The translations under genes were made by a program, and so were the position numbers. This document shows positions 1 to 64,000 of a stretch of DNA of 64,000 nt, piece after piece. The DNA comes from a virus. Taxonomy: Duplodnaviria > Heunggongvirae > Uroviricota > Caudoviricetes. Where the stretch lies: positions 1-64,000 of the IMG/VR virus record IMGVR_UViG_3300046791_000283. One strand, given 5' to 3'. Positions within the stretch are counted from its first letter, which is position 1. Each line of letters opens with the position of its first letter. Under the pieces are notes generated by a model that saw only the letters and a program-made list of their open reading frames with translations, was not told where the DNA came from and did no database searches.

Positions 1-324
1 CTGATTGCATCAGCCCTTGCTGGAGCAGGTACAACACAGGGAGCGGGCACGGTTTTATCAGCATTGGTTTACCTCAATGAGGCCCTAACCATTGGTGCTG
101 GCGCTACCGAGGCCTTCGTACTTCCAGCGGCAACCGTTGGTAAGGTTGTGGTCGTTCTAAGTAACGATGCGGCTGGTGATGCCGCTAAAGTTTTCCCTGC
201 ATCGGGAGAATTCATCAATGCTCAAGCGGTTAATACCGTGTTAAGTATTGCGTCTGGATCACGCAAACACTTCGTGTGTCTTACAACCGGTGTTTGGACA
301 ACAGCGGATGATTACGGAATCTAA
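1..324 (+). CDS. hypothetical protein, 5' end truncated by the window edge; reading frame is open from position 1
   Basis: Frame 1 is open from the first base through the stop at 322-324; product rich in G/A/T/V. Confidence 0.4.
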   Translation: MIASALAGAGTTQGAGTVLSALVYLNEALTIGAGATEAFVLPAATVGKVVVVLSNDAAGDAAKVFPASGEFINAQAVNTVLSIASGSRKHFVCLTTGVWTTADDYGI

Positions 325-346
325 ACGCTAGCCATAGCATAGTAAT

Positions 347-379
347 GAAAAAGCCCCAACGTTGGGGCTTTTCTTCTTT
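347..379. terminator. bidirectional rho-independent terminator
   Basis: Perfect palindrome AAGCCCCAACGTTGGGGCTT with an A-run on one side and a T-run on the other; lies between convergent ORFs 1..324(+) and 400..1251(-). Confidence 0.7.
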
Positions 380-399
380 AGCGGTATAAGTGAATGCTA

Positions 400-1251
400 T
401 TATACAACAGTGTTTACTACTGAATGAGCAACAAATCCAGCGGCCTTATTTCCATTCACGTCACGGATCGCGTTAGCGGCCGGTACGGTATAAGTAACCA
501 GAGGCACATCGGTCACCACGACTGCAGCACTAAGTGTGAGTGTAACTGTTTTTAAAGTCGCGTTTATCGCTACAGAGTTTATTGTCGGTGTACTCGCAAT
601 ACCTGAGACTGCAAACGCAGTAGTCGCTGGTATACGGAGTGCATCAAGATTATGTAGATCCGTATAGGTTAGTACGAGTAGCGTATCCGCTGCATCGGTT
701 ACCGTGATTGTTGATAACACAGGGGGCGCACCATCGGCCTGAGAACGATCGAAGCGATTGTAACTCAATTCAGCCTTCGGATTATTTCTAATCACAGTGA
801 TATTACCGGCACTGATTCTTAATTTCTTAAATGGAATTGGAACCGGATCTCCAGGTAGGAAGGTGCGCGCAATTATTGTAGCCACATCGATCAATGGACT
901 CTCTGGTTCGAACTCAACAATCGTTGGGTTCTCTGTAACAACAAATCCAGCCCCATTGAGAGCCGCTAGGAGTCTGAGGTTTCCAGTACCAGTGGCACCA
1001 AACTCAGCCTTAACCCAGATTTTACTTGAACTTGGAACCTTATATACTGAATACACTCCAGCATAAAAACCAGATTCAATGTATACGGTTTGCCATTTCT
1101 TAAGCCCATGGCCGGTCGCGGTTATTTCAATATAATCGGCCTCCGCTGCAGCCGCAACCACAGTAAACGCTATGGTACGTTGAGCCGCTCCAATGACCTC
1201 AACTCCATTGTTGGCCATGAGCGTGTCAAGAGAAAGTTTTTCACCTATCAT
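400..1251 (-). CDS. virion-associated protein with T/V/A-rich Ig-like C-terminal region (hypothetical)
   Basis: 283-aa ORF, start overlaps the stop of the upstream gene (translationally coupled); beta-rich low-complexity C-terminus. Confidence 0.5.
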   Translation of the reverse strand: MIGEKLSLDTLMANNGVEVIGAAQRTIAFTVVAAAAEADYIEITATGHGLKKWQTVYIESGFYAGVYSVYKVPSSSKIWVKAEFGATGTGNLRLLAALNGAGFVVTENPTIVEFEPESPLIDVATIIARTFLPGDPVPIPFKKLRISAGNITVIRNNPKAELSYNRFDRSQADGAPPVLSTITVTDAADTLLVLTYTDLHNLDALRIPATTAFAVSGIASTPTINSVAINATLKTVTLTLSAAVVVTDVPLVTYTVPAANAIRDVNGNKAAGFVAHSVVNTVV

Positions 1252-3674
1252 TTTGTTGATGTTTGAGGTTTCGAATTAGCTTTTTGTATGTCAAATTTAC
1301 CTTTTAAACTTATCTTCATCATCTCCTGTATAAATGCGGTTTCGTTTTCATCCACATCCTGAGCCTGCTCGGCTCTCCGGAGATATCTCTCCTGCATAAA
1401 CTTCTGAGCATTCAATTCAAGATCTAAATTATGTTTAATCACAAGGAGTTCCTTTTCTTTATCAATTTCTTCGGCTCGCATATCCTTTTTAGCCTGTTCG
1501 ACCTGGACAGTTGCTTCGCCTTGAGTTTTTGATTGCTGCTCTACCAACTCCATTTGTCGAGCGTGTTCTCGATCTTCCTTCTCTCGTTTGCGTTTACGCA
1601 TAAGAACAACGGAACGATACAGATTTTCTTCACGCTCGATTTCAATCGCATCCTCAGCTGCCATTTCTTTATTATCAACAGCCTTCTGCAAGTGAATTGA
1701 TATCTTCTCCCTCAGGTAAACATCCGCGCCTTCTTCAATTGATATACCCATATCGCGTAACCCGAGATCCTTATTCAATTGGAAGTAACGATAGCTTTCT
1801 AATCCAAGGGCCTCAGTGATTTGTTCCTGGTCGGCCATGGTCACAGCGCTCTGTAGCATGTAGTAAGTCATTTGGGCAGTACGCTCAAATAGTTTACGAT
1901 ACGCATTAATCATGTGAGCGAGTGCATTGTCGGTAGCGGTGAAGCTCAGCTGGGCTACATACTTACCCAGACGCTCCGGAGGCGCTTGGCCTTCAGTCAA
2001 TGGATTTAATCCCAATGTACTTCGAATCAGATCGATCAATCCCAACATAATGGTCCAGTGTTCACCGGCAGCGGGAGAGAGTCCGTTGGTCATTGGCATA
2101 ATAGGTATGTGATTTAACGCATTACCATGTGCATCATATCCATCGAAGACAATGTTACCCGATTCAGCGAACATCATAAGATCTTCTTTCGGATCCCATT
2201 GCATTCCACCCTGTCCCCCCTTACCAAGTCTAGCGAGGGCCTTGCGTTCAATGGCCACACCAGGTGGTTTGGATGCAGCAATATGGGATTGGAATTGTAA
2301 CCAATTCATCTGCACCTCATCGGCAAGTGGTTCAATGTTTCCAATTGGACTCATGAAGTCCAATGTCAAAAGCGTTACTGGAATCTTAGTATCATCCGGA
2401 TTAGTTACCGTGCGTGGCATATTCTCCATCAAACCATTATTGAACACAATGTTTGAACCTACGATCCATGTACACTTGTAAACATTCTTAACTTCTTTAC
2501 GGAATATTTTCTTACCAGTAAGATTAGTAAACTCTTCATCCGATACACCCTTGCCTTCATTCACAGTCATATCGCCTTTGAATGGCGAGTAATCAAATGC
2601 TTTGGTTTTAATCCGAGTGTTACCGGCTTCATTCTTCATCTGCACGTACACCTCTGTATCGGTGCTGTACCACAGCATATCAATTACAGTCATGCGTTCA
2701 GAATCATACGCGTACGAATACGATGTGTCGTTATAATAATTCTGATTAACATCCGCGTATTTACCCATACCGTTCTTCGTCCACTTGTCTGCAACCATGC
2801 GGTAGTGATCCGTACCCTTCTTACCCTTGGTCATTTTACGATAATCCGAAACGGTTATTTCGTAGAACTCACCAAAGCGAATCATATCACGAAAATCAGG
2901 ATAGATACATTTGTTTGTCACACAGCGCTCAGGAATAATTCTGCGCAATCGCACCATTGAATTCGCATCAACGAATGGTCTGGTCCCCGCGACTCCCACA
3001 TCAACAAAATCTCCAGCACACTCCTCACCGATTTGATTCCAATCGTTATACATGAAATTCCAAGTGAGATAATCCTTTACCTCCATGGCCGCTGCATCCT
3101 TTGGATTCATATCCAGGTACGGATCAACTTCTTTCATATTGGTTGGAAGCTGTTCACCTGGTGCGGATGGCTTTTCCAATCCGAGTTTAGTCAGGTGTTC
3201 AAATTGTTGAATTTGATCCTGATTCATTATAAACTCCTGAATCTTAAATTTTTCTGTACGCCTGGCATTCATACCAAACGGATCAATGGGCTTAACCAAT
3301 AGGTTGTAGTTGTTCCCAACAATCTTATTGATCAGCACCCCACGTATCTTCGGCACCACCTTTAATACATCGAAATTCAAATTTCTAAACGATGTATTCA
3401 ACGCCCCCTTTTCTTTCTTCAGGCCGGCCAACTCCTTGTATTGTTCAGGCGGTTGTTCACCACGACCATATTGACGATACCGAGTATAGTTGCGATTGTT
3501 TCGCAGTAGACCAGCATGCGTGGGTTCGTGGTTACATTCACCGTAAAAGGCTTCAGCAAATTTGAGACAGTAGGCCTCGGATTTTTTCTCCATTGGATCA
3601 ACGAATTCCGAAGGGAATCTACCGCCAGAGTTTAACTTGGCTTCCGGTGTGGAGGGCATTGGGGCGTTTTGCAT
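1248..3674 (-). CDS. putative portal protein (large, 808 aa)
   Basis: Immediately downstream of the large terminase on the same strand, which is the canonical TerL-portal order; no motif recognised by eye. Confidence 0.45.
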   Translation of the reverse strand: MQNAPMPSTPEAKLNSGGRFPSEFVDPMEKKSEAYCLKFAEAFYGECNHEPTHAGLLRNNRNYTRYRQYGRGEQPPEQYKELAGLKKEKGALNTSFRNLNFDVLKVVPKIRGVLINKIVGNNYNLLVKPIDPFGMNARRTEKFKIQEFIMNQDQIQQFEHLTKLGLEKPSAPGEQLPTNMKEVDPYLDMNPKDAAAMEVKDYLTWNFMYNDWNQIGEECAGDFVDVGVAGTRPFVDANSMVRLRRIIPERCVTNKCIYPDFRDMIRFGEFYEITVSDYRKMTKGKKGTDHYRMVADKWTKNGMGKYADVNQNYYNDTSYSYAYDSERMTVIDMLWYSTDTEVYVQMKNEAGNTRIKTKAFDYSPFKGDMTVNEGKGVSDEEFTNLTGKKIFRKEVKNVYKCTWIVGSNIVFNNGLMENMPRTVTNPDDTKIPVTLLTLDFMSPIGNIEPLADEVQMNWLQFQSHIAASKPPGVAIERKALARLGKGGQGGMQWDPKEDLMMFAESGNIVFDGYDAHGNALNHIPIMPMTNGLSPAAGEHWTIMLGLIDLIRSTLGLNPLTEGQAPPERLGKYVAQLSFTATDNALAHMINAYRKLFERTAQMTYYMLQSAVTMADQEQITEALGLESYRYFQLNKDLGLRDMGISIEEGADVYLREKISIHLQKAVDNKEMAAEDAIEIEREENLYRSVVLMRKRKREKEDREHARQMELVEQQSKTQGEATVQVEQAKKDMRAEEIDKEKELLVIKHNLDLELNAQKFMQERYLRRAEQAQDVDENETAFIQEMMKISLKGKFDIQKANSKPQTSTK

Positions 3675-3677
3675 AGG

Positions 3678-5963
3678 TTAACCTCTTTTTAGCATTTTTT
3701 CTAAACGGGCTCGGTCATTAAAGATCGAAGGTTTTTCGATAACTTCCTTATCCCCCTCTTTGACCACCGCCCTTGGTTTAACAGTATTATTAACCGGAAC
3801 GCTTCTCTTTCCGCTAATATCGTATTGTGTGAACCAATCTGTATACAATTCCTCTGAAACTTCATCAAATTCATTGTCCAAATCGGCTTTAAGTGATAAC
3901 AACGCGTAGCCAAACGCTACAACCAAGTCATATAGTGTACGTTTCTTCGGCTCGAAATCCAACAGCTGTATGGCCAGTTCAAGATCTTTTAATCTCAGCC
4001 CGTGGCGTTTTAAATACTTACGGATGATACTGATATAGCTATCGATAACCTCCTCCACACTGTGCACTGGTTGATCGGCTCCCAAGCTATTCTTCGACCC
4101 ACCCTTCTGCGATAGCACTGACATATCGAAGTTTCTCCGTACGATCATAAAGCGGTGCATGCCGCGACCGTATAGGTGTTTGGTAAAATCACTGATATTC
4201 CCCTCTGGCATCATCGATGATCCAACGAACCGCATAAGCTTGACTACGTTTTCGTAATCATCTTCCGGATCTTCATGCCTTCCAAAATATCTCCACAGCG
4301 GACCGTAGGATATCCAATCCTTCATATCCTTGCCACCATCTAAAAATTGTAGGAATGGAGCGACTCCATAGGCTGCCATACGGGAGGCTCTTGGATCATC
4401 CGTACGAATGTATTTTATCGGGTCAATACCTCCGCGCCACAAATCATTGTTAACTGGGAGATAGATTCGCTTTTGAAGAATATCATCGTAATAACTCTTA
4501 CAAGCATTGAGAATTTTGCGATCGCCAATGTGGCTATCCGGCATATACCAGAAGGTAAACTTACCCTTTGGATCATCAATAAATTCAACATCGGTGTCCA
4601 CAATATCTTTCACCCATTCCAACCGGCCAACCCGACCCGGTAGCTTCTTATCAATCGCACGGATGTTCTTAAGGCTGGTAATGATTGAATTCAAAATGAG
4701 CACATTGAACATACACTTGCTCTGATCCTTAATGAACGCCTCTTCTTCATTCAATGGATCCTTACGAATTGCAATAGCAAGTTTGTACGGATCATCCAGC
4801 ACTAGTACACGTGAGTTCGTAACCTTCTCAAGGGCCTTACCAGGATCAATGTATCCATACTTATCTGCGAGATCCACTTGGGTTTCAAGTGCATTTACCA
4901 GGTACTTATAAATCTTTGAAGCCGTGTATCCGTCTGGACCCCGAACCGTAGGATCACTTTCCTTCCATATCTCATAGCACTCATCCCCACCTTTGTCCAT
5001 TTCTTCAACAGTAGTTGTGGCCCGGATCAACCCGCGTTTACGTTGGTTACGCAGTACGCAGCGCACGTGTACCGCGTGACGTAAGTACACATCGGCCTCC
5101 TCGGTCTTACCGATCTCATCTGAAATAATATCGGATAGGGTTTTACCATCAAGGGCCTTAACACCAGAAGGGTAGCAGCGGATTGTACTTGAGAGCTCGA
5201 AGTCGTTACCAAACCGAGCCGAACGTACATCCGCCTCCCCAACTAATGATTTTCTTCTGAACGTCATACCCTTCTTCGGAGCCGTACCATGCGATGATTT
5301 TGGCTTAAAGAAATCAGGGTATTCGTTTAGTATGTTCACCATCTTCTCCTGGAAGACTACTTCGATGGCATCGTTTTCTGTTTTCGATTGGATCGCGGCA
5401 AAACGTTTATGCGGAGGCTTGGTCATATTACTAAGCACGCACGCACCCTCTTCAGAAGTTTTACCAAAACCCCTGGGCCCCACGATTAGATAACCTACTG
5501 TGAATGGATCCTCCCAACATAGTTGGCGGAAATAAAAACGTTCCAGCTGGGGTTCGTAGAATATCGGATATCCATCATTATCTGGGTGGTCAAGCTTTGA
5601 CCACTGCAGGTACATATAATGATCACCGGTTAGGTATACCGGTTCTCCATTGTTCATAAACCAATGACCAAAAATTCGTCTACGCCACTCCTCTCTACGA
5701 TAGGACTCGAGTACCGGATCAAAGTATTCAACCCGTTCCATTATACCCTCACGGACAAGCTTCTCCTCTTCAGCTTGAATGCGAAGTTCCTCTGGTCTAC
5801 GTTCTGCGTAATAATCTGGGAGTGGGGTTCTGCGCCAAAACTGGTCAGTCTTCTTTAGGTGCCACCCCTGAATAGTTTCTCTGGGGGGCGCTGGGGGCAA
5901 CCATACTGTGTACAAGCCATCCCTAAGGAGCTTCTTCTTGTACCCCGGCAGTTTTAGATACAT
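3678..5963 (-). CDS. terL: terminase large subunit
   Basis: Walker A GPRGFGKT followed by an acidic Walker B-like patch; 761 aa; sits in the packaging module. Confidence 0.8.
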   Translation of the reverse strand: MYLKLPGYKKKLLRDGLYTVWLPPAPPRETIQGWHLKKTDQFWRRTPLPDYYAERRPEELRIQAEEEKLVREGIMERVEYFDPVLESYRREEWRRRIFGHWFMNNGEPVYLTGDHYMYLQWSKLDHPDNDGYPIFYEPQLERFYFRQLCWEDPFTVGYLIVGPRGFGKTSEEGACVLSNMTKPPHKRFAAIQSKTENDAIEVVFQEKMVNILNEYPDFFKPKSSHGTAPKKGMTFRRKSLVGEADVRSARFGNDFELSSTIRCYPSGVKALDGKTLSDIISDEIGKTEEADVYLRHAVHVRCVLRNQRKRGLIRATTTVEEMDKGGDECYEIWKESDPTVRGPDGYTASKIYKYLVNALETQVDLADKYGYIDPGKALEKVTNSRVLVLDDPYKLAIAIRKDPLNEEEAFIKDQSKCMFNVLILNSIITSLKNIRAIDKKLPGRVGRLEWVKDIVDTDVEFIDDPKGKFTFWYMPDSHIGDRKILNACKSYYDDILQKRIYLPVNNDLWRGGIDPIKYIRTDDPRASRMAAYGVAPFLQFLDGGKDMKDWISYGPLWRYFGRHEDPEDDYENVVKLMRFVGSSMMPEGNISDFTKHLYGRGMHRFMIVRRNFDMSVLSQKGGSKNSLGADQPVHSVEEVIDSYISIIRKYLKRHGLRLKDLELAIQLLDFEPKKRTLYDLVVAFGYALLSLKADLDNEFDEVSEELYTDWFTQYDISGKRSVPVNNTVKPRAVVKEGDKEVIEKPSIFNDRARLEKMLKRG

Positions 5964-6645
5964 CGATAATTTGTCTTAACCCCCAGACCTCAGCGGGAAC
6001 CTGTAACTCTGCAAATACATTTTCAGGGCTTATTGGGAAGAGCTTGCGGTCCGCATGCTCTTTTAAATCTCCGGTTTCAGCCCAAAACTTTTTATAGAGG
6101 ATAGTACGCTTTTCCGTACGCTCCTCCATTAGTTTCATAAGACCGGCCTCAACCTTTCCATTACGGAGAGCTTCGACACGGTTTCTACTTAGGAGGTCAA
6201 TTTCTTCTTCAATGAATACAATTTCATTCCAGGTGTAATTCTTACGGGCCTTCAAAAAATCGAGTATCCACTCGATCACCTGTGGCTCTTTGAAGTCCAT
6301 TATGCTTACTATGTAGTCGGAAAAATTTCCATTGGGATCACGATCGTAACCGGCTTCTTTTGCTGCTGCTTCCTTACGTAATCGAACGTCCTCAGGGTAT
6401 TCGTGAATTAGGTCGGATTCAGGATCGTACATGAATACGATGTACTTCACCACCTTAGCCTGTTCGATTGGATCGTACATCTGATAGGTTCTGCCGACCG
6501 GCAAATCCCTCAGATCCGTAATTCCCTTGGGTATGGAATTGAAATACCGCTTCAGACCAGGAAAGGCCTCATATAGGCCTTTGAGGTCTGAAACAGATAT
6601 CTTGTGTACCGGGATCGGTAGTTTACTAAATCGTTCTTTGATCAT
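5923..6645 (-). CDS. hypothetical protein, candidate small terminase subunit by position
   Basis: 240-aa ORF directly upstream of TerL and overlapping it. Confidence 0.5.
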   Translation of the reverse strand: MIKERFSKLPIPVHKISVSDLKGLYEAFPGLKRYFNSIPKGITDLRDLPVGRTYQMYDPIEQAKVVKYIVFMYDPESDLIHEYPEDVRLRKEAAAKEAGYDRDPNGNFSDYIVSIMDFKEPQVIEWILDFLKARKNYTWNEIVFIEEEIDLLSRNRVEALRNGKVEAGLMKLMEERTEKRTILYKKFWAETGDLKEHADRKLFPISPENVFAELQVPAEVWGLRQIIDVSKTAGVQEEAP

Positions 6646-7013
6646 AGATCCGCAAATATGTCGGATGCACGCACAAGGTGGTAAATCTTACCCTCATGCT
6701 CTTTACCATCAAGTTCCCATAGCATTGCCTGTCCGGCAAAATATGCTACGGTTTGATTCAGTTTGAGTTGGTAAATTTTAAGAAAGCTATTCTCTGCATC
6801 TGCACCCGTACCAATGGATACAACTATTCCCTTGGCATACGGCTCTTTGGCATCCAACGGTTTGTGGATATTCTTGTCCACTTTTTTGTCCGCTGGAATA
6901 TGTTCAATAAGTACGCGATCATCGTAGAAGATAACCGGAACGAGAGAACGACCATCGAGTATTTCGGTACCGTTTATCCCGGTAACCTTGACTGATTCCT
7001 TTTGGTGTCTCAT
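6642..7013 (-). CDS. hypothetical protein
   Basis: 123-aa ORF coupled to its neighbours by 4-nt overlaps. Confidence 0.5.
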   Translation of the reverse strand: MRHQKESVKVTGINGTEILDGRSLVPVIFYDDRVLIEHIPADKKVDKNIHKPLDAKEPYAKGIVVSIGTGADAENSFLKIYQLKLNQTVAYFAGQAMLWELDGKEHEGKIYHLVRASDIFADL

Positions 7014-7729
7014 GCCTTCTTCGGTTTATCCTTGTCCTTACCACGACCCAAAATTCTGTTAATTAAACCAGGATTTTTACCTTCTAATTCCTTCTCATCA
7101 ACAGGTTCAGGCTCTACAGTTTGGCCTTTTAATTCTTCAGATGAACCAAGCGTAAGATCATCGGATGAAGTTGACATCGATGGGGACTCAGAAGTTGGCT
7201 GACCAGAAAGAGATAAATCCTTCAACTCACTTGATCTCTTTGACTTCTTAGGTTTCTCATTCCTCACCTCTGCAAGTGCCCAACCGAGCCACATCTTGGC
7301 TTCGTTCGCACCTACCCAGGCACGTTCAATGCAAAGTTGGTAATCACGGTTGTCAGGAAAGATGAGTAAATCGTTGTGGATATCACGAACGCTTTTTTCA
7401 AGTTGCTTGCGGATGTGTTTTAGAAAAACCACTTCATCCTCTGCAATCATTGACTCCTCAAAAGGAGGGATGGATAAGAAATCATCCGTTGGTTCTATGA
7501 CTTTATTGTCTGGGTTAGAACTCTCCGGATATGGATTAGTACCACCAAGGACACCCTTGGCTTTACCAAGCCACATGAATGCGATTTGCGCACCTCGGAA
7601 TGCCAAGGTGGTTTCGGCACGTTTTGACAAATTTGAGTCAATACCGCCTTTTATTAATTGGAAGATCGTTGAGAGAACCTTTCTCTCTTCAGAAAGTTGT
7701 ACTAACGCTTCCTGTGCTGCTGGATTCAT
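7010..7729 (-). CDS. hypothetical protein with acidic/Ser-rich low-complexity C-terminus
   Basis: 239-aa ORF. Confidence 0.55.
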   Translation of the reverse strand: MNPAAQEALVQLSEERKVLSTIFQLIKGGIDSNLSKRAETTLAFRGAQIAFMWLGKAKGVLGGTNPYPESSNPDNKVIEPTDDFLSIPPFEESMIAEDEVVFLKHIRKQLEKSVRDIHNDLLIFPDNRDYQLCIERAWVGANEAKMWLGWALAEVRNEKPKKSKRSSELKDLSLSGQPTSESPSMSTSSDDLTLGSSEELKGQTVEPEPVDEKELEGKNPGLINRILGRGKDKDKPKKA

Positions 7730-7759
7730 ACGCTATGGATTTTGGGTTAAAATGAAATG

Positions 7760-7798
7760 AAAAAAAAACCTGAGGGCCGTAATCCTCAGGCTTTTATT
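7760..7798. terminator. bidirectional rho-independent terminator
   Basis: A9-CCTGAGG-gccgtaat-CCTCAGG-CTTTTATT: hairpin flanked by an A-run and a T-run. Confidence 0.7.
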
Positions 7799-7815
7799 AA
7801 CTCGAAATAAACAAC

Positions 7816-8184
7816 CTAACACAACATCACATAGTCTGGATATGAGCTAACCGTATATGTGACTCGTATGCTAGATTTTAAACTATTAGTTAACGTATCA
7901 TGTTGACTACCCTGCCATCGATCCGGAATCAACGGAACCTCCGCGTCCGGCTGGGTCAAAAGTGTCAACTGCGGTACGATGTACTCCACAGAATTCAGTT
8001 CGATAAATAATGGTTCCAATGCGTATGATGTACTAATCACCGCGACCTCATTACCAATGAGGTCAACCGATTGACCGACATCGAGATACACAGTTGGTAG
8101 TTTCGCTTTAGCGGAAACATCTGCGCTTACGTAGGAGGCTCCGATTAGGAGCAGTCCCGCGAGGATGAAATAAACTTTTTTCAT
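7816..8184 (-). CDS. secreted protein with N-terminal signal peptide
   Basis: N-terminus MKKVYFILAGLLLIGASYVSA. Confidence 0.6.
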   Translation of the reverse strand: MKKVYFILAGLLLIGASYVSADVSAKAKLPTVYLDVGQSVDLIGNEVAVISTSYALEPLFIELNSVEYIVPQLTLLTQPDAEVPLIPDRWQGSQHDTLTNSLKSSIRVTYTVSSYPDYVMLC

Positions 8185-8213
8185 AGTTCGAATATATACA
8201 GAATTGTTGAAAA

Positions 8214-8396
8214 TTAAACCTCCTTGGTCTCCAGGCTCATGGCCCTGAGAACCGCTGTGTCACTCCGTATGGCCCCAAGCTTCTTTCTAAGCCTTATTCC
8301 AGCGGATTTATTCCCATGGTTAAAATGCTTACGAGCGTCTGATTCCAAAGATTCCAGAGTCTCACGCATTTGCTGAATCAGTTTTTCGTGCTCCAT
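8214..8396 (-). CDS. small basic helical protein, possible nucleic-acid binding
   Basis: 60 aa with a K/R-rich helix (KSAGIRLRKKLGAIR). Confidence 0.4.
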   Translation of the reverse strand: MEHEKLIQQMRETLESLESDARKHFNHGNKSAGIRLRKKLGAIRSDTAVLRAMSLETKEV

Positions 8397-9396
8397 CGGA
8401 TTTATGTGGATTATAGCCAGAGATATAACGCTGTCTCATCTTATAGAAGTGGAACCCCTCGAATTCAATAACAGTATCCAGTAGCGGACGAAAGTACACA
8501 TACGCACCCTCACGGATATCGCACCGATCTCCCTTCAACGGACTACCAATGTGACGCACCCAGCCAGCCAAATACTTCTTACCTGGTGTGGACTTCACCA
8601 CAACCCATTGATCTTTTGGTTTCATAACCGGCCGACCCTTCTCCATAAGTGGTATTCCGTTGACCGTTTCGGGAGTCGGAATGGAGATATCCTCCCACGA
8701 TTCCATATCGGGTTCAACGAACACGTAGGATCCGATCATTACTATCTTCTTCATGTATATGCTTTCCTTTTTATTCATATACATTTTAAGTAATGGCTTC
8801 TCCTGGTCCTCATCGGTTTCTGGTGGTAAAGCATTGGTAAATTCAACCAATTCCTTTTCATCAGCCCAACAGAATGCTGGCATTAATTTATTGATCGGAA
8901 TGTATCGCACCGCTGCATAGATGAGTTCGTATTTTACACGGAAGTATGCTTGCATAAAATATTTTCCCTCATCCAAACCCTTTTGAATTTGCTCATGCGT
9001 TAATTCATCGCGGTTCACTCCATTGCCATCGCGGTCCTCAAGTCTTGAGTACATGTAATACGAGTTGTACGCCTCCTCGTTCATATCTGGCAATAAACAG
9101 TTGTGGTGGAAATACACCTTATCACCGGTGTTAACTTCCATCTCAATATCATCGGCTGTTTTCCATTTGAACGGTGGCATATTACCCGCATAACCAGGTA
9201 ATCCGAAGGTATCACTGGCAATTGGAACCCGGGGTAGAATGCGTGGTACGCTGACCACAATACCCCAGCAGCGGACGTGTCGTGCTGGATCAAAGGTTAC
9301 GTTTACAAGCAATTTTGCAGCATTCGTACCCTTGCCAACCGTCTCATTGAAGATGTCAGTAACCTTAACTACAACGAATTCTTTGAACAATTCCAT
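8362..9396 (-). CDS. hypothetical protein, first gene of the minus-strand operon
   Basis: 344-aa ORF. Confidence 0.6.
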   Translation of the reverse strand: MELFKEFVVVKVTDIFNETVGKGTNAAKLLVNVTFDPARHVRCWGIVVSVPRILPRVPIASDTFGLPGYAGNMPPFKWKTADDIEMEVNTGDKVYFHHNCLLPDMNEEAYNSYYMYSRLEDRDGNGVNRDELTHEQIQKGLDEGKYFMQAYFRVKYELIYAAVRYIPINKLMPAFCWADEKELVEFTNALPPETDEDQEKPLLKMYMNKKESIYMKKIVMIGSYVFVEPDMESWEDISIPTPETVNGIPLMEKGRPVMKPKDQWVVVKSTPGKKYLAGWVRHIGSPLKGDRCDIREGAYVYFRPLLDTVIEFEGFHFYKMRQRYISGYNPHKSDGARKTDSANA

Positions 9397-9430
9397 GCAA
9401 CAATATACGATTTTTTAAGATTTTCGGTAT

Positions 9431-9478
9431 TTTCTCTTGACAAGTGACAAGTAAATTATAAATTTGTTTAACCACTTG
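9431..9478 (+). promoter_or_regulatory. Bacteroidota-type promoter with direct repeat TGACAAG TGACAAG; -33 TTG and -7 TAAATTTG spaced 19 nt
   Basis: cTTGACAAGTGACAAGTAAATTATAAATTTG upstream of the ATG at 9483; matches the TTTG-N19-21-TAnnTTTG consensus; motif recurs at about 22066 and about 42918. Confidence 0.5.
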
Positions 9479-9482
9479 CGAT

Positions 9483-9836
9483 ATGAGACGAGTTACAATA
9501 CAAGAATTTAATGAGTTGATCGAAGTCCGCGAAGATGTATTCGCTGCGATCAACGCCATCTTCGGAGAAACCATTCTACCCGATATGGTTGCACTCAAGG
9601 ACGAATTGATCCGAGAGAAAAAACGGTTAACGTACGATGTTATCATGGTCACCAAGGACAAATGGGGCGATGATATGCCATGCGCAGCTGTCACCGAATT
9701 CTGGTGGAAAGATGGTGATGAGACCGCTGCCGGTGTGAATCATTTTCTAGTGTTCAATGACGATGAGGAAATGATGAGACACTATGGTAGTGGAAAAATG
9801 AAAGAGTTGGACTTACCAGAAATAAGTCCGAATTAA
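9483..9836 (+). CDS. hypothetical acidic protein
   Basis: 117-aa ORF downstream of the promoter motif. Confidence 0.55.
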   Translation: MRRVTIQEFNELIEVREDVFAAINAIFGETILPDMVALKDELIREKKRLTYDVIMVTKDKWGDDMPCAAVTEFWWKDGDETAAGVNHFLVFNDDEEMMRHYGSGKMKELDLPEISPN

Positions 9837-9920
9837 AAATATTGGAAGGGGCTGGATGCCTACCGGAAAATCATAGCAAGTGGTTGTTATTTTTTCTCTT
9901 AGCCCGGTCTCTTCCAACAT

Positions 9921-10061
9921 GGGGATGTAGCTCAGTTGGTAGAGCGTAAGTTTGTGCCCGGTCCTGGTCAACCGGCTTTTGCTGATAGAACCAATTTTAC
10001 GTCAAGGTAAAATGAAGATGAGACAAACTTAAGGTCGGGGGTTCGAAGCCTTCCATCTCCA
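9921..10061 (+). tRNA. tRNA-like gene with a roughly 68-nt insertion in the anticodon loop; anticodon ambiguous
   Basis: Acceptor GGGGATG/CATCTCC; D arm GCTC-AGTTGGTA-GAGC; anticodon stem TAAGT...ACTTA separated by 75 nt; variable loop AGGTC; T arm GGGGG-TTCGAAG-CCTTC; discriminator A; insert folds into two hairpins (CCGGT..ACCGG and TTTTAC..GTAAAA). Confidence 0.6.
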
Positions 10062-10084
10062 CGATAAGTTTTAACCCTTATGCA

Positions 10085-11719
10085 ATGGTAAAGCAGATTC
10101 AATTGGCCAAGGGCTATGCCCTTCCTGTTTCTCAGTACGCAACTCAAGGAAACGCTATTCTCGGAATAAGAGAATCCGGCAAAAGTTACACGGCTATGAA
10201 GGTAGCTGAGCAACTTATGGAGGCCGGTATACCAATTATAGCCTTTGACCCGGTTGGAATCTGGAGATTTTTAAAAGTTCCTGCGAATGCTAACGGTAAG
10301 GGTTACCCAGTAGTAGTGGCGGGTGGCAATGAACCTGATATCCCAATTACAGTAAAGACCGCTCCCGATATTATAAGGGCCGCAATGAAGGAGGGGGTTA
10401 GTTTGGTTATCGATCTATACTGTATGGAGCTTTCAGCTAAATCGGTTTGGAGAAAAATAGTGCAGGATGCTATAAATATTCTCATGTATGAGAATAAATC
10501 GTATGGACCCCGCCATATTTTTCTCGAAGAGGCAGCGGAGTTTATTCCACAACGTTTAGGCCCCGCACACGGACTTGTGTACGCTGAGATAGAGAAGCTT
10601 GCACGTATGGGTCGTAATGCCAGCCTTGGTTATACACTGGTTAATCAACGGGCCGAGGAGGTTAATAAAGCCATTCTGGAAATATGCGCACTCTCAATGC
10701 TGCATAAACAAGTTGGAAAGAACTCCATGCTTAGCCTGAAAAAATGGTTCGATGTATTACACATTGAATCAACGGATAATGTTATGAAGTCACTTGCTGG
10801 TTTAGAAAAAGGTGAGTGCTGGATAGTTGGAGAGACCGCACAACCCACACGGATCAAGGTTCTACCGAGAACGTCTTATCATCCCAATCCAAGCAGTCCG
10901 ATTGATATGCCATCTCAAATGACTAAGGCCGTAGATCCAGGAAAGTTCATTCAAAAAATGCAAAAGCATTTGAATAAAAATGAAGAGAAGCCAACGGTAA
11001 AAGAAAAAGTGTTTGGTAAATCTCAAGACATTTTTGGTGTTGAGAAGATGAAGGAAACAATTAAGTCGCAATCACTTCGTATCGACACGTTAACAAGGTT
11101 GAATACTGAATTACTTAAGGATAATGTAAAATACAGAGATAAACTTTCTAAGATAAAAGCACTTACGGATCCACTACCAGAAATCACTGTGGCATCAAAC
11201 GGCCCGCTGTATCCAAGATTTTCTCCACCAACATCCTCAGTAATCAGCGTTACCTCGAAGTCTGGAGAGAAGCGAATTCTCAATGTTATTGCCATGCACC
11301 ACCCGAAGGCGGTGAATAAGACCAGAGTAGCCACACTGGCAAACCTTAGCCCAACCAGTGGAAGTTTTGGTACGTACATCGCTACTTTAAAAAGAGAAGG
11401 GATGATTGTTGTAACCGGATCTGTTTTCAATATCACCACCCGAGGCCTAGCATACAACGGAACGCCTGAACAACTTCCAGAGGGTAAAGATCTTCTGGAG
11501 ATGTGGTGTGCTAATATTGGTGCGGGTTCAGGGGCATCGCGAATACTCCGATATCTGTATGAACGGAATGATTATATAGGTAAGGGTGAAGTGGCTGAGA
11601 ACGTTGGATTGAGTTCAACCTCCGGAAGCTTCGGCACTTACATCGCAACATTAAAACGTAACGGTCTTATCATTGTGACCGGATCTGCCATGAAAATATC
11701 AGACGACTTTCTAAATTAA
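10085..11719 (+). CDS. P-loop NTPase with two tandem C-terminal repeat (wHTH-like) domains; possible replication initiator or DNA-translocating ATPase
   Basis: Walker A GIRESGKSYT; Walker B IFLEEAAEF; about 27-aa repeat S(P/S)TSGSFGTYIATLKR(E/N)G(M/L)I(V/I)VTGS present twice. Confidence 0.7.
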   Translation: MVKQIQLAKGYALPVSQYATQGNAILGIRESGKSYTAMKVAEQLMEAGIPIIAFDPVGIWRFLKVPANANGKGYPVVVAGGNEPDIPITVKTAPDIIRAAMKEGVSLVIDLYCMELSAKSVWRKIVQDAINILMYENKSYGPRHIFLEEAAEFIPQRLGPAHGLVYAEIEKLARMGRNASLGYTLVNQRAEEVNKAILEICALSMLHKQVGKNSMLSLKKWFDVLHIESTDNVMKSLAGLEKGECWIVGETAQPTRIKVLPRTSYHPNPSSPIDMPSQMTKAVDPGKFIQKMQKHLNKNEEKPTVKEKVFGKSQDIFGVEKMKETIKSQSLRIDTLTRLNTELLKDNVKYRDKLSKIKALTDPLPEITVASNGPLYPRFSPPTSSVISVTSKSGEKRILNVIAMHHPKAVNKTRVATLANLSPTSGSFGTYIATLKREGMIVVTGSVFNITTRGLAYNGTPEQLPEGKDLLEMWCANIGAGSGASRILRYLYERNDYIGKGEVAENVGLSSTSGSFGTYIATLKRNGLIIVTGSAMKISDDFLN

Positions 11720-11723
11720 TAGT

Positions 11724-12431
11724 ATGAATTCACAAATGATTTTGTTTGCCGACATTGAAACCGTAGCTGAGTTTGCAACTTTCGCTGAGATGGATGAGCA
11801 CGGTCAAGCGGCCTTCAAACGAAAGTATGACCAAGCGGTTATCGATAACAAGTTTTTGAACATCGAGGAGGCCTATGAGAAGCAAGCGGCTTTTCATGCG
11901 GAGTTCTCACGCATAGTGTGTATCAGTGTGGGGAGAATATTTCCAAGCGGAGGTAACGATAGAGAAGTGCTTAAGGGATACTGCTTAACCGGAGATGAAC
12001 TCAGCATTCTTGAACGATTCGCTAAACTGTGTATGTCGGTAGATTTTGTTTGTGCGCATAACGGCAAGGCCTTTGACTTCCCATTCATTTCCAGACGTAT
12101 GATCGTACACCAGGTACCATTGCCTCCGATATTGGATATCAGGAATCGTAAGCCTTGGGATGTCGCATGGATTGACACAATGCTTATGTGGTCATTTGGT
12201 GACTTCAAGTACTACACCTCATTGATTACGCTGGCCTATGCACTTGGATTGGAAAATCCGAAGGATGATATCACGGGCGCGGATGTAGGTCCATTGTTCA
12301 GAGCGGGTGAGATAGCGAAGATTGCCAAGTACTGCAATAGCGATATGGTCATACTGACTAACTGCTATCGCATAATGCGCATGGAGCACCGATTCAACCC
12401 AGAGGAAATAATTATATCTGAAGAAAATTAA
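11724..12431 (+). CDS. DEDD-family 3'-5' exonuclease (DnaQ-like)
   Basis: Exo I FADIET, Exo II HNGKAFDFPF, Exo III YCNSDM. Confidence 0.7.
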   Translation: MNSQMILFADIETVAEFATFAEMDEHGQAAFKRKYDQAVIDNKFLNIEEAYEKQAAFHAEFSRIVCISVGRIFPSGGNDREVLKGYCLTGDELSILERFAKLCMSVDFVCAHNGKAFDFPFISRRMIVHQVPLPPILDIRNRKPWDVAWIDTMLMWSFGDFKYYTSLITLAYALGLENPKDDITGADVGPLFRAGEIAKIAKYCNSDMVILTNCYRIMRMEHRFNPEEIIISEEN

Positions 12432-12449
12432 AAACTAACCCTTACGACC

Positions 12450-12713
12450 ATGATTATTATTACAAAAGAGCAAGCCGAAAAATTAGTACTGGAGGAGTTG
12501 TCTAAATTTATTGACAGTGAAATCCTAGATAGTTTTAAAGGATCACTACCCACTACTCTGAATCTCCGAAATGATCTGAACATCGACTCATTGGAAGAAA
12601 TTGAAATCGTTATGAATCTGGAGAAGCAGATGGATCTTCCGATTTTGGATGCGGACGCTGAGAAAGTACAGACGGTTGGTGACCTAATCGAATTATTCGC
12701 CTCTAAATTCTAA
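12450..12713 (+). CDS. acpP: acyl carrier protein homolog
   Basis: NDLNIDSLEEIEIVMNLEKQMDLPILDADAEKVQTVGDLIELF aligns with the ACP core [32 protein letters not shown], including the DSL phosphopantetheine serine. Confidence 0.7.
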   Translation: MIIITKEQAEKLVLEELSKFIDSEILDSFKGSLPTTLNLRNDLNIDSLEEIEIVMNLEKQMDLPILDADAEKVQTVGDLIELFASKF

Positions 12714-12716
12714 TCA

Positions 12717-13328
12717 ATGCTCTTAGGGTTCAAGGAATTTTATGACACCAAGAAACTCGTTCCATCGTGGTTCCGTGAGAAGATATTGACTTGTGCGGCT
12801 ATGCAGAAATTAATAGCAGAAAAACCCGATAGAGTAACGCTCCCATATCCAAAAGGGACACCAGGGCAATCAATCATTATTGAAGGCAAACTAACCGTTA
12901 TACCTTATAATCCAAAGATTCACACATTCCGTGAGGATCCACACGATCGATGGAAACCAGGCATGAGTATTCAAATGGTTTATCGTGGAAAGAATTATAG
13001 TATCAAAGATTATTTCAATAAAGGCATCCCGGAATTAAGTAAGTGTATCAGCACACAGAAGATTGAAATAAATTGGAATCGTGGCCAAGATCAAGATGAG
13101 TGGGATGAACTAGCCACAATGATGGGTATTGAATGGAGTCGTGTTACAATTTACATTGATGGAATAGAATATTGTGGGGCAAATATTTGTGGTGGCTATA
13201 TCGCGCATGGGCCTAAAATAAATGAACTCGCTAATAATGACGGCTTCAATGGAGTTGATCCATTTTTGAAGTATTTCAAAAATGACTTCATAGGAAAAGT
13301 GATTCATTGGACAGATAAACGCTATTGA
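12717..13328 (+). CDS. hypothetical protein adjacent to ACP
   Basis: 203-aa ORF. Confidence 0.6.
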   Translation: MLLGFKEFYDTKKLVPSWFREKILTCAAMQKLIAEKPDRVTLPYPKGTPGQSIIIEGKLTVIPYNPKIHTFREDPHDRWKPGMSIQMVYRGKNYSIKDYFNKGIPELSKCISTQKIEINWNRGQDQDEWDELATMMGIEWSRVTIYIDGIEYCGANICGGYIAHGPKINELANNDGFNGVDPFLKYFKNDFIGKVIHWTDKRY

Positions 13329-13329
13329 T

Positions 13330-13905
13330 ATGGTAGAAGATATTAAAACACACGGATTACTTCAGTATTCTGAAGGTTCAATGAAAACCACTGGAGTTCT
13401 TGTTAATTGCCATGTACCTAAGTATTTCAGGAAATTTATGCTTGGATTAGAAACCCACGATAACGAAGCGGTTTATTTGAAAGTTAGACTTCAGGAGGAT
13501 GAACCGGGATGGCCTAAAATGATAGCTATTCTATATGCCAATGGTGATACCTTATCCTTCGATGAGATCATCTTCCCTGAAGAGAATATGTATACACAGG
13601 AAATCCACATTTACTTGAAGAGAGTGGTTGGGAACTTGGTAGAAAAAATGATCATTAACTTCGCACGCTATGAACGAACTGGAAATCAAAACAATCAAGG
13701 AAAGTCTGAAGAAAGCTCAGACCGACCTATCGACCCAACTGAAGCTCAAGAAGGAAAACCGGAGTCAGGAAAAAATAGTGGAGGCTCAGAAGAGGATTCG
13801 AACACTGAAAAGTTGGCTAAACCCCTCCCGGGTTCAACACCAGGTTTCGGTTCCTTCGGATCTGGTCATGGAGAAGCCAATGACGAAGGAGGAGTGGGAC
13901 GCTAA
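13330..13905 (+). CDS. hypothetical protein with low-complexity acidic/Gly C-terminus; overlaps the next ORF by 236 nt
   Basis: 191-aa ORF. Confidence 0.4.
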   Translation: MVEDIKTHGLLQYSEGSMKTTGVLVNCHVPKYFRKFMLGLETHDNEAVYLKVRLQEDEPGWPKMIAILYANGDTLSFDEIIFPEENMYTQEIHIYLKRVVGNLVEKMIINFARYERTGNQNNQGKSEESSDRPIDPTEAQEGKPESGKNSGGSEEDSNTEKLAKPLPGSTPGFGSFGSGHGEANDEGGVGR

Positions 13906-14086
13906 GATTAAAGTGGAGTTCGGGGACACAAAAGACCCTAAGTTTGCTATGGACATTAAGGACCGCAAAACAATTGATCGGCTTTGGCCATGGTTGAAAA
14001 CAGCTAACGTAGTGATCAGGTGTTCAAAGGAATTAAAAGCCTACTGGGTACAGAAATTAAAGAATGAACGTAAATATCAATCCTAA
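13670..14086 (+). CDS. hypothetical coiled-coil protein
   Basis: 138-aa ORF in the +1 frame relative to 13330..13905. Confidence 0.4.
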   Translation: MNELEIKTIKESLKKAQTDLSTQLKLKKENRSQEKIVEAQKRIRTLKSWLNPSRVQHQVSVPSDLVMEKPMTKEEWDAKIKVEFGDTKDPKFAMDIKDRKTIDRLWPWLKTANVVIRCSKELKAYWVQKLKNERKYQS

Positions 14087-14096
14087 ATAAACCAAT

Positions 14097-15713
14097 ATGT
14101 CGAAGAAAATTACTTTTGATTCCGCTGCGCATGCAAAACTTAAAATCGGTGTGGATGCCTTGGCTGATGCGGTCAGTGTGACCCTTGGCCCCAAGGGGCG
14201 AAATGTTATCCTGTGTAAGGACTATGGAAGTCCAGCGATCACCAAGGATGGTGTGTCGGTCGCCCGTGAGGTCTTTCTGGAGGATCCGATGGAGAACGCT
14301 GGTGCCCAGCTGGTGAAGGAGGTTGCGAGTAAGACGGCTGAAGCCGCTGGAGATGGAACCACGACTGCAACCGTCCTGGCGCAAGCGATTTATGCGCATG
14401 GATTGAAGAACGTTGCTGCGGGTGCAAATCCAATGGACTTGAAACGTGGAATTGATAAAGCTGTTCTGTTGGTTACGGAGAGTCTAGCCAAGCAGTCTAA
14501 GAAAATAAAATCATCCGAACAGATCCGCCAGGTTGCAACGATCTCATCGAACAACGATGTGGAAATCGGAGGATTGATCGCGGAGGGAATGAAGAGAGTT
14601 GGTATGGATGGGGTGATCACCGTAGAAGACAGCAAGGGTATTGAATCCGAGATCACCGTGGTCGAGGGCATGCGATTTGATCGCGGATATCTTAGCCCGC
14701 ACTTCGTAACCAACACTGAGCGCATGGAGGTCGAAATGACCAACCCCTACGTACTTCTCACGGATAAAAAAATTGCATCGATGCGTGAGATGCTTCCGAT
14801 AATCCAACAAGTGGCGGACACTGGAAATCATCCGCTGTTATTCATTAGTCCCAATGTAGAGGGTGAGGCCCTCGCGACACTTGTTGTCAATAAGATGCGT
14901 GGTGCCCTGCATGTAGCGGCTGTGAAGACTCCGGGATTTGGTGATCGCGTAATGACCGATGCGCTTGAGGATCTCGCGGTGATCACAGGTGGCAAGGTAA
15001 TCAGTGAGATCATTGGATTGAAAATAGAAGAATGCAGACTCGAACACCTGGGTCGGGCAGAGAAAATCATCATCGATAATCAGACCACCACGATCGTCAA
15101 GGGTGCGGGCAAGTCAATCGATGTGAAGGAGCGGGTCGCCCAGGTGAAACACCAGATTGAAAACAGCGAGATTCCCTATGAGAAGGAGCGATTAAAGGAA
15201 CGTATTGCCAAGCTCACCGGTGGAGTGGCGATCTTGTATGTCGGTGCATCGACTGAAGTTGAGTTGAAGGAGAAGAAGGATAGGATTGATGATGCTTTGC
15301 ATGCAACACGGGCTGCAGTCCAGGAGGGCGTGGTACCTGGTGGTGGGGTCGCGTACATCCGCGCGATCGATTCATTGAAATCCGTTGCAGTGGATAATCA
15401 GGATCAGGAAACCGGTGTGAATATTATCCGCCTGGCTCTTGAGGCTCCATTGCGTGTAATCGCTAAAAACTCTGGGGCAGAGGCCTCGGTGGTTGTGGAT
15501 AAGGTACGGTCGCTGAAGAAAACTTTCGGCTACAATGCACGCGATGATAAGTACGAAGAATTCTTTGCGGCCGGCATCATCGATCCTACGAAGGTATCAC
15601 GACTTGCGTTGGAGAACGCGGCTTCGATCGCTGGACTCCTTCTGACTACCGATGTTATTATCAGTGAGATTCCAAAGGATAAACCCGAAGCCAATGGACC
15701 GGTTGCAAGATAA
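14097..15713 (+). CDS. groL: chaperonin GroEL (Cpn60)
   Basis: [39 protein letters not shown], and full 538-aa collinearity with GroEL. Confidence 0.9.
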
Positions 15714-16050
15714 TCCAAGATCAATCGTCCTGATCGGTTCCAATGGTGTTGGATTCTCTACCGCATACCTGGTCAATAAGATTCAGGATTTAAAAGTCCT
15801 CGTGGTTGACGATGAACCCATATCGGTACAGGTGGCTAATAAGGAATTCACTGACACCCTGCATAACGTTGAACGCGGACTGGCTACCGACTTGGTCAAG
15901 TACATCGAATCAAAGGTTGAGTTTAAAAACAAGATTTTTAAATCCGGTGGTCAGTGTGAACCAATCCTCGTGGATAATCCGCACGGTGGTCAACTCAAAC
16001 GATTCGGTGGATCCAATTTCACTCCGAAGAAAAAGAAACGTAAACGTTAA
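15697..16050 (+). CDS. hypothetical protein with Lys-rich tail, overlapping the end of GroEL
   Basis: ORF 15652..16050 with its first ATG at 15697. Confidence 0.4.
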
Positions 16051-16053
16051 ATC

Positions 16054-16596
16054 ATGGGAATCCTAAAGGATATTATCGATTACTTTTCAAAACTATTCAC
16101 CTGGTGGGTTGTGGTTATGCCATGGCAACAAGGTATTCGGGTTACGCTGGGTAAAAAACAAACTGTGTTACAAGGTGGTACGTATTTAAAAATACCAATT
16201 ATCCACACGGTATTTGTTCAAGAGAAAAGACTCAGAGTAATAAGTCTTCCAATTCAAACCGTATCAACAAGCAATGGAGCCGCAATCACAGTGAGTTGTT
16301 CGGTTGGATACAGCATCATAGATATAGGTAAGCTATACAACACTCTGTACCAACCCGACACAACGATTGCAAATATTGTGGCAAGCAAGGTAGCTGAGCA
16401 CGTATCAACAAATGATCTGAGTTCCGTCTCACCAAAAACAATTGAAGCGGCAATGATCGAAGCTGTAAATGGTACGGACTGGGGACTTAAGTATGAGTAC
16501 ATCCGGGTTATAAATTTCGCCAGTGTGAAAACATTCAGGCTTATTCAGGATCAATCGTGGATCAACGAAGGAATTGACATTATAACGGCCAGATAA
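16054..16596 (+). CDS. SPFH/band-7 domain membrane protein
   Basis: N-terminal TM segment then GIRVTLGK...VLQGGTYLKIPIIHTV, resembling the start of an SPFH domain. Confidence 0.5.
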   Translation: MGILKDIIDYFSKLFTWWVVVMPWQQGIRVTLGKKQTVLQGGTYLKIPIIHTVFVQEKRLRVISLPIQTVSTSNGAAITVSCSVGYSIIDIGKLYNTLYQPDTTIANIVASKVAEHVSTNDLSSVSPKTIEAAMIEAVNGTDWGLKYEYIRVINFASVKTFRLIQDQSWINEGIDIITAR

Positions 16597-16597
16597 T

Positions 16598-16834
16598 ATG
16601 AACACTGAAAACATGGAATACGATGTAACAACTCATATAATCGTCATTGGCGACAGACGGTGGAGTGTTACAATAAAAGATGCCTTCAATAAGGTTGACC
16701 CGTATATCGTTGTGTGGTCTGGAGTAAGAGGACAGGCAAATCAATTCCAGGGTTTTTGGAAAGTAAAGAAATTAAAAGCCAATCCGAACAAACAAAGTGT
16801 ATTGGAATCAGCTAAACTGGACTCACTGATATGA
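16598..16834 (+). CDS. hypothetical protein
   Basis: 78-aa ORF. Confidence 0.45.
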   Translation: MNTENMEYDVTTHIIVIGDRRWSVTIKDAFNKVDPYIVVWSGVRGQANQFQGFWKVKKLKANPNKQSVLESAKLDSLI

Positions 16835-16937
16835 AGATTTTACTCTGTGTACTCGTATTAGCAGCAATGGTTAAGACATTGGCCTGGGCCATTTCAACCT
16901 ATAAAGATTTTAGAGACAACCAACCGGATAAATAACT

Positions 16938-17144
16938 ATGGTGTTTAAAAACGGAGTATTAGAAGTGGAGGTAGGTAGCATTGAACATTTAATGTTGTCA
17001 ATAATGGAATGCAACAGATCTAAAATGACTTCATCCCTATGGTTGTACCGAAACAGGAAACGGATAAGCAAAGAAGTTGTCCGTGTATTTAAAAAGAATA
17101 AAGAGGGTCGTAGACTATTGAAAAAATATGGAATCTCTAACTAA
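16938..17144 (+). CDS. hypothetical basic protein
   Basis: 68-aa ORF. Confidence 0.35.
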   Translation: MVFKNGVLEVEVGSIEHLMLSIMECNRSKMTSSLWLYRNRKRISKEVVRVFKKNKEGRRLLKKYGISN

Positions 17145-17508
17145 GGAAAACTTCTGGAACGATCTCCAGACTAAACACCCAGAGACAATGAAAGTCTTCT
17201 GTGATTGGATCGATGGGTACAAAAAGCGAGTCAATTGGGATCAACTGTTCTCAGTTCACCCATGGAGCACCCGAACCGACAGACCTGCCACGAAGGATGA
17301 TTACGAAACCCATAAACGTGGTGAGATTAATCCGGGTCAATATAAGTACCATCATATCCCGATCGCGATGCAACTTGGGATATTCCTCCAATTTGTTTTT
17401 GAAGTGGAGGGAAGGGTGGGTGAGATGCTGATGGGGCTACAAGACTTCATCGGAGATCCGGCAGAGTTAATCCGTGAATGGTTCGCCACTACAAATATTG
17501 GAAAATGA
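17128..17508 (+). CDS. hypothetical protein
   Basis: 126-aa ORF. Confidence 0.5.
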   Translation: MESLTKENFWNDLQTKHPETMKVFCDWIDGYKKRVNWDQLFSVHPWSTRTDRPATKDDYETHKRGEINPGQYKYHHIPIAMQLGIFLQFVFEVEGRVGEMLMGLQDFIGDPAELIREWFATTNIGK

Positions 17509-17987
17509 AAAAGTCAGCATCGTTTTCACCAGATATGGAACACCGGAATTACCTGAGCCGGATTTGGGATGCCACATACCCAACCGCGATGTGTATTGGA
17601 TTGAATCCGAGTACAGCGAACGGTGAGGACGATGATAGTACAATCCGAATTCTGATTAAGGTCCTAACGCGGCTGGGCTACGGTGGATTCTATATGCTCA
17701 ATCTGTTTAGCGTGGTAAGTTCCAAACCCGAGATACTCAGCGCTCATCCGAATCCAGTTGGAAACGCGGACGAATACCTACAGTTGATGTCCAGGAGTGT
17801 TGAAACGGTTATTTTCTGCTGGGGTGATTTCAAACAGGCGTATTGGCGGGCAAAAGTGGTTATACCGATGTTTCCGGACGCAAAGTGTTTTGGCTATGCC
17901 CGCTCAGGCGCTCCATTGCACCCGATGGGATTGATGTGGTCGGGGCAGATGAAGACCGCTGAATTGATTGACTTTAAAAAACAATGA
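17478..17987 (+). CDS. DUF1643-like protein
   Basis: MCIGLNPSTANGEDDDSTIRILIKVLTRLGYGGFYMLNLF resembles the DUF1643 signature. Confidence 0.5.
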   Translation: MVRHYKYWKMKKSASFSPDMEHRNYLSRIWDATYPTAMCIGLNPSTANGEDDDSTIRILIKVLTRLGYGGFYMLNLFSVVSSKPEILSAHPNPVGNADEYLQLMSRSVETVIFCWGDFKQAYWRAKVVIPMFPDAKCFGYARSGAPLHPMGLMWSGQMKTAELIDFKKQ

Positions 17988-18231
17988 TATGGAAGGTGAC
18001 AACGAATTAACCGATATGGATTATCTAATCGCCAGCATTAAGGTTGATCGGGCTAACTTCGAGCACATCGCAGTCAGTGGGAATATCAATGGATCACTAC
18101 TTGTTGAACTCCGTAGAATCCTTAAAGAATTGAGATGCCCATATTGCTTACAAGGTGATTTTGACAAAGTAGGTCTGAAGCATCATTTGGAAAACCATTG
18201 TGGTAACTATAAAGAAACAGAATCAATTTAA
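17968..18231 (+). CDS. small zinc-finger protein
   Basis: CPYC...HHLENHC. Confidence 0.45.
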   Translation: MTLKNNDMEGDNELTDMDYLIASIKVDRANFEHIAVSGNINGSLLVELRRILKELRCPYCLQGDFDKVGLKHHLENHCGNYKETESI

Positions 18232-18260
18232 TTATTCATAAACACTAAAACCCTAATCGT

Positions 18261-18506
18261 ATGATTAACATTTTTGTTGCAAAACTCAGCTACGGTACAA
18301 CGGAATCAACGCTGCGTAAGGAATTCGAAAAGCACGGTCCAGTAGAATCGCTTAAGATTATCACGGACAAGGAAACCCGTAAGTCCAAGGGCTTCGGTTT
18401 CGTAGAGATGGCGGACCGCGATGGTGAGGTCGCAATCCGTGAACTCAATGGAATGGAGCTCGATGGTCGCAAGATCGTTGTGAAGAAGGCTGATCCTAAA
18501 CGCTAA
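18261..18506 (+). CDS. RRM-domain RNA-binding protein
   Basis: RNP2 IFVAKL and RNP1 KGFGFVEM with the typical 81-aa RRM length. Confidence 0.85.
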   Translation: MINIFVAKLSYGTTESTLRKEFEKHGPVESLKIITDKETRKSKGFGFVEMADRDGEVAIRELNGMELDGRKIVVKKADPKR

Positions 18507-18511
18507 GACCG

Positions 18512-19132
18512 ATGGATCCAGCGAAACCAAATTCTATAGCTTGGCCGGTTGAGGAATTGACCGAGCCAGGTAAGATAGAAGTGATTCAACGATTGTTGAA
18601 CACCCTACCAATTGAACTGTGGCCCAAATTCCTCCGCGCTGAAGACTCGCGGATATCGCACAGCGCTATGACCTGCCTGGTGTATTGCCGCCCCGATCGT
18701 ATCGGTATTGATTTCGATAAGGATACTCAGGGATTGATTCACATGAAGGTTTGGGATAAGAACGTACCGGCTTCCGAACTAATCGTAACTGGTTTTGAAT
18801 TTGAGAGTGTCTTTCTTGATACAATAAAATGCCTATTCGATTTGGCTATTCCAAAGGATGAGAATTCAATAAATTTAGCTCGGCACACGCAGGTCGTTTT
18901 GGATGAGAAAGATCGTGAGATCAATCATCTTAAAACACTGATGAATGCAATTGAAATTATAGCTGAGGGCAAACCCGATGGAATGAATGGTATTCTGCTT
19001 GATGTCGTTGATGGTAAACTCCAGTCGGAAACACTTGAAGCGGTTATGAAACTCCGAAAGACAGTGTTGGAATTAGAAGACAAACTCGCAGAAGCCCGCC
19101 CTGACCACTCTAAAGACGTTGGAGACCTATGA
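18512..19132 (+). CDS. hypothetical protein
   Basis: 206-aa ORF. Confidence 0.6.
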   Translation: MDPAKPNSIAWPVEELTEPGKIEVIQRLLNTLPIELWPKFLRAEDSRISHSAMTCLVYCRPDRIGIDFDKDTQGLIHMKVWDKNVPASELIVTGFEFESVFLDTIKCLFDLAIPKDENSINLARHTQVVLDEKDREINHLKTLMNAIEIIAEGKPDGMNGILLDVVDGKLQSETLEAVMKLRKTVLELEDKLAEARPDHSKDVGDL

Positions 19133-19632
19133 TGATCAATATCCAAGATAACACAACGGGAAAACGGTTTGATAAAGAAACCGACCAACCTGGACAACTG
19201 GTTCGTGGGGTGTGCTACATTTTCACGGAACACCATCTCAACCTACTGATTGAATCCGCATGCGCATTACGAAAGGAATGCTACCTAAACGTGGAGGCTA
19301 CGGATGCTCATCTAATGTTCAAGCTAATGCGGAGAACCCAATCGGATACCGAGGCCTACGTACCCTTCGCAAACGCTGGCCACCATTGGTACAAAGGGCA
19401 TAAGCCTGGTGATCTATTCTGGACTGATAGCACGCGATCGAAGGTCGTCTACACGGAAAATGCCAATGGAAAAATGCGATTTATTCTCACACAGCAACAG
19501 ATAATCGAGAACATCACGGTGACCTGCCTGGACAACATCCTATTGCAGGTATTCAGGAAAGCACTTAACTTGGGGCATATACCCCAAGTCTATGGCAGAA
19601 ACAAAGCTCCTCGATCAACCGGCCAACGCTGA
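19129..19632 (+). CDS. hypothetical protein
   Basis: 167-aa ORF. Confidence 0.55.
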   Translation: MMINIQDNTTGKRFDKETDQPGQLVRGVCYIFTEHHLNLLIESACALRKECYLNVEATDAHLMFKLMRRTQSDTEAYVPFANAGHHWYKGHKPGDLFWTDSTRSKVVYTENANGKMRFILTQQQIIENITVTCLDNILLQVFRKALNLGHIPQVYGRNKAPRSTGQR

Positions 19633-19888
19633 TGGACGAAACCAAGGTCTAACGATACGCCAGTATGCTTGCATCGCTCTCAAACTCCCGCTCACCGGTG
19701 ACCATGGTCTCGACCGACTCATTGGGATTGCGCAGCGCAGGGACCTCAGTCTCCAACTCCTATCGGCTATAAGTCAACGCGATGGAGAACAATCATCAAA
19801 TATCGCAGAAGCCATTGAGCAAGCTGAACGCCTCGTTGAAACCCTATCGCGAGGTAAATCGGAACAACCTGCTAGGTCGGCCGCTTAG
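19592..19888 (+). CDS. hypothetical protein; overlaps neighbours in other frames
   Basis: 98-aa ORF. Confidence 0.3.
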   Translation: MAETKLLDQPANADGRNQGLTIRQYACIALKLPLTGDHGLDRLIGIAQRRDLSLQLLSAISQRDGEQSSNIAEAIEQAERLVETLSRGKSEQPARSAA

Positions 19889-20309
19889 CTTCGGTGACCG
19901 TGAACAAATTCAAGCCATCCATCAAACCGGCAGTATATTTCCACTTTTAGACTTCGATGATCAACCGGAATCACGCGGCCCTGAACACCAGGTCGTTTGC
20001 ATCCGTTGTCACAGACTCATCCGGATCCGAAAGCGCTGGACCCGGGAAAAATTCTGCATCGTAACACCAAGGATTCACACTTGTCGCTGTGATCAACGCC
20101 TACTCGTATTCCGTGCCGTTGTTACGGATTGGGATGAACCGGTTGAATACCAGCTTACCGATGGTGACGGGCATTACATCGTATCCGAACCCATTGGCCG
20201 GTGGCTTGGTGCCTACGAATCAATCGATGATCTGGACTTCCGTAACCCCGATGCGGATCCGTGGAGATTTTATAACCATCACTACCTCATTAAACCTTAC
20301 TCGAAATGA
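19782..20309 (+). CDS. hypothetical protein
   Basis: 175-aa ORF. Confidence 0.45.
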   Translation: MENNHQISQKPLSKLNASLKPYREVNRNNLLGRPLSFGDREQIQAIHQTGSIFPLLDFDDQPESRGPEHQVVCIRCHRLIRIRKRWTREKFCIVTPRIHTCRCDQRLLVFRAVVTDWDEPVEYQLTDGDGHYIVSEPIGRWLGAYESIDDLDFRNPDADPWRFYNHHYLIKPYSK

Positions 20310-21097
20310 ATAACAACGTTTGGGAAATACTACGTAAACGATATCCAGCCAACGAATACGCTCTTATGTCCGAAGTTCGGGATGCAGCAGGATTCGGTGC
20401 GTCCAGGTCAGCTGATTTCATCCTATTCAACCTTTGGCCATCCCGAGGCCTACACCTATCCGGAATTGAATTGAAGAGTTCACGCAGTGATTGGTTACGT
20501 GAATTGAAACACCCGAAGAAGGCTGAAGCCATTTTCACGTTCTGTGATTTCTTCTGGCTTCTGACAGAGGAGAAAGATGAGTTTGGTAAAGAAGATTCAA
20601 TAGCTAAGCTTGAAGAGATTCCAATCAACTGGGGTTGGATGGCTATAAAAAAAGGTAAGATTCATATTCGTAAGGAAGCTCCTAAGTTGGAGCCAAAACC
20701 GGTTGATCGTGATTTCCTTGGTGCTATGCTGAAGCGGGCCTGTGATAAAACCAATTTCGTACATATTGGATCCATCGAAGAGCGAGTAACCAATGCTAGG
20801 GAGGCCGGTAGAGAAGAAGCTAAAAACAGGCTGTTTAGTGCGGAGAAGGAACTTGAAAAGCTTAAGGAAGATGTCCAGGCTTTCTACAAAGCTTCTGGAA
20901 TCAATCTCCACAACTACTATCGTTGGCATACAGATCCAACGAAGATCGGAGCAGCGGTGAAAATGATTGAAGAAGGTGGTGCTGAAGCCATCCGTAAGCA
21001 GTTAATTAACTTACAAGGAACTGCAGAGAGTATATTGGCCAGTATAGCAAAACACATAACCACCCTTACGAATGACACCGGAACAAAGGATGCTTAA
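20306..21097 (+). CDS. PD-(D/E)xK-like nuclease-fold protein with C-terminal coiled coil
   Basis: SADFILFN...GIELK resembles the D...(D/E)xK core. Confidence 0.45.
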   Translation: MNNNVWEILRKRYPANEYALMSEVRDAAGFGASRSADFILFNLWPSRGLHLSGIELKSSRSDWLRELKHPKKAEAIFTFCDFFWLLTEEKDEFGKEDSIAKLEEIPINWGWMAIKKGKIHIRKEAPKLEPKPVDRDFLGAMLKRACDKTNFVHIGSIEERVTNAREAGREEAKNRLFSAEKELEKLKEDVQAFYKASGINLHNYYRWHTDPTKIGAAVKMIEEGGAEAIRKQLINLQGTAESILASIAKHITTLTNDTGTKDA

Positions 21098-21377
21098 TGT
21101 AGAGGAGATCATCCGTATGCAACGGAACCTGGTAGGTCTACAGTTTCACGTGGAACCGACCGATACAGGCTTTCAAGTGGTATTCGTTAAAATAGCCGCC
21201 TGGCAGCTTACGGAGCTGCGTAATAAGCTCTTTGAGTTTCGGATGAAACATATAGTGGCCATTGGCAAAGAAGTCGTGGAGGAGCCTAAACCCCACATAA
21301 TGAAGAAAAAACGCAAGAAGCGTAGAAGAGGTCACCGTCCAGGTGATAGTATCCGCATTCAAGGCCCACAGGGCTAA
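21072..21377 (+). CDS. hypothetical protein with poly-basic tail (KKKRKKRRRGHR)
   Basis: 101-aa ORF. Confidence 0.5.
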   Translation: MTPEQRMLNVEEIIRMQRNLVGLQFHVEPTDTGFQVVFVKIAAWQLTELRNKLFEFRMKHIVAIGKEVVEEPKPHIMKKKRKKRRRGHRPGDSIRIQGPQG

Positions 21378-21817
21378 AAAAATTTTTTCTAAAATTTTTC
21401 AGAATTTTTTAAAACCGACCGGGTGGACACTTCCAGCCAGAATCAGGAAATTTGGGGCCGGCGGGGGTCGCGGTTGGGAATCGAAAGCCGAAACCCCCAC
21501 CCGTGACCGCTACAATCCGCTTGGAATCGCTTTATCTCACAGCTGCACAGTAGGACGGGAAAGGCAAAAGCCCTAATGGACTCACGATTTGTACCACAAA
21601 TCCTTATAAGTGGCTAAATACACACTATACAGCGGTTTTGGAAGGGTATTATGGGGTTATCCTGCGTTTATATGTAAGTATCGTGGCAGGGATGAAGGCT
21701 GATTATTGCGGATTATCGGCAATTCACCCCAATCACACAGGCCAGCCTTAGGGGTATGATCATTCCTATTATGGGATAGTATTCCCAACTGTACCATTAT
21801 TGGAATGAAGTGCTGAT

Positions 21818-22021
21818 TTAAGACTTACGCTTACTCTGTTTAACAAAGTAAACCGAGTCAATGATAAACAGATCAATGTCTGTACTATTGGACTCTCCTA
21901 ATTCCTTTTCAATAAGCTGGTAAATGTATTGCCGACTTACTCCGGTCTTGCCGTCTCGCTTCCTATAGGACTTAGCGAGGTTCTCGGGCTTCATGTAATT
22001 ATCTTGTGACTTGACAACCAT
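21818..22021 (-). CDS. small HTH-like DNA-binding protein (regulator or excisionase-like) inside the non-coding hub
   Basis: 67 aa; GVSRQYIYQLIEKEL is helix-turn-helix-like; divergent to the rightward operon. Confidence 0.45.
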   Translation of the reverse strand: MVVKSQDNYMKPENLAKSYRKRDGKTGVSRQYIYQLIEKELGESNSTDIDLFIIDSVYFVKQSKRKS

Positions 22022-22065
22022 GCTGTAAATATAGCGATAATGACGAATTTTCTCGGAAGAATAAA

Positions 22066-22106
22066 AATATTTTACTTGACACTTGACAAGTAAGTTTATT
22101 TGTTTA
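22066..22106 (+). promoter_or_regulatory. Bacteroidota-type promoter for the ribozyme-punctuated operon, with TTGACA-n2-TGACAAGTAA motif and -7 TAGATTTG
   Basis: cTTGACACTTGACAAGTAAGTTTATTTGTTTAGATTTG; TTG to TAGATTTG spacing is 19 nt. Confidence 0.45.
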
Positions 22107-22433
22107 GATTTGTGTATCAGTTCAGCGCAACAATGCGCGACCGTTCTTTAAAGTACTGAATATCAATAGGATGCACAACAAGCCGTAAACTCGGTGCATT
22201 TCCGCAAATCTGCGTGATTCATTCCATGAATGCCCATCCAATATTTGAGACTGACTGAAACAGTATAACAGCAAGATAATCAATGACTTCGATGATGCAA
22301 CAGCGTTTAAATGGACGCAAAGGGCTTAGGTCGGTGGTTATCAGTAAATAGAAATTAGAACGATTAGGGCGTAAAAATCGTGCGGTTCCAAGGGCAGCCT
22401 TGGAACGTTCGTTTAAATCAAATCACAAACACT

Positions 22434-22671
22434 ATGGAAGCAATTAAAAGCAAATTGATCATTACACTGGTTGTTATGTTCATCGCAGTAACAGCGCATG
22501 CACAATCATTTTATCACAAGAAAATGAAACGAGTTAACCGGGATGCTGCTAATTATCAGTGTCAAGCGGTTCAACCGCGTGTTACGTTTGTTCAATCGGT
22601 TAATCACCGAATGAGTTATCAGACCAAACGTAAGCAGTACCGATTCAATACCAAGCTTAAGAGAAGAAATC

Positions 22672-22682
<11 letters not shown>
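22434..22682 (+). CDS. small secreted protein
   Basis: Signal peptide MEAIKSKLIITLVVMFIAVTAHA; stop codon TGA lies inside the CUGA core of hammerhead 1. Confidence 0.55.
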
Positions 22683-22831
<149 letters not shown>

Positions 22832-22839
22832 CTCAGGCA

Positions 22840-23169
22840 ATGGAAGCCAAGAAACCACTGTTCGGGCTCATCTCTTGCGATGGCTCGAATTACTCTGTTA
22901 GCTATGCTAAACAAGATGGATTCACACGAATGACTACAGACGGTTACGGTCTGGACGTATTCAACGGTATGCCGGATAACCTCAGGGTTATTGATTTAAG
23001 GCGGGCAGATTCTAAAAAGGTTGTTCGTCTCATTCTTGAGGTCTCAGGGATTGAAGAGCGTGACGCTTCAGGCATACCGTTAGAATCGTATATCAAGCGA
23101 ATGCGTGAGGCTGGCGCTATCATCCGTACTTTAAAGATGGTTCGCGACTGGGAAGAGGTCACAGGTTAA
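22840..23169 (+). CDS. hypothetical protein (ORFan)
   Basis: 109 aa; stop codon TAA is inside stem I of HH2. Confidence 0.65.
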   Translation: MEAKKPLFGLISCDGSNYSVSYAKQDGFTRMTTDGYGLDVFNGMPDNLRVIDLRRADSKKVVRLILEVSGIEERDASGIPLESYIKRMREAGAIIRTLKMVRDWEEVTG

Positions 23170-23217
23170 CTGAAGAGCTTTAAATAAGCGAAACGGGCAA
23201 TTAAGCCCGTCTTAACC
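23164..23217 (+). ncRNA. type I hammerhead ribozyme HH2
   Basis: GGTTAA-CUGAAGA-[GCTT-taaat-AAGC]-GAAA-[ACGGGC-aattaa-GCCCGT]-C | TTAACC; cleavage after 23211. Confidence 0.85.
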
Positions 23218-23230
23218 AAAACAATAATTT

Positions 23231-23740
23231 ATGGAAACCAAGGTATTGAGTTTTAAAACACGTTCGGAGTTATACGGTACAACTGACGCGGTAATCACGG
23301 ACATTGACCACGCTATAAAATCAGGCTTTTGTCCTTGTGGTTCTGGAGAGGATTACAAATTTTCATCTGAGGAGATTGAACAGCTTAAGCAAATCAAAAG
23401 CGGGTCATTGGAAGAGTTTACCCCTGAATTGAGAGTTCAAACGACTAAAGAACATTTTGAGACCTACAGGGATTTATTTGTGGCTAAGGGTTCGCCTCTA
23501 TCGCTTATCAGTGTGATTGAATCACGGATTGGTAAGGCTGCGATAGTTGAGGCCTTAACCAATGGAGCGGGTCACCTGAATGAAATACCGCTAAAGGTTT
23601 GGGATGGCCTTTGTCAGCACGTTGGTTGGACTGGTAAACAGGGTGATAAGTTTACTAAGTCAAACAGCCAACAGGTATGCCTATTGAAACACATTGCAAC
23701 CTATCAAATCGCAAAAGCAAAGCCAGTCTTTAAAGGTTAA
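23231..23740 (+). CDS. hypothetical protein (ORFan)
   Basis: 169 aa; ends inside HH3. Confidence 0.65.
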   Translation: METKVLSFKTRSELYGTTDAVITDIDHAIKSGFCPCGSGEDYKFSSEEIEQLKQIKSGSLEEFTPELRVQTTKEHFETYRDLFVAKGSPLSLISVIESRIGKAAIVEALTNGAGHLNEIPLKVWDGLCQHVGWTGKQGDKFTKSNSQQVCLLKHIATYQIAKAKPVFKG

Positions 23741-23790
23741 CTGAAGAGAATTTAATATTCGAAACCGTAACACGGGTTACGGTCTTAACC
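23735..23790 (+). ncRNA. type I hammerhead ribozyme HH3
   Basis: GGTTAA-CUGAAGA-[GAAT-ttaat-ATTC]-GAAA-[ACCGTAAC-acgg-GTTACGGT]-C | TTAACC; cleavage after 23784. Confidence 0.85.
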
Positions 23791-23799
23791 AATTACACT

Positions 23800-24516
23800 A
23801 TGGAAAAGCAAAAACTAACCCTTACAGCGGACAAGCTGAAAGAGATTTACACTAATGAGGAGTTTCGTAACGGTGTAGCGTATGCGCACCAATGCTGTGA
23901 CCAGCATGGGAATTTTAAACACTTCGAAACCTGTACGTATCCAGTCCGGTTTATTGTAACCGTTGAGCAAATCGAAGAGGCTAAGCGCGAGATCGAAACC
24001 GCTAAGGCTAAACTGTTAAAGTATATGATTTCCAACCCTTCTGTTTTTATGTTCGTGGGTATGGGCTGTAAGTATCCAGAGCGTTACGCGGATGATCTTT
24101 GTAACCATCGGATAAGGGCGGAATTTAAAAACGCTGTAGGTCACAAGTATTTTATTGAAGTGGGTACGGCTCAGGGGGATAAGATGCGGGTTGACCATTC
24201 AGTCGATCGGGATTTAGAGGAGCAAATGAATAACCGATTGATTGCATTGTTTGAGGAGCGTGACCGCGTTAAACAGTATTCTGCCGCGTGGCATAAGTGT
24301 TGTGAATTGATCAATGAGAATTTAAAACAGCCTTATTACAATTTTGCAGGGTTGGAACGTGGTATGTATGCAGAGTATACTAAAACCAAGTTGTTAAAAA
24401 TGATCAATGAGAAGTTCGGCTGTTTCTTCACTTCCATTGAAGTGGATAACCACACACTTACAACGGATGATTATTCCAACATTAGCCCAAAGAACAGGTT
24501 AACTGATGAGGCCTAA
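23800..24516 (+). CDS. hypothetical Cys-rich protein (ORFan)
   Basis: 238 aa; C-terminus RLTDEA is encoded by the HH4 core and stem II. Confidence 0.65.
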   Translation: MEKQKLTLTADKLKEIYTNEEFRNGVAYAHQCCDQHGNFKHFETCTYPVRFIVTVEQIEEAKREIETAKAKLLKYMISNPSVFMFVGMGCKYPERYADDLCNHRIRAEFKNAVGHKYFIEVGTAQGDKMRVDHSVDRDLEEQMNNRLIALFEERDRVKQYSAAWHKCCELINENLKQPYYNFAGLERGMYAEYTKTKLLKMINEKFGCFFTSIEVDNHTLTTDDYSNISPKNRLTDEA

Positions 24517-24557
24517 ATGGCCGAAACCCTCCGCTAGACGGGTGGAGGGTATTAACC
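24497..24557 (+). ncRNA. type I hammerhead ribozyme HH4
   Basis: GGTTAA-CUGAUGA-[GGCC-taaat-GGCC]-GAAA-[ACCCTCC-loop-GGAGGGT]-A | TTAACC; cleavage after 24551. Confidence 0.85.
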
Positions 24558-24570
24558 AAAACACAGCACT

Positions 24571-25239
24571 ATGGACAAAGGAAAATTATTAGTCCTGCGC
24601 AGACAACTGAAAGCAGGTAAGCACATTGTAACGGCTTGGAACCTAGCGGGCGAATGCCTTCTAACCTTGGACGCTGAGACTAATGGACAGGACGTTAAGG
24701 CTATGCGTACGGCTGGACTCGATCCAGAGCGCGAAGCCGATGTATTCCAATACGTCAACCATCTATTGAGGGATGAGTACAGCGCCTTTGAGTTGGCACA
24801 GGAAACAAAAACCGAAGGCGGCAAAACAATTGATTTAACCCCTACTTGGTCGGCTATGCTTCGGGTTCTGCTTACAGTCATACAGGACGGGAATGCAGAA
24901 GGGCGCAAATTAGCTATTGAGGAATTAACCAATATGGCGAAAGTAGCGGATCAATTCGTAGAGCTTTCAAAGCGAATGCCTAATGGCTTTGAATCTTGGA
25001 TGGAAACACACCACGAGGTGGTAACGGAAATTAACAAGGCCCTTCCAAGTGATTCGGTTCCAGAGAATTCAAATGTGGCTATACGTAGAGCAGAGGCACA
25101 AGGTACTGGCGGCATCTATGAATTAGCCGAAGAGCTTACCACTAAGTTTGAAACTCTGAATAAAGGCCGTGAGTGGGATGGTGAGTTCTACGAGGAGATT
25201 GAAAGCTTTTGTACAAAAGAGCTTTACAATGCAGATTAA
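24571..25239 (+). CDS. hypothetical acidic protein (ORFan)
   Basis: 222 aa; stop codon TAA is inside stem I of HH5. Confidence 0.65.
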   Translation: MDKGKLLVLRRQLKAGKHIVTAWNLAGECLLTLDAETNGQDVKAMRTAGLDPEREADVFQYVNHLLRDEYSAFELAQETKTEGGKTIDLTPTWSAMLRVLLTVIQDGNAEGRKLAIEELTNMAKVADQFVELSKRMPNGFESWMETHHEVVTEINKALPSDSVPENSNVAIRRAEAQGTGGIYELAEELTTKFETLNKGREWDGEFYEEIESFCTKELYNAD

Positions 25240-25291
25240 CTGATGAGGGCTTAATGCCCGAAACCTGAGAAGTTTTTCTCAGGTCTTAATC
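25234..25291 (+). ncRNA. type I hammerhead ribozyme HH5, with a compensatory stem I variant
   Basis: GATTAA-CUGAUGA-[GGGC-ttaat-GCCC]-GAAA-[ACCTGAGAA-gttt-TTCTCAGGT]-C | TTAATC; both strands of stem I changed together (GGTTAA/TTAACC became GATTAA/TTAATC); cleavage after 25285. Confidence 0.85.
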
Positions 25292-25298
25292 AAATCCT

Positions 25299-25559
25299 AT
25301 GGTACAGACAATTTTAAACACACTCGGTATTAGCAAGGCTAAAACTGAGGAATTAAGCGTTACAGCGTTTTTAGTTGCGAAAGCAAAGATTAACGCGGAG
25401 TACGCTGGTAAGAAAATCGACAGCATGACTCACGCGAGGCACATGCTATTCCTTGACAGGAAAATCAACGTGCGCACTATGGTAGTGGGTGCGGTTCGTA
25501 GTGGAGTGATCAAGCCCAGCCAGGCACGGGTCACTGAGGCCAATCTAACCTACTTTTAA
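25299..25559 (+). CDS. hypothetical protein (ORFan)
   Basis: 86 aa. Confidence 0.6.
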   Translation: MVQTILNTLGISKAKTEELSVTAFLVAKAKINAEYAGKKIDSMTHARHMLFLDRKINVRTMVVGAVRSGVIKPSQARVTEANLTYF

Positions 25560-25599
25560 ATCAAATTTATTAACCGGAGCCTTCCTAGCAATCTAATCA

Positions 25600-25659
25600 G
25601 GTTAACTGATGAGGCTTTCCTAGTAGCCGAAACCATCCCAGACGGGGGTGGTCTTAACC
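25600..25659 (+). ncRNA. type I hammerhead ribozyme HH6
   Basis: GGTTAA-CUGAUGA-[GGCT-ttcctagt-AGCC]-GAAA-[ACCATCCC-agacg-GGGGTGGT with one U-G pair]-C | TTAACC; cleavage after 25653. Confidence 0.8.
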
Positions 25660-25672
25660 AAATAGAACACTT

Positions 25673-26356
25673 ATGGACAATCTAATCAATTACAATTTTA
25701 AGCCGATAACCGAAAGGTTTTACGGCTTTGTTACCTATCCAGTAAAATACTCGGATGTAAAAGAACCTGAACAAGGTATTGAGCGCACCTCTGGTGTCGA
25801 TGCGGATTTTCATTCAATTTACTATCAGGCAACCGATGGCCGAGAAATGTGTATCGCTGACTTCGTACGCTGGAAAGATGCCAAGGCATTTGAAAAGCTT
25901 CTGGAATCAGTTATTCAGAATAACATCCCTAGACGCCTTGCATTTGAGAATACAGAACCTACTAAGGAAATTTTTGCTCAGAAGCTCAAAAACTTCATGC
26001 AAGCCGCTGAAGAACTGAGTATTATTTGGACAGAGTGCAATGATGATGAGGTCAACGATACCACATCCTTAGGATACCCGTTCCCATACAGCTTCGATGA
26101 TATGGAGGGAAGAATCCAAGACTGGGGCAATCATACCCTTGAACTATTCAACCGTAAGAAACGAATGATTGAAGTCAAGGCCGGGTTTAAAACACAGATT
26201 ATCTCATTGGAGGAATTCATTACGGATAATGCCAAGCGAACCGATCAATTAACCCTTGAGCAGGATGAGATCAGTGAGTTAATTGGTTTGGGCGTTGGCG
26301 ATAATACTACGATTGACATCGGAGGTATTGAATTTATTATCACACGGAGAACTTAA
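25673..26356 (+). CDS. hypothetical acidic protein (ORFan)
   Basis: 227 aa. Confidence 0.65.
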   Translation: MDNLINYNFKPITERFYGFVTYPVKYSDVKEPEQGIERTSGVDADFHSIYYQATDGREMCIADFVRWKDAKAFEKLLESVIQNNIPRRLAFENTEPTKEIFAQKLKNFMQAAEELSIIWTECNDDEVNDTTSLGYPFPYSFDDMEGRIQDWGNHTLELFNRKKRMIEVKAGFKTQIISLEEFITDNAKRTDQLTLEQDEISELIGLGVGDNTTIDIGGIEFIITRRT

Positions 26357-26362
26357 CTTATA

Positions 26363-26416
26363 GGTTAACTGACGAGAGTTTAATACTCGAAACCCATCTG
26401 CGGATGGGTATTAACC
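26363..26416 (+). ncRNA. type I hammerhead ribozyme HH7
   Basis: GGTTAA-CUGACGA-[GAGT-ttaat-ACTC]-GAAA-[ACCCATC-tgcg-GATGGGT]-A | TTAACC; cleavage after 26410. Confidence 0.85.
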
Positions 26417-26432
26417 AAAAACACTTAAAACT

Positions 26433-26657
26433 ATGGCACATGGAATTAAAAATGTGTTTAAGCTCCTCAATCACCACGGGAACCCTCGTGGGGCATTGCA
26501 TACGAGTTTAACACAATCGGAGGTTTCAAAGCTTTGGGCTGAAGCCAATGTGAATAAAATAAATCTCGATCCAAACGATTTCTTAAACGGTTGGGTTCGA
26601 CACAGTGATCCGGATGCGGAGTTTATCAGTATAACCGAAATCTACCCAATCCGATGA
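26433..26657 (+). CDS. hypothetical protein
   Basis: 74 aa; ATGA overlap with the next ORF. Confidence 0.55.
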   Translation: MAHGIKNVFKLLNHHGNPRGALHTSLTQSEVSKLWAEANVNKINLDPNDFLNGWVRHSDPDAEFISITEIYPIR

Positions 26658-27040
26658 ACCTCCTCTACCTCTACCCCATTGGGCTTGGTAGTCTGGTGGT
26701 CTTATTAACCGTAATCCTTATTAAGCGCTGGCGGGCTATGAATGAAACCTATACGAATGCGGTTGAACGCGAACGTAACGATACATTCTTTGAAGAGCCT
26801 GAAGTGTTTTTAAATCAGGGTTACGTGTTCTGCACACTCTTCAGCATACGCGACATTGAAGCGTGTGCTGTGGATATGGGATTATGTTTAACGCGATTAG
26901 AACAGATCAAAGTGGTCGCGTTGATCAAGCAGGAATTCAACCCACACAGGGGAATCAACTGCCAAACAATCAGAGAAGCAATTGTTAGACTTCAAACAAT
27001 TCATACCTATGAATCAGGATTCGAAGATTACGAAAATTAG
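26654..27040 (+). CDS. hypothetical membrane-anchored protein
   Basis: N-terminal TM segment LYLYPIGLGSLVVLLTVILI. Confidence 0.55.
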   Translation: MNLLYLYPIGLGSLVVLLTVILIKRWRAMNETYTNAVERERNDTFFEEPEVFLNQGYVFCTLFSIRDIEACAVDMGLCLTRLEQIKVVALIKQEFNPHRGINCQTIREAIVRLQTIHTYESGFEDYEN

Positions 27041-27242
27041 TGAACGCCAAACCGCTATACCGTGTCCGGATAACCAACACGACTATAGCCGAGGTTTAGA
27101 TCACACGCTACAGGTGCAACAGCTGAGGGACTGCTTAAAAGTTATTGGTACAGTCCGGCTGGGAAAACCACGATCCGGTATGACAAAAACCGAAGCCCCT
27201 CTGTTCGATCCACCGAAAGCAGAGCAAGGAAATTTATTTTAG
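26982..27242 (+). CDS. possible small ORF
   Basis: 86-aa ORF overlapping the previous gene; the terminator follows. Confidence 0.25.
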   Translation: MLDFKQFIPMNQDSKITKISERQTAIPCPDNQHDYSRGLDHTLQVQQLRDCLKVIGTVRLGKPRSGMTKTEAPLFDPPKAEQGNLF

Positions 27243-27260
27243 TGTTCCATAGGGTTAAAG

Positions 27261-27290
27261 CGTAGGAGAGAAACCTCCTGCGTTTTTTTA
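27261..27290 (+). terminator. rho-independent terminator inside the ribozyme operon
   Basis: cGtAGGAG-agaaac-CTCCTgCG followed by TTTTTTT. Confidence 0.6.
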
Positions 27291-27309
27291 TCCCATTAAT
27301 TCAAAACCT

Positions 27310-27531
27310 ATGCAAGTAATATTATTAAAACCAGAACAGTTAATCGCTATGCGACAAGCATCGTTGTTAAGCCACAAAATGGCCATTTGTATTAATGATG
27401 ATGGAAGCTTTCAAGGTATAGTCATTGAAGCATATATCAATAATGTAGTAAGAACCTTTTGGGTAGATGAAAACTTAGAACGCAATATCCGAGAGGCCTA
27501 TTCAAATCCACTTAAAACCAATTTCAAATGA
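27310..27531 (+). CDS. hypothetical protein
   Basis: 73 aa. Confidence 0.5.
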   Translation: MQVILLKPEQLIAMRQASLLSHKMAICINDDGSFQGIVIEAYINNVVRTFWVDENLERNIREAYSNPLKTNFK

Positions 27532-28004
27532 AGAAAATAACTGATTTTACTAAAGCAACCAGAGCGGACTTCGATGAAATCCGCAAGGCTATTATGGATG
27601 CACTCAAGCCGGTAGGCGATGCGAGTGGAATTGTGTTCAAATTCACAGGCAAGCTGAGCTATTCAGAGGGCTCCTTTGATGTGAAGATCACAGCCAGCGC
27701 AGTTCAATCCGATGGAACCGTATCAACGCCCGAGAGTGAAAGATTCAAACGCTATGCAACCATGTTTGGATTCAAACCAACCGATCTATTCACAACGTGT
27801 AAACTGAATGGTGAAGAATTCAAAATCATTGGTTTGAAACAATATCAGGGTAAACAGCCTGTGATATTACAGAAAATCAGCGATGGAAAAATCTATTCTG
27901 GAAGCACACAGGCCGTGAAGCACGCACTCGGAAGAGTCTCCGATATAGATTTTACTAAACCCTCTGGTGGAGGCAAAGCACTGAGAAGCCAAATGAAAGG
28001 TTAA
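27528..28004 (+). CDS. hypothetical protein
   Basis: 158 aa; stop codon TAA inside stem I of HH8. Confidence 0.6.
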   Translation: MKKITDFTKATRADFDEIRKAIMDALKPVGDASGIVFKFTGKLSYSEGSFDVKITASAVQSDGTVSTPESERFKRYATMFGFKPTDLFTTCKLNGEEFKIIGLKQYQGKQPVILQKISDGKIYSGSTQAVKHALGRVSDIDFTKPSGGGKALRSQMKG

Positions 28005-28050
28005 CTGAAGAGGATTGATTATCCGAAACCTCCACGAGGAGGTCTTAACC
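27999..28050 (+). ncRNA. type I hammerhead ribozyme HH8
   Basis: GGTTAA-CUGAAGA-[GGAT-tgatt-ATCC]-GAAA-[ACCTCC-acga-GGAGGT]-C | TTAACC; cleavage after 28044. Confidence 0.85.
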
Positions 28051-28066
28051 AAACGAATCGAAGGCT

Positions 28067-28270
28067 ATGGAATGTCATAAATGTAAAACCCAAACGATGA
28101 TCGGAGTAGAACTTCAGTTCGCTGATTATCCTAAATTCTACAATACCGAATGCACACAGTGTGGATTCAGTAATGGTATTGATTGGCCTGATTTCAATGC
28201 TCTGAGAGAATTGGGTGTTGAGAAAGTCCGTCTACTCGATGGATCGTTTTTGAATTTAATGGAAGATTAA
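28067..28270 (+). CDS. zinc-ribbon protein
   Basis: CHKC...CTQC. Confidence 0.5.
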   Translation: MECHKCKTQTMIGVELQFADYPKFYNTECTQCGFSNGIDWPDFNALRELGVEKVRLLDGSFLNLMED

Positions 28271-28272
28271 AG

Positions 28273-28596
28273 ATGATGGAAATACATCTACGTACACGAC
28301 AAACTAACAGAGCAGACGAAGTGATGATCCAGATAAAGGAATTTCTGGAAGCAGGGAAACCTGTGTTCGTTGCTATGCGAGATGAAGTTGACTTGACTCG
28401 GTTTAAGGATCGACTCAAGCGCTATGAAATTGAATGTGAAATAATGGAGTTCTGGGATCCAACTAAAGATGGATTATCTTCTCGTGGTCACATGGGTCAC
28501 GTGTACGATGAACTCACTGGAGAAACTTATTTAACACCACCTGAGCCGCCAAGGCTTAGAGGTATAACACTAAAACCGAAGTCTACAAACCCTTAA
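28273..28596 (+). CDS. hypothetical protein
   Basis: 107 aa. Confidence 0.55.
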   Translation: MMEIHLRTRQTNRADEVMIQIKEFLEAGKPVFVAMRDEVDLTRFKDRLKRYEIECEIMEFWDPTKDGLSSRGHMGHVYDELTGETYLTPPEPPRLRGITLKPKSTNP

Positions 28597-28605
28597 TAAT
28601 CCCCT

Positions 28606-30465
28606 ATGGCAAAGAAAAATAGTCACATTACCGTAACAGATCAATTCTGTGGCGCTGGAGGATCTTCGCAAGGAGTCCGTCTGGTAGCACGGGAGAAGAA
28701 ACTCAATACCGGCCTTGAAGTCAAGTTGGCTATGAACCATTGGCCGCTCGCCATTGAAACCCACAATACCAATTTTCCAGATACCGATCACGTGTGCACA
28801 GATATTTCAGCCTGTGATCCTCGGAGGTATCACAGTACAGATATTCTAATCACCTCACCCGAATGTACCGTGCACAGCCCAGCTGGTGGAGGACAGGCGA
28901 AAAAGAAAATGTATGGCAATCAACTCCATACCTCAGGGAAACTTATGTCCGAGATAGCCGAGGAGCGATCCCGTGCTACCATGTGGGATGTTTGCCGTTT
29001 CACTGAGTATCACCGTTACAATATTATTATCGTGGAAAACGTAGTCGAGGCCCGAACCAAATGGGTTCTATTCGACACCTGGTTAATGGCGATGACAAAC
29101 CTCGGCTATGACCACGAAATAAAATACATAAACAGCATGCACGCACATCCGACACCGCAATCACGCGACCGGATGTACTGCGTATTCTGGAAGAAAGGAA
29201 ACAAGAAACCAAATTTGAATCATACCCCTGTGGCTCCGTGCCACAAGTGTTTGAAAACCGTTGAGGCCTACCAGTGGTTTAAACCCCGTGGTAAGCGTAC
29301 CAACCTTCCAGAGAATCATGGGAAATACCGGACTCAGTATTTGTTTAAATGTCCGGACTGTAATTCCGTAGTGGAACCGTACTTCTATGCTGCCTTCAAT
29401 TGTATCGACTGGTCTAAGCCAGGCACACGGATTGGAGATCGTAAGAAACCGCTGAGCCCTAAAACCGAAGTCCGTTGTCAATACGGAGTCGATAAGTTTT
29501 GGGATGAGCCGAGCTTCATTAATGTGAAGTTCTCTTCAGGCGTGGACTTCCGGGTGAAGCCTGTAGCGGGAGAACCTCTGACTACACAGCCGGGAGATGC
29601 TGCAGTTGGGATATTGAATCCGATGATCATTTCATCCAGATACATTCAAGGAATAGGGAACCGCGTGAAGTCAAGTGAACAGGCCTTACCAGTGCAAGTG
29701 ACAGACGGGCGGGAGTCCGTCCTTACGCCTCCTCCGCTGATCATTGGTACGCAGTACAGCAAAGAAGCCAGAGGGGTTGAAAAGAGTTCGCTCGATCCAC
29801 TCAGGGTTCAAACAACGATCACTGACAACGCATTGGTTACACCTCCGCTAATCCTTGACGGTGGATGGAGTGAAGCCAAACCCCGTGTGGACGATGCCTC
29901 GAAGGAACCGATATCAGTACAGGACACTGGGCAGACCAAGGGTGTGGTGATGCCAATGCTGATTAAAAACTATAGTGGGAAGCACAATCCAATCGCTCCA
30001 TCGGAGCAACCTATGGCTTCTGTTACCGCTCAGGATCACCACGGACTTTTGAACGTGCCATTGGTAGTGAATAACCATGGCCAGAGTATGTCAAAGCCAT
30101 CAGCGAATGAGTTGCCATCGCAGACAACGCATCCGAAGTCCGGTATACTTACGGCTGAAAGTTTCAATAGCTTTATATCGTATTTCTACGGTGGATCGAA
30201 TGTAGCCAGCCATATAACCGAAGCCATGCGCACAGTGAGTACAAAGGAGCGGGCCATGCTAATCAATCAGCCGTACGTGAAACCAAGGCTTGAGGATTGT
30301 TTCTATCGGATGCTACTGCCAAATGAGATTCAACTCGGGATGGCCTTCGATGCGGATTACGTAGTCCTGGGGGACTCGAAGCAAAAGGTTAAGCAGTTGG
30401 GTAACGCGGTTACACCTCCGGTAATGAAGTTTTTAGTAGAACGTTGTGTCGAATCACTTTTATAA
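28606..30465 (+). CDS. DNA (cytosine-5)-methyltransferase with large target-recognition insert
   Basis: Motif I FCGAGGSSQG, PC-like TSPECT, ENV (IIVENVVEA), motif X GNAVTPPV. Confidence 0.85.
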   Translation: MAKKNSHITVTDQFCGAGGSSQGVRLVAREKKLNTGLEVKLAMNHWPLAIETHNTNFPDTDHVCTDISACDPRRYHSTDILITSPECTVHSPAGGGQAKKKMYGNQLHTSGKLMSEIAEERSRATMWDVCRFTEYHRYNIIIVENVVEARTKWVLFDTWLMAMTNLGYDHEIKYINSMHAHPTPQSRDRMYCVFWKKGNKKPNLNHTPVAPCHKCLKTVEAYQWFKPRGKRTNLPENHGKYRTQYLFKCPDCNSVVEPYFYAAFNCIDWSKPGTRIGDRKKPLSPKTEVRCQYGVDKFWDEPSFINVKFSSGVDFRVKPVAGEPLTTQPGDAAVGILNPMIISSRYIQGIGNRVKSSEQALPVQVTDGRESVLTPPPLIIGTQYSKEARGVEKSSLDPLRVQTTITDNALVTPPLILDGGWSEAKPRVDDASKEPISVQDTGQTKGVVMPMLIKNYSGKHNPIAPSEQPMASVTAQDHHGLLNVPLVVNNHGQSMSKPSANELPSQTTHPKSGILTAESFNSFISYFYGGSNVASHITEAMRTVSTKERAMLINQPYVKPRLEDCFYRMLLPNEIQLGMAFDADYVVLGDSKQKVKQLGNAVTPPVMKFLVERCVESLL

Positions 30466-30860
30466 CTATGGAAAATCTAACTAAAGAACAGGCGATCGAA
30501 GCCATGAAGCAGGGTAAGCGAGTTACCCATAGATACTTTGATGATGTCGAATTTATCGCTATGAACTCAAAGGGGATGATAGTATTTGAAGACGGTGTTA
30601 TATCTGTAGACCCTGAGGAGTTTTGGAAATGGAGAACCAGTCATTTATTTGATAACGGCTGGACTATTCTGCCAAACCCTGAGAGTAAACCAAAAATATT
30701 AACCATCTCAGGAACCGCAGAAGATTTTGAGGCCCTGAAAGATGCTGTCGTATTCTCTATGAATTGGGATGATGATCATCCGGAATACCGGAATGATCCT
30801 GAGAAGCGATTGAAGGTATGGCATGGTAAAATCGTTGAACGCTTAACCCTTAACAAATGA
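30444..30860 (+). CDS. hypothetical protein
   Basis: 138 aa. Confidence 0.55.
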   Translation: MCRITFITMENLTKEQAIEAMKQGKRVTHRYFDDVEFIAMNSKGMIVFEDGVISVDPEEFWKWRTSHLFDNGWTILPNPESKPKILTISGTAEDFEALKDAVVFSMNWDDDHPEYRNDPEKRLKVWHGKIVERLTLNK

Positions 30861-31471
30861 AAATACTCGTATGTGGAATGGGGCGCTGTGGCACCTCGTT
30901 GATGATGAAAATGCTATACAGGGCCGGTATACCCGTGTACTGTGATCCCGATAGCCTTGGCACTGGATATGAATCAGAAAATATTCAATCGTTGCCAAAG
31001 AACACCGCCTGGTGGGATGAGGTCGAGGGTAAGGCGATAAAGCTTCTTGATATCCATCGGTGGACCCCGCCAGCACCACAGATGCCAGAGGAGAAGTACG
31101 TGATCATTTGGATGCACCGTAATCTAACCGAACAAGCAAAATCACAGATCAAACTGGCTAGTTTCTTCCTACAGCAGCATTGCGATTGGTCAAGACCAAA
31201 CGTGCGTGCATGGAAACGTAAGCTGGAAACTCAGACGCGTGTATCGGAGGAGATAATCAGTCGGTTCAGTCAATCGATATTGGCAGTTCCTTTTGAAGCA
31301 CTCATTGAATATCCAGAGGCCACTTGTTTAGATGTTGCCTTTTACTTGAAGGAAACCGGTGTGATTCCCGAAGGAATGGTTCAGGAATCAGCGAAGAAAA
31401 TGTACTCAGCTGTTTTGAAGAGAAGCTCAAAGTGTTTGCACGAATTACTTGAACTAAACCAAATCCGATGA
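30857..31471 (+). CDS. P-loop sulfotransferase-like protein
   Basis: N-terminal ILVCGMGRCGTSLM resembles the sulfotransferase 5'-PSB loop; RNLTEQAKS resembles the 3'-PB motif. Confidence 0.4.
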   Translation: MKILVCGMGRCGTSLMMKMLYRAGIPVYCDPDSLGTGYESENIQSLPKNTAWWDEVEGKAIKLLDIHRWTPPAPQMPEEKYVIIWMHRNLTEQAKSQIKLASFFLQQHCDWSRPNVRAWKRKLETQTRVSEEIISRFSQSILAVPFEALIEYPEATCLDVAFYLKETGVIPEGMVQESAKKMYSAVLKRSSKCLHELLELNQIR

Positions 31472-31848
31472 GAGCCCTTGTAATCGATGAGGCCGCTAAG
31501 GCCAAAGTAGCCACGATGGTTGAGTACGCTGAGCAACATCCATTCAGTATGGATGATCTTCTAGACATTCACAACAAACAATTGGATCCCGCTGGATATC
31601 GGCCAGGTCATTGCGTCCACCTGGATCACGGATTCCGAATTGTGTACTGCATAGAAAACCAAGTTGTTGGACGTATTCGCCATCTCAGCGTTTGCGTTGA
31701 TGCGGATCACGCTCTACCGAATCCAGCGATGGTAAAGGTGATCATGGAACTCATTGGATTCAAAAACGAATTAGAACGATGTGAAGTAAAGATGGAGGAT
31801 ACGAGTCCGGTACGCAAGGCAGTTAACATACTTGAAATCATTAAGTAA
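31468..31848 (+). CDS. hypothetical protein
   Basis: 126 aa. Confidence 0.5.
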   Translation: MRALVIDEAAKAKVATMVEYAEQHPFSMDDLLDIHNKQLDPAGYRPGHCVHLDHGFRIVYCIENQVVGRIRHLSVCVDADHALPNPAMVKVIMELIGFKNELERCEVKMEDTSPVRKAVNILEIIK

Positions 31849-32212
31849 TATGGACTGGGTAAGACTTTCAGAAATAGAGATAGAACTTTTTCGGGAGGCC
31901 CGTAAGTATTGGCCTGTGCTATCAGCCGAAGAAATACACTGTATTGATTTTCCTAACCACACTACTGAATTCATTGAGTTTGTTAATTCTCAGATCCGGA
32001 AACGTCCAAAGTTTGATAAAAATAAATTATCTGTTAAGGCTGTTGGCCAATTCGACTGGGTATTTGAATACGATGGTATTGGAAGATCACCATTGTTATC
32101 AAGACCATTAGTAGCTGAGTCGAAGAGAAAGAAGCTAACCAGAGTACAAGCTCTGATATTTATAATCAAGGAATCCGAATACATTGAATTTGAAACCATA
32201 GGCCATGAGTAG
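31832..32212 (+). CDS. hypothetical protein
   Basis: 126 aa. Confidence 0.5.
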   Translation: MKSLSNMDWVRLSEIEIELFREARKYWPVLSAEEIHCIDFPNHTTEFIEFVNSQIRKRPKFDKNKLSVKAVGQFDWVFEYDGIGRSPLLSRPLVAESKRKKLTRVQALIFIIKESEYIEFETIGHE

Positions 32213-32350
32213 ATATAAATCGCAGCCTGAATATTGGGCACTGAGGTATCTCCGCAAAATGTATCATTGGAGCCTACCTGCGTACAAACCACATCTGAGT
32301 ATTGATAACAAACCATTGGTTGAAAAGCCAAGCAAACCACTAACCAGAGT

Positions 32351-34363
32351 ATGACATTTCAACTCAATAGATTCATAGTATCCGATGTGTTCGATCCAAC
32401 GACCGGACTGGAAAGTATTCCCGATGGAATAGCGGACTGCATCGTAACCAGCCCACCCTATTGGGGTAAGCGTGACTACCGAACCGGAATCTGGTTGAAC
32501 GGTGATCCAAAGTGTGATCACATGCCATCCTCGACTCCAAATGAACGCGGGCTGGCCTCCTCCACACTCAGTGGAGGAAAGAAGTCAACGGGTCACCGCC
32601 AGGAGGGCTTCAAAGGCAGTTGTCCCCGCTGCGGAGCCATCCGGATTGATAAACAACTCGGACTCGAAAAGACTCCAGAGGAATTCATTCAGCGGATGGT
32701 TATCGTATTCCGAGAATGCAAACGAATTCTAAAACCACATGGAACCCTGTGGATCAATATCGGTGATACCTACTGGTCGGGTAAGGGTAAGTCTGGAGCC
32801 GCATGGGATAAGTATAATAATTCTGGTCACATAAATTACAAAGGACAATCGTACGCGGGCTATGGTGAGACCAGACCACAGGACGGTAAGCATCCGATTA
32901 TAAAACCGAAGGATCTCGTAGGAATTCCTTGGAAATTAGCCGAAGCCCTCAGGGCACCATTCTATACTGGTAGAATAACAAATGAACTCGATAGAGTTTG
33001 GATGGCGGCAATGATTGATGGAGAGGGTTGTTTTTTTATTCATAAACGGAAAGCAGGAACCTCATCATATTCAAAATTTAAAAAAGTTGATGGGACTGAG
33101 AATACTTATTTGCGTACAAAAGACACGTATAGTGCAGGGCTAGAAATAACCAATACAGATGAAGCAATCATAAGGCGTATAAAAGATGTTACAGGTTTAG
33201 GCACCATCACAATCCAAACCCCATCACAAAATACTAGACGTGTACAAACCCTATACAGATGGCGTGTTTCTCCAAATGAAGCAAAAAGAATTGCTCAAGA
33301 AACTTATCCTTATCTTATAGGTAAACAACATCAAGCAAGACTTATATTTAATTGCCAGTCAAGTGGTGACTTAGCCTCGCAAGCCCATCAAGCAATTTTA
33401 GATTTACATAATGGAATTAATCCAAAAATTGATTTTCCAGCACCACCTTCTCTATTTGAACCAGGTTGGTATTTAAGGTCTGAGATTATATGGGCAAAAC
33501 GCAATCCGATGCCGGAAAGTGCACAGGATCGCTGCACAAGTTCACATGAACATATTTTCATGCTGTCTAAATCAAAGTCCTATTACTTCGATCGCGTTGC
33601 CATAGCCGAGGAGGTCAAGGACTCCACAGTGAAGCGAACCGCTCAGGATGTAGAGAATCAGAAGGGAAGCGATCGGGCCTACGAAGGCAAGCGACACAAT
33701 GGGCCGATGAAAGCCGTGGTGTCAAAGCACATGAACGTACCGAAGGGATGGGATACTGGTTCAGGTAGTCACGGGAATTTTCACTCCGAAGGAAGGCGTA
33801 AGGATTATGATCATCGCGGAGGTGGAAAGGATAACAAGTTAAGTAAGCATAATGGTAATCTGGACGAGGATGGTAATCTGATCGGAGACGGTATTGCTAA
33901 TAAGCGCGATGTCTGGTCGATGAGTACTCAACCCTATAAGGGCGATCACTTTGCCACATTCCCAGAGGAACTTCCAAGGAATTGTATTCTGGCCGGTACA
34001 TCGGCTAAAGGAAATTGTCCGCACTGTGGTAAGCCTTGGGTACGAATCAGTAAAAAAGAGTTTGTTACCCGCGATGCTACTGAAAGAGAACCAGAGAGAG
34101 ATGATTTAATAAAGCACGGATTACCCAGAGGAGAAAATATTGTGCGGACTATCGGCTGGAAGCCATCGTGTAAATGCAATAAACCCGGAGAACTCACACG
34201 GCCAGTTGTATTCGATCCCTTTGGAGGCACTGGCACAACACCCGTTGTAGCCGATCAACTCGGTAGGGACTGGTTGGCCATGGAGCTTTCGCAGGATTCG
34301 ACCAATCAGGCACACCGGAAATTAAGAAACAAATTAGGTCCACTGTTAACTCAAAACTTATAA
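32351..34363 (+). CDS. beta-class DNA methyltransferase (N6-adenine or N4-cytosine) carrying an in-frame LAGLIDADG-like insertion
   Basis: Motif IV TSPPY near the N-terminus and motif I FDPFGGTGTT near the C-terminus; EIIWAKRNPMPES and HEHIFMLSKS are typical of beta-class MTases. Confidence 0.8.
   Translation: MTFQLNRFIVSDVFDPTTGLESIPDGIADCIVTSPPYWGKRDYRTGIWLNGDPKCDHMPSSTPNERGLASSTLSGGKKSTGHRQEGFKGSCPRCGAIRIDKQLGLEKTPEEFIQRMVIVFRECKRILKPHGTLWINIGDTYWSGKGKSGAAWDKYNNSGHINYKGQSYAGYGETRPQDGKHPIIKPKDLVGIPWKLAEALRAPFYTGRITNELDRVWMAAMIDGEGCFFIHKRKAGTSSYSKFKKVDGTENTYLRTKDTYSAGLEITNTDEAIIRRIKDVTGLGTITIQTPSQNTRRVQTLYRWRVSPNEAKRIAQETYPYLIGKQHQARLIFNCQSSGDLASQAHQAILDLHNGINPKIDFPAPPSLFEPGWYLRSEIIWAKRNPMPESAQDRCTSSHEHIFMLSKSKSYYFDRVAIAEEVKDSTVKRTAQDVENQKGSDRAYEGKRHNGPMKAVVSKHMNVPKGWDTGSGSHGNFHSEGRRKDYDHRGGGKDNKLSKHNGNLDEDGNLIGDGIANKRDVWSMSTQPYKGDHFATFPEELPRNCILAGTSAKGNCPHCGKPWVRISKKEFVTRDATEREPERDDLIKHGLPRGENIVRTIGWKPSCKCNKPGELTRPVVFDPFGGTGTTPVVADQLGRDWLAMELSQDSTNQAHRKLRNKLGPLLTQNL
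32990..33480 (+). other. LAGLIDADG-like domain inserted in-frame in the methyltransferase; AT-rich patch
   Basis: WMAAMIDGEGCFFIH resembles LAGLIDADG; segment sits between the conserved GIPWKLAEALRA and GWYLRSEIIW blocks; local AT content clearly above flanks. Confidence 0.5.
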
Positions 34364-34365
34364 CT

Positions 34366-35658
34366 ATGAGCTACGATAATTTCAAATGCTGGTTTCGGAT
34401 CCGGGAGAAAAAATCCCCGGATATCGAAGTCGTTGTTACAACCGCTATTAAAAAGAAAACCGGTTCCTCTAAAGTAGAGGGCATGCGTACCCTTGGTATG
34501 GCAATCCCCGAGGGAGCCCGTTGGGGAGGAAAGAAAGATTGGGTAATCGGTATCGATGATGAGAGCCTCCAGATTAACCAGGCGCTCAGCACGATCAAAA
34601 AAGGTCTGCACACCCGTTACCTTAAAATGAAGAATGACAAACAGATGGAGCCCATACCGGTTGATGTCATTCGGGCTTACTTCGATGAAACCTCCACTGT
34701 GTCCAAAGGACTCATCGAACTCATCGATGAGTACCTGTTAGCAAAACGATTGGCTATTAACACAGCCAAGGTCTATCAGTTGAATATTCGAAGTCTATTG
34801 ACTCGATTTATTCCAACTGAATTCCAAACACCCGATGTAAGCATTGAACGCATCGATACTCCGTTCCTATACCGGCTGGAGATATTCATCCGCAAGTCAC
34901 CGAAAAGTAAAAGTGGAAAGCCGTTCGCTGAGAGTACGATTCGTGAATACATTGGTAAGGTAAAGGCGATTGTAGAGTACGCGATCAGCGTGGGATATGT
35001 ACGTGAACGATTAACCGAACAGTATCAGGCGAAGAAGTTTGGTAAGATTGAAAACCAATCGTTTGAACGTCTTGTGAGTCCGGATGATTTATTAAAGATT
35101 GAAACAATCGAGGTCCCCGCACCAGGCAATCCTATGAAACAGAAATACCATAGGTACGTTGTCAAGAAATGGCGTATGCGATTACTCTTTCTATTTCAAC
35201 GCTGGACCGGACTCTCTTATGCCGATCTGGTTGCCATCGGTAGTAATATCCGTAATCACATTCAAACCGATATGTCCGGGAAGAAAAGCATTGTGTATCA
35301 AAGGCAGAAGAGTGGAGTCATGGCGATCATCCCATTGTTTCCACAGACCGAAGCCCTCCTGGAGAAACTCGAATACAATATCTATCCGATGGAAACCTAT
35401 GAGGCTACGTACGGGACGGTCAGAAGTATGTTCAAGTGGTATGGATTCCCCTACTGGAAAGAAGTTGGTACGCACACCGGCCGACACGTTTTCGGAATTG
35501 AAATGCTTACGATGGGATTTAGTATGGAGGCTGTATCCCGGATGATGGGTCACCAGAATATTGAGGAGACTCAGAAGGTTTATGCGAGAATCGATATGAC
35601 TAAAATCAATGTTGATTTGGATCGGATTAATCTGCGAATCAAAATCACAGGTAGTTAA
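34366..35658 (+). CDS. int: tyrosine recombinase / integrase (Bacteroidota-type, long N-terminal arm domain)
   Basis: GTHTGRHVF (R..HxxR) and HQNIEETQKVYARI (catalytic Tyr). Confidence 0.85.
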   Translation: MSYDNFKCWFRIREKKSPDIEVVVTTAIKKKTGSSKVEGMRTLGMAIPEGARWGGKKDWVIGIDDESLQINQALSTIKKGLHTRYLKMKNDKQMEPIPVDVIRAYFDETSTVSKGLIELIDEYLLAKRLAINTAKVYQLNIRSLLTRFIPTEFQTPDVSIERIDTPFLYRLEIFIRKSPKSKSGKPFAESTIREYIGKVKAIVEYAISVGYVRERLTEQYQAKKFGKIENQSFERLVSPDDLLKIETIEVPAPGNPMKQKYHRYVVKKWRMRLLFLFQRWTGLSYADLVAIGSNIRNHIQTDMSGKKSIVYQRQKSGVMAIIPLFPQTEALLEKLEYNIYPMETYEATYGTVRSMFKWYGFPYWKEVGTHTGRHVFGIEMLTMGFSMEAVSRMMGHQNIEETQKVYARIDMTKINVDLDRINLRIKITGS

Positions 35659-35685
35659 TATTATAAACAAACTAAATTTAAAATT

Positions 35686-36153
35686 ATGGGATTAGACACA
35701 TCACACGGAGCTTGGCATGGTGCCTACTCTGCATTTATGACTTGGAGAGAAGAAATAGCAAAATGTATTGGTATACCACTTCGTTTAATGGAGGGTTTTT
35801 ATCCAAAAAAAGACGATGATTTTGATAGCCCAGTATCACTAATTGGTTACGCAGTAAAAAATTACCCAAGCGGGGCTACTCACCAATGGGAGAAACTTAT
35901 TGGATATTTTCCTCTTAAATGGGAGGCTTTTAAACCATCTCCACTACACGAATTACTTTATCATTCTGATTGTGACGGGGATATTAAATGGGAAAGTTGT
36001 AATGCAATAGCTGACGAGTTAGATAAAATAATTACCGAATTACCTGATCAGAATTTTGGTGGGCATGTGCAAAACATCCGAGAGAAGACACAAACTTTTA
36101 TTGATGGGTTGCGATTGGCGTACAAAAACAAAGAAAACCTTGACTTTCATTAA
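35686..36153 (+). CDS. hypothetical protein
   Basis: 155 aa. Confidence 0.55.
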   Translation: MGLDTSHGAWHGAYSAFMTWREEIAKCIGIPLRLMEGFYPKKDDDFDSPVSLIGYAVKNYPSGATHQWEKLIGYFPLKWEAFKPSPLHELLYHSDCDGDIKWESCNAIADELDKIITELPDQNFGGHVQNIREKTQTFIDGLRLAYKNKENLDFH

Positions 36154-36204
36154 CAATCAAAAGGAAACTAAGAACTTTTAACCTAAATTCGAAAACCCTT
36201 ACGT

Positions 36205-36837
36205 ATGGCCAGTATAACCCTAACTTTAGAGAAAGTCCGCAAGACCTTTGACGCTAAGGCGCATGGAGGTGAGCGGTTCAGTGGCTTCGAAGCCACCTTG
36301 GATTTAATCCAAGCAGCACATCCGACCGGAGTATTGAAGTACACAGAATTCACAATCTATGCGGAACGCTGGGGCTGGACGGTTGACCAGGTGTTCGCAT
36401 TCTTCGTGAAATTACAAGAGGTTAAAACCGTTGAGAAGGGTGAGAAGGAGGGATTCGAACTCTGCCAATCCGATGTGTACTACGATTCATGGGATGCACC
36501 GATCCGAAAGAAAAGAATCGTATGCCAAGAGGTTATCGATCTATTTAACACCGTGTTCAAACGCCAAATCGAACTGACTGATTATCGCATCGGAATCATC
36601 TGGGCACGGTTCCAGGAGGGAAAGAAATATCGGTTGAAAACTACGATCGAAAGCTTCTCCGCTGTATTCAAATTCAAACAGAAGGAATGGGGTATGGATG
36701 AAAAAATGGCTAAGCACCTGGAGATAGAAACCCTATGTGCCCGCAGTAACTTCGGGAAGTATTTGGATCAGGCCCGAGCGGCCTGGTTGAAGGATAATCC
36801 GAAACCAAAACTTAACGCCCAAGGGAGCGTATCCTGA
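36205..36837 (+). CDS. hypothetical protein; possible replication initiation/organizer by position only
   Basis: 210 aa. Confidence 0.5.
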   Translation: MASITLTLEKVRKTFDAKAHGGERFSGFEATLDLIQAAHPTGVLKYTEFTIYAERWGWTVDQVFAFFVKLQEVKTVEKGEKEGFELCQSDVYYDSWDAPIRKKRIVCQEVIDLFNTVFKRQIELTDYRIGIIWARFQEGKKYRLKTTIESFSAVFKFKQKEWGMDEKMAKHLEIETLCARSNFGKYLDQARAAWLKDNPKPKLNAQGSVS

Positions 36838-36842
36838 GTATT

Positions 36843-37040
36843 ATGAAAAAAGTCCTAATCTTCTCACTATTTGCAGTAGTTGCGTTATGTAGCTTCTCTA
36901 GCATCAAAAAACAAGTACCTACCTGTTGGGACAAAGTAGAATACAATTTGGATTTGCATCAGTGGCAGAAATGCACGTATTGCTACATTTACCCACCAGG
37001 ATTTTTGACTGTGAATTGCGTGCCTTACGAATTCGATTAA
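36843..37040 (+). CDS. small secreted Cys-rich protein
   Basis: Signal peptide MKKVLIFSLFAVVALCSFS. Confidence 0.5.
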   Translation: MKKVLIFSLFAVVALCSFSSIKKQVPTCWDKVEYNLDLHQWQKCTYCYIYPPGFLTVNCVPYEFD

Positions 37041-37044
37041 ACCT

Positions 37045-37068
37045 AAAGCCCCGAAAGGGGTTTTACTC
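37045..37068 (+). terminator. rho-independent terminator
   Basis: AAAGCCCC-gaaa-GGGGTTTT then AC. Confidence 0.5.
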
Positions 37069-37090
37069 ACTGAAATTAAATTAGCTCCTT

Positions 37091-37501
37091 ATGACAACTA
37101 TAAGATTCAAACTACCAGAACATAAAGACATCGACAAAATAATGAACTCAATCCCAGAGAAGTGGAGAAATAAATGGTGTGGAGGTGAAGATGGTCTGTG
37201 TGCCTGTTTAGGGTGTGTACAAATTGGCAATAGAATAATTATGGTTGAAAAGGCAACTGGTATTGATTATAAAGGTGACCCCGAGTATATCGATGAAAGG
37301 AAAATCCCAAAGGAAATATACGTTAAGTACAAAATCACCAGAAAAGAATGGGAAGAGTGGAAGTTAGAACAAAGAGATAAAACGATTACTCTGTTAGAGA
37401 AGTACTCAGTATTTCTAGCTGAGCATGGTTATCTGGATGAGGACTGGAGATCAGAGGAACCCTACGCAATAGATGAGTTTTTAAAACTAACCGATAAATA
37501 A
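37091..37501 (+). CDS. hypothetical protein
   Basis: 136 aa. Confidence 0.55.
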   Translation: MTTIRFKLPEHKDIDKIMNSIPEKWRNKWCGGEDGLCACLGCVQIGNRIIMVEKATGIDYKGDPEYIDERKIPKEIYVKYKITRKEWEEWKLEQRDKTITLLEKYSVFLAEHGYLDEDWRSEEPYAIDEFLKLTDK

Positions 37502-37502
37502 A

Positions 37503-37688
37503 ATGACTCAAGAAGAATTCAATGCAACAAAGTTTAAGGCCCGTATGAAGGCCTTAGTAAACGGTAAGGAGAAAGATATTATTTCTGTTGACTTCGAGAG
37601 GCAAATGATCGGACTCGAAATCGCTGATAACAGTAAGAAAATCGATTGGGTTCGGATTGAAAACTTAGAACTCGTTAAAGACAAATAA
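37503..37688 (+). CDS. hypothetical protein
   Basis: 61 aa. Confidence 0.4.
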   Translation: MTQEEFNATKFKARMKALVNGKEKDIISVDFERQMIGLEIADNSKKIDWVRIENLELVKDK

Positions 37689-37700
37689 CCCCGTAAAAAA

Positions 37701-38747
37701 ATGAGCACAAAGATCGAATGGACACATCGTCCAGGAACCAAGGGTGAGACGTGGAACCCCACAACTGGCTGCGATAAGGTTAGCCAGGGATGTAAATTCT
37801 GTTACGCTGAGGGTATGCACAAGCGCCTACGCGCTATGGGTATGAAGAAATACGATCATCCGTTTCTCGGTGAGGTTCGTACGCATGAGGACACATTGCT
37901 TATCCCATTGAAATGGACAAAGCCTCGTACAATCTTTGTCAACTCAATGTCCGACCTATTCCATGCGGATGTACCGTTTGATTTCATTGATAAGGTGTTC
38001 GCTATTATGTCGATGAGTTCACGACACACCTACATCATTGCGACTAAACGACCAGAAAGAGCCGCTGAGTACTTCGCATCTAAAACCCGCAAGTGGTCTG
38101 TTTGGCAAGAAGCCGTGATCTTAGAGGGTAAGAGTGATCACGAATTCAATTGGCCACTACCAAACGTCTGGATGCTAACCAGTGTGGAGGATCAGAAAAC
38201 AGCAGCACAGCGTATTCCATACCTTCTACAATGCGATGCTGTAGTCAAAGGAATTTCAGCCGAACCCCTATTGGGGCCAATCGATCTAACCAACTTGGAC
38301 TGTGATGGTGCAGGTCACCCGGACTACTGTCAAATCAATGCACTTACAGGAGTACAGACTGATATGGCCAGGCCGTGTCGCGATGTACCTAAACTGAATT
38401 GGGTTATCGCTGGTGGGGAGAGTGGAATCAAATCCGGGGTCCGTCCACCGAATCCTGAATGGTTTGCATCTCTACGTGATCAGTGTGCCTCAGCTGGTGT
38501 GGCTTTCTTCTTTAAGCAGTGGGGCCAATGGGCTCCAGTAGAGGTGGCATCGTTGTTAACATCTCCGGAGAATGATCTACTAAAAGTATTTGATTGGAGT
38601 TTCGTTTTAGCAGATGGACGCTATACAAAAACTCCTCAGCTATCAGACTTAGAAAATAAGATTTTTAGTGTAATGTATCGAGTTGGTAAGCACAACTCAG
38701 GAAATGAATTAGAAGGAGAACAACATCTTCAATATCCACAGATATGA
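37701..38747 (+). CDS. phage Gp37/Gp68-family protein (DUF5131)
   Basis: N-terminal IEWTHRPGTKGETWNPTTGCDKVSQGCKFCYAE matches the family signature. Confidence 0.6.
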   Translation: MSTKIEWTHRPGTKGETWNPTTGCDKVSQGCKFCYAEGMHKRLRAMGMKKYDHPFLGEVRTHEDTLLIPLKWTKPRTIFVNSMSDLFHADVPFDFIDKVFAIMSMSSRHTYIIATKRPERAAEYFASKTRKWSVWQEAVILEGKSDHEFNWPLPNVWMLTSVEDQKTAAQRIPYLLQCDAVVKGISAEPLLGPIDLTNLDCDGAGHPDYCQINALTGVQTDMARPCRDVPKLNWVIAGGESGIKSGVRPPNPEWFASLRDQCASAGVAFFFKQWGQWAPVEVASLLTSPENDLLKVFDWSFVLADGRYTKTPQLSDLENKIFSVMYRVGKHNSGNELEGEQHLQYPQI

Positions 38748-38932
38748 AATTAGAGATTAAACGACCATTTTTTACCGGTGCAATTAATAAAAATGGCAAA
38801 ATAGAAATACGATTGCATACCCATAGAAAACCAAAAGGAGAAATTATTTCTATGGAAAAATTTGAAAAATATCCTAAAAAATGGGTGCAAACAACCATCG
38901 GAATATATGCTTGCTTTCCTACTAAATCATAG
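38744..38932 (+). CDS. hypothetical protein
   Basis: 62 aa. Confidence 0.4.
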   Translation: MKLEIKRPFFTGAINKNGKIEIRLHTHRKPKGEIISMEKFEKYPKKWVQTTIGIYACFPTKS

Positions 38933-38935
38933 ATA

Positions 38936-40396
38936 ATGGACGAAGATTTAATATCACCACGCGACCTCGCATACGGAGTAGCTAAAATTCCACCGCAAGC
39001 TTTGGATTTGGAAGAAGCCGTATTGGGTGCGGCCATGTTAGAAAAGGGAGCTACCTCAGTACTCGTAGAGCTTCTAAAACCAGAGGATTTTTATTCCGAT
39101 CAGCACTCTGTAATTTTCAAAGCCCTTCAGAGTTTAACCCGGGAGGGTAAGCCGGTTGATATGCGAACCATTGTGCATCAATTAAGTACAACGAATGAAT
39201 TGAATATTGCCGGTGGGGCCTACTACATAGCCGAGTTAACATCTAAGGTTAGCTCAGCGGCTAACATGGAATATCATTGTCGGGTTCTTATGCAGAAGTC
39301 GATGCTACGCGAGATTATCCATCACGGTATGTATATCGCTGAGAAGGGATATCGCGAGGATACCGATGTTTTCGAATTGATCGAAGAGCTCAGAAAGTTT
39401 GCCTTGAATATAAATAGCTCTGGAGCCAAAACAGAGAAGAGTATGCAGGAAGCCATGTACGCAATGATCAAGTACATGAATGATAAGAAAACCAGCGAAT
39501 CCCATATTACTGGTATCCCATCGGGGTTCACCGTTCTGGATAAGGTCACAAGTGGTTGGCAGGATACCGATCTAATCATCATTGCCGCACGACCCGGTAT
39601 GGGTAAGACCACTATCGCTATCGAAGCGGTTAAATTCGCTTCGGTAAACTTCAAAGTACCAGCGGCTATCTTCTCAATGGAAATGAGTTGCATTCAGCTT
39701 ACAGCCAAGATGGCCAGTAGTGAGTCGTGGATCGATCTGCGTAAGATCCGTCACGTGGATATGGCTGATTTCGAATGGCAACAATTAACGCATAAGACAT
39801 CAAAGCTCAGTGGGGCTCCAATCTACATCGATGATTCGGCCGGCCTGAGCATATTAGAACTTGAAGCCCGCTGCAGACGCTACGTGGATAAGTACGGAAT
39901 AAAAATTATAGTAGTCGATTACATTCAATTGATGCGTGGTGAGGGACGTAAGGGTGGTAACCGTGAAGAAGAAGTGAGTTCGATCTCCCGAGGCCTAAAG
40001 CGTATTGCGAAAAGCCTTGGTATCCCAGTGATAGCGATCAGTCAGTTGAGCCGTGCGGTTGAAACCCGAGGGGGTGCGAAACGTCCAATGCTATCGGATC
40101 TTCGGGAGTCTGGTTCATTGGAACAAGATGCGGATATCGTAATCTTCCCTTGGAGACCAGAATACTATAAGATACACATCAATGAAGAAGGCAATGAGTA
40201 CGTAGGCGGTTACACCGAACTCCACGTGGCCAAACACCGCAATGGCACCACGGATACGGTGGCTGTGCAATTCCTTGGGAAGTTCAGTAAGTTCCGCGAC
40301 ATCCAAATCCATCCGGAACCTGGTACCGATGTCACAGCACCAGCTACAGTGCAAACCGATGGCCCTCCAGATAAAAGAGATGATTTACCTTTTTAA
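38936..40396 (+). CDS. dnaB: replicative DNA helicase DnaB with a C-terminal SSB-tip-like DDLPF tail
   Basis: N-terminal DnaB domain (LDLEEAVLGAAML); Walker A ARPGMGKTT; RecA-like C-domain motifs; ends ...PPDKRDDLPF. Confidence 0.85.
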   Translation: MDEDLISPRDLAYGVAKIPPQALDLEEAVLGAAMLEKGATSVLVELLKPEDFYSDQHSVIFKALQSLTREGKPVDMRTIVHQLSTTNELNIAGGAYYIAELTSKVSSAANMEYHCRVLMQKSMLREIIHHGMYIAEKGYREDTDVFELIEELRKFALNINSSGAKTEKSMQEAMYAMIKYMNDKKTSESHITGIPSGFTVLDKVTSGWQDTDLIIIAARPGMGKTTIAIEAVKFASVNFKVPAAIFSMEMSCIQLTAKMASSESWIDLRKIRHVDMADFEWQQLTHKTSKLSGAPIYIDDSAGLSILELEARCRRYVDKYGIKIIVVDYIQLMRGEGRKGGNREEEVSSISRGLKRIAKSLGIPVIAISQLSRAVETRGGAKRPMLSDLRESGSLEQDADIVIFPWRPEYYKIHINEEGNEYVGGYTELHVAKHRNGTTDTVAVQFLGKFSKFRDIQIHPEPGTDVTAPATVQTDGPPDKRDDLPF

Positions 40397-40407
40397 CCCA
40401 AATTGAT

Positions 40408-40605
40408 ATGGAAAATTTAATGGAAGCAACAATGAAAGAGTTGAAACGTAATCGTGAAACTCTCGAAGAGTACAAGAAGATTCCTGCCGGTGCCTTTGGT
40501 GCCGCAATGATCACTCAGCTCATCGAAAGAACTGAGAAGGCCATCGGATCCGGAGACACAGTTGAACTCCTTGTCTGTTACGGTCAACTCAAAGAAACCT
40601 GCTAA
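40408..40605 (+). CDS. hypothetical protein
   Basis: 65 aa. Confidence 0.45.
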   Translation: MENLMEATMKELKRNRETLEEYKKIPAGAFGAAMITQLIERTEKAIGSGDTVELLVCYGQLKETC

Positions 40606-40991
40606 TGAAAAAACCAATTGAACCACCCGATGGGATAATTATCACTGTATCCCAGAGTATGATCGGCCCCAATGGATACCGGCACTGGCTCCGTAACTTC
40701 TTAGAAGCAATGGCGGATACGGAGGATGATCGTTTCTATTGGTTTCGCCAGGGGAATCGTCCAAAGGATGATCGTTCGCTCCGTTTCGTTTATCTGTGCA
40801 TTGGAGGTAAAATACGTTACCGTGTTTTCTATGCTGGGTCGGAGGGGGAACGAACTATGAAGTTTGATAACCGAGAAGATGAATTACATGGTAAGGCCTG
40901 GATCCTTACGGCCGGTCCGGTTGTGCGTGCCCCTCGTGTGATTAAACGTCAGGGCTTTCAAGGATTCCGTTACACTCAAGAAATATTTTGA
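40605..40991 (+). CDS. hypothetical protein
   Basis: 128 aa. Confidence 0.55.
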   Translation: MKKPIEPPDGIIITVSQSMIGPNGYRHWLRNFLEAMADTEDDRFYWFRQGNRPKDDRSLRFVYLCIGGKIRYRVFYAGSEGERTMKFDNREDELHGKAWILTAGPVVRAPRVIKRQGFQGFRYTQEIF

Positions 40992-40992
40992 T

Positions 40993-41238
40993 ATGGGAAA
41001 AATAATTACCAAAGAGGTATCATTTCTTGCAATCAATTTGAAGATGCTAAGAAAAATTAATTCACTAACTCAATGGGATTTGTCTGTGGCTCTCGAAATA
41101 AAGCGATCATCAATCGGAGCCTACGAAGAAGATAGGGCTGAGCCAAAACTAGGTATACTGATCAGGATGTCCGATTACTTCGGTGTTTCACTCGATCAAC
41201 TGGTAAGAGTTGAAATAACTAACGTTCCACCTAAATGA
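40993..41238 (+). CDS. HTH XRE-family transcriptional regulator
   Basis: LTQWDLSVALEIKRSSIGAYEEDRAEP is a helix-turn-helix. Confidence 0.6.
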   Translation: MGKIITKEVSFLAINLKMLRKINSLTQWDLSVALEIKRSSIGAYEEDRAEPKLGILIRMSDYFGVSLDQLVRVEITNVPPK

Positions 41239-41600
41239 ATCCATTCGAAAAATATCTAGGCCCCGAAGATCACACGCACCGTGCTATCCTGAACTACATC
41301 GGAATGCAGTACAAGAAAGCTGTTGTGGCTCATCCGGCCAATGAGGGCAAGCGTACCAAGTTCGAACAATTCAAAATCAAATGGCTTGGGATGAAGTCAG
41401 GGCTGCAGGACATCCTGATCTTCAATCCGATCAAAGGATTTACCGGCCTGGCAATTGAAGTGAAAGTCAAGGGAAATAAGCCAACGCCAAATCAACTACA
41501 GTGGCAAGCGTGGCTCCGTGAATGCGGATGGAAAGCTGAGGTCGTATATGGCTTCGATGAAGCAAAGAAGATAATCGATGAGTACTTTAATTTCTATTAA
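41235..41600 (+). CDS. VRR-NUC domain nuclease
   Basis: HPANEGKR...GLQDILIF...AIEVK...PNQLQWQAWL. Confidence 0.6.
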   Translation: MNPFEKYLGPEDHTHRAILNYIGMQYKKAVVAHPANEGKRTKFEQFKIKWLGMKSGLQDILIFNPIKGFTGLAIEVKVKGNKPTPNQLQWQAWLRECGWKAEVVYGFDEAKKIIDEYFNFY

Positions 41601-41602
41601 CC

Positions 41603-41860
41603 ATGGGACTGGGTTCACAGAATAAGGAGCAGCGTAAACATTTCAACAAAGTTGCTAAGTCAAAGTGGAAGGATAATGTCAAAACCATTGAGGACGCAGA
41701 GCGCATTATCCGAATGATACAGGAGAGCCCGCTGACCTCATTGGATCCGTATGCAATGCGGAAAATAAAAGAACTGGAGGCTTATGTCTCCTGGCGCACT
41801 GGAAATGAAACCTACAGAGAATTTTTAACTCGTTGTGAACCCTTAACTCGTTTAATATGA
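41603..41860 (+). CDS. hypothetical protein
   Basis: 85 aa. Confidence 0.5.
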   Translation: MGLGSQNKEQRKHFNKVAKSKWKDNVKTIEDAERIIRMIQESPLTSLDPYAMRKIKELEAYVSWRTGNETYREFLTRCEPLTRLI

Positions 41861-42084
41861 AACACGCTTCACAGATTGTAAAATTTCTAAACCTTGCCGC
41901 AGCTGAGAAGTGTACGGTTAGGCAGATGGCATCCGAACTCGGTGTTTGTGATCGTACCGTCTATCGTTTTATCATTGGAATGGAAGAGGCTGGATTTATT
42001 ATTGATAGCAAAATACCTTCTGGTAAACTATTCATTAATAAAGACAACGTACCTCCGTTCGTTAAAATCCTAGCTACCAAATGA
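41857..42084 (+). CDS. HTH DNA-binding protein
   Basis: VRQMASELGVCDRTVYRFI. Confidence 0.5.
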   Translation: MKHASQIVKFLNLAAAEKCTVRQMASELGVCDRTVYRFIIGMEEAGFIIDSKIPSGKLFINKDNVPPFVKILATK

Positions 42085-42485
42085 TTTGCACCGGCACAGA
42101 AGACTTCCCTGGCTGTGGCAAACTCCTACGGCTTGAGAACCACGATTTAAAACTATGCGCCTCCTGTAATGCAAAAAGACGTGACACAGATAAGGGCCTA
42201 TACCCAGAGGTACGGTCGATGTTTCTACAGATGTGCATCCGTAATGAAGTCGTATGCCCAATCAAAGAGACTCCGATTACAATGGAATCTGACATCCATC
42301 ACAAAATTGGAAAGGAGGGATACGCGGATCAGTGGGCCCGGGATAATGACATTAGCAAACTAATCGATATACGGTTCTTCCTCGCGGTATCGCGTGAAGG
42401 CCACCAGTTCATAGAGGCCAATCAGACCTGGTCAAGAGAAAGAGGATACATACTAACCCGTTCAGCAGATGCGAAAGAAACGTAA
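42081..42485 (+). CDS. Zn-finger / HNH-like protein
   Basis: CGK..C..CN plus HHKIGKEGY. Confidence 0.4.
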   Translation: MICTGTEDFPGCGKLLRLENHDLKLCASCNAKRRDTDKGLYPEVRSMFLQMCIRNEVVCPIKETPITMESDIHHKIGKEGYADQWARDNDISKLIDIRFFLAVSREGHQFIEANQTWSRERGYILTRSADAKET

Positions 42486-42657
42486 CGGCCTTCAGAAGGT
42501 TAAGTTTTTGTCACAGTTAAACTTATCTGTGACTAAACCAAAAGTGAAATTTTTTCTTAATGGAATTGAAATTACGGAAAATGAACATATCAGTATAGCC
42601 AAACAAATTCAATTTGCTATTAAAAATGAACCAGATGAAAAAGACTTACGCAATTGA
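42469..42657 (+). CDS. hypothetical protein
   Basis: 62 aa. Confidence 0.3.
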   Translation: MRKKRNGLQKVKFLSQLNLSVTKPKVKFFLNGIEITENEHISIAKQIQFAIKNEPDEKDLRN

Positions 42658-42934
42658 CATCCGGATCTACGAACCTACGTTCCGTTCCGAGTTCCCCTAT
42701 CAAGTAAAAGGGAATCCTAGTAAGATATTTGGCCAGTCCTCTGAGGGCGAGGGCTCAATGATGCAGCCAGGTTATTTCACATTGGCCGTTGAAATGACAG
42801 AGGAGGAATTGGATGGATTATACGAATGGGCCGGTAAGGTAGGCTGGATGAAACTCCTTGGTCACCACACGCTACCTAAGTCAGCTAAACAGATATGGGA
42901 AGAAAGCGATCCAAACTTGACAAGTGTAAAGTAA
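42614..42934 (+). CDS. hypothetical protein
   Basis: 106 aa. Confidence 0.45.
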   Translation: MLLKMNQMKKTYAIDIRIYEPTFRSEFPYQVKGNPSKIFGQSSEGEGSMMQPGYFTLAVEMTEEELDGLYEWAGKVGWMKLLGHHTLPKSAKQIWEESDPNLTSVK

Positions 42935-42982
42935 ATTCATCGATTTATTGTAAAAATCGCCATAAACCAATAGATTTAACCC

Positions 42983-43837
42983 ATGAAACAGACAGGAGAA
43001 AATTGGATTACCTGGGACGACAAAGTTGTTCCGTTTTCCTACGTAAAAGCATTCGACCGCATCGCTGAAAGCTCTGGACAGAGTATCCTGAGTGCGGCAG
43101 AATCACTAGCCGACCGTGTAATTAAAACCAAGCGTACACTGATCGGAATATGCCAGAAGGTATACGAGAATCATTTAAAGACCGGTAAAGCCGTTGAGGT
43201 CTTCAGCTTCTATACCTTCGATCGTTCTACTCGCATTGAGTACGACACCTATAAGGGTCACATTCGCATTTACAAAGCGACTAAACCGAATCCAACGCAT
43301 AAGGATTACAAGCTTATGAACTTGGACTTCAACTCTTCGAATCCATTGAATCTTCCACAAAACGAAGAGGAAAAAGAGAAAAGGATTCAGGAGCGTAATA
43401 CTGTACCACCTACTCCTGGAAGCGATGAATTAAAAACCAGAACTCCCATGATTCCACTGGATGCCAAAATGGTTCCTTTAGAAGCTATCCCAGTTGATGT
43501 CCCTACAACCAATGGAGCCCAACCTGTAGAAGCAAATATATTTGGTGATGCAAATATGGTTCCTCCATCAGCAAGCGACCCAACTACACCAACTGAGGTG
43601 GCTGCTGTATGTCTCCTTATAGCATCTGAAGAAGAGGATGATAAAAATCATTTTGCAAAAGCAGAAGCAATGCTGGATACTCCAGATAAAAACAGCCCAG
43701 ACTCACAATGGAAAAACATTACTTTTAATCCTGAAGAAAGTGATTTCGCTATTTTTAAATACAGAGATTACTACCTAGTCAATGACTGTGGTATAAAATA
43801 TCTTTACCAAAGAAAAACAATCGTACCAACAATCTAA
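42983..43837 (+). CDS. hypothetical protein with Pro-rich linker; candidate recombination protein by position upstream of the SSB-like gene
   Basis: 284 aa. Confidence 0.5.
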   Translation: MKQTGENWITWDDKVVPFSYVKAFDRIAESSGQSILSAAESLADRVIKTKRTLIGICQKVYENHLKTGKAVEVFSFYTFDRSTRIEYDTYKGHIRIYKATKPNPTHKDYKLMNLDFNSSNPLNLPQNEEEKEKRIQERNTVPPTPGSDELKTRTPMIPLDAKMVPLEAIPVDVPTTNGAQPVEANIFGDANMVPPSASDPTTPTEVAAVCLLIASEEEDDKNHFAKAEAMLDTPDKNSPDSQWKNITFNPEESDFAIFKYRDYYLVNDCGIKYLYQRKTIVPTI

Positions 43838-43849
43838 ACCCAAATACTT

Positions 43850-44602
43850 ATGTCGTTAGGAAGCCAGGTGGCACGCAGAAAAGTTTACTTCTTGAGCCTG
43901 AGAAGTAAAAAAAATGAACAATTAAATCCACACTTCAAAGTACAGAAGCGTGAAGGCAGTATCACCGTTGACCTACCCGATGAGGTAGAGGTGAGCGGAA
44001 ACCTACTTGCCATTAGACACGGAGAGTACGAGTACAAAGGTGACAAGGTTAAAACCATTACACTGATTCTTGTCGATGGTCCGGATCAGTACAAAATCGA
44101 ATTGAACCTTAATGTCAACACGACCCGGGATATCATCAATCGTATTCTTGGAACACAGGACTATGGTTTCATTACCATCCGTACGTTTGCTAAAGAAGAA
44201 TTCGCAAACGTATACATGGAGAACAACGGTACTCGAATGGAGTGGGCTTACAAGTACGATGATCTAAAACAGATGATTTCCGAAGTTCCAGATCCGAAGA
44301 GCGAAGGAAAGTTCATCAAGGTATATCATAAGTTGAATACATTCCTTCTGGACAAGTGGATTGGACAAGAAACAGTTGTGGCAGCAAACGCCAGAGCCAA
44401 GGGTTTCGATAAGCTAGATGAGAATCCGAAAATGGGTACGGAAGCCGCTGCGAGTCAAACAGCTTCTACTGCTCAACCAAGTAGTACAGCTGCGCCAGCA
44501 CCATCTCTTCAAAATGAATTTGATGCTACCGGCCATCACGATGAGGACTTCATACCACCAGGCCCTTCAGATCAAAGTGGTTCAGACGATTTACCATTCT
44601 AA
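43850..44602 (+). CDS. SSB-like protein: globular domain, disordered A/S/T/P linker, and acidic DDLPF tip
   Basis: C-terminus ...AAASQTASTAQPSSTAAPAPS...SDQSGSDDLPF mirrors the SSB architecture and the DDDIPF-type tip. Confidence 0.45.
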   Translation: MSLGSQVARRKVYFLSLRSKKNEQLNPHFKVQKREGSITVDLPDEVEVSGNLLAIRHGEYEYKGDKVKTITLILVDGPDQYKIELNLNVNTTRDIINRILGTQDYGFITIRTFAKEEFANVYMENNGTRMEWAYKYDDLKQMISEVPDPKSEGKFIKVYHKLNTFLLDKWIGQETVVAANARAKGFDKLDENPKMGTEAAASQTASTAQPSSTAAPAPSLQNEFDATGHHDEDFIPPGPSDQSGSDDLPF

Positions 44603-44605
44603 CCA

Positions 44606-45370
44606 ATGACTCTACACTTTAACAAACGCAAGAGTTGGTATTTCGGGAAGAACTCCCGGAAATCCATTGGTATTGAATTCTCCGGTTGGAACTCATTCCC
44701 ACAGATCTATTTGGAGGTCGATCCGACTGAATCTCAGTATTGCATCCACCTCGGGTTCATTCTGGGCATCTGGATCACCATGAGCCACATAATGCCTAAA
44801 CGGTGGTATCCTGAGGGCTACGATATCAAACAAACCGGTATCAGTATTCACGGTTGGTGCCTCTGGTGGATTGTTTGGATGGATCCTAACGCATGGAATT
44901 CCACCGATCAGTGGTACCGCAGAGGTAATTTCAACTTCGAACGCTTAATTCGTGGCAAACACGAAGTCGAGTGGGCCGATATGGGTAAGCGGAATATAAT
45001 CCTACCGTTCCTCGAGGGCAACTACAGTGTTTGGGTTGAACGGAAGCTGAGAACCGATCGTTGGAAGCGATGGTTTACATGTACAAGTCTATGCTGGGAG
45101 GTCAAGTGTGGATATTTTAAAGGCACCGAGTTTATCACGGTACCCGTACCACATCCGGGTAAAGGTGAGAGTTCTTATGATCAGGACGAAGATGGTACGT
45201 GGTCAATGAGCTTCCCAGATCGAAAGGAAATCCGCACCCATTACGAAGCCGCCTTGTACTTCTGGCACGACAAGATGGTTACTCGTGAGAAGCGTGGATC
45301 GGCCTCCTGGAGGCCCCGAGTCTTCGGTAACACCCTGCTCAAATACTTCAAAGAGACTCAGATCACTTAA
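44606..45370 (+). CDS. hypothetical Trp-rich protein
   Basis: 254 aa. Confidence 0.5.
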   Translation: MTLHFNKRKSWYFGKNSRKSIGIEFSGWNSFPQIYLEVDPTESQYCIHLGFILGIWITMSHIMPKRWYPEGYDIKQTGISIHGWCLWWIVWMDPNAWNSTDQWYRRGNFNFERLIRGKHEVEWADMGKRNIILPFLEGNYSVWVERKLRTDRWKRWFTCTSLCWEVKCGYFKGTEFITVPVPHPGKGESSYDQDEDGTWSMSFPDRKEIRTHYEAALYFWHDKMVTREKRGSASWRPRVFGNTLLKYFKETQIT

Positions 45371-46093
45371 TTCTATTTTTTTAACACCACCAACGCCACT
45401 ACGGCTGCAGCGCCAGTGAGACACCAGTTTCGCTGGCGTTTGTATTTCAGCGCGTCCGACTTCCATACGGATGTCTTCTCCTGTTCGGCTTGGTTTGCCG
45501 CCAACAGGACTGATTCCCGGAACGCTCCCTCGGTTAACATCATATTGGATGCCTTCTGGGCCGAATCCTTCTGTACTATCGCTGAGCGCAGATCGGATAT
45601 CGTACTGTCCTGCTCCACTACTATCCGTTCGAGTCTTAAAATATCCACCGCTGCTTGACGCAAGACTGTATCGGGCATCAATACCATTTTTATTACGGGT
45701 TTCGGTGGAGTCGGCTTCACCTGGCCATACGTAGCGGGCGCGATAAAAAGAATCCAGACCAGCGTCAGTAAACCGATTAACCTGGTCGATAAGTTTTTGC
45801 ATTTCTTTTCCATGCTTTCGTTTTAGTTGGGTTGTACTAAGTTCTCTATCAGTGGCGAGTTTCTCGTAGCTTCGCGCCTTGGCAAGATATCGGGCCGTAT
45901 CATCACGGAGTTTATTCTCCCGGACGTGGCTAGCCAACCATTCGTTCTTCAGGCTATCCAATTGTTTGTCCAGGCGCTCTAACTTTGCAGCGGAGTCAAC
46001 GGAAGGCTGGCCACCCTGCCTTCCGATACGCATACCTATGAAGAATGAAACCCCACAGGCCGCTATGATCAATGGTATGTAAAACCTTCTCAT
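45203..46093 (-). CDS. membrane-anchored coiled-coil protein (i-spanin-like); C-terminal half low-complexity
   Basis: N-terminal TM segment IPLIIAACGVSFFIGM then a predicted coiled coil. Confidence 0.4.
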   Translation of the reverse strand: MRRFYIPLIIAACGVSFFIGMRIGRQGGQPSVDSAAKLERLDKQLDSLKNEWLASHVRENKLRDDTARYLAKARSYEKLATDRELSTTQLKRKHGKEMQKLIDQVNRFTDAGLDSFYRARYVWPGEADSTETRNKNGIDARYSLASSSGGYFKTRTDSSGAGQYDIRSALSDSTEGFGPEGIQYDVNRGSVPGISPVGGKPSRTGEDIRMEVGRAEIQTPAKLVSHWRCSRSGVGGVKKIELSDLSLFEVFEQGVTEDSGPPGGRSTLLTSNHLVVPEVQGGFVMGADFLSIWEAH

Positions 46094-46782
46094 TCGGCTG
46101 GCTGTTTTGATGCAAGAAGAAGTTTGTTATACTCCTCAACGAACTCGGGAGTATTATGGTGAGTGTAATATTTTATAGCTCCGAAACTTGCATTAGGAAT
46201 TTCCGGTCTACTCACATAGAACTTGTACCCCTTATCCGTTCCTTGAACTACATTCATTCCTTTCTGTTTAATCAAAGCCAATAGATCCTCTGGGTGCATT
46301 GATCCGCAGAAGCTACACACGCGATCCTCACCAATCTTATTCCATGTATCCAACCCATCTTCTCGTTTCCATGGTCCTAATTCTGACATTCTACGACCAC
46401 AGGTTTGTGGTTCGGTGCCTTTAATTCGTGGGAGACCGGCTGAAATTGAAATATCGTATCCAGGACCACTAGAACTCATAAACCCAAAGGATCTTTTAAC
46501 ACTTGAATAAGCCCTCTGAATATCTTCATTATCGCCATGCTGTTGATAAAAATCTTCAAACAAAGCAAGGGCTGAGTCATAACTAATATTATCAACTTTT
46601 ACTTCGTGATCACCACACTTGAGACTAACATTAAATCTGGCCTTCTTTAGTAGTTCGGTTTCCATACGTTTTTGGGTTAAGTATCGTTGCCTTCGAATCC
46701 TCAATTTAAGCATAAATTCTCGGGAAAGTCCAACGCGTGGATTCCTCTTGTAGTATGTTGGTTTCATACTACTATACGGCAA
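46090..46782 (-). CDS. hypothetical protein
   Basis: 230 aa. Confidence 0.55.
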   Translation of the reverse strand: MPYSSMKPTYYKRNPRVGLSREFMLKLRIRRQRYLTQKRMETELLKKARFNVSLKCGDHEVKVDNISYDSALALFEDFYQQHGDNEDIQRAYSSVKRSFGFMSSSGPGYDISISAGLPRIKGTEPQTCGRRMSELGPWKREDGLDTWNKIGEDRVCSFCGSMHPEDLLALIKQKGMNVVQGTDKGYKFYVSRPEIPNASFGAIKYYTHHNTPEFVEEYNKLLLASKQPAE

Positions 46783-46878
46783 GCGTGACAGATTAATTTT
46801 TGTTCCTGAGAGCCAGGAAGACCAGTAGCATCATCTCCCAGCGCATACGCTGGATTTTAGGCCTTGTAGTGGTGTTTT

Positions 46879-47262
46879 TCATATAGGAGGAGATTCTGGC
46901 TTTTTATCCTCACCCTTGGACTTAATGACCTTAGCGGTTTCCATTACCCCACGAATCCCCAGAGCAACATAGAGAATTATCTCAAGAAAATCCCAGATCT
47001 GATCGGGTATCGGCCACTGAAGAAAATACGCTGTAGTGATCATTAGGGGCCATAACCAGAACCAACCGTATATAATGGCCTCCGGGGCCTCCCAGAAGCC
47101 ATTGTCTCCCTTAAACCCACGGATTAACTCCTTATTCTCACGGAAATGAACGCGCCAATAGACAAGGAAGGTACACATACACCAAATGATAAAGCGCTCC
47201 CATTGCTCGTATGAGTAATGGGCTAAAAAGGCTTTAAAATTTTCAAATATCTGGTGTATCAC
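46879..47262 (-). CDS. membrane protein (lysis-cassette accessory / holin-like)
   Basis: Two or three TM helices; downstream of the endolysin. Confidence 0.45.
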   Translation of the reverse strand: MIHQIFENFKAFLAHYSYEQWERFIIWCMCTFLVYWRVHFRENKELIRGFKGDNGFWEAPEAIIYGWFWLWPLMITTAYFLQWPIPDQIWDFLEIILYVALGIRGVMETAKVIKSKGEDKKPESPPI

Positions 47263-47579
47263 TTCCTGTAGTATTTTTCTATTAGGGCTTCAATAAAGAG
47301 ATCAATGTTAAACTTGTAAATGAGCCAATTCCCAATTTTCTCTCCGGATATCGTAACGAGTGCAATCATTAGGGGAACCCACTCGTCAGAAAAATTATTG
47401 ATTACCAAACCAGAGAACAGATAAGCTGAGCCAACTCCTATGACAATCGATGTGATCACATTGAATAGTGTCATTGGATTCTTTCTACTTGTTATTGCAA
47501 TTTTTATACTCACTGCCACAAGCGCGGGGATTAAAATTTTAATTAACAGAGTCCTTAGTTCTTCTGATAGTTTTTCCAT
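47259..47579 (-). CDS. holin-like membrane protein
   Basis: 106 aa, three TM segments, charged C-terminus. Confidence 0.5.
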   Translation of the reverse strand: MEKLSEELRTLLIKILIPALVAVSIKIAITSRKNPMTLFNVITSIVIGVGSAYLFSGLVINNFSDEWVPLMIALVTISGEKIGNWLIYKFNIDLFIEALIEKYYRK

Positions 47580-47898
47580 AGATGATAACCGATACGATTA
47601 TACTTAAAATAACTAAAATAATGTCACTGTATACGTAGTTGGCTATTTGGAAAAAAGCCTTATCAATGAAACTCCCTGCTGTTATCATCATCATAAAGCA
47701 AGCCACTGCCCTCTCTACTCCTGACCAAGATTTAAACAGAACTAGGGAAATGCAGAAGAACATTGCATCGTACAAAATCCCTCTGGTTCTCCAGAAGGCT
47801 ATGTAGTCAGCGTAAACTGTGGTGTCATAGATTTCATTGAGTACAATGGAATTTAGAAACCACAGTAGCACAAAAGCAATTAAGACCATTAGTCTCAT
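47539..47898 (-). CDS. holin-like membrane protein
   Basis: 119 aa, multiple TM segments. Confidence 0.5.
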   Translation of the reverse strand: MRLMVLIAFVLLWFLNSIVLNEIYDTTVYADYIAFWRTRGILYDAMFFCISLVLFKSWSGVERAVACFMMMITAGSFIDKAFFQIANYVYSDIILVILSIIVSVIIYGKTIRRTKDSVN

Positions 47899-48002
47899 GG
47901 CTTCGGTGGGGGCGGTGGTGGTGGATCGGGATTCGTGGATTCGGTCGTAGCCTTCTTCAGAGGCTTCTTAACCTTTGGTTTCTTCTCCTTTTTCTTGGAC
48001 AT
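47895..48002 (-). CDS. 35-aa basic Pro-rich micro-ORF (MSKKKEKKPKVKKPLKKATTESTNPDPPPPPPPKP), ATGA-coupled to the downstream holin-like gene
   Basis: Found by manual translation; too short for the ORF track. Confidence 0.25.
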   Translation of the reverse strand: MSKKKEKKPKVKKPLKKATTESTNPDPPPPPPPKP

Positions 48003-48020
48003 AATGTTGATGTTTTAAGC

Positions 48021-48737
48021 TTACGCTAACGATTTCAACATCTCTATCAATTCTGGCTGCGGGTGACAATCTGCTTTGTCCGGACGATATGAGGTGTGCG
48101 TAAAGATACCCGGTTCACCGGACAATGCGCGCTTATTCACATCCCACATTTCCCAATCGTAATCCTTTGGAATATTGTAGGCATTACACCAGAGCTCAAG
48201 GAGTTGCGCAGTACTCCGGATTTGAGCATCAGAATATTTATGATAATACAGGGCTGGCTTACCAACCAAGTGGTGTTGATTAAAAAATGTAGAATCCGGA
48301 TACTTCTTGTATCCCTCTGGATACCTAGTTACCTCATCCTCTGGTACCAAGGTGCCAACATAGGAATAGAACTTACCATCCACGAGGGCCAATGGGCCCC
48401 ACGCATCAATTTCAATTCCTATACAGTGCTTATTCAATTCAGTGTTACGGCTGGGTAGGCCAGCATCTTCAAAAACGTTGGCCTTAATACCAAGGTGGTG
48501 ACCCCAGTACTTACTTTGAAACAGTTGAAATATAGTGCCCTCGGTTCCAATGATAACCGGTGTAGCCACGCGTTCCGCATTACTTAACCAGTGGCGGAAA
48601 TCCCCTGTGGCTCCTCGGCCGCTAGCCGTATGATGAAGACATATCTGCTTCTTAGTGGTCTCCTCCTTGTAGTATTGCTCATCTGGAAACACCAGTGATT
48701 TATCAATTGTGTTAAGATCTAAGGCTGGGTATTTCAT
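48021..48737 (-). CDS. endolysin, N-acetylmuramoyl-L-alanine amidase (Amidase_2/PGRP)
   Basis: CLHHTAS and THTSYRPDKADCHP are zinc-ligand motifs of T7-lysozyme-like amidases. Confidence 0.7.
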   Translation of the reverse strand: MKYPALDLNTIDKSLVFPDEQYYKEETTKKQICLHHTASGRGATGDFRHWLSNAERVATPVIIGTEGTIFQLFQSKYWGHHLGIKANVFEDAGLPSRNTELNKHCIGIEIDAWGPLALVDGKFYSYVGTLVPEDEVTRYPEGYKKYPDSTFFNQHHLVGKPALYYHKYSDAQIRSTAQLLELWCNAYNIPKDYDWEMWDVNKRALSGEPGIFTHTSYRPDKADCHPQPELIEMLKSLA

Positions 48738-48755
48738 ACACTTGGGTTTAACGGA

Positions 48756-51700
48756 TTAAAGATACACTATTGCTTCAAGTTCGCGTATACTCCGGAATAT
48801 CTGATTTCTAGTCTGGATGGCCTCGGCTTCCTGCTCTCCTTCAACCTGATCACTATAATCCTGCATCAAAGCCTCAATTTCACCTATGGAATCGTTTATT
48901 TCGTATAAACGATCGGCCTCCTCCTGTGAATATTCTATCCGCTCCTCCTCAAGGGCTTTAATTTTCTGCTGATTTTCCTTCTTAATTTCATAGTAGAATT
49001 GCACCTGGCGAGAGGCCTCAAAGTACAATTCCTTGGTGAAGATATCGCCAAAGCCATACGCACCCTCCTTACCAGTCACATATTTAACCGCCCGACCAAA
49101 CGTCCCCTCCAGGAAGTGATCTATTTTCTTTGGGCTCCATCCCAGCTTTTCACCCATGAATACCGCTACCGTACTTGTGTACTTGTTGTACCGTAGCTCT
49201 GGAGGCAAGGAAAGATCTTTCTGCGACTCTATTGGACGTACGGTCGGATAGGTCTTTTGACCCGTGGCCACCTCCACCGATGGCTTAACCGCCTGTGGTA
49301 GGTAGGAGAATAGCATCTGATATCCTGCGAACGGATTGGCCTGGGTTGGTAAGAATGATAAACTCGCTTGCCCATACTCACTCCATTTGTAATCGGTTTG
49401 ACCAGCATTCTCAATCAACATCATATTCAACATACTACTTAACCAAGCAAGTTGATCTGGAATGCGAATTTGAACTAGTCTCTTCTTACTGTATGGGTTC
49501 GGAAGAAACAAATACTTACTCATGGTCTCCGGAGGGATGGCTTTGATCAATTGCTTTTGCTCATCATCATCATCCATACCCAATAGATATAATACCGATC
49601 CAACCGATGCCGCTGTAATCGAAAACACTGCAACAGCAAACCGAATCCTACCCTCCTTGGTCTGTAGTGCATTACGATTCTGAATCAACACCTGTAACGA
49701 TGAATTGAAGTATGGTAAACTCCTAACATACGATTGTCCAATTTTACCACCGAGCCTGCCCGTATGATGGAATGGTGCCGATACCCTACCGGCTTCTTCA
49801 AGCGCTACAGCCTGGTGCTTCCCAGCCTTACGCGCACGAATGTATTCGGTTCCCCTGGTGAATATTTCCGAAGCATTTCCCGGAGTGCTCATAACCTTTG
49901 CAATAAAATCAAAGAACCCAGCCAGGCGGTCGGTCCACTGTTTCTTATTACCCAGAATAACATCGTTAAGATTTTGTGTCGATGCAACATCGGCACTCAA
50001 GAACGTCTGCGATGTACCGGCCAAGAACATATACTCCTTCAGGTAAGCCGCTTCAACCGATCCCTTACTCAGGATGGCCTTACCCATTTCAATCGATGAG
50101 GTTACGAAGGGAAACATTCCATTGCGTGTGTTAACCGATGCGATAGCCTGGTCAAGGAAAATGTTGTTAGCAAAGAATTGCCAGAATAGTCCGGTCGTAC
50201 CGGCACGGAATACCTGGGCCATGGAGACCCCGACCTTTTCAATTAAGTGGTGATTGTGATACGAATAGTTCTCATCCAGCACGGCTTTCATTTGAGCGTT
50301 AGCCAAAATGGGCACGCGCTTGCCATCCTTACGAGCCATAATGATATTCGGATCCTTCTCCTGTGGATAACGATTCCTTGGATCCTCCGACACCTCCAAT
50401 GGTACAACCTGGAATACTGGTGCCAGGTCTTTCTCATTCGCCTCCACCATGCCCAATATCTTATTATACACCATCTGCTTCATCCCTTTGTTAAGCATTT
50501 CGGTGTGTGCAACCATGGAACTCATCAACGGACTGATAATGGCCTTCTCACTACCACGTCTGGACATAAACTGGCTAGCCTTTGTTTTACCTGATTGACG
50601 AATCTTTGGTATATCGTTCTCCCCAACGATTTCATCGTAGAAAGCACGCTTCAATGGAGTGTATCCCTTCTTAGCTGATAGTCGACTGTACGCTGTATCA
50701 TCGATCATTTGAACCAATGGGTTCACAGCAAAGTCAAGATTCTCCCGAGTAAGCTTATCGTACATCTTCACCTCTTCTTCAAATAAACGATTACCCTCAG
50801 TGAATGCCTCCTCGGATTCCTTCTCACTCACACCTTCCTTTTTAAGCAATGCCTCCATATCCGCGATATCCTTCTTTAATTGTTCGGACTGTATCCGCGC
50901 AAATGTTTCGGCTTGCTGCTGCGAGATACTCATGGACTTCATTATGTCGGCCACATAGGTTGGAGCCTGTACTTTAGCCAGTTCGGCTTCAAGTCGGTGC
51001 TGCTCATCGTAATCGTATTTGATTCGTCTGCCATACAGGTAAGCATCGAACTCATCGAGCATACCACGTTTCTCCAATCCGTTTACTATGGTGTAAAAAT
51101 TGAAATCGTGCTTCTTGAAGAACTCACCCGTAGGGCTCATGGAATAAAACTTCTGAGCTTTCGATGAAATGTTCTTCTGGGCCATCTGCAAATAATTATT
51201 CGATAGCCTTATAAATATCGATACGTCTTCCTGTGTGAAGTGAGTCCCATGGATCTTCGCAAGTTTCTCATACGGATAAAGAGAATCGAACAATGTTTTT
51301 GTGATCTGATCGGACTTACTTAAGAAGGGTGCGGTTTCCCCGAGATCCTCTGCGCTCTCATTCACAATCCGTGCACTCATCTTAGCCAATGGATCTAATG
51401 ATTGATAGGTCTGAATGACCTTATCCACATCCTTCATAAACTCCTCTACCTGCGGAACATAATACTTTCCTCCGGGTTCAAGGAATTCCTTAACCAATTC
51501 TGGGAAATCCTTCCGGATCTCTGCCGGTTGTTCCAGGTACTTCTGAACCAATGTCGCATACCCCTCAACCATTCTTCGATATAGATCGTGACCCGGCTGA
51601 GCTTTTGGATAATACTTCAGATACAAATTAGTTAGCTGCTGACGGAACGGATCCGCAGCCTGAGTATTCTTTATAAAATCACTCACCACACTATTCTGCT

Positions 51701-54700
51701 TATCCAACGCATGTGTAAGCTCGTGCATTACCACGCTGAGTGAATTCAACCCTTTAACGCGCACGTTAGTTGATCCACGATAGAATACACCGAGGTTTCC
51801 ACGACCGGTTTTATCCTGACCCAGTGTGGCATCCGGATTATACTTCTTAGCCAATTCTATAGCCTTCCGATAGAGTTTAATCGGGATCGGTTGTGGTTCG
51901 ATGGCTCTGCCTTCGAATTCACCGATAGGTGCCGCACCTTTTGAAGCATCTGAAGTCTGAGCAAAGAAATCAGGTTCCTTGATCTCTTCCTCGGGTACCG
52001 CTGCCGGTGGGGTCTCATCCGATGGAATCTTTTCTTCCGGGGTCCTACGGACCGCTCCAACTGGAGTGGTATCTGTAGCTGTCTCAGTTTTCTTACCAAT
52101 CGGTGCTACCGGAGTGAATAGTCCGAATTGTTGTTTATCACCTTCTTTGGCTCTTTGAATATCAGTAGTGAGTTTCACCAACTGATTGTTAAGATTTTTT
52201 AATTGCCCTTCGATCTCCTGGAGACGCGATGGCTGCGGGGGATCCTTCTTATTGAACCTCTCCTTCTCAAGTGCTTGGATTTCCTTCTTAACCTGGTCGT
52301 ACTCATCTACCATCTGGGACTCATTAAATCCACGGGTCGTACGGTTCTCAAGGTTTAAAGGCTGATTTGGATCAGCCAAGAAAGAAACGTTATTAACAAC
52401 ACTGTCAAGGCGATCAATAAAATCCGCCCGGGTCGTAAGTTTCTTACCTGTTCCATTGACTAAATATTCATGTAGTTCGTTTTCCTGTGAATCGGTCAGC
52501 TGGGGAAAACGCTTACGCGCTTCTCCAATAAATTCTCCGACCTGCATTACTCGGCCCTGACCCTCTGTGGTTTCAGACTTCTGCACCGCCTTAATCATAT
52601 CCCGGGTCTGTCCACCCTTCTTCAAATAACTAAATAGGACCTCACGTTTAGTTGTGCTGAGCTTCTTTTTCACTTCCGATTCACTCATACCCTCCGATCT
52701 ACGCTTGGCTATAAGCTTAGCGCGATCCAAAACAGTTTCTTGGGTTGCAGCCTTATTCGATCGTTCGGTTGCAAATGCGATCGCATCGGCCTCACTCTTA
52801 CTCGAAGCGTCTACAGCATCAATGGTTTTGAAGTTTTCAAACCCCTGTGCACGCATCTTCTCCATGGCCGCCTCAGGTATTTCCCCAGCCTCCAATTTCT
52901 TCTGTAGTTCACGGAAGGCCTCGGTACGTGAGTGACCGGCTAACACATAGGTTTTATCGTTCTTAGGATCCGTCCAAGTGCGTACGGGATCGAACTCGGT
53001 TACATCGAATTTACCCTCCATAACCGCGTCAACGATCTTCTGCACGCTTTCCTTCGAATAGTCCTCCTCACGGGCTTGGAATCGCTCCAAATCAACGTTG
53101 ATATCCTCTACGGGTTTAGCCTCAACCCTTACCCTTGCTTTCGGTGCGACCTTAGCTTGCTCTGTTTTACTTTCTCCGGGAGGGCCTTGAGATTCTGTTG
53201 ATACTCCTTCGCCCACCGGTGCGCTAGTTCCGGCTTCTTCAGAAACAGGAACCTCTGCTGGGATTTGCTCTTGAATGGCATCTTCTACTGGTTTAGTTTC
53301 CGGTGTTACCGCTGCCGGTGGTGCCTGTATCTCCTCCGCCTTCGGTAAAACCTCGTCTTCAATAAATTTCTTAATTTCTTCCTTTGGCCTGGTGTCACCA
53401 TACTTCGTAGCAACATCGGCCACACTGTCTACAAAGTTTTCATACGATTGCTTATCCTCAGGCACGCTGGTTTTCTTCAATCGGTTAAGAAAATTAGCTT
53501 TTGATAAAGCCGTTGCTCCCTGGCCAGCTGCCGATATCCCGGCCCCACCAATAGCTCCAGCGATACCCTCATCGATCGCTTGTAACCAATCGATATTCTG
53601 AACAGCCTCAGTGGTACCGAGTCCGGTCATTTTACCAACAGCGGTTTGCTGCAGCGCTGACTGTGTGGATTCAGTTAACAATTCAACCCCACCGGCTTCA
53701 CTTGACTTTCTTATCCAGCTGAGTGCGCGATCACGTAGATCCCTACGGAATCCCTTTATACCTATAGAACCAGCCACCTTACCCGCACCCACACTATCCA
53801 GTGCCCCCTGAATGATACCAAAGTTCCGTGCGATTACCGGTTCATCCATATCCTTCCTGATAACCTCCTCGGGAGTCATTTTATTTTGATTCGCGATCTC
53901 CGTTACACCATCGAGATAGTTATTACCAACCTCCTGGAGATACGATGTGGTTCCCCTACTATAAATCGATGGAATGATTTGAGCCGCTCCCTGTCCAACG
54001 GATGAGAATACAAAATCAATTACATCCAGTGGCTTCTTAATTTGCGAAATGCTTTGAATTAGATTCTTATCATTAGCAATTAACATGGGGACTCCGTTCA
54101 TGCCCGGTACCATGTGAATAGGAGCCTTTCTCCATTCCTGGGCCCAGTCGAATACGGCTACCCTGGCATTATCAACATGCTCGTTAACCGTCTCTTTAGC
54201 ACCTGGTATCTGCGAAACAGCCTTCTTAAACTGACTGACCACACCGGGTTTATACCATGGTCTATTTTCGTCCTCAGGCTTGATTTTAAGATCAGCTAAG
54301 ATATTTGATATGGTTGCACCGGTGGAGGCGGGCAATTCGAAGCCAAGTGTTTTCGTAACGGCCTTACCAAAGGAACCGAATATACGATCCGTGATATCCT
54401 TATTATCCTGAATAGCTTTCGTCCGCATAATCTGATCATACGATTGCCCAGTCAATAATTTGGATAGATCATCCGTATCAACATCTATATCCATTGGAAT
54501 TAATACCCCTTGATCAACAAGTTTTGCTTTATCGGGATTATTTTGCTTGAAAACTTCATTCCTGATTTCTTGAATCTTCTTATCATCCAATCCAAGTGTT
54601 TCAAATAATTTTTCCTGACGAGCACTATTGAATTCAAGATATTGATCACGCTGATCTTTAGCTAGAGTTTGAAGAGATTGTATCTGTTTATACTTCTTAT

Positions 54701-55313
54701 TCCCAGCTGCCAACGCATTATTATACTCACCGACTAATCCTTGATATTGTTTTACTTTTTCGTAATCAGTGAAAGTATCGGGGTTGTTTTCATTTAATGA
54801 TTTTTCTAAATCTTTCAACGATTGATGTTCCAGATTGTAATCGTGTAACATCTTATTGTATTGAACAACATTCAAATTATGTCGATCAACCTGATTCTGA
54901 TCTTTAGTATTCACTTTAGCCTCATCAAGAGTCTTTTTATATGAAGAAATTTCTTTCTCACGACCCTTAATATTTTCTAACGACTCATTGTATTTAGAAA
55001 GTGATTCATTGTACTGTTTAAGCTTACTTGGATCGGTAAAATTTGATGGATCTATACCACCTAAGGTACCCTCAATAGATCTAACTTTAGTTACATCTTG
55101 TTCGTAACCTTTAATAAGCTCGTCTAATTGAGTAAGTGATTTTTTATATTCAAGTGCCGGGGACGTGGGCTCTCCAATAGTCGAGGAATCTACTCCATCG
55201 ACTTTTTTTTTTAATGGTTCTTCACCCTCTGGTACGAAATCAATAGTCTTACCAGTCTTAGGTTTATCGTCCTCTATGGGTGTGAAGTCAATATTTTTTA
55301 ATTTCTTTCCCAT
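48756..55313 (-). CDS. 2185-aa polyvalent protein with ParB-like and zincin HExxH domains
   Basis: ParB/Srx motif VLAGHSRTEAFREL at about 52930-52950; HExxH VVMHELTHALD at about 51710-51740; K/E-rich coiled-coil N-terminus; TM helix near the C-terminus. Confidence 0.8.
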   Translation of the reverse strand: MGKKLKNIDFTPIEDDKPKTGKTIDFVPEGEEPLKKKVDGVDSSTIGEPTSPALEYKKSLTQLDELIKGYEQDVTKVRSIEGTLGGIDPSNFTDPSKLKQYNESLSKYNESLENIKGREKEISSYKKTLDEAKVNTKDQNQVDRHNLNVVQYNKMLHDYNLEHQSLKDLEKSLNENNPDTFTDYEKVKQYQGLVGEYNNALAAGNKKYKQIQSLQTLAKDQRDQYLEFNSARQEKLFETLGLDDKKIQEIRNEVFKQNNPDKAKLVDQGVLIPMDIDVDTDDLSKLLTGQSYDQIMRTKAIQDNKDITDRIFGSFGKAVTKTLGFELPASTGATISNILADLKIKPEDENRPWYKPGVVSQFKKAVSQIPGAKETVNEHVDNARVAVFDWAQEWRKAPIHMVPGMNGVPMLIANDKNLIQSISQIKKPLDVIDFVFSSVGQGAAQIIPSIYSRGTTSYLQEVGNNYLDGVTEIANQNKMTPEEVIRKDMDEPVIARNFGIIQGALDSVGAGKVAGSIGIKGFRRDLRDRALSWIRKSSEAGGVELLTESTQSALQQTAVGKMTGLGTTEAVQNIDWLQAIDEGIAGAIGGAGISAAGQGATALSKANFLNRLKKTSVPEDKQSYENFVDSVADVATKYGDTRPKEEIKKFIEDEVLPKAEEIQAPPAAVTPETKPVEDAIQEQIPAEVPVSEEAGTSAPVGEGVSTESQGPPGESKTEQAKVAPKARVRVEAKPVEDINVDLERFQAREEDYSKESVQKIVDAVMEGKFDVTEFDPVRTWTDPKNDKTYVLAGHSRTEAFRELQKKLEAGEIPEAAMEKMRAQGFENFKTIDAVDASSKSEADAIAFATERSNKAATQETVLDRAKLIAKRRSEGMSESEVKKKLSTTKREVLFSYLKKGGQTRDMIKAVQKSETTEGQGRVMQVGEFIGEARKRFPQLTDSQENELHEYLVNGTGKKLTTRADFIDRLDSVVNNVSFLADPNQPLNLENRTTRGFNESQMVDEYDQVKKEIQALEKERFNKKDPPQPSRLQEIEGQLKNLNNQLVKLTTDIQRAKEGDKQQFGLFTPVAPIGKKTETATDTTPVGAVRRTPEEKIPSDETPPAAVPEEEIKEPDFFAQTSDASKGAAPIGEFEGRAIEPQPIPIKLYRKAIELAKKYNPDATLGQDKTGRGNLGVFYRGSTNVRVKGLNSLSVVMHELTHALDKQNSVVSDFIKNTQAADPFRQQLTNLYLKYYPKAQPGHDLYRRMVEGYATLVQKYLEQPAEIRKDFPELVKEFLEPGGKYYVPQVEEFMKDVDKVIQTYQSLDPLAKMSARIVNESAEDLGETAPFLSKSDQITKTLFDSLYPYEKLAKIHGTHFTQEDVSIFIRLSNNYLQMAQKNISSKAQKFYSMSPTGEFFKKHDFNFYTIVNGLEKRGMLDEFDAYLYGRRIKYDYDEQHRLEAELAKVQAPTYVADIMKSMSISQQQAETFARIQSEQLKKDIADMEALLKKEGVSEKESEEAFTEGNRLFEEEVKMYDKLTRENLDFAVNPLVQMIDDTAYSRLSAKKGYTPLKRAFYDEIVGENDIPKIRQSGKTKASQFMSRRGSEKAIISPLMSSMVAHTEMLNKGMKQMVYNKILGMVEANEKDLAPVFQVVPLEVSEDPRNRYPQEKDPNIIMARKDGKRVPILANAQMKAVLDENYSYHNHHLIEKVGVSMAQVFRAGTTGLFWQFFANNIFLDQAIASVNTRNGMFPFVTSSIEMGKAILSKGSVEAAYLKEYMFLAGTSQTFLSADVASTQNLNDVILGNKKQWTDRLAGFFDFIAKVMSTPGNASEIFTRGTEYIRARKAGKHQAVALEEAGRVSAPFHHTGRLGGKIGQSYVRSLPYFNSSLQVLIQNRNALQTKEGRIRFAVAVFSITAASVGSVLYLLGMDDDDEQKQLIKAIPPETMSKYLFLPNPYSKKRLVQIRIPDQLAWLSSMLNMMLIENAGQTDYKWSEYGQASLSFLPTQANPFAGYQMLFSYLPQAVKPSVEVATGQKTYPTVRPIESQKDLSLPPELRYNKYTSTVAVFMGEKLGWSPKKIDHFLEGTFGRAVKYVTGKEGAYGFGDIFTKELYFEASRQVQFYYEIKKENQQKIKALEEERIEYSQEEADRLYEINDSIGEIEALMQDYSDQVEGEQEAEAIQTRNQIFRSIRELEAIVYL

Positions 55314-57133
55314 TAATCCACTTGTTCAAATCCTTGCTTGAGAGCTTCATCGAGTTGATCCGCTGGAATGTGACCAATCTTACCGTCCTTATTACGAACT
55401 TTTATTTTGCCATCTGGAGAAGCAGCGGATTTCTTTTTAGTTGATAAACCCTTGTATACATCGGCAAGTTCACCACGTTCAGCGTTAATGGTACCATAGG
55501 TTCCATCCTTATACTTCACATCCCAACCTTTGAACGTACCACCACCCATACCCAACACACCACTACCACTACCAAATACACCCGGTTCAACGTTTGGCTT
55601 AGCATCCTCTATTTCCTTGCCGTTATGAATCTTACCAACAAATTCTTCAGCCCCCTCACCCTTCAGCCATTTATTGTCAACGGTTTCATTCTCCATTGCT
55701 TTCAACTGCTCATTCACTTGAGCCATTCCCTCACGACCCTTATACATTTCCGAAGGATTTACTCCCTTCCAATCGGCCAGTTGATCGAATCCAATGTTAA
55801 ACTTACCTTCTGACTTAGCCTGTTCAAATAATGCGTTCAGCTGAGCCCCAGCACCCTCATCGGATAGGTTGATATCAATTGGCTTGGCTTGACCTCTGGT
55901 ACCAAACTTAACTTTAAACACAACCCGATCGCTTGCATTGTTAGGAACATTCATTCCCATAATACTCGTGGAACCTGGTGCGTTGGACCCGGGAACAATG
56001 TCCGCGTCTAATACATCGCCACCCCCGAGTTTTACGTTTTTCTTTAAATATCCAAGAGCCGCGCGGGCCTGTGGATTGGCAGAGGTCATACGGTTGCCAT
56101 CCGGATCATAGAACGCATTCACAACATTGTGTATGTTTTCCCAACGTCTGGTTGCCTGAGGAACCTTGTCTGGGCTTATACCACCACGTGCTGCATTCTG
56201 GTAATCCATGAACCATTGCGATGGTGTGCGATAGATCGGGCGTAATTGCTTTTGGAATCCACCCTGTGGTGAAACAAAGGATTCAATGGCCTGTTTAACA
56301 TCCATGCCATTTTGATCCGCATACTTTTGAATGAACCGCTTAGCGTTTTCATTCGATGTAAAGGAGTTAACAAAATCAGGAGTAGCATTGATAATAGGAT
56401 TACCATTCGCATCCTCACGTACACCAGAAGCGGTGGTTTCGTCTGGAGTATACAGAGCTCCCTTCACCTTCACCTCAACATCATCGGCTTCCAGGCCCAT
56501 GTTGGTATTCTTCTGCTTCTTCCAATTGAAAACATTCTCTTTCAGAGAACCCATGAAATCTTTTGTGTACTTACCGATATCAAATCCCATAGGATCTTCG
56601 GTATACACGTTTTCAATTTTATTTACATCGATGTTATCAATTGGTTTTCCGTTTCCGTACGGATCCATGTATTGATCAAAAATCTTTGGATAGTAGTACT
56701 CAGCTTTCAAGTATGGATCCTTCTCAATAAGTGACATCGTTTTGTCAATCTTATCTTTGATGTAAACTCCTCTACGCGCAACATCATTCACTTTTTCCCA
56801 ACCGGCTTGATTTGCCATTAAGAAATTTGGACTCGCTGGATCCCCACCCTTGCCAAGATATTCCATTCCCAACTTACGATGTTGATTAGCGGCCGCCAGT
56901 ACTTGTTCATTGAAAGGTTGAAAGGTTTTCTCCGGGCTGACAGAAATGATCTCCATCATCTTTTTATCCCGTTCTTGTTTCGCTTTAGCTTCTTCAGCCG
57001 ACTTAACCGCTTGGGCTTTGGCTTGAGAAGCACGAATGTTAAAATATCCACGGAGCGGATTGCCATGAAAGACCTGAGCGGCACCAGTGCCCTCAGCACC
57101 TCTAGCGACTACACTTTCTCCTGTTATTGCCAT
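55313..57133 (-). CDS. virion structural protein (hypothetical)
   Basis: 606 aa inside the structural block. Confidence 0.6.
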   Translation of the reverse strand: MAITGESVVARGAEGTGAAQVFHGNPLRGYFNIRASQAKAQAVKSAEEAKAKQERDKKMMEIISVSPEKTFQPFNEQVLAAANQHRKLGMEYLGKGGDPASPNFLMANQAGWEKVNDVARRGVYIKDKIDKTMSLIEKDPYLKAEYYYPKIFDQYMDPYGNGKPIDNIDVNKIENVYTEDPMGFDIGKYTKDFMGSLKENVFNWKKQKNTNMGLEADDVEVKVKGALYTPDETTASGVREDANGNPIINATPDFVNSFTSNENAKRFIQKYADQNGMDVKQAIESFVSPQGGFQKQLRPIYRTPSQWFMDYQNAARGGISPDKVPQATRRWENIHNVVNAFYDPDGNRMTSANPQARAALGYLKKNVKLGGGDVLDADIVPGSNAPGSTSIMGMNVPNNASDRVVFKVKFGTRGQAKPIDINLSDEGAGAQLNALFEQAKSEGKFNIGFDQLADWKGVNPSEMYKGREGMAQVNEQLKAMENETVDNKWLKGEGAEEFVGKIHNGKEIEDAKPNVEPGVFGSGSGVLGMGGGTFKGWDVKYKDGTYGTINAERGELADVYKGLSTKKKSAASPDGKIKVRNKDGKIGHIPADQLDEALKQGFEQVD

Positions 57134-57136
57134 AGA

Positions 57137-57895
57137 TTAAGCGTTAAAGCCACTGAACCATTCAGCACTGTTGTCAATAGTTGTAACAGGATTTGGTTTA
57201 ACGCCTCTCCTGCGATTCAAAAAATTAAGTGCTCCTGTATTCTTTCCGCCAACATCTAGTGCATAGAGATTCATTAGATTTTCAGTAAGCCCGTTAAAGG
57301 CATTGAATTTATTTTGCAACGATGATCCGATGAGTGCTGATTTTGCCTGATTATAATTTTCAAATGAAGCCCTCTCGTGACCAGCCTGAACTCCAAGGGT
57401 TTGATTCAACCGTCCCTTTGCATTAGCCCGATATCCTTCATTGGCCACTTCTAAATCCTTAAGAACTTCCTTCTCCCGTGCATCAGCATCGGCTACAGAT
57501 TGCTGAATGGTTCCAGCGTTTTTAGTTCCTCGCATTGTTCTAGCGATCGTATTAGCTGAAGATGTACGGAGTTTATCAACCGTTCTACCATAACCTGGTG
57601 CAACGCTTGCGTTGGCATCTATTCTGGCACCGGCCACGGCCTCCTGAACAGATGGAGGAATATAATTACTTGGCTTAATCTTCCCTGCTAACTTTTTCTG
57701 CTTATCACCCTGATATTTTTGATATGCAGAGGTGGCCAGTGTGGTTAAAATTGGGATCAATGGAGCGATCATCGCTATATCGCGCTTCTTAATAAAAAGA
57801 AGACTGATTGCACTCCAAATGAACAGGGAACTCAGGATGTATATTTCCATGGTGTTAAAGTTAAACAGAAAATTCCTCAGTCTTAAAGACCACAT
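57137..57895 (-). CDS. virion-associated protein with N-terminal TM segment (hypothetical)
   Basis: 252 aa. Confidence 0.5.
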   Translation of the reverse strand: MWSLRLRNFLFNFNTMEIYILSSLFIWSAISLLFIKKRDIAMIAPLIPILTTLATSAYQKYQGDKQKKLAGKIKPSNYIPPSVQEAVAGARIDANASVAPGYGRTVDKLRTSSANTIARTMRGTKNAGTIQQSVADADAREKEVLKDLEVANEGYRANAKGRLNQTLGVQAGHERASFENYNQAKSALIGSSLQNKFNAFNGLTENLMNLYALDVGGKNTGALNFLNRRRGVKPNPVTTIDNSAEWFSGFNA

Positions 57896-60800
57896 TCACA
57901 TGGCTCATCTGAGCCTTATCCAGTCGATCTGTTTCGACCTCAATTTCAGCATAATTTGACACAATATCATCACCGGAACGTAATGCTAATTGCCCCTCCA
58001 TCACCTCTGTATTCGTATCCTTTAAGATAGCAGCGGTCCAGATGCCCTCATCTAGCTCAAATTCATAGGCTGGTATAATGGATTCCTGGCCCTCAGGGGT
58101 GGTGATTCTAACCGGAATAAATTCACTCGTTGGATCTGTACACAGTGCCCCTTTGATATGAAAATTTAAATACCTCTTATTCTTACCCAATAAGGCATTA
58201 GAAACAAACTTCCATTTTCTGGTGTACTGAACTCCAAAGAAATTATTGTGGATTGGATTAACATTCTGTAACCACAACTTACCATCTTTAAATGCTACCA
58301 GGTCCGTGTTAAGACTGCAATACATTTCTGGGATGAAACTGTACCGTGTTTGCCATTCCTTAGATTCAATATTAAATGCCCAGGTTTCACCGGCCACAAT
58401 GATTGCATCGAATTGGTCACGGACATCTGGAAATGTAATGAGTAGTTCACCATTCAAATAATCGAATGCCGTAATCACCTTTATTTCATTTCGGTAAGGA
58501 AAATAATCCCTTGACTTCTTGAAGAAATCATAGGTCTTGCCATAATTACTAATTGGATATAACCCGGAAGCAGAATATTGAATCACAGCCCCCTGTAAAC
58601 CATCCCACCAAAAAGCGAAACCAAATACACGGATCATGGATTCGGGATTAATCGTACCATAGTTCAAAGCCATCTCACGATCATCACCAACCACATTATC
58701 TGTTTGAACTAAAATGAAATCATTCTTCTGCTGACGCATAAAACTCTCACCAACATAAAGTGAAGAGGTAAAGCGCTCATGCACTGCTACCAACACTCCA
58801 CTGACCTTAATAGCACCACGTACAGGTCCTCTTTCTATTGCTAGCGTATACTGATTAGTTGCCAAAAACGAATTAAGCCCATTGATAAATGAATTTTGAA
58901 CATAAGGATTTGAAAATCCAAAAGTACTGTAGATATCAACCTCACGTTCTTTAAAAATTGTATGAGGAATACCAAGATCGGAGGCAATCTTATTATAATC
59001 AAATGTAGACACTGGTACAGTTGCCCTGAATAATCCTGTGTCGGAACCAGATGTAGCCTCTCCTATGGTAACTGATTGCGTCCCACTTGTGGCATAAATT
59101 GGACTCGGTGTCTCCACTGGAAATTCAAACCATCGGCCATTGATCACATTTCGCCAATTTCCTGAAATAGGAGCGAATTCTCCTGATTCAAATAAATCAG
59201 AGAAAGTAACATCACCATACATCGTTCCCCTCAACCCACCTCCACGCTGCGTCACTACATACGTATCTCCTTCAAGGTTTCCGTTAAGCACAGTAAACTC
59301 ATCGTTTTGTATTGGGTGGATAACACCGGTCTCATTGAATACAACATTTTCTGATTCAGTTGGTTTGAATACCTCAATTCCTATCCCAGAAGCCGCTGCA
59401 TATCCAAAAAAATCATTTCCAGAACCATCGTGGACAAGAAACTCGGGGGCCGCTTCAATCACTAGGAAATCACCGATTACATCGATAACCTTATAAAACT
59501 TAGTTGCTATCGAGCTTATTAAAAACCTGACAAAGAAACCCGGTGTAACCGCAGAAGGAATATTAATTGGTGTTTGAATGTAAAGAAATCTAGTCTCCTC
59601 AAGATGATCGTACCCACCTAAATTCAAGAACACCTTCCCTCTCCAGTTTAAATAATAACTATGCGTAGCGTTATCGTTTCCATCTGGTGTTGATAATTCT
59701 CTAACATAAAAATGCACTGCTGCAAATGTTTGAAAATGCACTGACTGAAATTTATTCTTTGTCAATACAATATGGTACTTACTAAATCCTGGTGGTGGAG
59801 ATCCGGTCAATGCCCATTGAATAAATTTTCTATTATCACGTCTGAATTTATACTCACGTGTATCAGCTGGATCAATGTAATAAGGGACTGTTATTGTTTT
59901 TGATCTTTTTACAAAAGTCCTTCCTCCATAATCAGCTTCAAAAACAACACCAACGCTATAAACCCCACCTTCTTTTAAATATTTAATATTTGGATAAGTA
60001 TCATCCGTGTTCTCTGATCCCAATGTTATCTCAAGATCAAAGGTTGATTCATCGATATTAAAACCGGTTTTATTCAATGGAGTAAACACCCTGTTTTCTA
60101 CTATTTCTAAAGCATTAGTAATCTTTGGGATGTAGTCATACACACGAAGTTGATCGTCTTTAGAAACAGCTGTGGATTTCCCGTTATTAGTAAAATCAAC
60201 CGTATAGCTATTCCCTCCAATGGGATTGTCTACTTCTTCAAAAATGAAGTAATCTCCAGTATTTCCTTTTCTGTATGCAAAGTTGATTCGCTTAACAAGT
60301 CCAGATAATTCTAACGGTAGATTGGTTGTCACCTTTATAGTGTTGTACTCTTGGCCTGGTACTATGGTTACCTCAAATCCTGAATTAGTTATGAGATCAA
60401 AATTTTCATAAGGCCTGATCCAAGCGAGCTTACTCAGAGAACTAAATGTAGAGTACCTATCATCGTGGTAAACAAATTGACACGCAAATTGCCAGGTGTT
60501 ATCAAAAATTCTATTGATAGTTAAGGTGTTATCAAAATGCAAGATAATCGTTGGTGCAGAAGGTGGTTTGGTAGCCAGGGAAAGTTGATATTGAGAATAC
60601 GGGGCCACATAACCTCCTGCTCTTGCTTTTGAAAGGCTGATTGATCTGGGTGAATTAAAAGCATCGTTTGAAATCCAAAGATCATCGATGCATCCGCCCT
60701 GAGTAATCAAATGATTTTCATCAAATCCAAGGCTGCTACCATACAATAGGGTTGTAAACACACCGGTATCAACAAACCACTCAAATACCCTGTGGTCAAG

Positions 60801-61076
60801 ATTACTATTCCATACGCAGAATATTATTGAGTTATCCTTAGTATTAACAAATCGACCAATTGTCTTATTTGTTCCAGCTGGAAGTGAATTGTCTTTTAAA
60901 ATATTTCCTGGAGTTGATTCTAGAAGGCCGCGGGCACCATTACTTGTCTTATACCTACAGTTTACAGCATCGAGCAGATCTCCGGGAAGAAACATGCGAT
61001 TCCCATCTCTTCCCACAGCGCCAGGTGAGAAGTCTTTATTAATTCTATTTGGGACATATTTTTCAATCTGCTGCAT
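57861..61076 (-). CDS. large tail / receptor-binding protein (hypothetical), 1071 aa
   Basis: Long beta-rich protein typical of tail fibre or baseplate proteins; position in the structural module. Confidence 0.55.
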   Translation of the reverse strand: MQQIEKYVPNRINKDFSPGAVGRDGNRMFLPGDLLDAVNCRYKTSNGARGLLESTPGNILKDNSLPAGTNKTIGRFVNTKDNSIIFCVWNSNLDHRVFEWFVDTGVFTTLLYGSSLGFDENHLITQGGCIDDLWISNDAFNSPRSISLSKARAGGYVAPYSQYQLSLATKPPSAPTIILHFDNTLTINRIFDNTWQFACQFVYHDDRYSTFSSLSKLAWIRPYENFDLITNSGFEVTIVPGQEYNTIKVTTNLPLELSGLVKRINFAYRKGNTGDYFIFEEVDNPIGGNSYTVDFTNNGKSTAVSKDDQLRVYDYIPKITNALEIVENRVFTPLNKTGFNIDESTFDLEITLGSENTDDTYPNIKYLKEGGVYSVGVVFEADYGGRTFVKRSKTITVPYYIDPADTREYKFRRDNRKFIQWALTGSPPPGFSKYHIVLTKNKFQSVHFQTFAAVHFYVRELSTPDGNDNATHSYYLNWRGKVFLNLGGYDHLEETRFLYIQTPINIPSAVTPGFFVRFLISSIATKFYKVIDVIGDFLVIEAAPEFLVHDGSGNDFFGYAAASGIGIEVFKPTESENVVFNETGVIHPIQNDEFTVLNGNLEGDTYVVTQRGGGLRGTMYGDVTFSDLFESGEFAPISGNWRNVINGRWFEFPVETPSPIYATSGTQSVTIGEATSGSDTGLFRATVPVSTFDYNKIASDLGIPHTIFKEREVDIYSTFGFSNPYVQNSFINGLNSFLATNQYTLAIERGPVRGAIKVSGVLVAVHERFTSSLYVGESFMRQQKNDFILVQTDNVVGDDREMALNYGTINPESMIRVFGFAFWWDGLQGAVIQYSASGLYPISNYGKTYDFFKKSRDYFPYRNEIKVITAFDYLNGELLITFPDVRDQFDAIIVAGETWAFNIESKEWQTRYSFIPEMYCSLNTDLVAFKDGKLWLQNVNPIHNNFFGVQYTRKWKFVSNALLGKNKRYLNFHIKGALCTDPTSEFIPVRITTPEGQESIIPAYEFELDEGIWTAAILKDTNTEVMEGQLALRSGDDIVSNYAEIEVETDRLDKAQMSHVNVVFKTEEFSV

Positions 61077-61885
61077 TAATTCTTAGGCGTTTGACGATAT
61101 CCGCTCCGTAAAGCTTCTTTGATATCCTGAATGCTCATGTTCATTTGACGTATTAATACGTTATCAACCTCATTATTATAGAGTCTCATTGCCCGCTCCT
61201 TCTCTCCCATTGGGAAGCGATCATCATTTTCTTTACGCTGCCAGTGAATCCATAGCTTACCAAGTCTGAAGGCATACGGATGAATTACTGTCTCTCCATC
61301 GTGATTAACCCCATCGGTAATCCATTCCAGGTACACTTTATTCTGACCCTTCACTGTCTCCTTGAAATTTATAACCCGCTTGGTCCAATCGATGTCAAAA
61401 TATCCTAGATAATTCTGACGTACAGCGAGACCATAGTACTTGTTCATAAGACCATCACGACCATATGCACCAAAGAAAGGAAGTTTATCGTCTGATACCT
61501 CGAGGTCATTCACATGACAGCACGGAGTGTTTTCAACCGGATCACAGTTCGTATCGGACTTGTCAAATGTTTTTGGAATATTACGATCGTACGTAAACGT
61601 CTTAATCATGTTACCACACTTGAAACCAACTATGGTTACATCCACAGCATCGCATGGAAGATCCAATTGTTTCCATGGCTTCATTTCAAATTCACCTGCC
61701 TCCACCTTACGACCCATATCCATGTGATACTCCCTGGCAAACTCATAGGCATAATGCAAGAATTGATTGAATCTCTCCTCGCCGGCCTGAATATCTTCCA
61801 ATGCAGACCAAACCATTGCGCTCAGTGTATAAAACTGATTCTGTTCAATGTCATTTGGTTTTATGGTAGCTGCTTTCTTTGCCAT
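61076..61885 (-). CDS. virion structural protein (hypothetical)
   Basis: 269 aa. Confidence 0.55.
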   Translation of the reverse strand: MAKKAATIKPNDIEQNQFYTLSAMVWSALEDIQAGEERFNQFLHYAYEFAREYHMDMGRKVEAGEFEMKPWKQLDLPCDAVDVTIVGFKCGNMIKTFTYDRNIPKTFDKSDTNCDPVENTPCCHVNDLEVSDDKLPFFGAYGRDGLMNKYYGLAVRQNYLGYFDIDWTKRVINFKETVKGQNKVYLEWITDGVNHDGETVIHPYAFRLGKLWIHWQRKENDDRFPMGEKERAMRLYNNEVDNVLIRQMNMSIQDIKEALRSGYRQTPKN

Positions 61886-61888
61886 TCC

Positions 61889-62554
61889 TTATTGATTTTG
61901 TGCCCTTAGGTTTGGATTGTTATCAAGTAAACGATCCTGTGTGAATTTATTCTGTACTCTCAATTTAACGCGATCCATTATCCGTGCTGCACTCTCTGGA
62001 AGAATAGGAAGTGGATCATCAAGACCAATGGATTCGGGTGCCGCGATGAGTAATTTCATGCAAACATGAGTAATATTATCACGCTTGATATCTCGCATCC
62101 ATATTACCCGCATGCCCTCAGTATAGTATCCCCAATTCTTTTTCTCAAAATTAGCGTGCGGCAAGTTCATAGTAACCCCTGGATTGGTTACCCGGATCAT
62201 TGGAAGCAAATGAACTTTCTTATTAACACCTTCCTGTTTATGAACAGAGTGAATACCCTTGTTATGTTTTATTGAGATAAACTCTCCAGGCAACTCAGCA
62301 TAAATTTCCTGAGTTGTATTATCCTTCTTAACCTCAATGTTTTTGTACGTGGCTATGTACTGAGTGATATGTGATTTATCATCCTCGTCTCCTCCACGCT
62401 TTTGAAGCATCTTGAATTCAAGATCTTCATTCATAGCTTCCCTTAAATGCTGAATAACGTAGGCTGGATCATATGGAGAATCGTTTGGAATATCTCCACC
62501 GGATAGGTCACGAATGACACGTTCTTGCATTATGTTCAATGTATACAAGCTCAT
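61889..62554 (-). CDS. virion structural protein (hypothetical)
   Basis: 221 aa. Confidence 0.55.
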   Translation of the reverse strand: MSLYTLNIMQERVIRDLSGGDIPNDSPYDPAYVIQHLREAMNEDLEFKMLQKRGGDEDDKSHITQYIATYKNIEVKKDNTTQEIYAELPGEFISIKHNKGIHSVHKQEGVNKKVHLLPMIRVTNPGVTMNLPHANFEKKNWGYYTEGMRVIWMRDIKRDNITHVCMKLLIAAPESIGLDDPLPILPESAARIMDRVKLRVQNKFTQDRLLDNNPNLRAQNQ

Positions 62555-63207
62555 CGTTTGGCCTCACCGGCTTTTATTTGTTCAGCGTACTGTATAACCT
62601 GTTGTTCCCTTAGATTGATTCCAAATCTCGACAAGATCGCCATCACCAGGTTAGGGAATAATAGGATATCGAAATCAACATCTGTAGATCCGGCATCATT
62701 ATAAACATACTTTGTCCCATTAATCGTATATGCCCATTTAGGTCTGGTTGGCTTTTTAAAGTAGTAAACGTTCAATGAGGTAACAGCGGATGGAAATACC
62801 ATCAACCCAACCTTTGGAGTAGAGTCCGAACCATTGTGTTCAATTTTACAGATAGGTAGGTCTGTAGTCGGTGGGGATAGTTTACGATTCATTCTGTGTG
62901 TCCAGAATTTATCCGGAATAACATCAACTTTTTTGTTGGCTGGAGTTGTAATGAATCGTGGATGCGCATAGTCAGGAGGTAGATCGGCAAAACCACTGGT
63001 AAATGATACTATCTTCCTGGATTTAAAATTTTTCAGATAATCACTGATCTGCTGAGTCTTCTCATAGATTTCAATATTGCTATTGAATGCACCGATAGTG
63101 ATCTCATACACTACCGCATCAAATTTTTCTGGTGTTGGTTTGGACGCGATATTCTTGCCGGCCAATACACCGTACAATTCATGCAGATCTGAAATAACTT
63201 TTGCCAT
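62551..63207 (-). CDS. virion structural protein (hypothetical)
   Basis: 218 aa; 4-nt overlaps. Confidence 0.55.
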   Translation of the reverse strand: MAKVISDLHELYGVLAGKNIASKPTPEKFDAVVYEITIGAFNSNIEIYEKTQQISDYLKNFKSRKIVSFTSGFADLPPDYAHPRFITTPANKKVDVIPDKFWTHRMNRKLSPPTTDLPICKIEHNGSDSTPKVGLMVFPSAVTSLNVYYFKKPTRPKWAYTINGTKYVYNDAGSTDVDFDILLFPNLVMAILSRFGINLREQQVIQYAEQIKAGEAKR

Positions 63208-63665
63208 TACTCAGCCTTTTTTTCCTCGTCCTTCTCTTCTACCTTAATGAAGCCCAAATCAATCAGTGCTTCTCTTTCGTATGGTTTAAGCCCAGCATCA
63301 TCGGTCGTTGAATATATCGTAAATTTAGGGGCCTCCTCATCATTAAATTTACGCTTTGCATCAATCAGCTTTTTCTGATTATCCTTAGTAAATATCAATT
63401 TACCTTCAGATTCCTCCACAACTTCCTTGCCTTCAACCATGCTCGTTTTTTTGATTTTCTCTCTCAAGAATATTTCGCAACCATGCTCGTTTTTATATGT
63501 TGCCGCATGCTCATCATCTAAATCACTCATTTTATCCGTGTGAAAAGTAATGAAATCAGCCATGTTACGCATGGTTCTGGATGCTGCGTACTCTCTTTTT
63601 GACTTGGGTTCTAAAGTTAGTCCATTCAAAATGTTGAATAACTCTACTGCTTTTCTGTTTTTCAT
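63207..63665 (-). CDS. hypothetical protein with acidic C-terminal tail
   Basis: 152 aa. Confidence 0.55.
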   Translation of the reverse strand: MKNRKAVELFNILNGLTLEPKSKREYAASRTMRNMADFITFHTDKMSDLDDEHAATYKNEHGCEIFLREKIKKTSMVEGKEVVEESEGKLIFTKDNQKKLIDAKRKFNDEEAPKFTIYSTTDDAGLKPYEREALIDLGFIKVEEKDEEKKAE

Positions 63666-63675
63666 GTTTAGTGGG

Positions 63676-63897
63676 TTATAATCCTATTCTTGAGACAAAA
63701 TACATTTTCATTCGTTGCGCAATAAATCTTGCCATCAACTGCCTTCCATCCTGTAGGGCCGCCTGTCCAGGGCTTCCAGGAAATCCCGGATGAACACCAT
63801 CATAAGTATACCTTCCCAACGGACTCTTCTCAAACTTCTGAGACATACCAAGCTCTTCAAACATATTAATTACTGGGCAGTTCATGTACTTCGCCAT
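63676..63897 (-). CDS. hypothetical protein
   Basis: 73 aa. Confidence 0.45.
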   Translation of the reverse strand: MAKYMNCPVINMFEELGMSQKFEKSPLGRYTYDGVHPGFPGSPGQAALQDGRQLMARFIAQRMKMYFVSRIGL

Positions 63898-64000
63898 ACG
63901 AATTGCTTGGTCTGTAACGGATTTTAACTGAGCATAACTATTTGTTGATTGATATGGGGTACATACAAATATAGTCGCATGGGGGAAAACAATCGATAAT

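Follow-up and report, generated by a model that had tools for sequence, protein, structure and literature searches.

A tRNA-shaped phage gene of alanine type with a 68-nucleotide insert in its anticodon loop

The 64-kb stretch of tailed-phage DNA analyzed here (the window) carries a tRNA-shaped gene of 141 nt in which every stem of the cloverleaf is intact and the anticodon loop is enlarged to 75 nt by an insert. The existence of such a gene, with an insert in its anticodon loop, is confirmed (Table 1). As to its nature, we favor, with a probability of about one half, the view that it specifies an unspliced, non-decoding, alanine-type tRNA-like RNA, which would be either a relic or a processing/stability element.

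Table 1. Coordinates of the tRNA-like gene, its parts and its surroundings in the window, and of the insert-bearing tRNA-like genes of families A and B
Feature	Position	Strand	Sequence or description	Basis or remark
Whole tRNA-like gene	9921-10061	+	141 nt, alanine-type body, enlarged anticodon loop	Rfam RF00005; stems hand-checked
5' half	9921-9951	+	GGGGATG, U8 A9, GCTC-AGTTGGTA-GAGC, G26, TAAGT	
3' half	10027-10061	+	ACTTA, variable loop AGGTC, GGGGG-TTCGAAG-CCTTC, CATCTCC, A73	
Acceptor stem	9921-9927 with 10054-10060		GGGGATG with CATCTCC	7/7 paired, including G3:T70
D arm			GCTC / AGTTGGTA / GAGC	Stem 4/4; G18 G19 in loop
Anticodon stem	9947-9951 with 10027-10031		TAAGT with ACTTA	5/5 paired; strands 75 nt apart
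T arm			GGGGG / TTCGAAG / CCTTC	Stem 5/5
Discriminator	10061		A (A73)	CCA not encoded
75-nt loop	9952-10026	+	7 nominal loop positions plus 68-nt insert	ARAGORN puts the insert at 9955-10022
Extended anticodon helix, 5' strand	9947-9955	+	TAAGTTTGT	MFE and centroid folds
Extended anticodon helix, 3' strand	10023-10031	+	ACAAACTTA	MFE and centroid folds
Hairpin 1	9958-9975	+	CCGGT-CCTGGTCA-ACCGG, then CTTTTGCT	Weakly terminator-like
Hairpin 2	9995-10012	+	TTTTAC-GTCAAG-GTAAAA	
Upstream leader	9837-9920	+	ATTGG.AG..GCC.ACCGGA, AAGTGGTTGTT, CGGTC..TCC..ACAT	Partly conserved with relative L127
Trailer, 23 nt	10062-10084	+	CAC.A.AAGTTTTAACCC	Conserved with L127; runs into the start codon of the next gene
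HerA/DUF87-like ATPase gene	10085-11719	+	First gene of the rightward block	Synteny anchor
Family A loci			L162 6878-6997, L175, L197, L199, L209, L218	Bacteroides
Family A loci			L188 3923-4041, L219	Flavobacterium
Family A loci, further			L206; L165 1602-1719 and 1725-1843; L204; L182	
Family B loci			L176 109-249, L177 7081-7221, L180 4232-4371, L186 3796-3912, L208 2447-2571	
Family B loci, further			L168, L173, L183, L194, L041	

Over its full length the element scores 51.2 bits with the Rfam tRNA model (RF00005), whose gathering score is 29 (E = 4.7e-08 over 64 kb); the model places a 71-nt insertion in the anticodon loop, and no other Rfam hit in the 64-kb window reaches its gathering score. 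Each of the 21 stem pairs is formed, leaving none of the 42 stem nucleotides unpaired, and the nucleotides of the tertiary contacts are present (U8, A14, G15:C48, G18 G19, T54 T55 C56, and A58). With a score above threshold and these nucleotides in place, the element belongs to the tRNA family RF00005. A tRNA that functions as a decoder has, once mature, a 7-nt anticodon loop with U33 and a purine at position 37; the loop encoded by this gene measures 75 nt. A preliminary description of this DNA had drawn the same cloverleaf and placed an insert of about 68 nt within the anticodon loop. The Rfam score and the hand-checked stems bear out the cloverleaf at all the coordinates then given, and the 75-nt loop between TAAGT and ACTTA bears out the insert. 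The ARAGORN check suggested there has a divided outcome. Default settings report no tRNA at the element, and the intron search returns tRNA-Val(GAC) with a 68-nt intron at 34/35. The latter call is not relied on because this mode is too permissive: on 120 control loci chosen for paired tRNA motifs it produces 173 intron-bearing calls, many of them across two adjacent tRNAs. The reality of the element rests instead on the Rfam score and the stems.

Judging from identity elements and best matches, the body of the molecule is of alanine type. The acceptor stem combines G1-C72, G2-C71, G3:U70, and G4-C69 with A73, which is the alanine identity set. Alanyl-tRNA synthetase (AlaRS) takes G3:U70 and A73 as its determinants and does not read the anticodon. 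Among 763 distinct tRNAs called by ARAGORN in viral control loci, G3:U70 is found in 29 of 32 alanine tRNAs versus 8 of the 731 others, and the combination of GGGG, G3:U70, and A73 is found in 17/32 versus 0/731. The first 26 nt are identical to a control-locus viral tRNA-Ala(UGC). The exon-joined sequence was also used as a blastn query and was given a Val anticodon on purpose; 19 of its 22 full-length matches in phage records (query 1-73) are annotated as tRNA-Ala, and the remaining three are unannotated. The Val, Asp, or His identity envisaged in the preliminary description is therefore at odds with both the identity set and the best matches. The junctions that leave a 7-nt loop give only UUGACAA (Val, GAC), UUGUCAA (Asp, GUC), and UUGUGAA (His, GUG). 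No junction provides an Ala anticodon (NGC) in a 7-nt loop. UGC does occur directly after UUG in the 5' flank, where it is usable only in an 8-nt loop, UUG-UGC-AA; alanine loops in the controls are mostly UUUGCAA. Hence, of the features of a tRNA-Ala, G3:U70 and A73 are present and an Ala anticodon is absent. The element shares with canonical bacterial and phage tRNA-Ala the G1-G4/C69-C72 pairs with G3:U70, A73, the D arm, the variable loop, and the T arm, but differs in lacking the 7-nt loop and Ala anticodon, in its AT-rich anticodon stem, and in the 68-nt insert. That stem has 2 G/C among its 10 nucleotides versus a mean of 6.3 in the alanine controls, and IMG/VR viral contigs and JGI metagenomes yielded no uninterrupted tRNA having this stem.

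The MFE and centroid folds extend the anticodon stem by four pairs into a continuous 9-bp helix (TAAGTTTGT/ACAAACTTA), which is followed by a 5x3 internal loop. The two small hairpins pointed out in the preliminary description are present within the insert, but the insert folds no better than dinucleotide shuffles. Taken alone, its 68 nt reach -13.0 kcal/mol (z = -0.11), indicating no excess structure, and the whole arm folds at z = -1.5. Hairpin 1 together with CTTTTGCT (9958-9984) scores as a weak terminator-like site; two such sites occur in the scanned region versus about 0.9 expected in shuffles, which is not significant. A small frame, ATG AAG ATG AGA CAA ACT TAA (10012-10032), ends within the 3' strand of the anticodon stem and is not above chance.

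In the collections searched the insert has no copy, and it matches no known kind of intron. It is not repeated elsewhere in the 64-kb window. An Rfam search of the insert had been proposed as a check; over 9850-10130 at E <= 10 it returns no family for the insert, with only tRNA overlapping the element and one other match lying downstream at 10103-10121. Exact and gapped DNA patterns of the exons and junctions have no match in viral contigs or metagenomes, an 18-mer of the insert has only two unrelated, GC-rich chance matches in viral contigs, and a pattern of both hairpin stems has 0 matches in 185,579 genomes. These collection scans are all exact-pattern searches, and the window's own contig is absent from the collections scanned. 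Comparison of the anticodon arm with phage records by blastn yields noise (E >= 3). The insert is known from one sequence.

The window is a tailed-phage genome with portal, large terminase, virion proteins, amidase, GroEL/GroES, DnaB, methyltransferases, and an integrase-like gene, and 93% of it is coding in the standard code. The terminase is nearest to those of Flavobacterium and Cellulophaga phages, at only 26% identity, and an attempt to establish synteny found terminase relatives that are only 25-28% identical. GroEL/GroES, DnaB, and the terminase affinity point to a virus that is bacterial in type. The phage encodes a GroES-like (Cpn10) protein at 6642-7013 (-) and a GroEL chaperonin at 14097-15713 (+), and a 344-aa ORF at 8362-9396 shows a weak Cpn10 match. 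The DNA methyltransferase at 32351-34363 (+) contains an HNH endonuclease segment (residues 211-339). A second methyltransferase at 28606-30465 (+) and a DUF5131 protein at 37701-38747 (+) are far longer than the profile regions they match. The extra segments in these three proteins may be inserted mobile domains.

The tRNA-like gene lies just past the point where leftward structural genes give way to rightward ones; there it occupies most of a 248-nt gap and ends 23 nt before the HerA/DUF87-like ATPase gene. Homologues of the encoded protein carry PF01935, and one is named HerA-like. The sole close relative of the locus in the protein collection is marked by a 65% identical HerA-like protein (P0002) on ENA contig L127. 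There, the slot between the conserved leader and trailer holds an uninterrupted tRNA (553-624, +; 63.7 bits), with anticodon CAU, GGG/CCC at the base of the anticodon stem (three G-C pairs), A11:U24, and a 1:72 mismatch; by these features it is of initiator type. The slot is thus occupied by a tRNA-shaped element in each of the two close genomes, yet the element differs in identity, being alanine-type in one and initiator-type in the other. No upstream tRNA is seen in 22 more distant HerA-like loci. Conservation of the leader was judged by eye, the MAFFT alignment being misregistered upstream. The 8-mer GCCCGGTC occurs both in the leader (9902-9909) and at the start of the insert (9956-9963), and CGGTC is also found in the L127 leader; the shared 8-mer is probably due to chance.

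In the explanation that we prefer, the gene would derive from a phage tRNA-Ala whose anticodon loop was replaced by the 75-nt loop with its 68-nt non-intron insert. Positioned 23 nt upstream of the HerA-like gene, it would be transcribed together with the rightward operon. Because the acceptor, D, and T arms and the tertiary nucleotides are intact, RNase P and RNase Z would be expected to excise the RNA and the host to add CCA. This would free from the operon leader a stable RNA, about 141 nt in length, that has a long anticodon arm. Charging by AlaRS is probable, since G3:U70 and A73 are present and the enzyme does not depend on the anticodon. The insert would not be spliced out, and with no anticodon loop the RNA would not decode. 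Its remaining role, if any, might be that of a processing/stability element setting the 5' end of the downstream mRNA, or that of a tRNA scaffold for the insert; otherwise, the gene would be a recently disabled relic. The preliminary description had listed a disrupted tRNA among its options, in agreement with this preference.

Several observations speak for the unspliced reading: the intact cloverleaf, the alanine identity elements, the lack of an Ala anticodon at any 7-nt junction, ordinary valine decoding in GroEL (see below), the absence of any Rfam ribozyme or intron family at E <= 10, the unstructured insert, the absence of a tmRNA or nested tRNA at relaxed thresholds, the absence of splicing enzymes among about 55 ORFs, and the uninterrupted, different tRNA in the L127 slot. 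Bacterial Y RNAs provide a natural precedent for tRNA folds that bear a foreign module and undergo tRNA-like processing (PMC4201824). The perfect stems argue against long neutral decay and fit either residual function or a genuine intron. With no mismatch in any stem, the fold would still be under selection or have been disabled very recently. The role as a processing element rests on two genomes and is set against the 22 more distant HerA-like loci that have no upstream tRNA.

The previously described classes of introns do not accommodate the insert. Group I introns in tRNA genes possess a catalytic core, P3-P9, and typically measure about 200 nt or more. An insert of only 68 nt cannot hold such a core, and RF00028 gives no match, whether at the gathering threshold or at E <= 10. 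The preliminary description rightly judged the insert much too short to be a group I intron; 68 nt is, to our knowledge, far below any self-splicing intron. The tRNAs that harbor group I introns (tRNA-Leu UAA, tRNA-Ile CAU, and the tRNA-Asn and tRNA-Asp of Patescibacteria) resemble the window gene in that a bacterial-type tRNA is interrupted in its anticodon loop, but they differ in the size of the interruption and in the core and Rfam match that the insert lacks; moreover, U(-1)/omega-G and a 7-nt loop are not obtained together at any junction of the element. The bulge-helix-bulge motif of archaeal and eukaryal introns consists of two 3-nt bulges on opposite strands with a 4-bp helix between them and needs a host splicing endonuclease. 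Such introns are comparable in size range, and pairing adjacent to the junctions lengthens the anticodon helix in both cases, but the element has no staggered 3-nt bulges around a 4-bp helix and the virus is bacterial in type. Here, no bulge interrupts the 3' strand where the extended helix meets the stem, and if the register is forced, the 4-bp central helix retains a single Watson-Crick pair. Small self-cleaving ribozymes (hammerhead, twister, pistol, hatchet, and HDV-like) were rejected as well, with only tRNA overlapping the element at E <= 10 in the Rfam search of 9850-10130, as was a tRNA nested inside the insert, none being detected at relaxed thresholds.

It is unlikely, in our estimate, that the insert represents a new class of short tRNA intron. 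Removal of 67-68 nt, whether through an unknown small ribozyme activity or through host or phage enzymes that escaped recognition, would then yield a decoding tRNA, either one with a GAC anticodon and mixed Val/Ala identity or one whose 8-nt loop, UUG-UGC-AA, reads Ala codons. Both exon halves are without flaw, and their loop remnants, UUG...ACAA, would join into a canonical loop (U33, A37, A38), as those of an intron would; at random this would be expected in roughly one case in 8. In the 5' flank UUG is followed directly by UGC, the Ala anticodon met most often, and the four exon-proximal base pairs lengthen the anticodon helix, a trait shared with many intron-containing pre-tRNAs. For many of the phage ORFs no function could be assigned. 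The novel small intron raised in the preliminary description nevertheless finds no backing in a ribozyme match, a bulge-helix-bulge motif, significant structure, a homologue, or a phage splicing enzyme. No RNA ligase, polynucleotide kinase or kinase-phosphatase, or splicing endonuclease is present among about 55 phage ORFs, which include all those of at least 200 aa except the 2185-aa virion protein at 48756-55313.

The decoding behavior of the phage also bears on a spliced product. With a 7-nt loop, such a tRNA would insert Ala at Val, Asp, or His codons, against standard valine decoding. In the GroEL codon table, GTT/GTC stands at invariant Val in 9/12 cases and at Ala never, and a Val-to-Ala codon reassignment is rejected on these grounds. 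The small HerA alignment, too thin to bear on this point, has GTT opposite A twice, V twice, and I twice. Because the phage decodes GTT/GTC as standard Val, an Ala-charged GAC tRNA would cause mistranslation. Slightly less probable again is the fully specified version, a very small new intron class with an unknown remover whose product accepts Ala and carries either GAC, for deliberate Val-to-Ala mistranslation, or the UUG-UGC-AA loop.

The preferred reading leaves room for an active insert, and natural tRNA-like genes with large inserts were encountered in our scans. An earlier gapped scan had returned mostly tandem tRNAs; a bacterial-genome scan for Ala-type halves 65-95 nt apart gave att-like duplications and recurrent tRNA-like genes with large inserts. 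Family A is found in Bacteroides, Flavobacterium, Chryseobacterium, Taishania, and Saprospiraceae. Its tRNA-like genes of 116-125 nt contain, after the D arm and before a short anticodon-like hairpin, a domain of about 45 nt in which a helix with compensatory changes in 7/8 pairs encloses ATTATC...AAGGTCAA and is followed by TTAC. These genes are often situated in tRNA clusters, with a conserved ORF of about 746 aa, devoid of any Pfam domain, downstream and, in one case (L165), RtcB upstream. Family A has no Rfam family and is apparently undescribed. Viral contigs L066 and L089 show a similar GTTACTTC motif and lie outside alignment A3 and covariance model R1.

Family B, from Deinococcus, Gemmatimonadota, Polyangia, and others, carries GGNCCGAAGG and is located immediately upstream of Ro60 (TROVE + vWA) genes; its members are bacterial Y RNAs. 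They have near-identical bodies and differing anticodon-like 7-nt loops (UCA, GUC, UGG, UCU, CUC, and GUG). The Rfam YrlA model gives only below-threshold hits on this family, spanning two tandem copies, as expected from circular permutation. Single Ala-type tRNA-likes with a long helix in place of the anticodon loop were also met (L161 7744-7867, L205 6238-6349, and L192 193-327) and have the same architecture as the window element; the L161 example, from Parcubacteria, falls inside a span matched by a 23S rRNA model. Two viral contigs of 372-497 kb (L153 3194-3331 and L155 2630-2767) contain a normal tRNA-Ala followed by a tRNA-like of about 58 nt that apparently has no anticodon arm.

These families show that tRNA bodies are naturally reused with modules in the region of the anticodon arm, and for this reason we retain, though as a doubtful proposition, the idea that the window gene is a tRNA-scaffolded functional RNA. 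The insert itself would be active, for instance as a protein-binding decoy or small regulatory RNA, and, as in bacterial Y RNAs, the tRNA body would see to its processing and protect it from nucleases. Ponchon and Dardel have reportedly engineered tRNA scaffolds for recombinant RNA in which the loop is replaced by a cargo RNA. These scaffolds resemble the window gene in the intact tRNA body, the anticodon stem that is kept and extended, and the replaced loop, but are an artificial design, whereas the function of the cargo in the window gene is putative. Among natural chimeras, the covariation of 7/8 inserted-helix pairs in family A (Bacteroidota), the similar insert-bearing tRNA-likes on viral contigs L041, L066, and L089, and the position of family B beside Ro60 genes, with the Ro-binding motif G-N-C-G-A-A-G (PMC4201824), all speak for this possibility. 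[quoted passage not shown] 2014, PMC4201824).

Like the Y RNAs YrlA and Yrn1, the window gene joins a tRNA-shaped fold to a non-tRNA module, but its insert is unlike the modules of either family. Model R1 aligns the tRNA part only and skips the domain, so that membership in family A is rejected; alignment z-scores do not exceed 3.9; and G-N-C-G-A-A-N0-1-G is absent from 9921-10061. YrlA has no Rfam match in 9850-10130 at E <= 10, nor window-wide at the gathering score, and no TROVE (Ro60) or RtcB domain was found among the scanned window ORFs. By these comparisons the element belongs to neither family A nor family B. A functional cargo is further disfavored by an insert that is structured no more than shuffles and has no homologue in the collections searched.

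A wholly inert pseudogene, that is, a tRNA-Ala recently broken by insertion or rearrangement and roleless whether transcribed or not, is likewise given a low probability. It would account for the single occurrence, the unstructured insert, and the destroyed anticodon, and the tRNA content of the slot turns over between relatives. Against it stand the absence of any unpaired nucleotide in the stems, the intact tertiary positions, and a phage genome that is 93% coding. In addition, TAAGT/ACTTA is unlike typical alanine stems and has no uninterrupted counterpart in IMG/VR or the JGI metagenomes, which argues against a standard tRNA-Ala simply broken in the recent past.

An attachment-site remnant or a miniature tmRNA-like rescuer is very improbable. 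tRNA anticodon loops are classic integration targets, but each half of the gene occurs once in the window, with no duplicated half-tRNA of the sort seen in L154, L179, and L181, and the integrase-like gene (34366-35658) is 24 kb distant; the attachment-site remnant suggested in the preliminary description is accordingly not borne out. A tRNA-Ala followed by a direct repeat of its 3' part, which is how integration of an element in a tRNA gene usually shows itself and which contrasts with the window gene, was observed in L154, L171, L179, L181, L193, L196, L211, L212, and L214. A tmRNA has pseudoknots, a reading frame for a tag, and a tRNA-like domain that lacks D and anticodon stems. G3:U70 is an identity element of tmRNA too, and the small frame (AUG AAG AUG AGA CAA ACU UAA) could be taken for a tag, but both stems are complete here, ARAGORN detects no tmRNA even when its threshold is relaxed, and the tag-like peptide is without the usual hydrophobic C-terminus.

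The window gene illustrates that isotype is best read from identity elements and not from guessed splice junctions. Should the RNA be spliced, its insert would be a tRNA intron belonging to neither group I nor group II, the first of its kind from a bacterium or phage, and the consequence would be either a minimal splicing chemistry that is new or an alanine tRNA, encoded by the phage, that mistranslates. If the RNA is unspliced, as we favor, the gene, taken with the Ro60-linked Y RNAs and family A, suggests that tRNA bodies fitted with foreign anticodon-arm modules are recurrent among bacteria as well as phages. Such RNAs are missed or misnamed by standard tRNA finders, as here by ARAGORN, which reports nothing in its default mode and a valine tRNA in its intron mode.

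Follow-up and report, generated by a model that had tools for sequence, protein, structure and literature searches.

The stretch of viral DNA analysed here (the window, 64,000 nucleotides) carries phage genes for a portal protein, a large terminase, GroEL, a DnaB-type helicase, an integrase and several DNA methyltransferases. The terminase is nearest, at about 25% identity, only to those of Flavobacterium, Cellulophaga and Maribacter phages, and the host is therefore probably a member of the Bacteroidota. The GroEL-type chaperonin is encoded at 14097-15713, a C5 cytosine methyltransferase at 28606-30465 and a methyltransferase-HNH fusion at 32351-34363, while an ORF of 2185 aa occupies 48756-55313. 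GroEL is also encoded by distant relatives among Cellulophaga and Flavobacterium phages. A megablast search of positions 20000-32000 against deposited phages returned no match.

A tRNA-like gene lies on the plus strand at 9921-10061, at a divergent strand-switch just upstream of the ORF at 10085-11719. It scored 51.2 bits against the Rfam tRNA model and carries a 71-nt insertion in the anticodon loop; ARAGORN detected no tRNA in the whole window. The insertion matched no Rfam family, and its fold was no more stable than those of shuffled controls (z = -1.2). A group I intron was considered for the insertion and rejected, as 71 nt is too short.

Eight consecutive short intergenic gaps between 22673 and 28050 (5.4 kb) are filled by hammerhead elements, HH1 to HH8, all on the plus strand, which is the coding strand. 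HH1 (22673-22727) has stem I GGUUAA/UUAACC and a predicted cut after A 22721 in a GUA triplet (77.2 bits). HH2 (23164-23217; 74.3 bits) is predicted to be cut after 23211 (GUC), and the stop codon TAA of the upstream gene falls in its stem I 5' strand. HH3 (23735-23790; 74.9 bits) is of type I with a predicted cut after 23784, and HH4 (24497-24557; 72.0 bits), with a predicted cut after 24551 (GUA), holds the TAA stop of the upstream ORF in loop II. HH5 (25234-25291; 71.2 bits), the element under study, is described below. The remaining three, all of type I, are HH6 (25600-25659; 67.4 bits), which has a loop II of 8 nt and a predicted cut after 25653, HH7 (26363-26416; 74.7 bits), with a predicted cut after 26410 (GUA), and HH8 (27999-28050; 68.1 bits), with a predicted cut after 28044. 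A covariance model built from the eight recovered exactly these elements in the window at 67-77 bits, with the next match at 11 bits; this search revealed no degenerate extra copies in the 64 kb.

The array sits within a long co-directional plus-strand block, and the small ORFs that flank it are of unknown function. Neighbouring genes that have no ribozyme between them overlap or abut. In all eight cases a start codon follows 13-22 nt past the predicted cut, via an A-rich, almost G-free leader. A Shine-Dalgarno-like sequence is absent from seven of the eight leaders; that of HH8 contains GAAGG. The stop codon of the upstream gene lies inside the ribozyme in six of eight cases, as the TAA of stem I in four, the core TGA in one and the loop II TAA in one. 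Just upstream of the array, at 21577-22380, about 800 nt are without a plus-strand ORF of at least 40 aa, which makes this segment a candidate promoter or regulatory region for the array transcript. It includes a sigma-70-like match at 22083-22110; such matches are no commoner than chance. Promoter-like and terminator-like sites in 20000-31000 did not exceed the shuffled expectation, the promoter scan being for sigma-70-type sites, which may not suit a Bacteroidota host. The first ORF after HH1 (22742-22831, plus strand) encodes a hydrophobic peptide of 29 aa and is followed by a 109-aa ORF at 22840-23169. At its other end, the array is adjoined by the C5 cytosine methyltransferase gene.

All eight elements carry the core C3-U4-G5-A6-N7-G8-A9 and G12-A13-A14, which reads CTGA[T/C/A]GA...GAAA, and only N7 varies. 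The A15.1-U16.1 and C15.2-G16.2 pairs are each present in eight of eight, and stem II is closed by G10.1-C11.1 throughout. The cleavage triplet is GUC in five elements and GUA in three; nucleotide 17 is never G. Both the 5' and the 3' end lie in the open stem I, and loops cap stems II and III, as in the type I topology; the three-way junction is the minimum free energy (MFE) structure of every element. Genuine type I hammerheads on the coding strand are thus very probable, and a polycistronic RNA is predicted to cut itself at each of them.

HH5 is a complete type I hammerhead that occupies exactly 25234-25291 (58 nt). Its sequence runs GATTAA, CTGATGA, GGGCTTAATGCCC (GGGC-TTAAT-GCCC), GAAA, CCTGAGAAGTTTTTCTCAG, GTC and TTAATC. 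The stem I 5' strand GAUUAA (25234-25239) is followed by the core CUGAUGA (25240-25246), stem-loop II (25247-25259), GAAA (25260-25263) and stem III (25263-25284); C17 is at 25285, and the stem I 3' strand UUAAUC (25286-25291) completes the element. The MFE is -20.6 kcal/mol (z = -4.2), and the score of 71.2 bits was obtained with the covariance model of the eight.

HH5 lies between two plus-strand ORFs. The upstream ORF (24571-25239, 222 aa) matches phrog_34395 and phrog_22670, both of unknown function, and its last sense codon GAT (25234-25236) and stop TAA (25237-25239) are the 5' strand of HH5 stem I. The downstream ORF (25299-25559, 86 aa) has its ATG 13 nt past the predicted cleavage site, the intervening leader being UUAAUCAAAUCCU.

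Parsing of all elements in the window confirmed the earlier reading that stem I is GGTTAA paired with TTAACC in seven ribozymes, and re-inspection of HH5 bore out that GATTAA and TTAATC restore full pairing. Stem I of HH5 differs from that of its seven sisters at two positions only, 25235 (G>A) and 25290 (C>U). The two are base-pairing partners and form the fifth stem-I pair counted from the core. The initial annotation was right about the partnership and placed the changes 50 nt apart; the actual distance is 55 nt. In the structural alignment of the eight elements (A3), the fifth pair is GC in seven copies and AU in one, and the remaining five stem-I pairs are invariant. Since the 5' strand is also the end of the 222-aa ORF, the change at 25235 additionally converts the C-terminal Gly to Asp; the Gly codon is GGT in sister elements with the same frame. 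The compensating change at 25290 falls in the non-coding leader of the next gene.

A chance estimate was made by our own arithmetic. With 96 stem-I cells across the eight copies and two substitutions placed at random, the probability that the second falls on the partner cell of the same copy with a complementary base is about 1/95 x 1/3 = 0.004, or at most about 0.01 when transition bias is allowed for. Taken alone, the HH5 double change is suggestive, being one event with little statistical power, and a covariation test on stem I of the eight copies alone would miss significance.

For alignment A3, the eight elements were padded to bring their stems into register. Paired cells amounted to 98.5%, compared with 76.5% after shuffling, and sliding the 3' partners by 1-3 columns reduced pairing to 21-46%. 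Changes on both sides were found at 9 of 17 pairs, and none of 500 shuffles reached the observed covariation score. Compensated pairs numbered three of four in stem II, five of seven in stem III and one of six in stem I, the last being the HH5 pair. Within the window, the covariation of stem I comes down to one pair in one copy. Stem I is identical in seven of the eight copies, and stems II and III are different in every copy. Common descent alone would be expected to give similar divergence of all three stems; the window departs from this in its near-constant stem I.

The question of stem-I pairing is settled by the wider family and not by the HH5 event alone. A pattern scan of IMG/VR with only the three inner stem-I pairs fixed found at least 120 loci. 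A Python descriptor requiring only the four inner stem-I pairs, with pairs 5 and 6 left free, yielded 165 distinct hammerheads among the matches listed. The fifth pair was formed in all 165 of these distinct relatives, compared with 40% after shuffling, which supports the original proposal that stem I forms and is under selection. Its identity among the 165 was CG in 49, GC in 42, UA in 34, AU in 25 and GU in 15; the sixth pair was nearly always G-C among the relatives listed. Stem I stops at exactly 6 bp, since a conserved A faces another A at position 7. In a model-based alignment of 140 distinct rows (A4), double changes were seen at six of six stem-I pairs with 100% of stem-I cells paired, and over the whole structure at 12 of 14 pairs with 99.7% of cells paired. 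Core sequence, fold and covariation in each of the three stems are what the data show, in the window and in hundreds of relatives.

The HH5 type of stem I recurs in this family. GAUUAA/UUAAUC is the third commonest stem I in viral-contig relatives, at 13 of 175 among the matches listed. The G.U intermediate GGUUAA/UUAAUC stands next to A-U copies in five arrays (L011, L141, L157, L171 and L198). In a further array (L230), six GGUUAA/UUAACC copies are accompanied by one compensated GGUUUA/UAAACC copy, parallel to HH5. With G-C, G.U and A-U states all present in related arrays, the family offers a natural example of selection on hammerhead stem-I pairing.

The stability of stem I was assessed by ViennaRNA. 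For HH5, the stem-I pair probability was about 0.01 with A.C, about 0.35 with G.U, about 0.6 with A-U and about 0.95 with G-C at the fifth pair. As a duplex, the 6-bp stem I is worth about -2 to -4 kcal/mol. The switch from G-C to A-U in HH5 probably went via the G.U intermediate, with C>U first and G>A second. Stem I is a marginal 6-bp helix, probably firm enough to start the fold yet weak enough for the products to separate. Since it would have to pair for the ribozyme to fold, a change in one strand would be tolerated only with the matching change in the other.

HH5 could instead have arrived ready-made with its gene cassette from a lineage that carries GAUUAA/UUAAUC, and the difference from its sisters would then reflect lineage and not local compensation. 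This is possible, though we think it somewhat unlikely. The stem I of HH5 is common elsewhere, as the count above indicates, and GAUUAA/UUAAUC dominates whole arrays (L011, L141, L157 and L171). The hammerhead-flanked genes of the window have almost no homologues in other hammerhead-bearing contigs, IMG/VR or JGI metagenomes, which fits mosaic cargo. In tblastn searches of the block ORFs against all hammerhead loci retrieved, two weak partial matches were obtained, and the 222-aa protein gave no relatives in IMG/VR or JGI metagenomes and no exact-sequence record. The flanks, core and loop II of HH5 match those of its seven neighbours, as local origin would predict, but these features are common family-wide and hence do not discriminate. 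On the other side, no element elsewhere has stems II or III of HH5, so that no donor can be named. Import, if it were the true history, would leave selection on stem I in place, but the window would then hold no trace of a compensation event.

The most likely role of the array is to let a polycistronic transcript cut itself into mRNAs the size of single genes. The spacing and strand of the genes, the grounds for assuming co-transcription, suggest that the small-gene block would be transcribed as one long RNA. Each ribozyme would then fold and cut itself after C17 or A17, giving eight sites. The upstream fragment would retain its stop codon and terminate in the compactly folded stems II and III, bearing a 2',3'-cyclic phosphate. 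The downstream fragment would open with UUAACC (UUAAUC in HH5), which would bear a 5'-hydroxyl, and continue through a single-stranded leader of 13-22 nt to the start codon. Such processing may in turn affect mRNA stability or translation.

Two more specific roles were considered, and together they appear unlikely. The hammerheads may serve to give each processed mRNA one short unstructured 5'-hydroxyl leader (UUAACCAAA...), or the shared stem I may allow mRNA ligation or circularisation. Were the leader role true, cleavage would free the leader from stem I and turn on downstream translation in a host without Shine-Dalgarno pairing. Either role, if true, would explain why stem I is constant in seven of eight copies when stems II and III are all different, and also why HH5 changed on both strands.

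Ligation considered by itself, whether hammerhead-catalysed or by a host RtcB-type ligase, could circularise the mRNAs or join non-adjacent fragments; we regard it as improbable. With one stem I in seven of eight copies, each excised mRNA would carry 5'-UUAACC at its start and GGUUAA plus the core near its end, and stem I is homogeneous in arrays elsewhere too (L001, L097, L230 and L260). The type I topology also keeps the whole catalytic fold on the cyclic-phosphate fragment, a property noted for trans ligation (PMC3088659). Nevertheless, many arrays have a different stem I in each copy (L013 and L079), copies within a locus resemble each other more in stems II and III too, as common descent predicts, no RtcB-like gene was present among the window ORFs scanned, and Perreault et al. 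sought spliced or circular products and saw none (PMC3088659). Cellulophaga phage phi38:1 encodes RtcB, but its first 50 kb contain no hammerhead of this subfamily.

A special within-array homogeneity of stem I was examined separately and rejected: within-locus sharing of stem I was 35%, compared with 10% between loci, and stems II and III were raised similarly or more. A three-frame stop design was also discarded. The TAA of stem I and the TGA of the core close two frames in all eight elements, but only five of the eight also close the third within their own length, and the stop is often missing from relatives whose stem I is different.

A DNA-level repeat without RNA catalysis (protein-binding inverted repeats, cassette recombination boundaries or miniature mobile elements) would account for eight copies with conserved termini (AGGTTAAC...TTAACCAA) that bound variable cargo genes, but is highly improbable given that the conserved unpaired bases are the hammerhead catalytic core, one-for-one, that the helices conserve pairing and not sequence, that sense-strand G.U pairs (GU in 12-20 cases) are meaningful only in RNA, that every copy is on the coding strand, and that GTTAAC outside the elements is neither avoided nor enriched (16 sites against 14.6 expected). 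The view of the initial annotation that these are hammerheads and not a mere repeated DNA motif was upheld by the match of conserved unpaired bases to the catalytic core and by compensation at 8 of the 11 pairs in stems II and III. The G>A change in HH5 does remove a GTTAAC; escape from a restriction site was nevertheless rejected as its cause, as GTTAAC is not avoided in the window (the same 16 against 14.6).

The window array belongs to the clustered phage and prophage hammerheads known since 2011 (PMC3088659). Perreault et al. described several hammerheads that flank single genes or short variable gene blocks in prophages; three such arrangements cleave in vitro and one in vivo, and processing of a long phage transcript was proposed (PMC3088659). 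A 2019 review considered the purpose of such ribozymes not yet defined (PMC6765202). Like the clusters of Clostridium scindens, Azorhizobium caulinodans and Agrobacterium tumefaciens ardA (PMC3088659), the window elements are on the sense strand, close-set, between variable genes and canonical in their core. The window array differs in having eight copies in 5.4 kb, all of type I and of one narrow subfamily, which is marked by 6 bp in stem I with unpaired A on either side, 4 bp in stem II and a loop of 5 nt with the consensus U-N-A-(A/U)-U. It also differs in residing in a phage whose terminase is nearest to those of Flavobacteriia phages, and in that no multi-bp pseudoknot is evident.

At gathering thresholds, Rfam found no hammerhead in the window. 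RF00163 (Hammerhead_1) shares the open stem I topology, the core and the cleavage site, and HH2 aligns to it end to end. Nevertheless, the best score, that of HH2, was 21.4 bits against a gathering threshold of 34, and the other seven elements were unlisted at E<=10. The sub-threshold score reflects the seed of the model and not a missing structural feature. The best Rfam family for HH4 (27.1 bits) and HH6 (22.3 bits) is RF03152 (RAGATH-1 hammerhead), which likewise combines a GUC site with a short stem I whose UAA end precedes CUGAUGAG. These scores are far under the gathering threshold of 56.3. The RF03152 model has one stem II pair, whereas the window elements have 4 bp, and its extra upstream hairpin aligns weakly to the window elements. 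Rfam-based annotation misses the array because its scores are below the curated thresholds, and such annotation thereby passes over a type I hammerhead subfamily that is very common in environmental phages.

Two known systems bear on the position of the elements upstream of start codons. The viral hammerhead HHphage of haloviruses HF1 and HF2 precedes a start codon by 13 nt, as HH5 does, and a transcript 5' end was mapped within three nucleotides of its cleavage site (PMC3088659). HHphage differs from the window elements in its atypical core, which contains insertions, in its requirement for high salt and in being a single copy from an archaeal virus. Type I hammerheads in the 5' UTRs of fungal and plant RNA viruses also lie directly upstream of viral ORFs, and their self-cleavage is reported to be necessary for translation initiation (bioRxiv 10.1101/2024.05.16.594327). 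They offer an analogy for cleavage that frees a leader. Those systems are eukaryotic and cap-independent with RNA genomes, unlike the window array, and for the latter a link to translation would be a functional analogy only.

The subfamily is abundant: IMG/VR and the metagenome collection each gave at least 120 loci. A further 55 stretches came from assembled genomes of bacteria and archaea, among them Legionella, Sphingobacteriia and Lachnospiraceae. Arrays on other contigs reach eight copies, as in L141 (JAAGZR010000219.1, binned as an Aliivibrio MAG), where positions 541-4520 hold eight hammerheads in 4 kb of a 5.8-kb contig. Their 3' strand is always UUAAUC and their 5' strand either GAUUAA (A-U) or GGUUAA (G.U); L157, L171 and L127 behave likewise. 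The L141 contig seems to be phage sequence that was placed in a bacterial MAG.

In the family as a whole, the loop II consensus is U-N-A-(A/U)-U and stem I is bracketed by unpaired A residues. Nucleotide 5 of loop II covaries with the first nucleotide 3' of stem I, the combinations U:A, A:U and G:A accounting for 151, 22 and 15 of 195 distinct elements, respectively. The A:U class comes from 12 loci, and none of 5000 shuffles reached the observed complementarity. The corresponding positions in HH5 are U 25255 and A 25292. A U at the first nucleotide 3' of stem I has a second possible partner, the conserved A on the 5' side of that stem. Judged by this covariation, and geometry aside, the two nucleotides possibly form the tertiary contact of the subfamily.

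The cultured Flavobacterium phage vB_FspP_elemoA_7-9A (NC_055852.1) also carries a hammerhead of this subfamily, on the minus strand at 17286-17349 (50.4 bits). Its stem I is GGCAAA/UUUGUC with one G.U pair, loop II is UUAAU and the site is GUC. The element lies between two minus-strand genes, with the ATG of gp69 22 nt past stem I. KNV10_gp68, a hypothetical protein of 35 aa, is annotated over the hammerhead on the opposite strand; this annotation is probably spurious. With a family member in a cultured phage, the role of intergenic self-cleavage becomes testable in a tractable phage-host pair.

Follow-up and report, generated by a model that had tools for sequence, protein, structure and literature searches.

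To spare their host, homing endonuclease genes are thought to depend on a self-splicing intron or an intein, or on lying between genes. An in-frame 'second LAGLIDADG homing endonuclease' was described by Gosselin, Arsenault, Jennings & Gogarten (2023) in nine cluster-F actinophage methylases, e.g. gp79 of Mycobacterium phage Taj (PMC9957025). The Taj-type domain forms its own domain, and no strong evidence of its transfer was obtained (PMC9957025). In the ShiLan domain, an HNH endonuclease lies hidden, out of frame, within a phage methylase gene (Arsenault et al. 2025, PMC11855218). Taj gp79 is the closest precedent for the locus analysed here: it is likewise a phage methylase of the PF01555 family with a LAGLIDADG segment in frame and no splicing domain, and the segment is predicted to form a separate domain that leaves the methylase intact.

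The window analysed (64,000 nucleotides, positions 1 to 64,000 of IMG/VR record IMGVR_UViG_3300046791_000283) is part of a tailed-phage genome and encodes a portal protein, a large terminase, a virion structural protein, a DnaB-type helicase, a GroEL-like chaperonin and a tyrosine integrase. The features of the methyltransferase gene and its insert were located as follows.

32351 to 34363, plus strand: host gene, an open reading frame for a beta-class N4/N6 DNA methyltransferase (motif IV before motif I) of 670 aa, with the frame continuous through the insert.
32447 to 32461, plus strand: motif IV TSPPY (aa 33-37), catalytic; SPPY is kept in insert-bearing and insert-free homologs.
32936 to 32956, plus strand: upstream flank, helix LAEALRA ending at aa 202, the equivalent of (V/L)AFAL(R/Q)A in insert-free alleles.
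32957 to 33463, plus strand: insert of 169 aa (aa 203-371), predicted to be a complete single-motif LAGLIDADG domain with a C-terminal helical extension, in DNA of low GC3.
32999 to 33031, plus strand: LAGLIDADG motif WMAAMIDGEGC (aa 217-227), which aligns to WLVGFIEAEGC of I-AniI and WLAGFVDADGC of I-CvuI.
33305 to 33343, plus strand: helix YPYLIGKQHQARL with K325, which aligns to the K98 helix of I-CreI, QPFLKLKQKQANL; K325 is the counterpart of K98.
33464 to 33520, plus strand: downstream flank GWYLRSEIIWAKRNPMPES, starting with GWYLRS at aa 372, a conserved methyltransferase strand and catalytic-loop motif.
34214 to 34240, plus strand: motif I DPFGGTGTT (aa 622-630), AdoMet binding.

The methyltransferase reading frame matched PF01555 (N6_N4_Mtase) with 123 bits (cut-off 26.7) and phrog_67 with an E-value of 4.4e-55. 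With a family score above the cut-off and motif IV lying N-terminal to the FxGxG of motif I, the protein belongs to the beta class, and the observation of an in-frame LAGLIDADG-like insert in such an enzyme, made in a preliminary description of this DNA, was confirmed by the family match, the motif and the borders. The SPPY form of motif IV is typical of N4-cytosine enzymes among the beta-class methyltransferases. An AlphaFold2 model of the full-length protein (670 aa, pLDDT 76.8) superposed on the N4-cytosine methyltransferase 8s9m across the insertion (TMt 0.65), and the insert was its best-predicted part (93-98). Together, the SPPY motif and this structural match of the model suggest N4-cytosine as the modified base.

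The borders of the insert were set by alignment to 117 insert-free homologs, methylases of 360-540 aa that made up 117 of the 119-120 best matches to a query from which the insert had been deleted. At the site these read LAFALRA-D-GWYLR(QD). Since the insert-free homologs have a single loop residue (D) there, the 169 aa replace a one-residue loop. The alignment with uninterrupted homologs that had been proposed as a check thus fixed both boundaries; the earlier placement at 32990-33480 with a length of about 165 aa had been close but inexact, the true values being 32957-33463 and 169 aa. The empty site was highly conserved in 72 distinct IMG/VR loci, where PW(R/M)(V/L)AFAL(Q/R)AD stands before the insertion point and GWYLRQDIIW after it. 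An example from close insert-free alleles reads GCNTTYGCNYTNCRNGCNGAY up to the insertion point and GGNTGGTAYCTNCGNCARGAYATHATHTGG beyond it. A palindromic target is what a homodimeric enzyme would favour. In the 72 loci the empty site showed no clear dyad symmetry around the insertion point: the palindrome score was 0.34 at +3.5 nt from that point (mean 0.25, sd 0.08), and other centres scored higher.

The motif helix of the insert ends in a conserved acidic residue followed by Gly, as in LAGLIDADG proteins. E225 is the counterpart of the catalytic Asp/Glu (D20 of I-CreI, E148 of I-AniI) and is kept in 156 of 158 insert-bearing proteins, G226 being kept in 157 of them. K325 is invariant (158/158), and its helix was matched to the K98 helix of I-CreI and I-CvuI by hhalign and hmmsearch, weakly but consistently. 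The Pfam model LAGLIDADG_1 gave the insert 20.6 bits, under the curated cut-off of 23.1, so that membership was not obtained with the curated model. A profile search of PDB sequences with the insert returned weak matches (E 0.018-0.14), and a profile comparison of the insert with I-CreI aligned the K98 helix alone, at low probability. Since the sequence-level matches to known LAGLIDADG enzymes were weak, a fold comparison was needed to establish the relationship. The insert also matched phrog_5046 (E 1.5e-19), a family that has no curated cut-off; its label 'HNH endonuclease' looks like a mislabel, because GenBank names the same phage proteins LAGLIDADG endonucleases.

The AlphaFold2 model of the insert, built on an alignment of 13 diverse inserts, had a pLDDT of 93.5 and showed the order alpha-beta-beta-alpha-beta-beta-alpha, the single-motif fold of the I-CreI type, followed by two extra C-terminal helices. 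In the model the two chain ends are paired, as expected of a domain inserted into a loop, and the LAGLIDADG fold accounts for all 169 aa. The predicted structures thus showed the insert as a complete LAGLIDADG-type domain that folds separately from the methylase.

A LAGLIDADG segment inserted in frame at a conserved position in a phage methylase resembles the actinophage methylase inteins (PMC9957025), and the insert could accordingly be read as an intein, or as the degenerate mini-intein suggested earlier, that is spliced from the methylase. Those LAGLIDADG-bearing inteins are also in frame, lie in a conserved region, occur sporadically and have a phylogeny unlike that of the host gene (PMC9957025). 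The earlier judgement that the insert is too short for a full intein was borne out, and its check of the splice-junction residues found none. The Hint splicing domain (blocks A, B, F and G) is absent, and no Hint or intein family was matched. The insert starts with Pro203 and ends with Glu370-Pro371, followed by the invariant Gly372, without a Cys/Ser/Thr nucleophile or a His-Asn pair. With these features lacking and a LAGLIDADG fold filling the segment, splicing from the methylase is so improbable that we set it aside; unlike an intein, the insert should stay in the mature protein.

Nor do the data favour the proposal that a recent disruptive insertion, or an intron-like element, has inactivated the gene. 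The DNA is compositionally foreign, as such an event would leave it, but the reading frame is continuous and the methylase motifs are kept across the 158 insert-bearing proteins: SPPY, IIWxKxNPMPE and DPFxGxGT are as conserved in these as in the insert-free proteins. The full-length model also predicts a methylase fold plus a separate domain. Inactivation is therefore considered very unlikely. A gene borne on a group I or group II intron was rejected as well, since a scan of 31500-35000 with Rfam found no intron or other RNA family at E <= 1 and the 670-codon frame is unbroken. The other frames of the insert contain no ORF longer than 57 aa, by which a hidden nuclease ORF of the ShiLan type was ruled out.

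The GC content of the insert was 0.363, compared with 0.49 and 0.47 on either side of it in the methyltransferase gene, and its GC3 was 0.19, compared with 0.49 and 0.45 (0.47 jointly). The AT-richness noticed in the preliminary description is therefore real, and it lies mostly at synonymous sites. None of the 852 stretches of 169 codons drawn from 34 long ORFs of the window had a GC3 as low as that of the insert (minimum 0.225, z = -3.3). An unsupervised two-boundary change-point in GC3 within the ORF fell at codons 205-372 (202-372 fitted equally well), with a log-likelihood ratio (LLR) of 22.8 that 0 of 100 permutations reached, and lay no more than 2 codons from the domain borders defined by homology. 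Among related loci, the GC3 of the insert was under that of the flanks in 26 of 32 (mean -0.06, p = 7e-4), a weaker tendency than here. The best reading of these values is that this phage obtained the insert independently of the rest of the gene, from a donor richer in AT; the composition fits the separately acquired mobile element that had been proposed. The closest inserts in the sample are about 64-70% identical to that of the window, and no close donor is among them. The neighbouring C5 methylase (28606-30465), with a uniform GC3 and a middle part of 320 aa that matches no family, showed no sign of an insertion.

At least 158 metagenomic phage methylases were found to carry this domain at exactly the same site. 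Among 1.84 billion representatives, a profile search gave 68 clusters (50% identity) at E < 1e-30; nearly all are proteins 400-740 aa long that have the domain in their interior. The search also gave free-standing relatives of 150-250 aa, together with several thousand more distant LAGLIDADG proteins. One free-standing relative (P0170) is a complete ORF of 154 aa on its own contig. IMG/VR contained 41 insert-bearing loci, and the GTDB species genomes only 5, all in metagenome-assembled genomes. In 50,697 deposited phage genomes (INPHARED) no insert-bearing homolog was found, the matches being only distant free-standing LAGLIDADG genes and insert-free methylases. From this absence among deposited isolate phage genomes it follows that the family lives in uncultured phages. 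A word-index protein search with the insert alone gave no match.

The best 119 full-length homologs (36-57% identity) all carried the segment at the same place, and at first it therefore seemed that every homologous methylase might contain it as a native domain of ordinary composition, the case that had been named as speaking against a mobile insert. The closest core relatives lack the segment, however, and its composition is unusual. When the insert was deleted from the query, ranks 1-38 of the phmmer search were all insert-free. With the insert removed, the window methylase had its closest core matches among the insert-free methylases, ahead of every insert-bearing protein; the core identity of the top five insert-free proteins exceeded that of the top five insert-bearing proteins by 0.035 (bootstrap 95% interval 0.015-0.060). 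In neighbour-joining core trees (275 columns), which are distance trees of insert-bearing and insert-free sets gathered with different queries, the sister group of the window methylase was wholly insert-free in 98 of 100 bootstraps, and presence or absence of the insert required 24-50 changes, compared with about 89 when the labels were shuffled. The nearest neighbour was insert-free for 46 of the 158 insert-bearing proteins.

Insert and methylase also differed in their histories. Two proteins (P0032 and P0050) have inserts that are 93% identical between flanks that are 42% and 58% identical; in another pair (L009 and L037) the flanks are 65-75% identical and the inserts 41%. Over 12,403 pairs, insert identity and core identity were correlated with a Spearman rho of only 0.40. 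As judged from these comparisons, the insert would rank as a mobile element, being sporadic at one conserved site and having a phylogeny incongruent with that of its host gene, and it appears to move between divergent methylase alleles of uncultured phages.

The main rival to a homing element is a domesticated module, which would serve the methylase in DNA binding, dimerisation or target recognition and would have spread by ordinary homologous recombination because it is useful. Such a role would fit the better conservation of the domain compared with the methylase flanks (57% and 41% identity to the query, respectively) and the conservation of the C-terminal extension, which is dispensable for the LAGLIDADG fold. 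Loss of the catalytic acidic residue is usual in domesticated LAGLIDADG domains, but here nearly all members keep it and the K98 equivalent is kept as well. The methylases closest in the core do without the domain. Repeated gain and loss, histories that disagree and a foreign codon composition are what marks a selfish element. The domesticated DNA-binding module named in the preliminary description thus lost ground through the retention of the active site and the patchy, incongruent distribution, and it is retained as a rival to which a minor, though appreciable, share of the probability is given.

The insert is probably a non-splicing, in-frame selfish homing-endonuclease element, a predicted nuclease that the methylase tolerates in a surface loop; this is the explanation we prefer, with moderate confidence. 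By analogy with enzymes of the I-CreI type, we infer nuclease activity, dimerisation, a target site and homing as the mechanism of transfer. The segment would be kept at the RNA and protein level and translated as part of the methylase, and would fold as an autonomous I-CreI-like LAGLIDADG domain. It would project from the one-residue surface loop between the helix ending in ALRA and the strand starting with GWYLR, so that the methylase would stay functional. Two fusion proteins may then pair through their LAGLIDADG helices, and the pair may cut the uninterrupted site, i.e. the DNA for AFAL(R/Q)AD and the following GWYLRQDIIW, in the related methylase gene that a co-infecting phage or prophage carries. 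The cut gene would then gain a copy of the insert when it is repaired from the interrupted allele.

A single-chain nuclease-methylase was also considered, in which the LAGLIDADG domain would cut unmethylated DNA of the host or a competitor while the methylase protects the phage DNA. Both active sites are apparently intact in one polypeptide, as read from the sequence, and for the Taj_79 domain this alternative was raised by Gosselin et al. (PMC9957025). Restriction enzymes with a LAGLIDADG fold are not known, however (PMC9957025). LAGLIDADG enzymes recognise long, rare sites, and patchy presence at one precise, conserved coding site fits homing better; a cutting-and-protecting enzyme of this kind is thus improbable. 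Hardly less doubtful is the broader, speculative claim that the fusion is a working two-activity enzyme rather than a parasite and its host. If the fusion were such an enzyme, with cutting coupled to or blocked by its own methylation, a restriction-modification-like or competitor-exclusion system based on a LAGLIDADG nuclease would be seen for the first time. In a milder reading, the family would give the first clear evidence that LAGLIDADG homing elements can spread and persist in frame without splicing, a plausible pre-intein state.

Read as a non-splicing homing element, the family suggests another solution to the problem of sparing the host: a complete LAGLIDADG domain that resides permanently in a tolerant loop of a methyltransferase and apparently still moves between alleles. 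It would offer a testable system for asking whether homing can proceed without splicing, how inteins originated and how the methylase fold tolerates a domain insertion. It also supplies new, compact LAGLIDADG scaffolds, for which the empty methylase site is the predictable target.

No paper describing an in-frame LAGLIDADG-methylase family of at least 158 members was found in a literature search, and the locus was compared with the systems nearest to it. In Taj gp79 the domain lies directly after DPPY (aa ~55-195), and the site used here is uninterrupted there (IEDAGFELRDSIAW, with GFELRDSIAW intact). The Taj domain shares 26% identity with the window insert over 90 aa and passes Pfam LAGLIDADG_1, unlike the window insert. 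The combination of the same site and the same endonuclease lineage that marks the Taj_79 type was thus not found for the window insert. For the Taj type, nine related phages are known, whereas the family described here is spread among uncultured phages in a patchy and incongruent manner. In Gordonia phage Ailee and its relatives, a related LAGLIDADG protein (25% identity, with a shared HPFL.MKQEQARL helix) also lies within a phage methylase gene, but that gene encodes a two-piece C5 methylase (PF00145), and the endonuclease has an ORF of its own in a different frame, inside an annotated join.

Like the window insert, the ShiLan domain is inserted into a phage methylase gene without splicing, is read through in frame and shows homing-like behaviour (PMC11855218). 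It differs in that its HNH endonuclease is encoded in another frame, whereas in the window insert it is the in-frame product that forms the nuclease-type domain. The homodimeric enzymes I-CreI, I-MsoI and I-CvuI are free polypeptides from group I introns; the domain described here is a permanent internal part of the host enzyme, has no intron RNA, and carries in addition the C-terminal helical extension that brings its two ends together. The family can be regarded as a much larger representative of a kind of element that was recognised recently, to which it adds bioinformatic evidence of mobility and, in this phage, an unusually sharp compositional scar.

The LAGLIDADG insert of the beta-class DNA methylase had a lower GC3 than the flanks of its own methylase in 26 of 32 loci (L001-L037, IMG/VR), and the related phages behind this comparison ranged from 31 to 72% GC. 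Candidate explanations for the systematically low GC3 are that homing genes typically show an AT bias, that codon selection is relaxed, or that the insert was imported repeatedly from AT-rich donors. Within the window, only the insert was lower than two further stretches, which had a GC3 of 0.22-0.24 over 169 codons and may be horizontally exchanged modules. These stretches and other genes of the window were located as follows:

57861-61076, minus strand: virion structural protein gene, low-GC3 stretch at codons ~250-510
48756-55313, minus strand: 2185-aa ORF without a PHROG match, low-GC3 stretch at codons ~70-240
34366-35658, plus strand: tyrosine integrase gene (Phage_int_SAM_5 and Phage_integrase)
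28606-30465, plus strand: C5-cytosine MTase, a second orphan methylase (619 aa; PF00145, E 8.7e-26)
14097-15713, plus strand: phage-encoded GroEL-like chaperonin (phrog_5725, E 8.5e-167)

The integrase gene starts 3 nt past the methylase stop codon. A temperate lifestyle is thus probable for this phage, and a shared transcript for the two genes is possible. The C5-cytosine MTase gene lies 1.9 kb upstream of the insert-bearing methylase. Its GC3 was uniform (~0.5), so a foreign insertion was not indicated; the central ~300 aa (aa ~200-517) had no match to any family and could form a long or multispecific target-recognition region.

P0266, a homolog found with the insert-deleted methylase and otherwise free of the insert, carried an insertion of ~46 aa (…ALQGRCVIPGESLNNAADLLRQARETKDW…GPYWLR) that was different from and unrelated to the LAGLIDADG domain, in exactly the same loop as window nt 32956/33464. 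The loop therefore tolerates, or attracts, other insertions.

Five Cys and His residues of the insert (Cys227, His231, Cys335, His346, and His353) were kept in 135-152 of the 158 insert-bearing proteins. They lie outside the canonical LAGLIDADG active site and may constitute a structural metal site through which the C-terminal extension is tied to the core fold. Outside the insert, the methylase had two zinc ribbon-like Cys clusters, for which Pfam zinc-ribbon matches were no better than weak; the first was kept in insert-free homologs. The positions were:

33029-33409: Cys/His set of the insert, aa 227, 231, 335, 346, and 353
32513-32635, plus strand: first Cys cluster, CDH…CPRCG, aa 55-95
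34016-34177, plus strand: second Cys cluster, CPHCG…CKC, aa 556-609

Proteins named LAGLIDADG endonuclease by GenBank submitters were labeled HNH endonuclease in RefSeq and PHROGs (phrog_5046, the family matching the insert; NC_070783, NC_055773, and others). The HNH label appears to be an annotation error, and it would conceal the insert-type LAGLIDADG family from keyword searches. In Gordonia phage Ailee (L043; MH976507, 2119-3993), the C5 methylase gene was annotated as a two-piece join, and gene 5 was a LAGLIDADG endonuclease ORF inside it in another frame. The gene 5 protein was a distant relative of the window's insert, sharing 25% identity.

Follow-up and report, generated by a model that had tools for sequence, protein, structure and literature searches.

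A 2185-residue polyvalent protein with ParB-like and zincin domains encoded by the last virion-operon gene of a temperate phage

The minus strand of the analysed window (the whole stretch of viral DNA, 64,000 nucleotides) harbors an uninterrupted ORF of 2185 codons, the largest in the window (the runner-up encodes 1071 aa). Its product, referred to below as the giant, is identical to protein P0001 on a metagenomic contig of ~79 kb. The ORF list and the PHROG and Pfam matches of the neighbors confirm the location proposed in an earlier note based on the sequence alone, i.e., between the virion genes and the lysis cassette (Table 1). The gene order runs from a crAss-muzzle-like protein via a two-TM-helix protein of 252 aa and a 606-aa protein to the giant and the lysis genes, with three small membrane proteins also situated downstream of the giant. 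The giant is the last gene of the virion operon, the upstream proteins of which match PHROG virion structural families. The 1071-aa muzzle-like protein yields a sub-threshold match to crAss_MUZ_C (20.4 bits), its orthologues have crAss_MUZ_C or crAss_MUZ matches, and it resembles proteins of Cellulophaga phages phi38:1 and phi40:1 that bear a structural annotation. The 606-aa protein has no family or phage-database match; its position is conserved in the relatives. Its stop codon overlaps the ATG of the giant (TAATG), so the giant is translationally coupled to it. The same order (a muzzle- or nozzle-sized protein, small proteins, a mid-size protein, and a giant closing the virion module) was documented in seven other contigs. 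The phage is temperate, as evidenced by the presence of an integrase, and it carries HTH regulators; the copy from Chryseolinea resides in a 653-kb contig and adjoins an integrase gene. On the contig record, the 252-aa protein is called as 211 aa.

Table 1. Features of the giant and of the adjacent genes (window coordinates)
Feature	Residues	Coordinates	Strand	Basis or remark
Whole gene	1-2185	48756..55313	(-)	2185-aa polyvalent protein, candidate for the ejection slot; 0 Cys
Long helices, coiled-coil-like	52-300	54414..55160	(-)	AlphaFold N-half model, pLDDT about 70-80
Lineage-specific helical N-module	300-640	53394..54416	(-)	Gly-rich, mildly hydrophobic segments; low model confidence
Pro/Glu-rich disordered linker 1	641-734	53112..53393	(-)	14% Pro, 21% Asp+Glu
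ParB/Srx-family N-domain	735-860	52734..53111	(-)	gp43 link, 10-member alignment, Noc match
Helical extension accompanying the ParB domain	861-1062	52128..52733	(-)	Conserved with the ParB core
Pro-rich linker 2	1063-1130	51924..52127	(-)	Disordered in the model
MtfA/lethal-factor-like zincin	1131-1305	51399..51923	(-)	HELTHALD aa 1197-1204; third ligand E1250
Conserved, mostly helical middle of the C-terminal block	1306-1700	50214..51398	(-)	Outside any Pfam family
LPD38-containing region	1701-2095	49029..50213	(-)	Pfam LPD38, E=1.9e-13
Conserved single hydrophobic TM-like helix	1889-1912	49578..49649	(-)	Kyte-Doolittle 19-aa score 1.99
Acidic C-terminal helical bundle	2096-2185	48759..49028	(-)	
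606-aa protein		55313..57133	(-)	Candidate gp15/gp51-like ejection protein; 0 Cys
252-aa protein, two N-terminal TM helices		57137..57895	(-)	Candidate gp14/gp52-like ejection protein; 0 Cys
crAss-muzzle-like tail protein, 1071 aa		57861..61076	(-)	phrog_14478, virion structural protein
Amidase_2 endolysin, start of the lysis cassette		48021..48737	(-)	Pfam Amidase_2, E=1.6e-12; PHROG amidase/endolysin

The giant comprises, in this order, a helical N-region, a lineage-specific N-module, a ParB/Srx-family domain, and a C-terminal block of ~1070 aa, the latter consisting of a MtfA/lethal-factor-like HExxH zincin, a helical middle, and LPD38 with one conserved hydrophobic helix. The modules are separated by Pro/Glu-rich linkers; in linker 1, the AlphaFold pLDDT falls below 50 at aa 659-743. 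The first ~50 aa are disordered, and the helices following them are common only to the closest relatives. The N-module (aa 300-640) has no Pfam or PHROG match, and its core, about aa 416-600, is also encountered in otherwise unrelated giants: according to BLAST, P0008-P0010 have only this module in common with the giant. The coiled-coil stretches described earlier agree with the long AlphaFold helices at aa 52-300, 998-1062, and about 2100-2185.

Both motifs pointed out in the earlier note were found where it had placed them: the ParB-like VLAGHSRTEAFREL at aa 790-803 (window 52905-52946) and VVMHELTHALD at aa 1194-1204 (window 51702-51734), the only HExxH of the giant. None of the ParB-type Pfam models reaches its threshold on the giant's own sequence; the ParB-like domain was corroborated by an alignment with a phage protein and by a profile match. 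Thus, aa 713-1017 align (E=1e-21) with gp43 of Salisaeta icosahedral phage 1 (SSIP-1), a 2319-aa protein annotated as structural, where the stretch aligned contains Pfam ParB_N above the cutoff (27.7 vs. 26.3 bits). The homology, 27% identity over 314 columns, spans the ParB module and its helical extension; at the same time, gp43 possesses a methyltransferase, lacks the LPD38 block, and originates from a tailless icosahedral phage. A 10-sequence profile of the core matches Noc (7NFU), a member of the ParB family; the match extends over the entire N-domain and keeps the two signature boxes in register, although its E-value of 0.0011 is rated as weak. The similarity to Noc is limited to the N-domain, with no match to the ParB DNA-binding or dimerisation domains beyond it. 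The two boxes, RFQAR (aa 744-748) and AGHSR (aa 792-796), are invariant in the alignment of 10 diverse members. The extension, ending in a helical hairpin (aa 998-1062, pLDDT about 88), is conserved alongside the ParB core in both gp43 and nine family members. The nuclease activity of this module is a putative one.

The zincin assignment made earlier likewise holds, by residue conservation, core topology, and recurrent weak matches, even though none of the curated zincin models reaches its threshold on the giant's own sequence. Residues H1197, E1198, H1201, D1204, and E1250 are each conserved in at least 90% of 147 family representatives. In the AlphaFold model of this region (pLDDT 75-90), a helix, three strands, the HExxH helix, and the Glu helix recapitulate the zincin core topology. 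Weak Peptidase_M90 matches recur in 8 of 26 members, the PDB profile search is topped by MtfA structures (weak, E about 0.2), and Foldseek in local mode ranks anthrax lethal factor best (probability 0.57). From these features, we infer a peptidase activity of the domain.

The polyvalent nature of the protein, asserted in the earlier note, is borne out by Pfam LPD38 (large polyvalent-protein-associated domain 38), scoring 51 bits vs. a cutoff of 27; the match itself covers aa 1977-2080 (window 49074-49385). Conserved in the LPD38-containing region is also PFHH (aa 1847-1850). The TM helix thought to be C-terminal does exist as one strongly hydrophobic helix, but it is located 273 aa before the C-terminus and not at the very end. 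It is preceded by Arg/Lys and followed by DDDDE, and scores at least 1.5 in 92% of 147 members; in 97%, no other segment of the block is as hydrophobic. In the AlphaFold model, this helix is packed inside a helical domain, hence its insertion into a membrane would need refolding. In the middle of the block, H1603, E1605, D1654, and R1666 are conserved; this region gives no Pfam match in the stand-alone members, and hundreds of proteins match it in one stretch with the remaining parts of the block.

A profile of aa 1117-2185 retrieved 1301 proteins at E<=1e-3 and 365 clusters at E<=1e-30, and nearly all of the best 150 matches are end-to-end in one stretch. By these sequence matches, the C-terminal block is a single conserved unit. 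Fold searches with it returned no significant PDB analogue. The block is almost always C-terminal (the median C-terminal extension is 5 aa), while the N-terminal extensions ahead of it range from 13 to 3156 aa; stand-alone forms of ~1065 aa exist as well. In 18 sampled members, the payloads preceding the block are very diverse and include those of the lysozyme or cell-wall type (SLT, glucosaminidase, and GH19) along with DNA methylases, SNF2/Sbno helicases, Acb1, 2H/LigT, PARP/ART, Zeta toxin, and InPase. Related phages also have giants without the C-terminal block in the same slot (P0008-P0010 and phi38:1 gp101), so this block is not the sole possible chassis; the N-module may serve as the element docking to the virion of this lineage.

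The closest relatives (P0002-P0006, ~55% identity) harbor an extra DarB-type block of about 1200 aa, a Sbno-type helicase plus N6-adenine methylase, at the site of linker 2, with BLAST boundaries at aa 1108/1117. It displays Pfam ResIII, AAA_34, Helicase_C, and Helicase_C_4, and the consensus of the relatives bearing it contains the NPPYG motif. Their methylase-helicase core is as in DarB-like proteins, whereas the giant is devoid of methylase and helicase, having the ParB-family module and the lineage-specific N-module instead. In view of the block boundaries and an NJ tree, the giant appears to have lost the methylase-helicase payload present in its nearest relatives.

Another hallmark is the lack of cysteine: the 252-, 606-, and 2185-aa proteins contain 0 Cys in 3043 residues, where the background is 1.0% (taking only the giant, P is about 3e-10). 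Cysteine is absent from 126 of 147 family proteins, and the methylase-helicase-bearing relatives, at about 3300 aa, have 0-1 Cys. The Cys count is also 0 in T7 gp15 and gp16 and in N4 gp50, gp51, and gp52.

Among the known polyvalent proteins, gp69 of Burkholderia phage JC1 (with Bcep22 gp75) and gp01 of Vibrio phage VvAW1 are DarB-like virion proteins of very large size that carry LPD38 near the C-terminus as does the giant. JC1 gp69 is encoded by the last virion gene before lysis, and mass spectrometry identified it in virions (PMC9144972). It also has a lytic transglycosylase and LPD3, neither of which is found by Pfam in the giant. Vibrio phage VvAW1 gp01 aligns with aa 1712-2080 of the giant. 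In phage P1 DdrB, a head-associated protein from an anti-restriction context, a ParB/Srx-family domain of the DdrB type is situated upstream of an HExxH metallopeptidase as well (PMC5512222); the giant exceeds DdrB more than twofold in length and has the LPD38 block at its end. The 2811-aa gp47 of Stx phage phi24B combines LPD5, LPD1, LPD38, and a metallopeptidase; it resembles the giant in the LPD38 and metallopeptidase but differs in the accessory domains. It is abundant in virions by proteomics and absent from the cryo-EM map, and the authors proposed it to be an ejection protein. The phage search with the giant gave no P1 match and no close match to phi24B gp47.

The layout of the locus has parallels in ejection systems. 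T7 gp14/15/16 show the same operon order and sizes (PMC8954989). T7 gp16, predicted to have hydrophobic helices towards its C-terminus (PMC8954989), bears an enzymatic add-on on the largest protein, comparable to the cell-wall hydrolases of several C-terminal block family members; sequence and fold searches revealed no similarity of the giant to gp16, nor anything like gp15/gp16. N4 gp50 is the third and largest product of a small/medium/giant ejection operon (gp52/51/50) and, like the giant, consists of modules strung on low-complexity linkers ("beads on a string"). In the C-terminal domain (CTD) of gp50, which recalls the C-terminal block, an HExxH subdomain precedes a large helical domain of no known fold; the family HMM and hhalign found nothing in common with this CTD beyond a 12-residue HExxH helix. 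The giant lacks the RNA polymerase module of gp50, and N4 has its membrane helices at the N-terminus, as opposed to a location within the C-terminal block in the giant. In PhicrAss001, muzzle gp44 is followed by the virion cargo proteins gp45-gp47: a TM-helix protein, a ~600-aa protein, and a ~250-kDa giant (PMC10172136). Still, crassvirus giants are RNA-polymerase-associated, whereas the giant described here is a polyvalent LPD38 protein and its muzzle-like neighbor shows below-threshold similarity.

Overall, the 2185-aa giant is a phage-type polyvalent protein, a class already known, and this earlier interpretation is supported in all its elements, in some of them via indirect evidence. Probably, it is packaged into the virion, filling the slot of the "largest ejection protein" in a temperate Bacteroidota phage of the podovirus type (crAss-muzzle-like). 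By analogy, the parallel to the slots of T7, N4, and PhicrAss001 and the Cys-free trio would support packaging and ejection; the injection envisaged earlier likewise accords with the gene position, with virion proteomics of LPD38 proteins from other phages, and with the Cys-free signature common to T7 and N4 ejection proteins. The giant would be made late, as the final product of the virion operon coupled in translation to the two smaller Cys-free proteins, and the three of them would be loaded into the capsid. At infection, the trio might be extruded, at least partly unfolded, via the portal, tail, and muzzle before or with the DNA. The C-terminal block would act as the delivery chassis, with its hydrophobic helix engaging the inner membrane. 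The zinc peptidase, with its conserved catalytic residues, could then cut the giant at the Pro/Glu-rich linkers or attack an envelope or host target. The N-terminal passenger modules would enter the cytoplasm. There, as expected from its family, the ParB/Srx domain may bind nucleotide and/or nick or coat DNA, either protecting the incoming phage DNA or damaging that of the host.

It is unlikely that the giant is essentially a structural ejectosome or conduit, its sole role being that of a DNA-entry channel and its HExxH and ParB-like parts being non-catalytic scaffolds or regulatory surfaces. Passenger-free stand-alone C-terminal block proteins do exist, implying that the block by itself must be functional; PTXU04_00025, annotated with LPD38 only, is critical for efficient infection; the HExxH-bearing CTD of N4 was shown to regulate the polymerase and has no reported protease activity; and both the operon layout and the Cys-free signature fit channel-forming ejection proteins. 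However, the metal ligands and catalytic Glu of the zincin (H1197, E1198, H1201, and E1250), along with D1204, show at least 90% conservation over 147 divergent members and the ParB boxes do not vary among 10 diverse ones, and such patterns are usually maintained by catalysis or ligand binding; elsewhere in the family, the passengers (Acb1, methylases, ARTs) are plainly enzymatic. Quite improbable is an unpackaged late protein of the cytoplasm, either a ParB-type partition or prophage-maintenance factor or an assembly-stage morphogenetic protease. The temperate lifestyle (the integrase, and the Chryseolinea copy beside an integrase gene) would suit it, partition systems are the best-known setting of ParB domains, and zincins can act in morphogenesis, P1 DdrB being thought to be processed before packaging. 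Against it, no ParA partner occurs among the genes examined around the giant, the Noc match does not extend to the other ParB domains, the giant's gene ends the virion operon in every relative, LPD38 proteins were detected in virions of other phages, and the total lack of Cys would be left unexplained.

In Crassvirales, the giant encoded next to the muzzle gene usually is a virion RNA polymerase, and one could also envisage a crAss-type enzyme of this kind, diverged beyond recognition, given the muzzle-like upstream protein, a length within the range of PhicrAss001 gp47 (262.5 kDa; PMC10172136), and one DxDxD (DIDVD, aa 275) conserved in close relatives. This is very hard to sustain: judging from the composition, about 0.5 DxDxD would be expected by chance, the motif is outside any confidently folded domain, no polymerase family matches anywhere in the giant, and the LPD38 block and the ParB module account for more than half of it; furthermore, a temperate phage with HTH regulators need not bring its own polymerase. 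Just as remote is a structural protein of the tape-measure type devoid of enzymatic domains, named in the earlier note as the refuting case. The giant does combine great length with a largely helical make-up and Gly-rich hydrophobic segments (aa 430-600), but the scan of the virion genes detected no tail-tube, sheath, or tape-measure-chaperone families, the tail module resembles that of muzzle-bearing podoviruses, the catalytic-type motifs are conserved, and the LPD38 membership is established.

The 2185-aa protein (the giant in what follows) is the product of a single unbroken ORF, the runner-up ORF of the window comprising 1071 aa. Hence, the earlier note correctly took it for the largest gene, and its further description, i.e., a polyvalent protein with ParB-like and zincin domains encoded between the virion genes and the lysis cassette, was supported as well. 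Virion proteins are encoded on one side of the gene and an Amidase_2 endolysin on the other; TAATG combines its start codon with the stop of the 606-aa ORF before it, and a protein identical to the giant is encoded by a metagenomic contig of ~79 kb. The product carries LPD38 (Pfam, 51 bits vs. the cutoff of 27), a ParB-family module, and an HExxH zincin. The ParB-type motif expected near 52940, the HExxH expected near 51720, and the anticipated TM helix were all located (see the table), the last as one strongly hydrophobic helix, and a motif scan found no other HExxH in the 2185 aa. Beyond LPD38, the Pfam, PHROGs, and PDB sequence scans of the whole giant and its segments returned only a sub-threshold M90 match.

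Polyvalent proteins in the sense of Iyer et al. (2017) combine several unrelated effector-type domains, including MPTase, ParB, and LPDs, and are encoded among the late or virion genes of phages with portal–terminase packaging; both features were found for the giant. It belongs to this known class as a new member, an assignment that none of the findings alters, and its domain combination consists of a lineage-specific helical N-module (aa 300–640), ParB, and a zincin–LPD38 block, without the DarB dyad described below. Few polyvalent proteins have been studied, although they are thought to act before all other phage proteins in the infected cell.

Coordinates of the features discussed (aa positions refer to the giant)
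Feature	Sequence	Coordinates	Strand	Residues or size
Giant	window	48756-55313	-	2185 aa
ParB-type motif, VLAGHSRTEAFREL	window	52905-52946	-	aa 790-803
HExxH motif, VVMHELTHALD	window	51702-51734	-	aa 1194-1204
Hydrophobic helix	window			aa 1889-1912
Linker 1	window			aa 641-734
Linker 2	window	51924-52127	-	aa ~1063-1130
252-aa gene	window	57137-57895	-	252 aa
252-, 606-, and 2185-aa proteins	window	48756-57895	-	3043 aa in total
Muzzle-like gene	window	57861-61076	-	1071 aa
GroEL-type chaperonin gene	window	14097-15713	+	
Tyrosine integrase gene	window	34366-35658	+	
Methyltransferase gene	window	32351-34363	+	670 aa
Methyltransferase gene	window	28606-30465	+	
SWM_repeat gene	window	400-1251	-	283 aa
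Relative P0008	locus L006	10001-17332		
Three-ORF giant	locus L007	10001-19443		1867, 572, 718 aa

The C-terminal ~1070 aa (aa 1117–2185, the C-block), comprising the zincin, a helical middle part, and LPD38, form one unit, as judged by a profile search against 1.84 billion representatives. The profile matched 1301 proteins at E ≤ 1e-3 (365 at E ≤ 1e-30), and nearly all of the best 150 matches spanned one stretch, positions ~7–1068 of the block. The block lies at the very end of the protein (median C-terminal extension 5 aa) and is preceded by N-terminal extensions of 13 to 3156 aa; stand-alone proteins of ~1065 aa also occur. Its Pfam coverage is limited to the LPD38 part, about 800 aa falling into no Pfam family, and no solved structure resembling the whole block was found. 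The passengers of the 18 members sampled include SLT, glucosaminidase, GH19, several DNA methylases, SNF2/Sbno helicases, Acb1, 2H/LigT, PARP/ART, Zeta toxin, InPase, DnaJ, and beta-clamp-like domains, and the remoter LPD38 proteins have PF18013, PF18760, PF18798, PF18814, PF18819, RadC, SLT, and Peptidase_M23 as partners. The hydrophobic helix, lying between basic residues and an acidic cluster, scores at least 1.5 in 92% of the members and in 97% exceeds every other segment of the block in hydrophobicity.

In the zincin part, H1197, E1198, H1201, D1204, and E1250 are each conserved in at least 90% of the 147 cluster representatives of the C-block, so that a downstream Glu ligand accompanies the HExxH helix family-wide. 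The HELTHALD of the giant fits the HExxH-xx-D pattern of a widespread phage-type clade of polyvalent metallopeptidases (Iyer et al.), D1204 being the D of the pattern. The AlphaFold model of aa 1117–2185 was good (mean pLDDT 79, pTM 0.65) and displayed the zincin core topology: a helix (H31–42), three strands (E48–50, E59–62, E67–70), the HExxH helix (H76–91), and the helix with E1250 (H128–145), with pLDDT of about 75–90. Peptidase_M90 (MtfA) was matched by 8 of 26 diverse members scanned singly, along with four single-member matches in other zinc-peptidase families. All zinc-peptidase matches on the giant itself are below the curated threshold, and with 18–19.8 bits vs. the Pfam gathering threshold of 26.2 it is not a member of M90 as such. 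The top two PDB matches of the profile were MtfA structures with the HExxH and the Glu aligned, weak at E of about 0.2, and the best local Foldseek match was anthrax lethal factor (probability 0.57). Conservation, the pattern, the model topology, and the M90, PDB, and Foldseek matches together make a convincing case for an MtfA/lethal-factor-like gluzincin, whose predicted activity would be proteolysis.

Neither ParB_N (PF02195) nor any other ParB model of Pfam matched the whole giant or its aa 700–1090, even at E ≤ 10. The stretch of aa 713–1017 is similar (tblastn E = 7e-14; pairwise E = 1e-21) to gp43 of Salisaeta icosahedral phage 1 (SSIP-1), a 2319-aa protein annotated as structural, whose aligned part scores 27.7 bits with Pfam ParB_N vs. 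the gathering score of 26.3. The same module was detected in nine further family members; in 10 diverse members the RFQxR box retains F, Q, and R, and the GHSR box G, H, and R, without exception, and the 10-sequence profile matched the ParB-family protein Noc (7NFU) along the full length of the N-domain (profile positions 3–136; E = 0.0011), with both boxes in register. The putative homology of the domain to the ParB/Srx superfamily is well supported by this relationship to a bona fide member combined with the Arg-containing boxes; judging from the family, nuclease or NTPase activity may be predicted. Its placement in the DdrB-type subfamily is not supported by the searches, which gave neither a Pfam match to DdrB-type ParB nor a P1 match by tblastn at E ≤ 1e-5. 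AlphaFold modeled aa 1–1116 poorly (mean pLDDT 54), with short strands and helices at aa 778–822 (pLDDT only 54–82), and Foldseek with the N-half model retrieved generic helical matches only. Profiles of five and six sequences of the ParB and zincin regions found no match in the PDB, whereas the deeper profiles did. A word-indexed search with the 302-aa ParB segment missed even the identical parent, so its negative results for short segments carry little weight.

Only ten relatives of the whole giant were retrieved from the large database. The relatives P0002–P0006 (~3300 aa) share ~55% identity (BLAST) with it in two blocks, aa ~173–1108 and aa ~1117–2185 of the giant, and hold ~1200 extra residues between them. 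The extra stretch harbors ResIII/AAA_34, Helicase_C/Helicase_C_4 (Pfam), and an NPPYG methyltransferase signature, by which it is recognized as the DarB-type dyad of an Sbno-type helicase and an N6-adenine methylase; such methylase–helicase pairing was described by Iyer et al. (PMC5512222). Pfam scans of the giant revealed no such dyad (N6-adenine methyltransferase plus SF2 SNF2/Sbno helicase). The insertion site coincides with the Pro-rich disordered linker 2, and another linker (linker 1) is Pro/Glu-rich. This is a clean, natural payload swap: one chassis is found either with a DarB-type methylase–helicase of 1200 aa or lacking it, the exchange being made at a disordered linker. In an NJ tree of the C-terminal blocks, constructed without support values, the giant falls within a clade whose other members, like the outgroups, are mostly dyad carriers; since it is nested among mostly dyad-bearing proteins, the tree suggests dyad loss in its lineage as the more parsimonious reading. 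Two large stand-alone methyltransferases encoded elsewhere by the window phage might compensate for the missing dyad. The ParB module, in turn, is missing from P0005 and P0006.

The relatives P0008–P0010 occupy the same genomic slot, and their common region with the giant spans only its aa ~416–707. They are cysteine-free giants of 1713–2443 aa without a Pfam domain, encoded by related phages of ~75 kb; their share with the giant is limited to the N-module (~150–290 aa), and each possesses one hydrophobic helix 200–360 aa before the C-terminus. Homology of the giant to these proteins outside the N-module, or to phi38:1 gp101, was ruled out by comparison. Because related phages put giants without the LPD38 block in this slot, the C-block is not the sole solution for it; the N-module may be the part docking the giants of this lineage to the virion. 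A ~90-aa segment at the extreme N-terminus (aa 1–95), which the giant lacks, is common to P0002, P0003, and P0009. The N-terminal BLAST matches of P0008/P0009 with P0002/P0003 display about 40% identity, and the segment is another small swappable module. In one related contig (locus L007), the giant is represented by three consecutive ORFs, the last with LPD38; either a true fission of the gene or frameshifts arising in assembly could account for this.

The window is a phage genome with the terminase and portal in the same minus-strand operon as the giant, and with GroEL, two large DNA methyltransferases, integrase, and DnaB helicase on the plus strand. The final genes of the virion operon encode, in this order, the 1071-aa, 252-aa, and 606-aa proteins and the giant; the endolysin and three small membrane proteins follow. 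The 1071-aa protein is matched by PHROG virion structural families and is similar to annotated structural proteins of the Cellulophaga podoviruses phi38:1 and phi40:1; its crAss_MUZ_C match is sub-threshold (20.4 bits vs. 27), and its orthologues in related contigs match crAss_MUZ_C or crAss_MUZ. The start of the 252-aa gene is ambiguous, since the mechanical ORF overlaps the muzzle-like gene and the contig record calls the gene as 211 aa, leaving one of its two hydrophobic segments upstream of the later start. The 606-aa neighbor has no homologue in deposited phages or protein family libraries, and megablast with 24 kb of the window found no nucleotide-level relative among deposited phages.

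In podovirus ejection operons, as a rule, a small protein with TM helices and a mid-size protein precede the largest one, which has a hydrophobic helix towards its C-terminus; size and synteny are the usual basis for matching ejection proteins (PMC8954989). The same succession is seen here behind the muzzle-like gene: the 252-aa protein with two TM helices, the 606-aa protein, and the giant with its conserved hydrophobic helix. Seven other contigs likewise have the giant as the final gene of the virion module, preceded by a protein of muzzle or nozzle size and by a few small to mid-size ones. The order is comparable to that of gp52/51/50 in N4 and of the muzzle gp44 and the cargo proteins gp45, gp46, and gp47 in PhicrAss001; the operon of the Cellulophaga phage phi38:1 has a comparable layout. 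The giant fills the ejection-protein (gp16-type) slot of a crAss-muzzle-type temperate phage, and, as an LPD38 protein occupying the cargo position after a crAss-type muzzle, it links the literature on polyvalent proteins to that on ejection proteins. There are precedents among other LPD38 proteins: mass spectrometry of virions revealed JC1 gp69; phi24B gp47, abundant in virions and absent from the cryo-EM map, was proposed by its authors to be an ejection protein; and efficient infection by PTXU04 depends critically on its LPD38-only protein. From the gene order, these precedents, and the lack of cysteine described next, the giant is probably packaged and delivered into the host.

The three proteins of the presumed ejection set contain no Cys in 3043 residues, as compared with an average of 1.0% in the other 32 ORFs examined; for the giant, about 22 Cys would be expected (P about 3e-10). 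Cysteine is likewise absent from 126 of the 147 C-block family proteins, T7 gp15 and gp16, N4 gp50, gp51, and gp52 (4294 residues), the three slot proteins of phi38:1, and P0008–P0010. The ~3300-aa relatives, with their methylase and helicase, have 0–1 Cys, against 13–14 in the stand-alone methylases of the window phage. This absence may well be imposed by the passage through the envelope; no paper on it came up in a full-text search in which three or more of four related terms had to occur. The end-to-end conserved zincin–LPD38 block and the lack of cysteine represent two simple candidate predictors of injected proteins.

Several other readings of the giant were weighed. The C-terminal domain of N4 gp50 also comprises an HExxH subdomain and, after it, a helical one of ~110 kDa without a structural homologue, and low-complexity linkers separate the gp50 modules. 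Common descent of this domain and the C-block was nevertheless rejected at the sequence level: the C-block family HMM and hhalign found nothing in common past the 12-residue HExxH helix, so the parallel is architectural only. More generally, the sequence and fold searches with the giant gave no match to T7 gp16, P22 gp16, or N4 gp50. A crAss-type virion RNA polymerase was dismissed, as the giant has neither DxDGD nor a polymerase family match, its single DIDVD (aa 275) being located outside any confidently folded domain. The reading as a tape measure was also considered and rejected. A bolder proposal, advanced tentatively and with somewhat more doubt than belief, is that the C-block, rather than being one more domain of unknown function, represents a conserved core on which the largest subunit of the ejectosome is built, a functional equivalent of gp16/gp50, in a very broad podovirus-type set including crAss-muzzle-type phages of Bacteroidota. 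Anti-defence effectors would then be N-terminal passengers on an essential DNA-delivery protein, and, if so, the near-total absence of cysteine could serve in general as a marker, readable from sequence alone, of proteins forced across the cell envelope by phages.

Among the plus-strand genes, the GroEL-type chaperonin matches phrog_5725 (E = 8.5e-167), the integrase is of the tyrosine type, and an HNH endonuclease domain is embedded in the 670-aa methyltransferase. A relative resides in a 653-kb Chryseolinea MAG contig (L005) with an adjoining integrase gene, which is consistent with a prophage. Directly after the portal gene, a protein with SWM_repeat (putative flagellar system-associated repeat, E = 2.8e-14) is encoded, a domain unusual for such a position.
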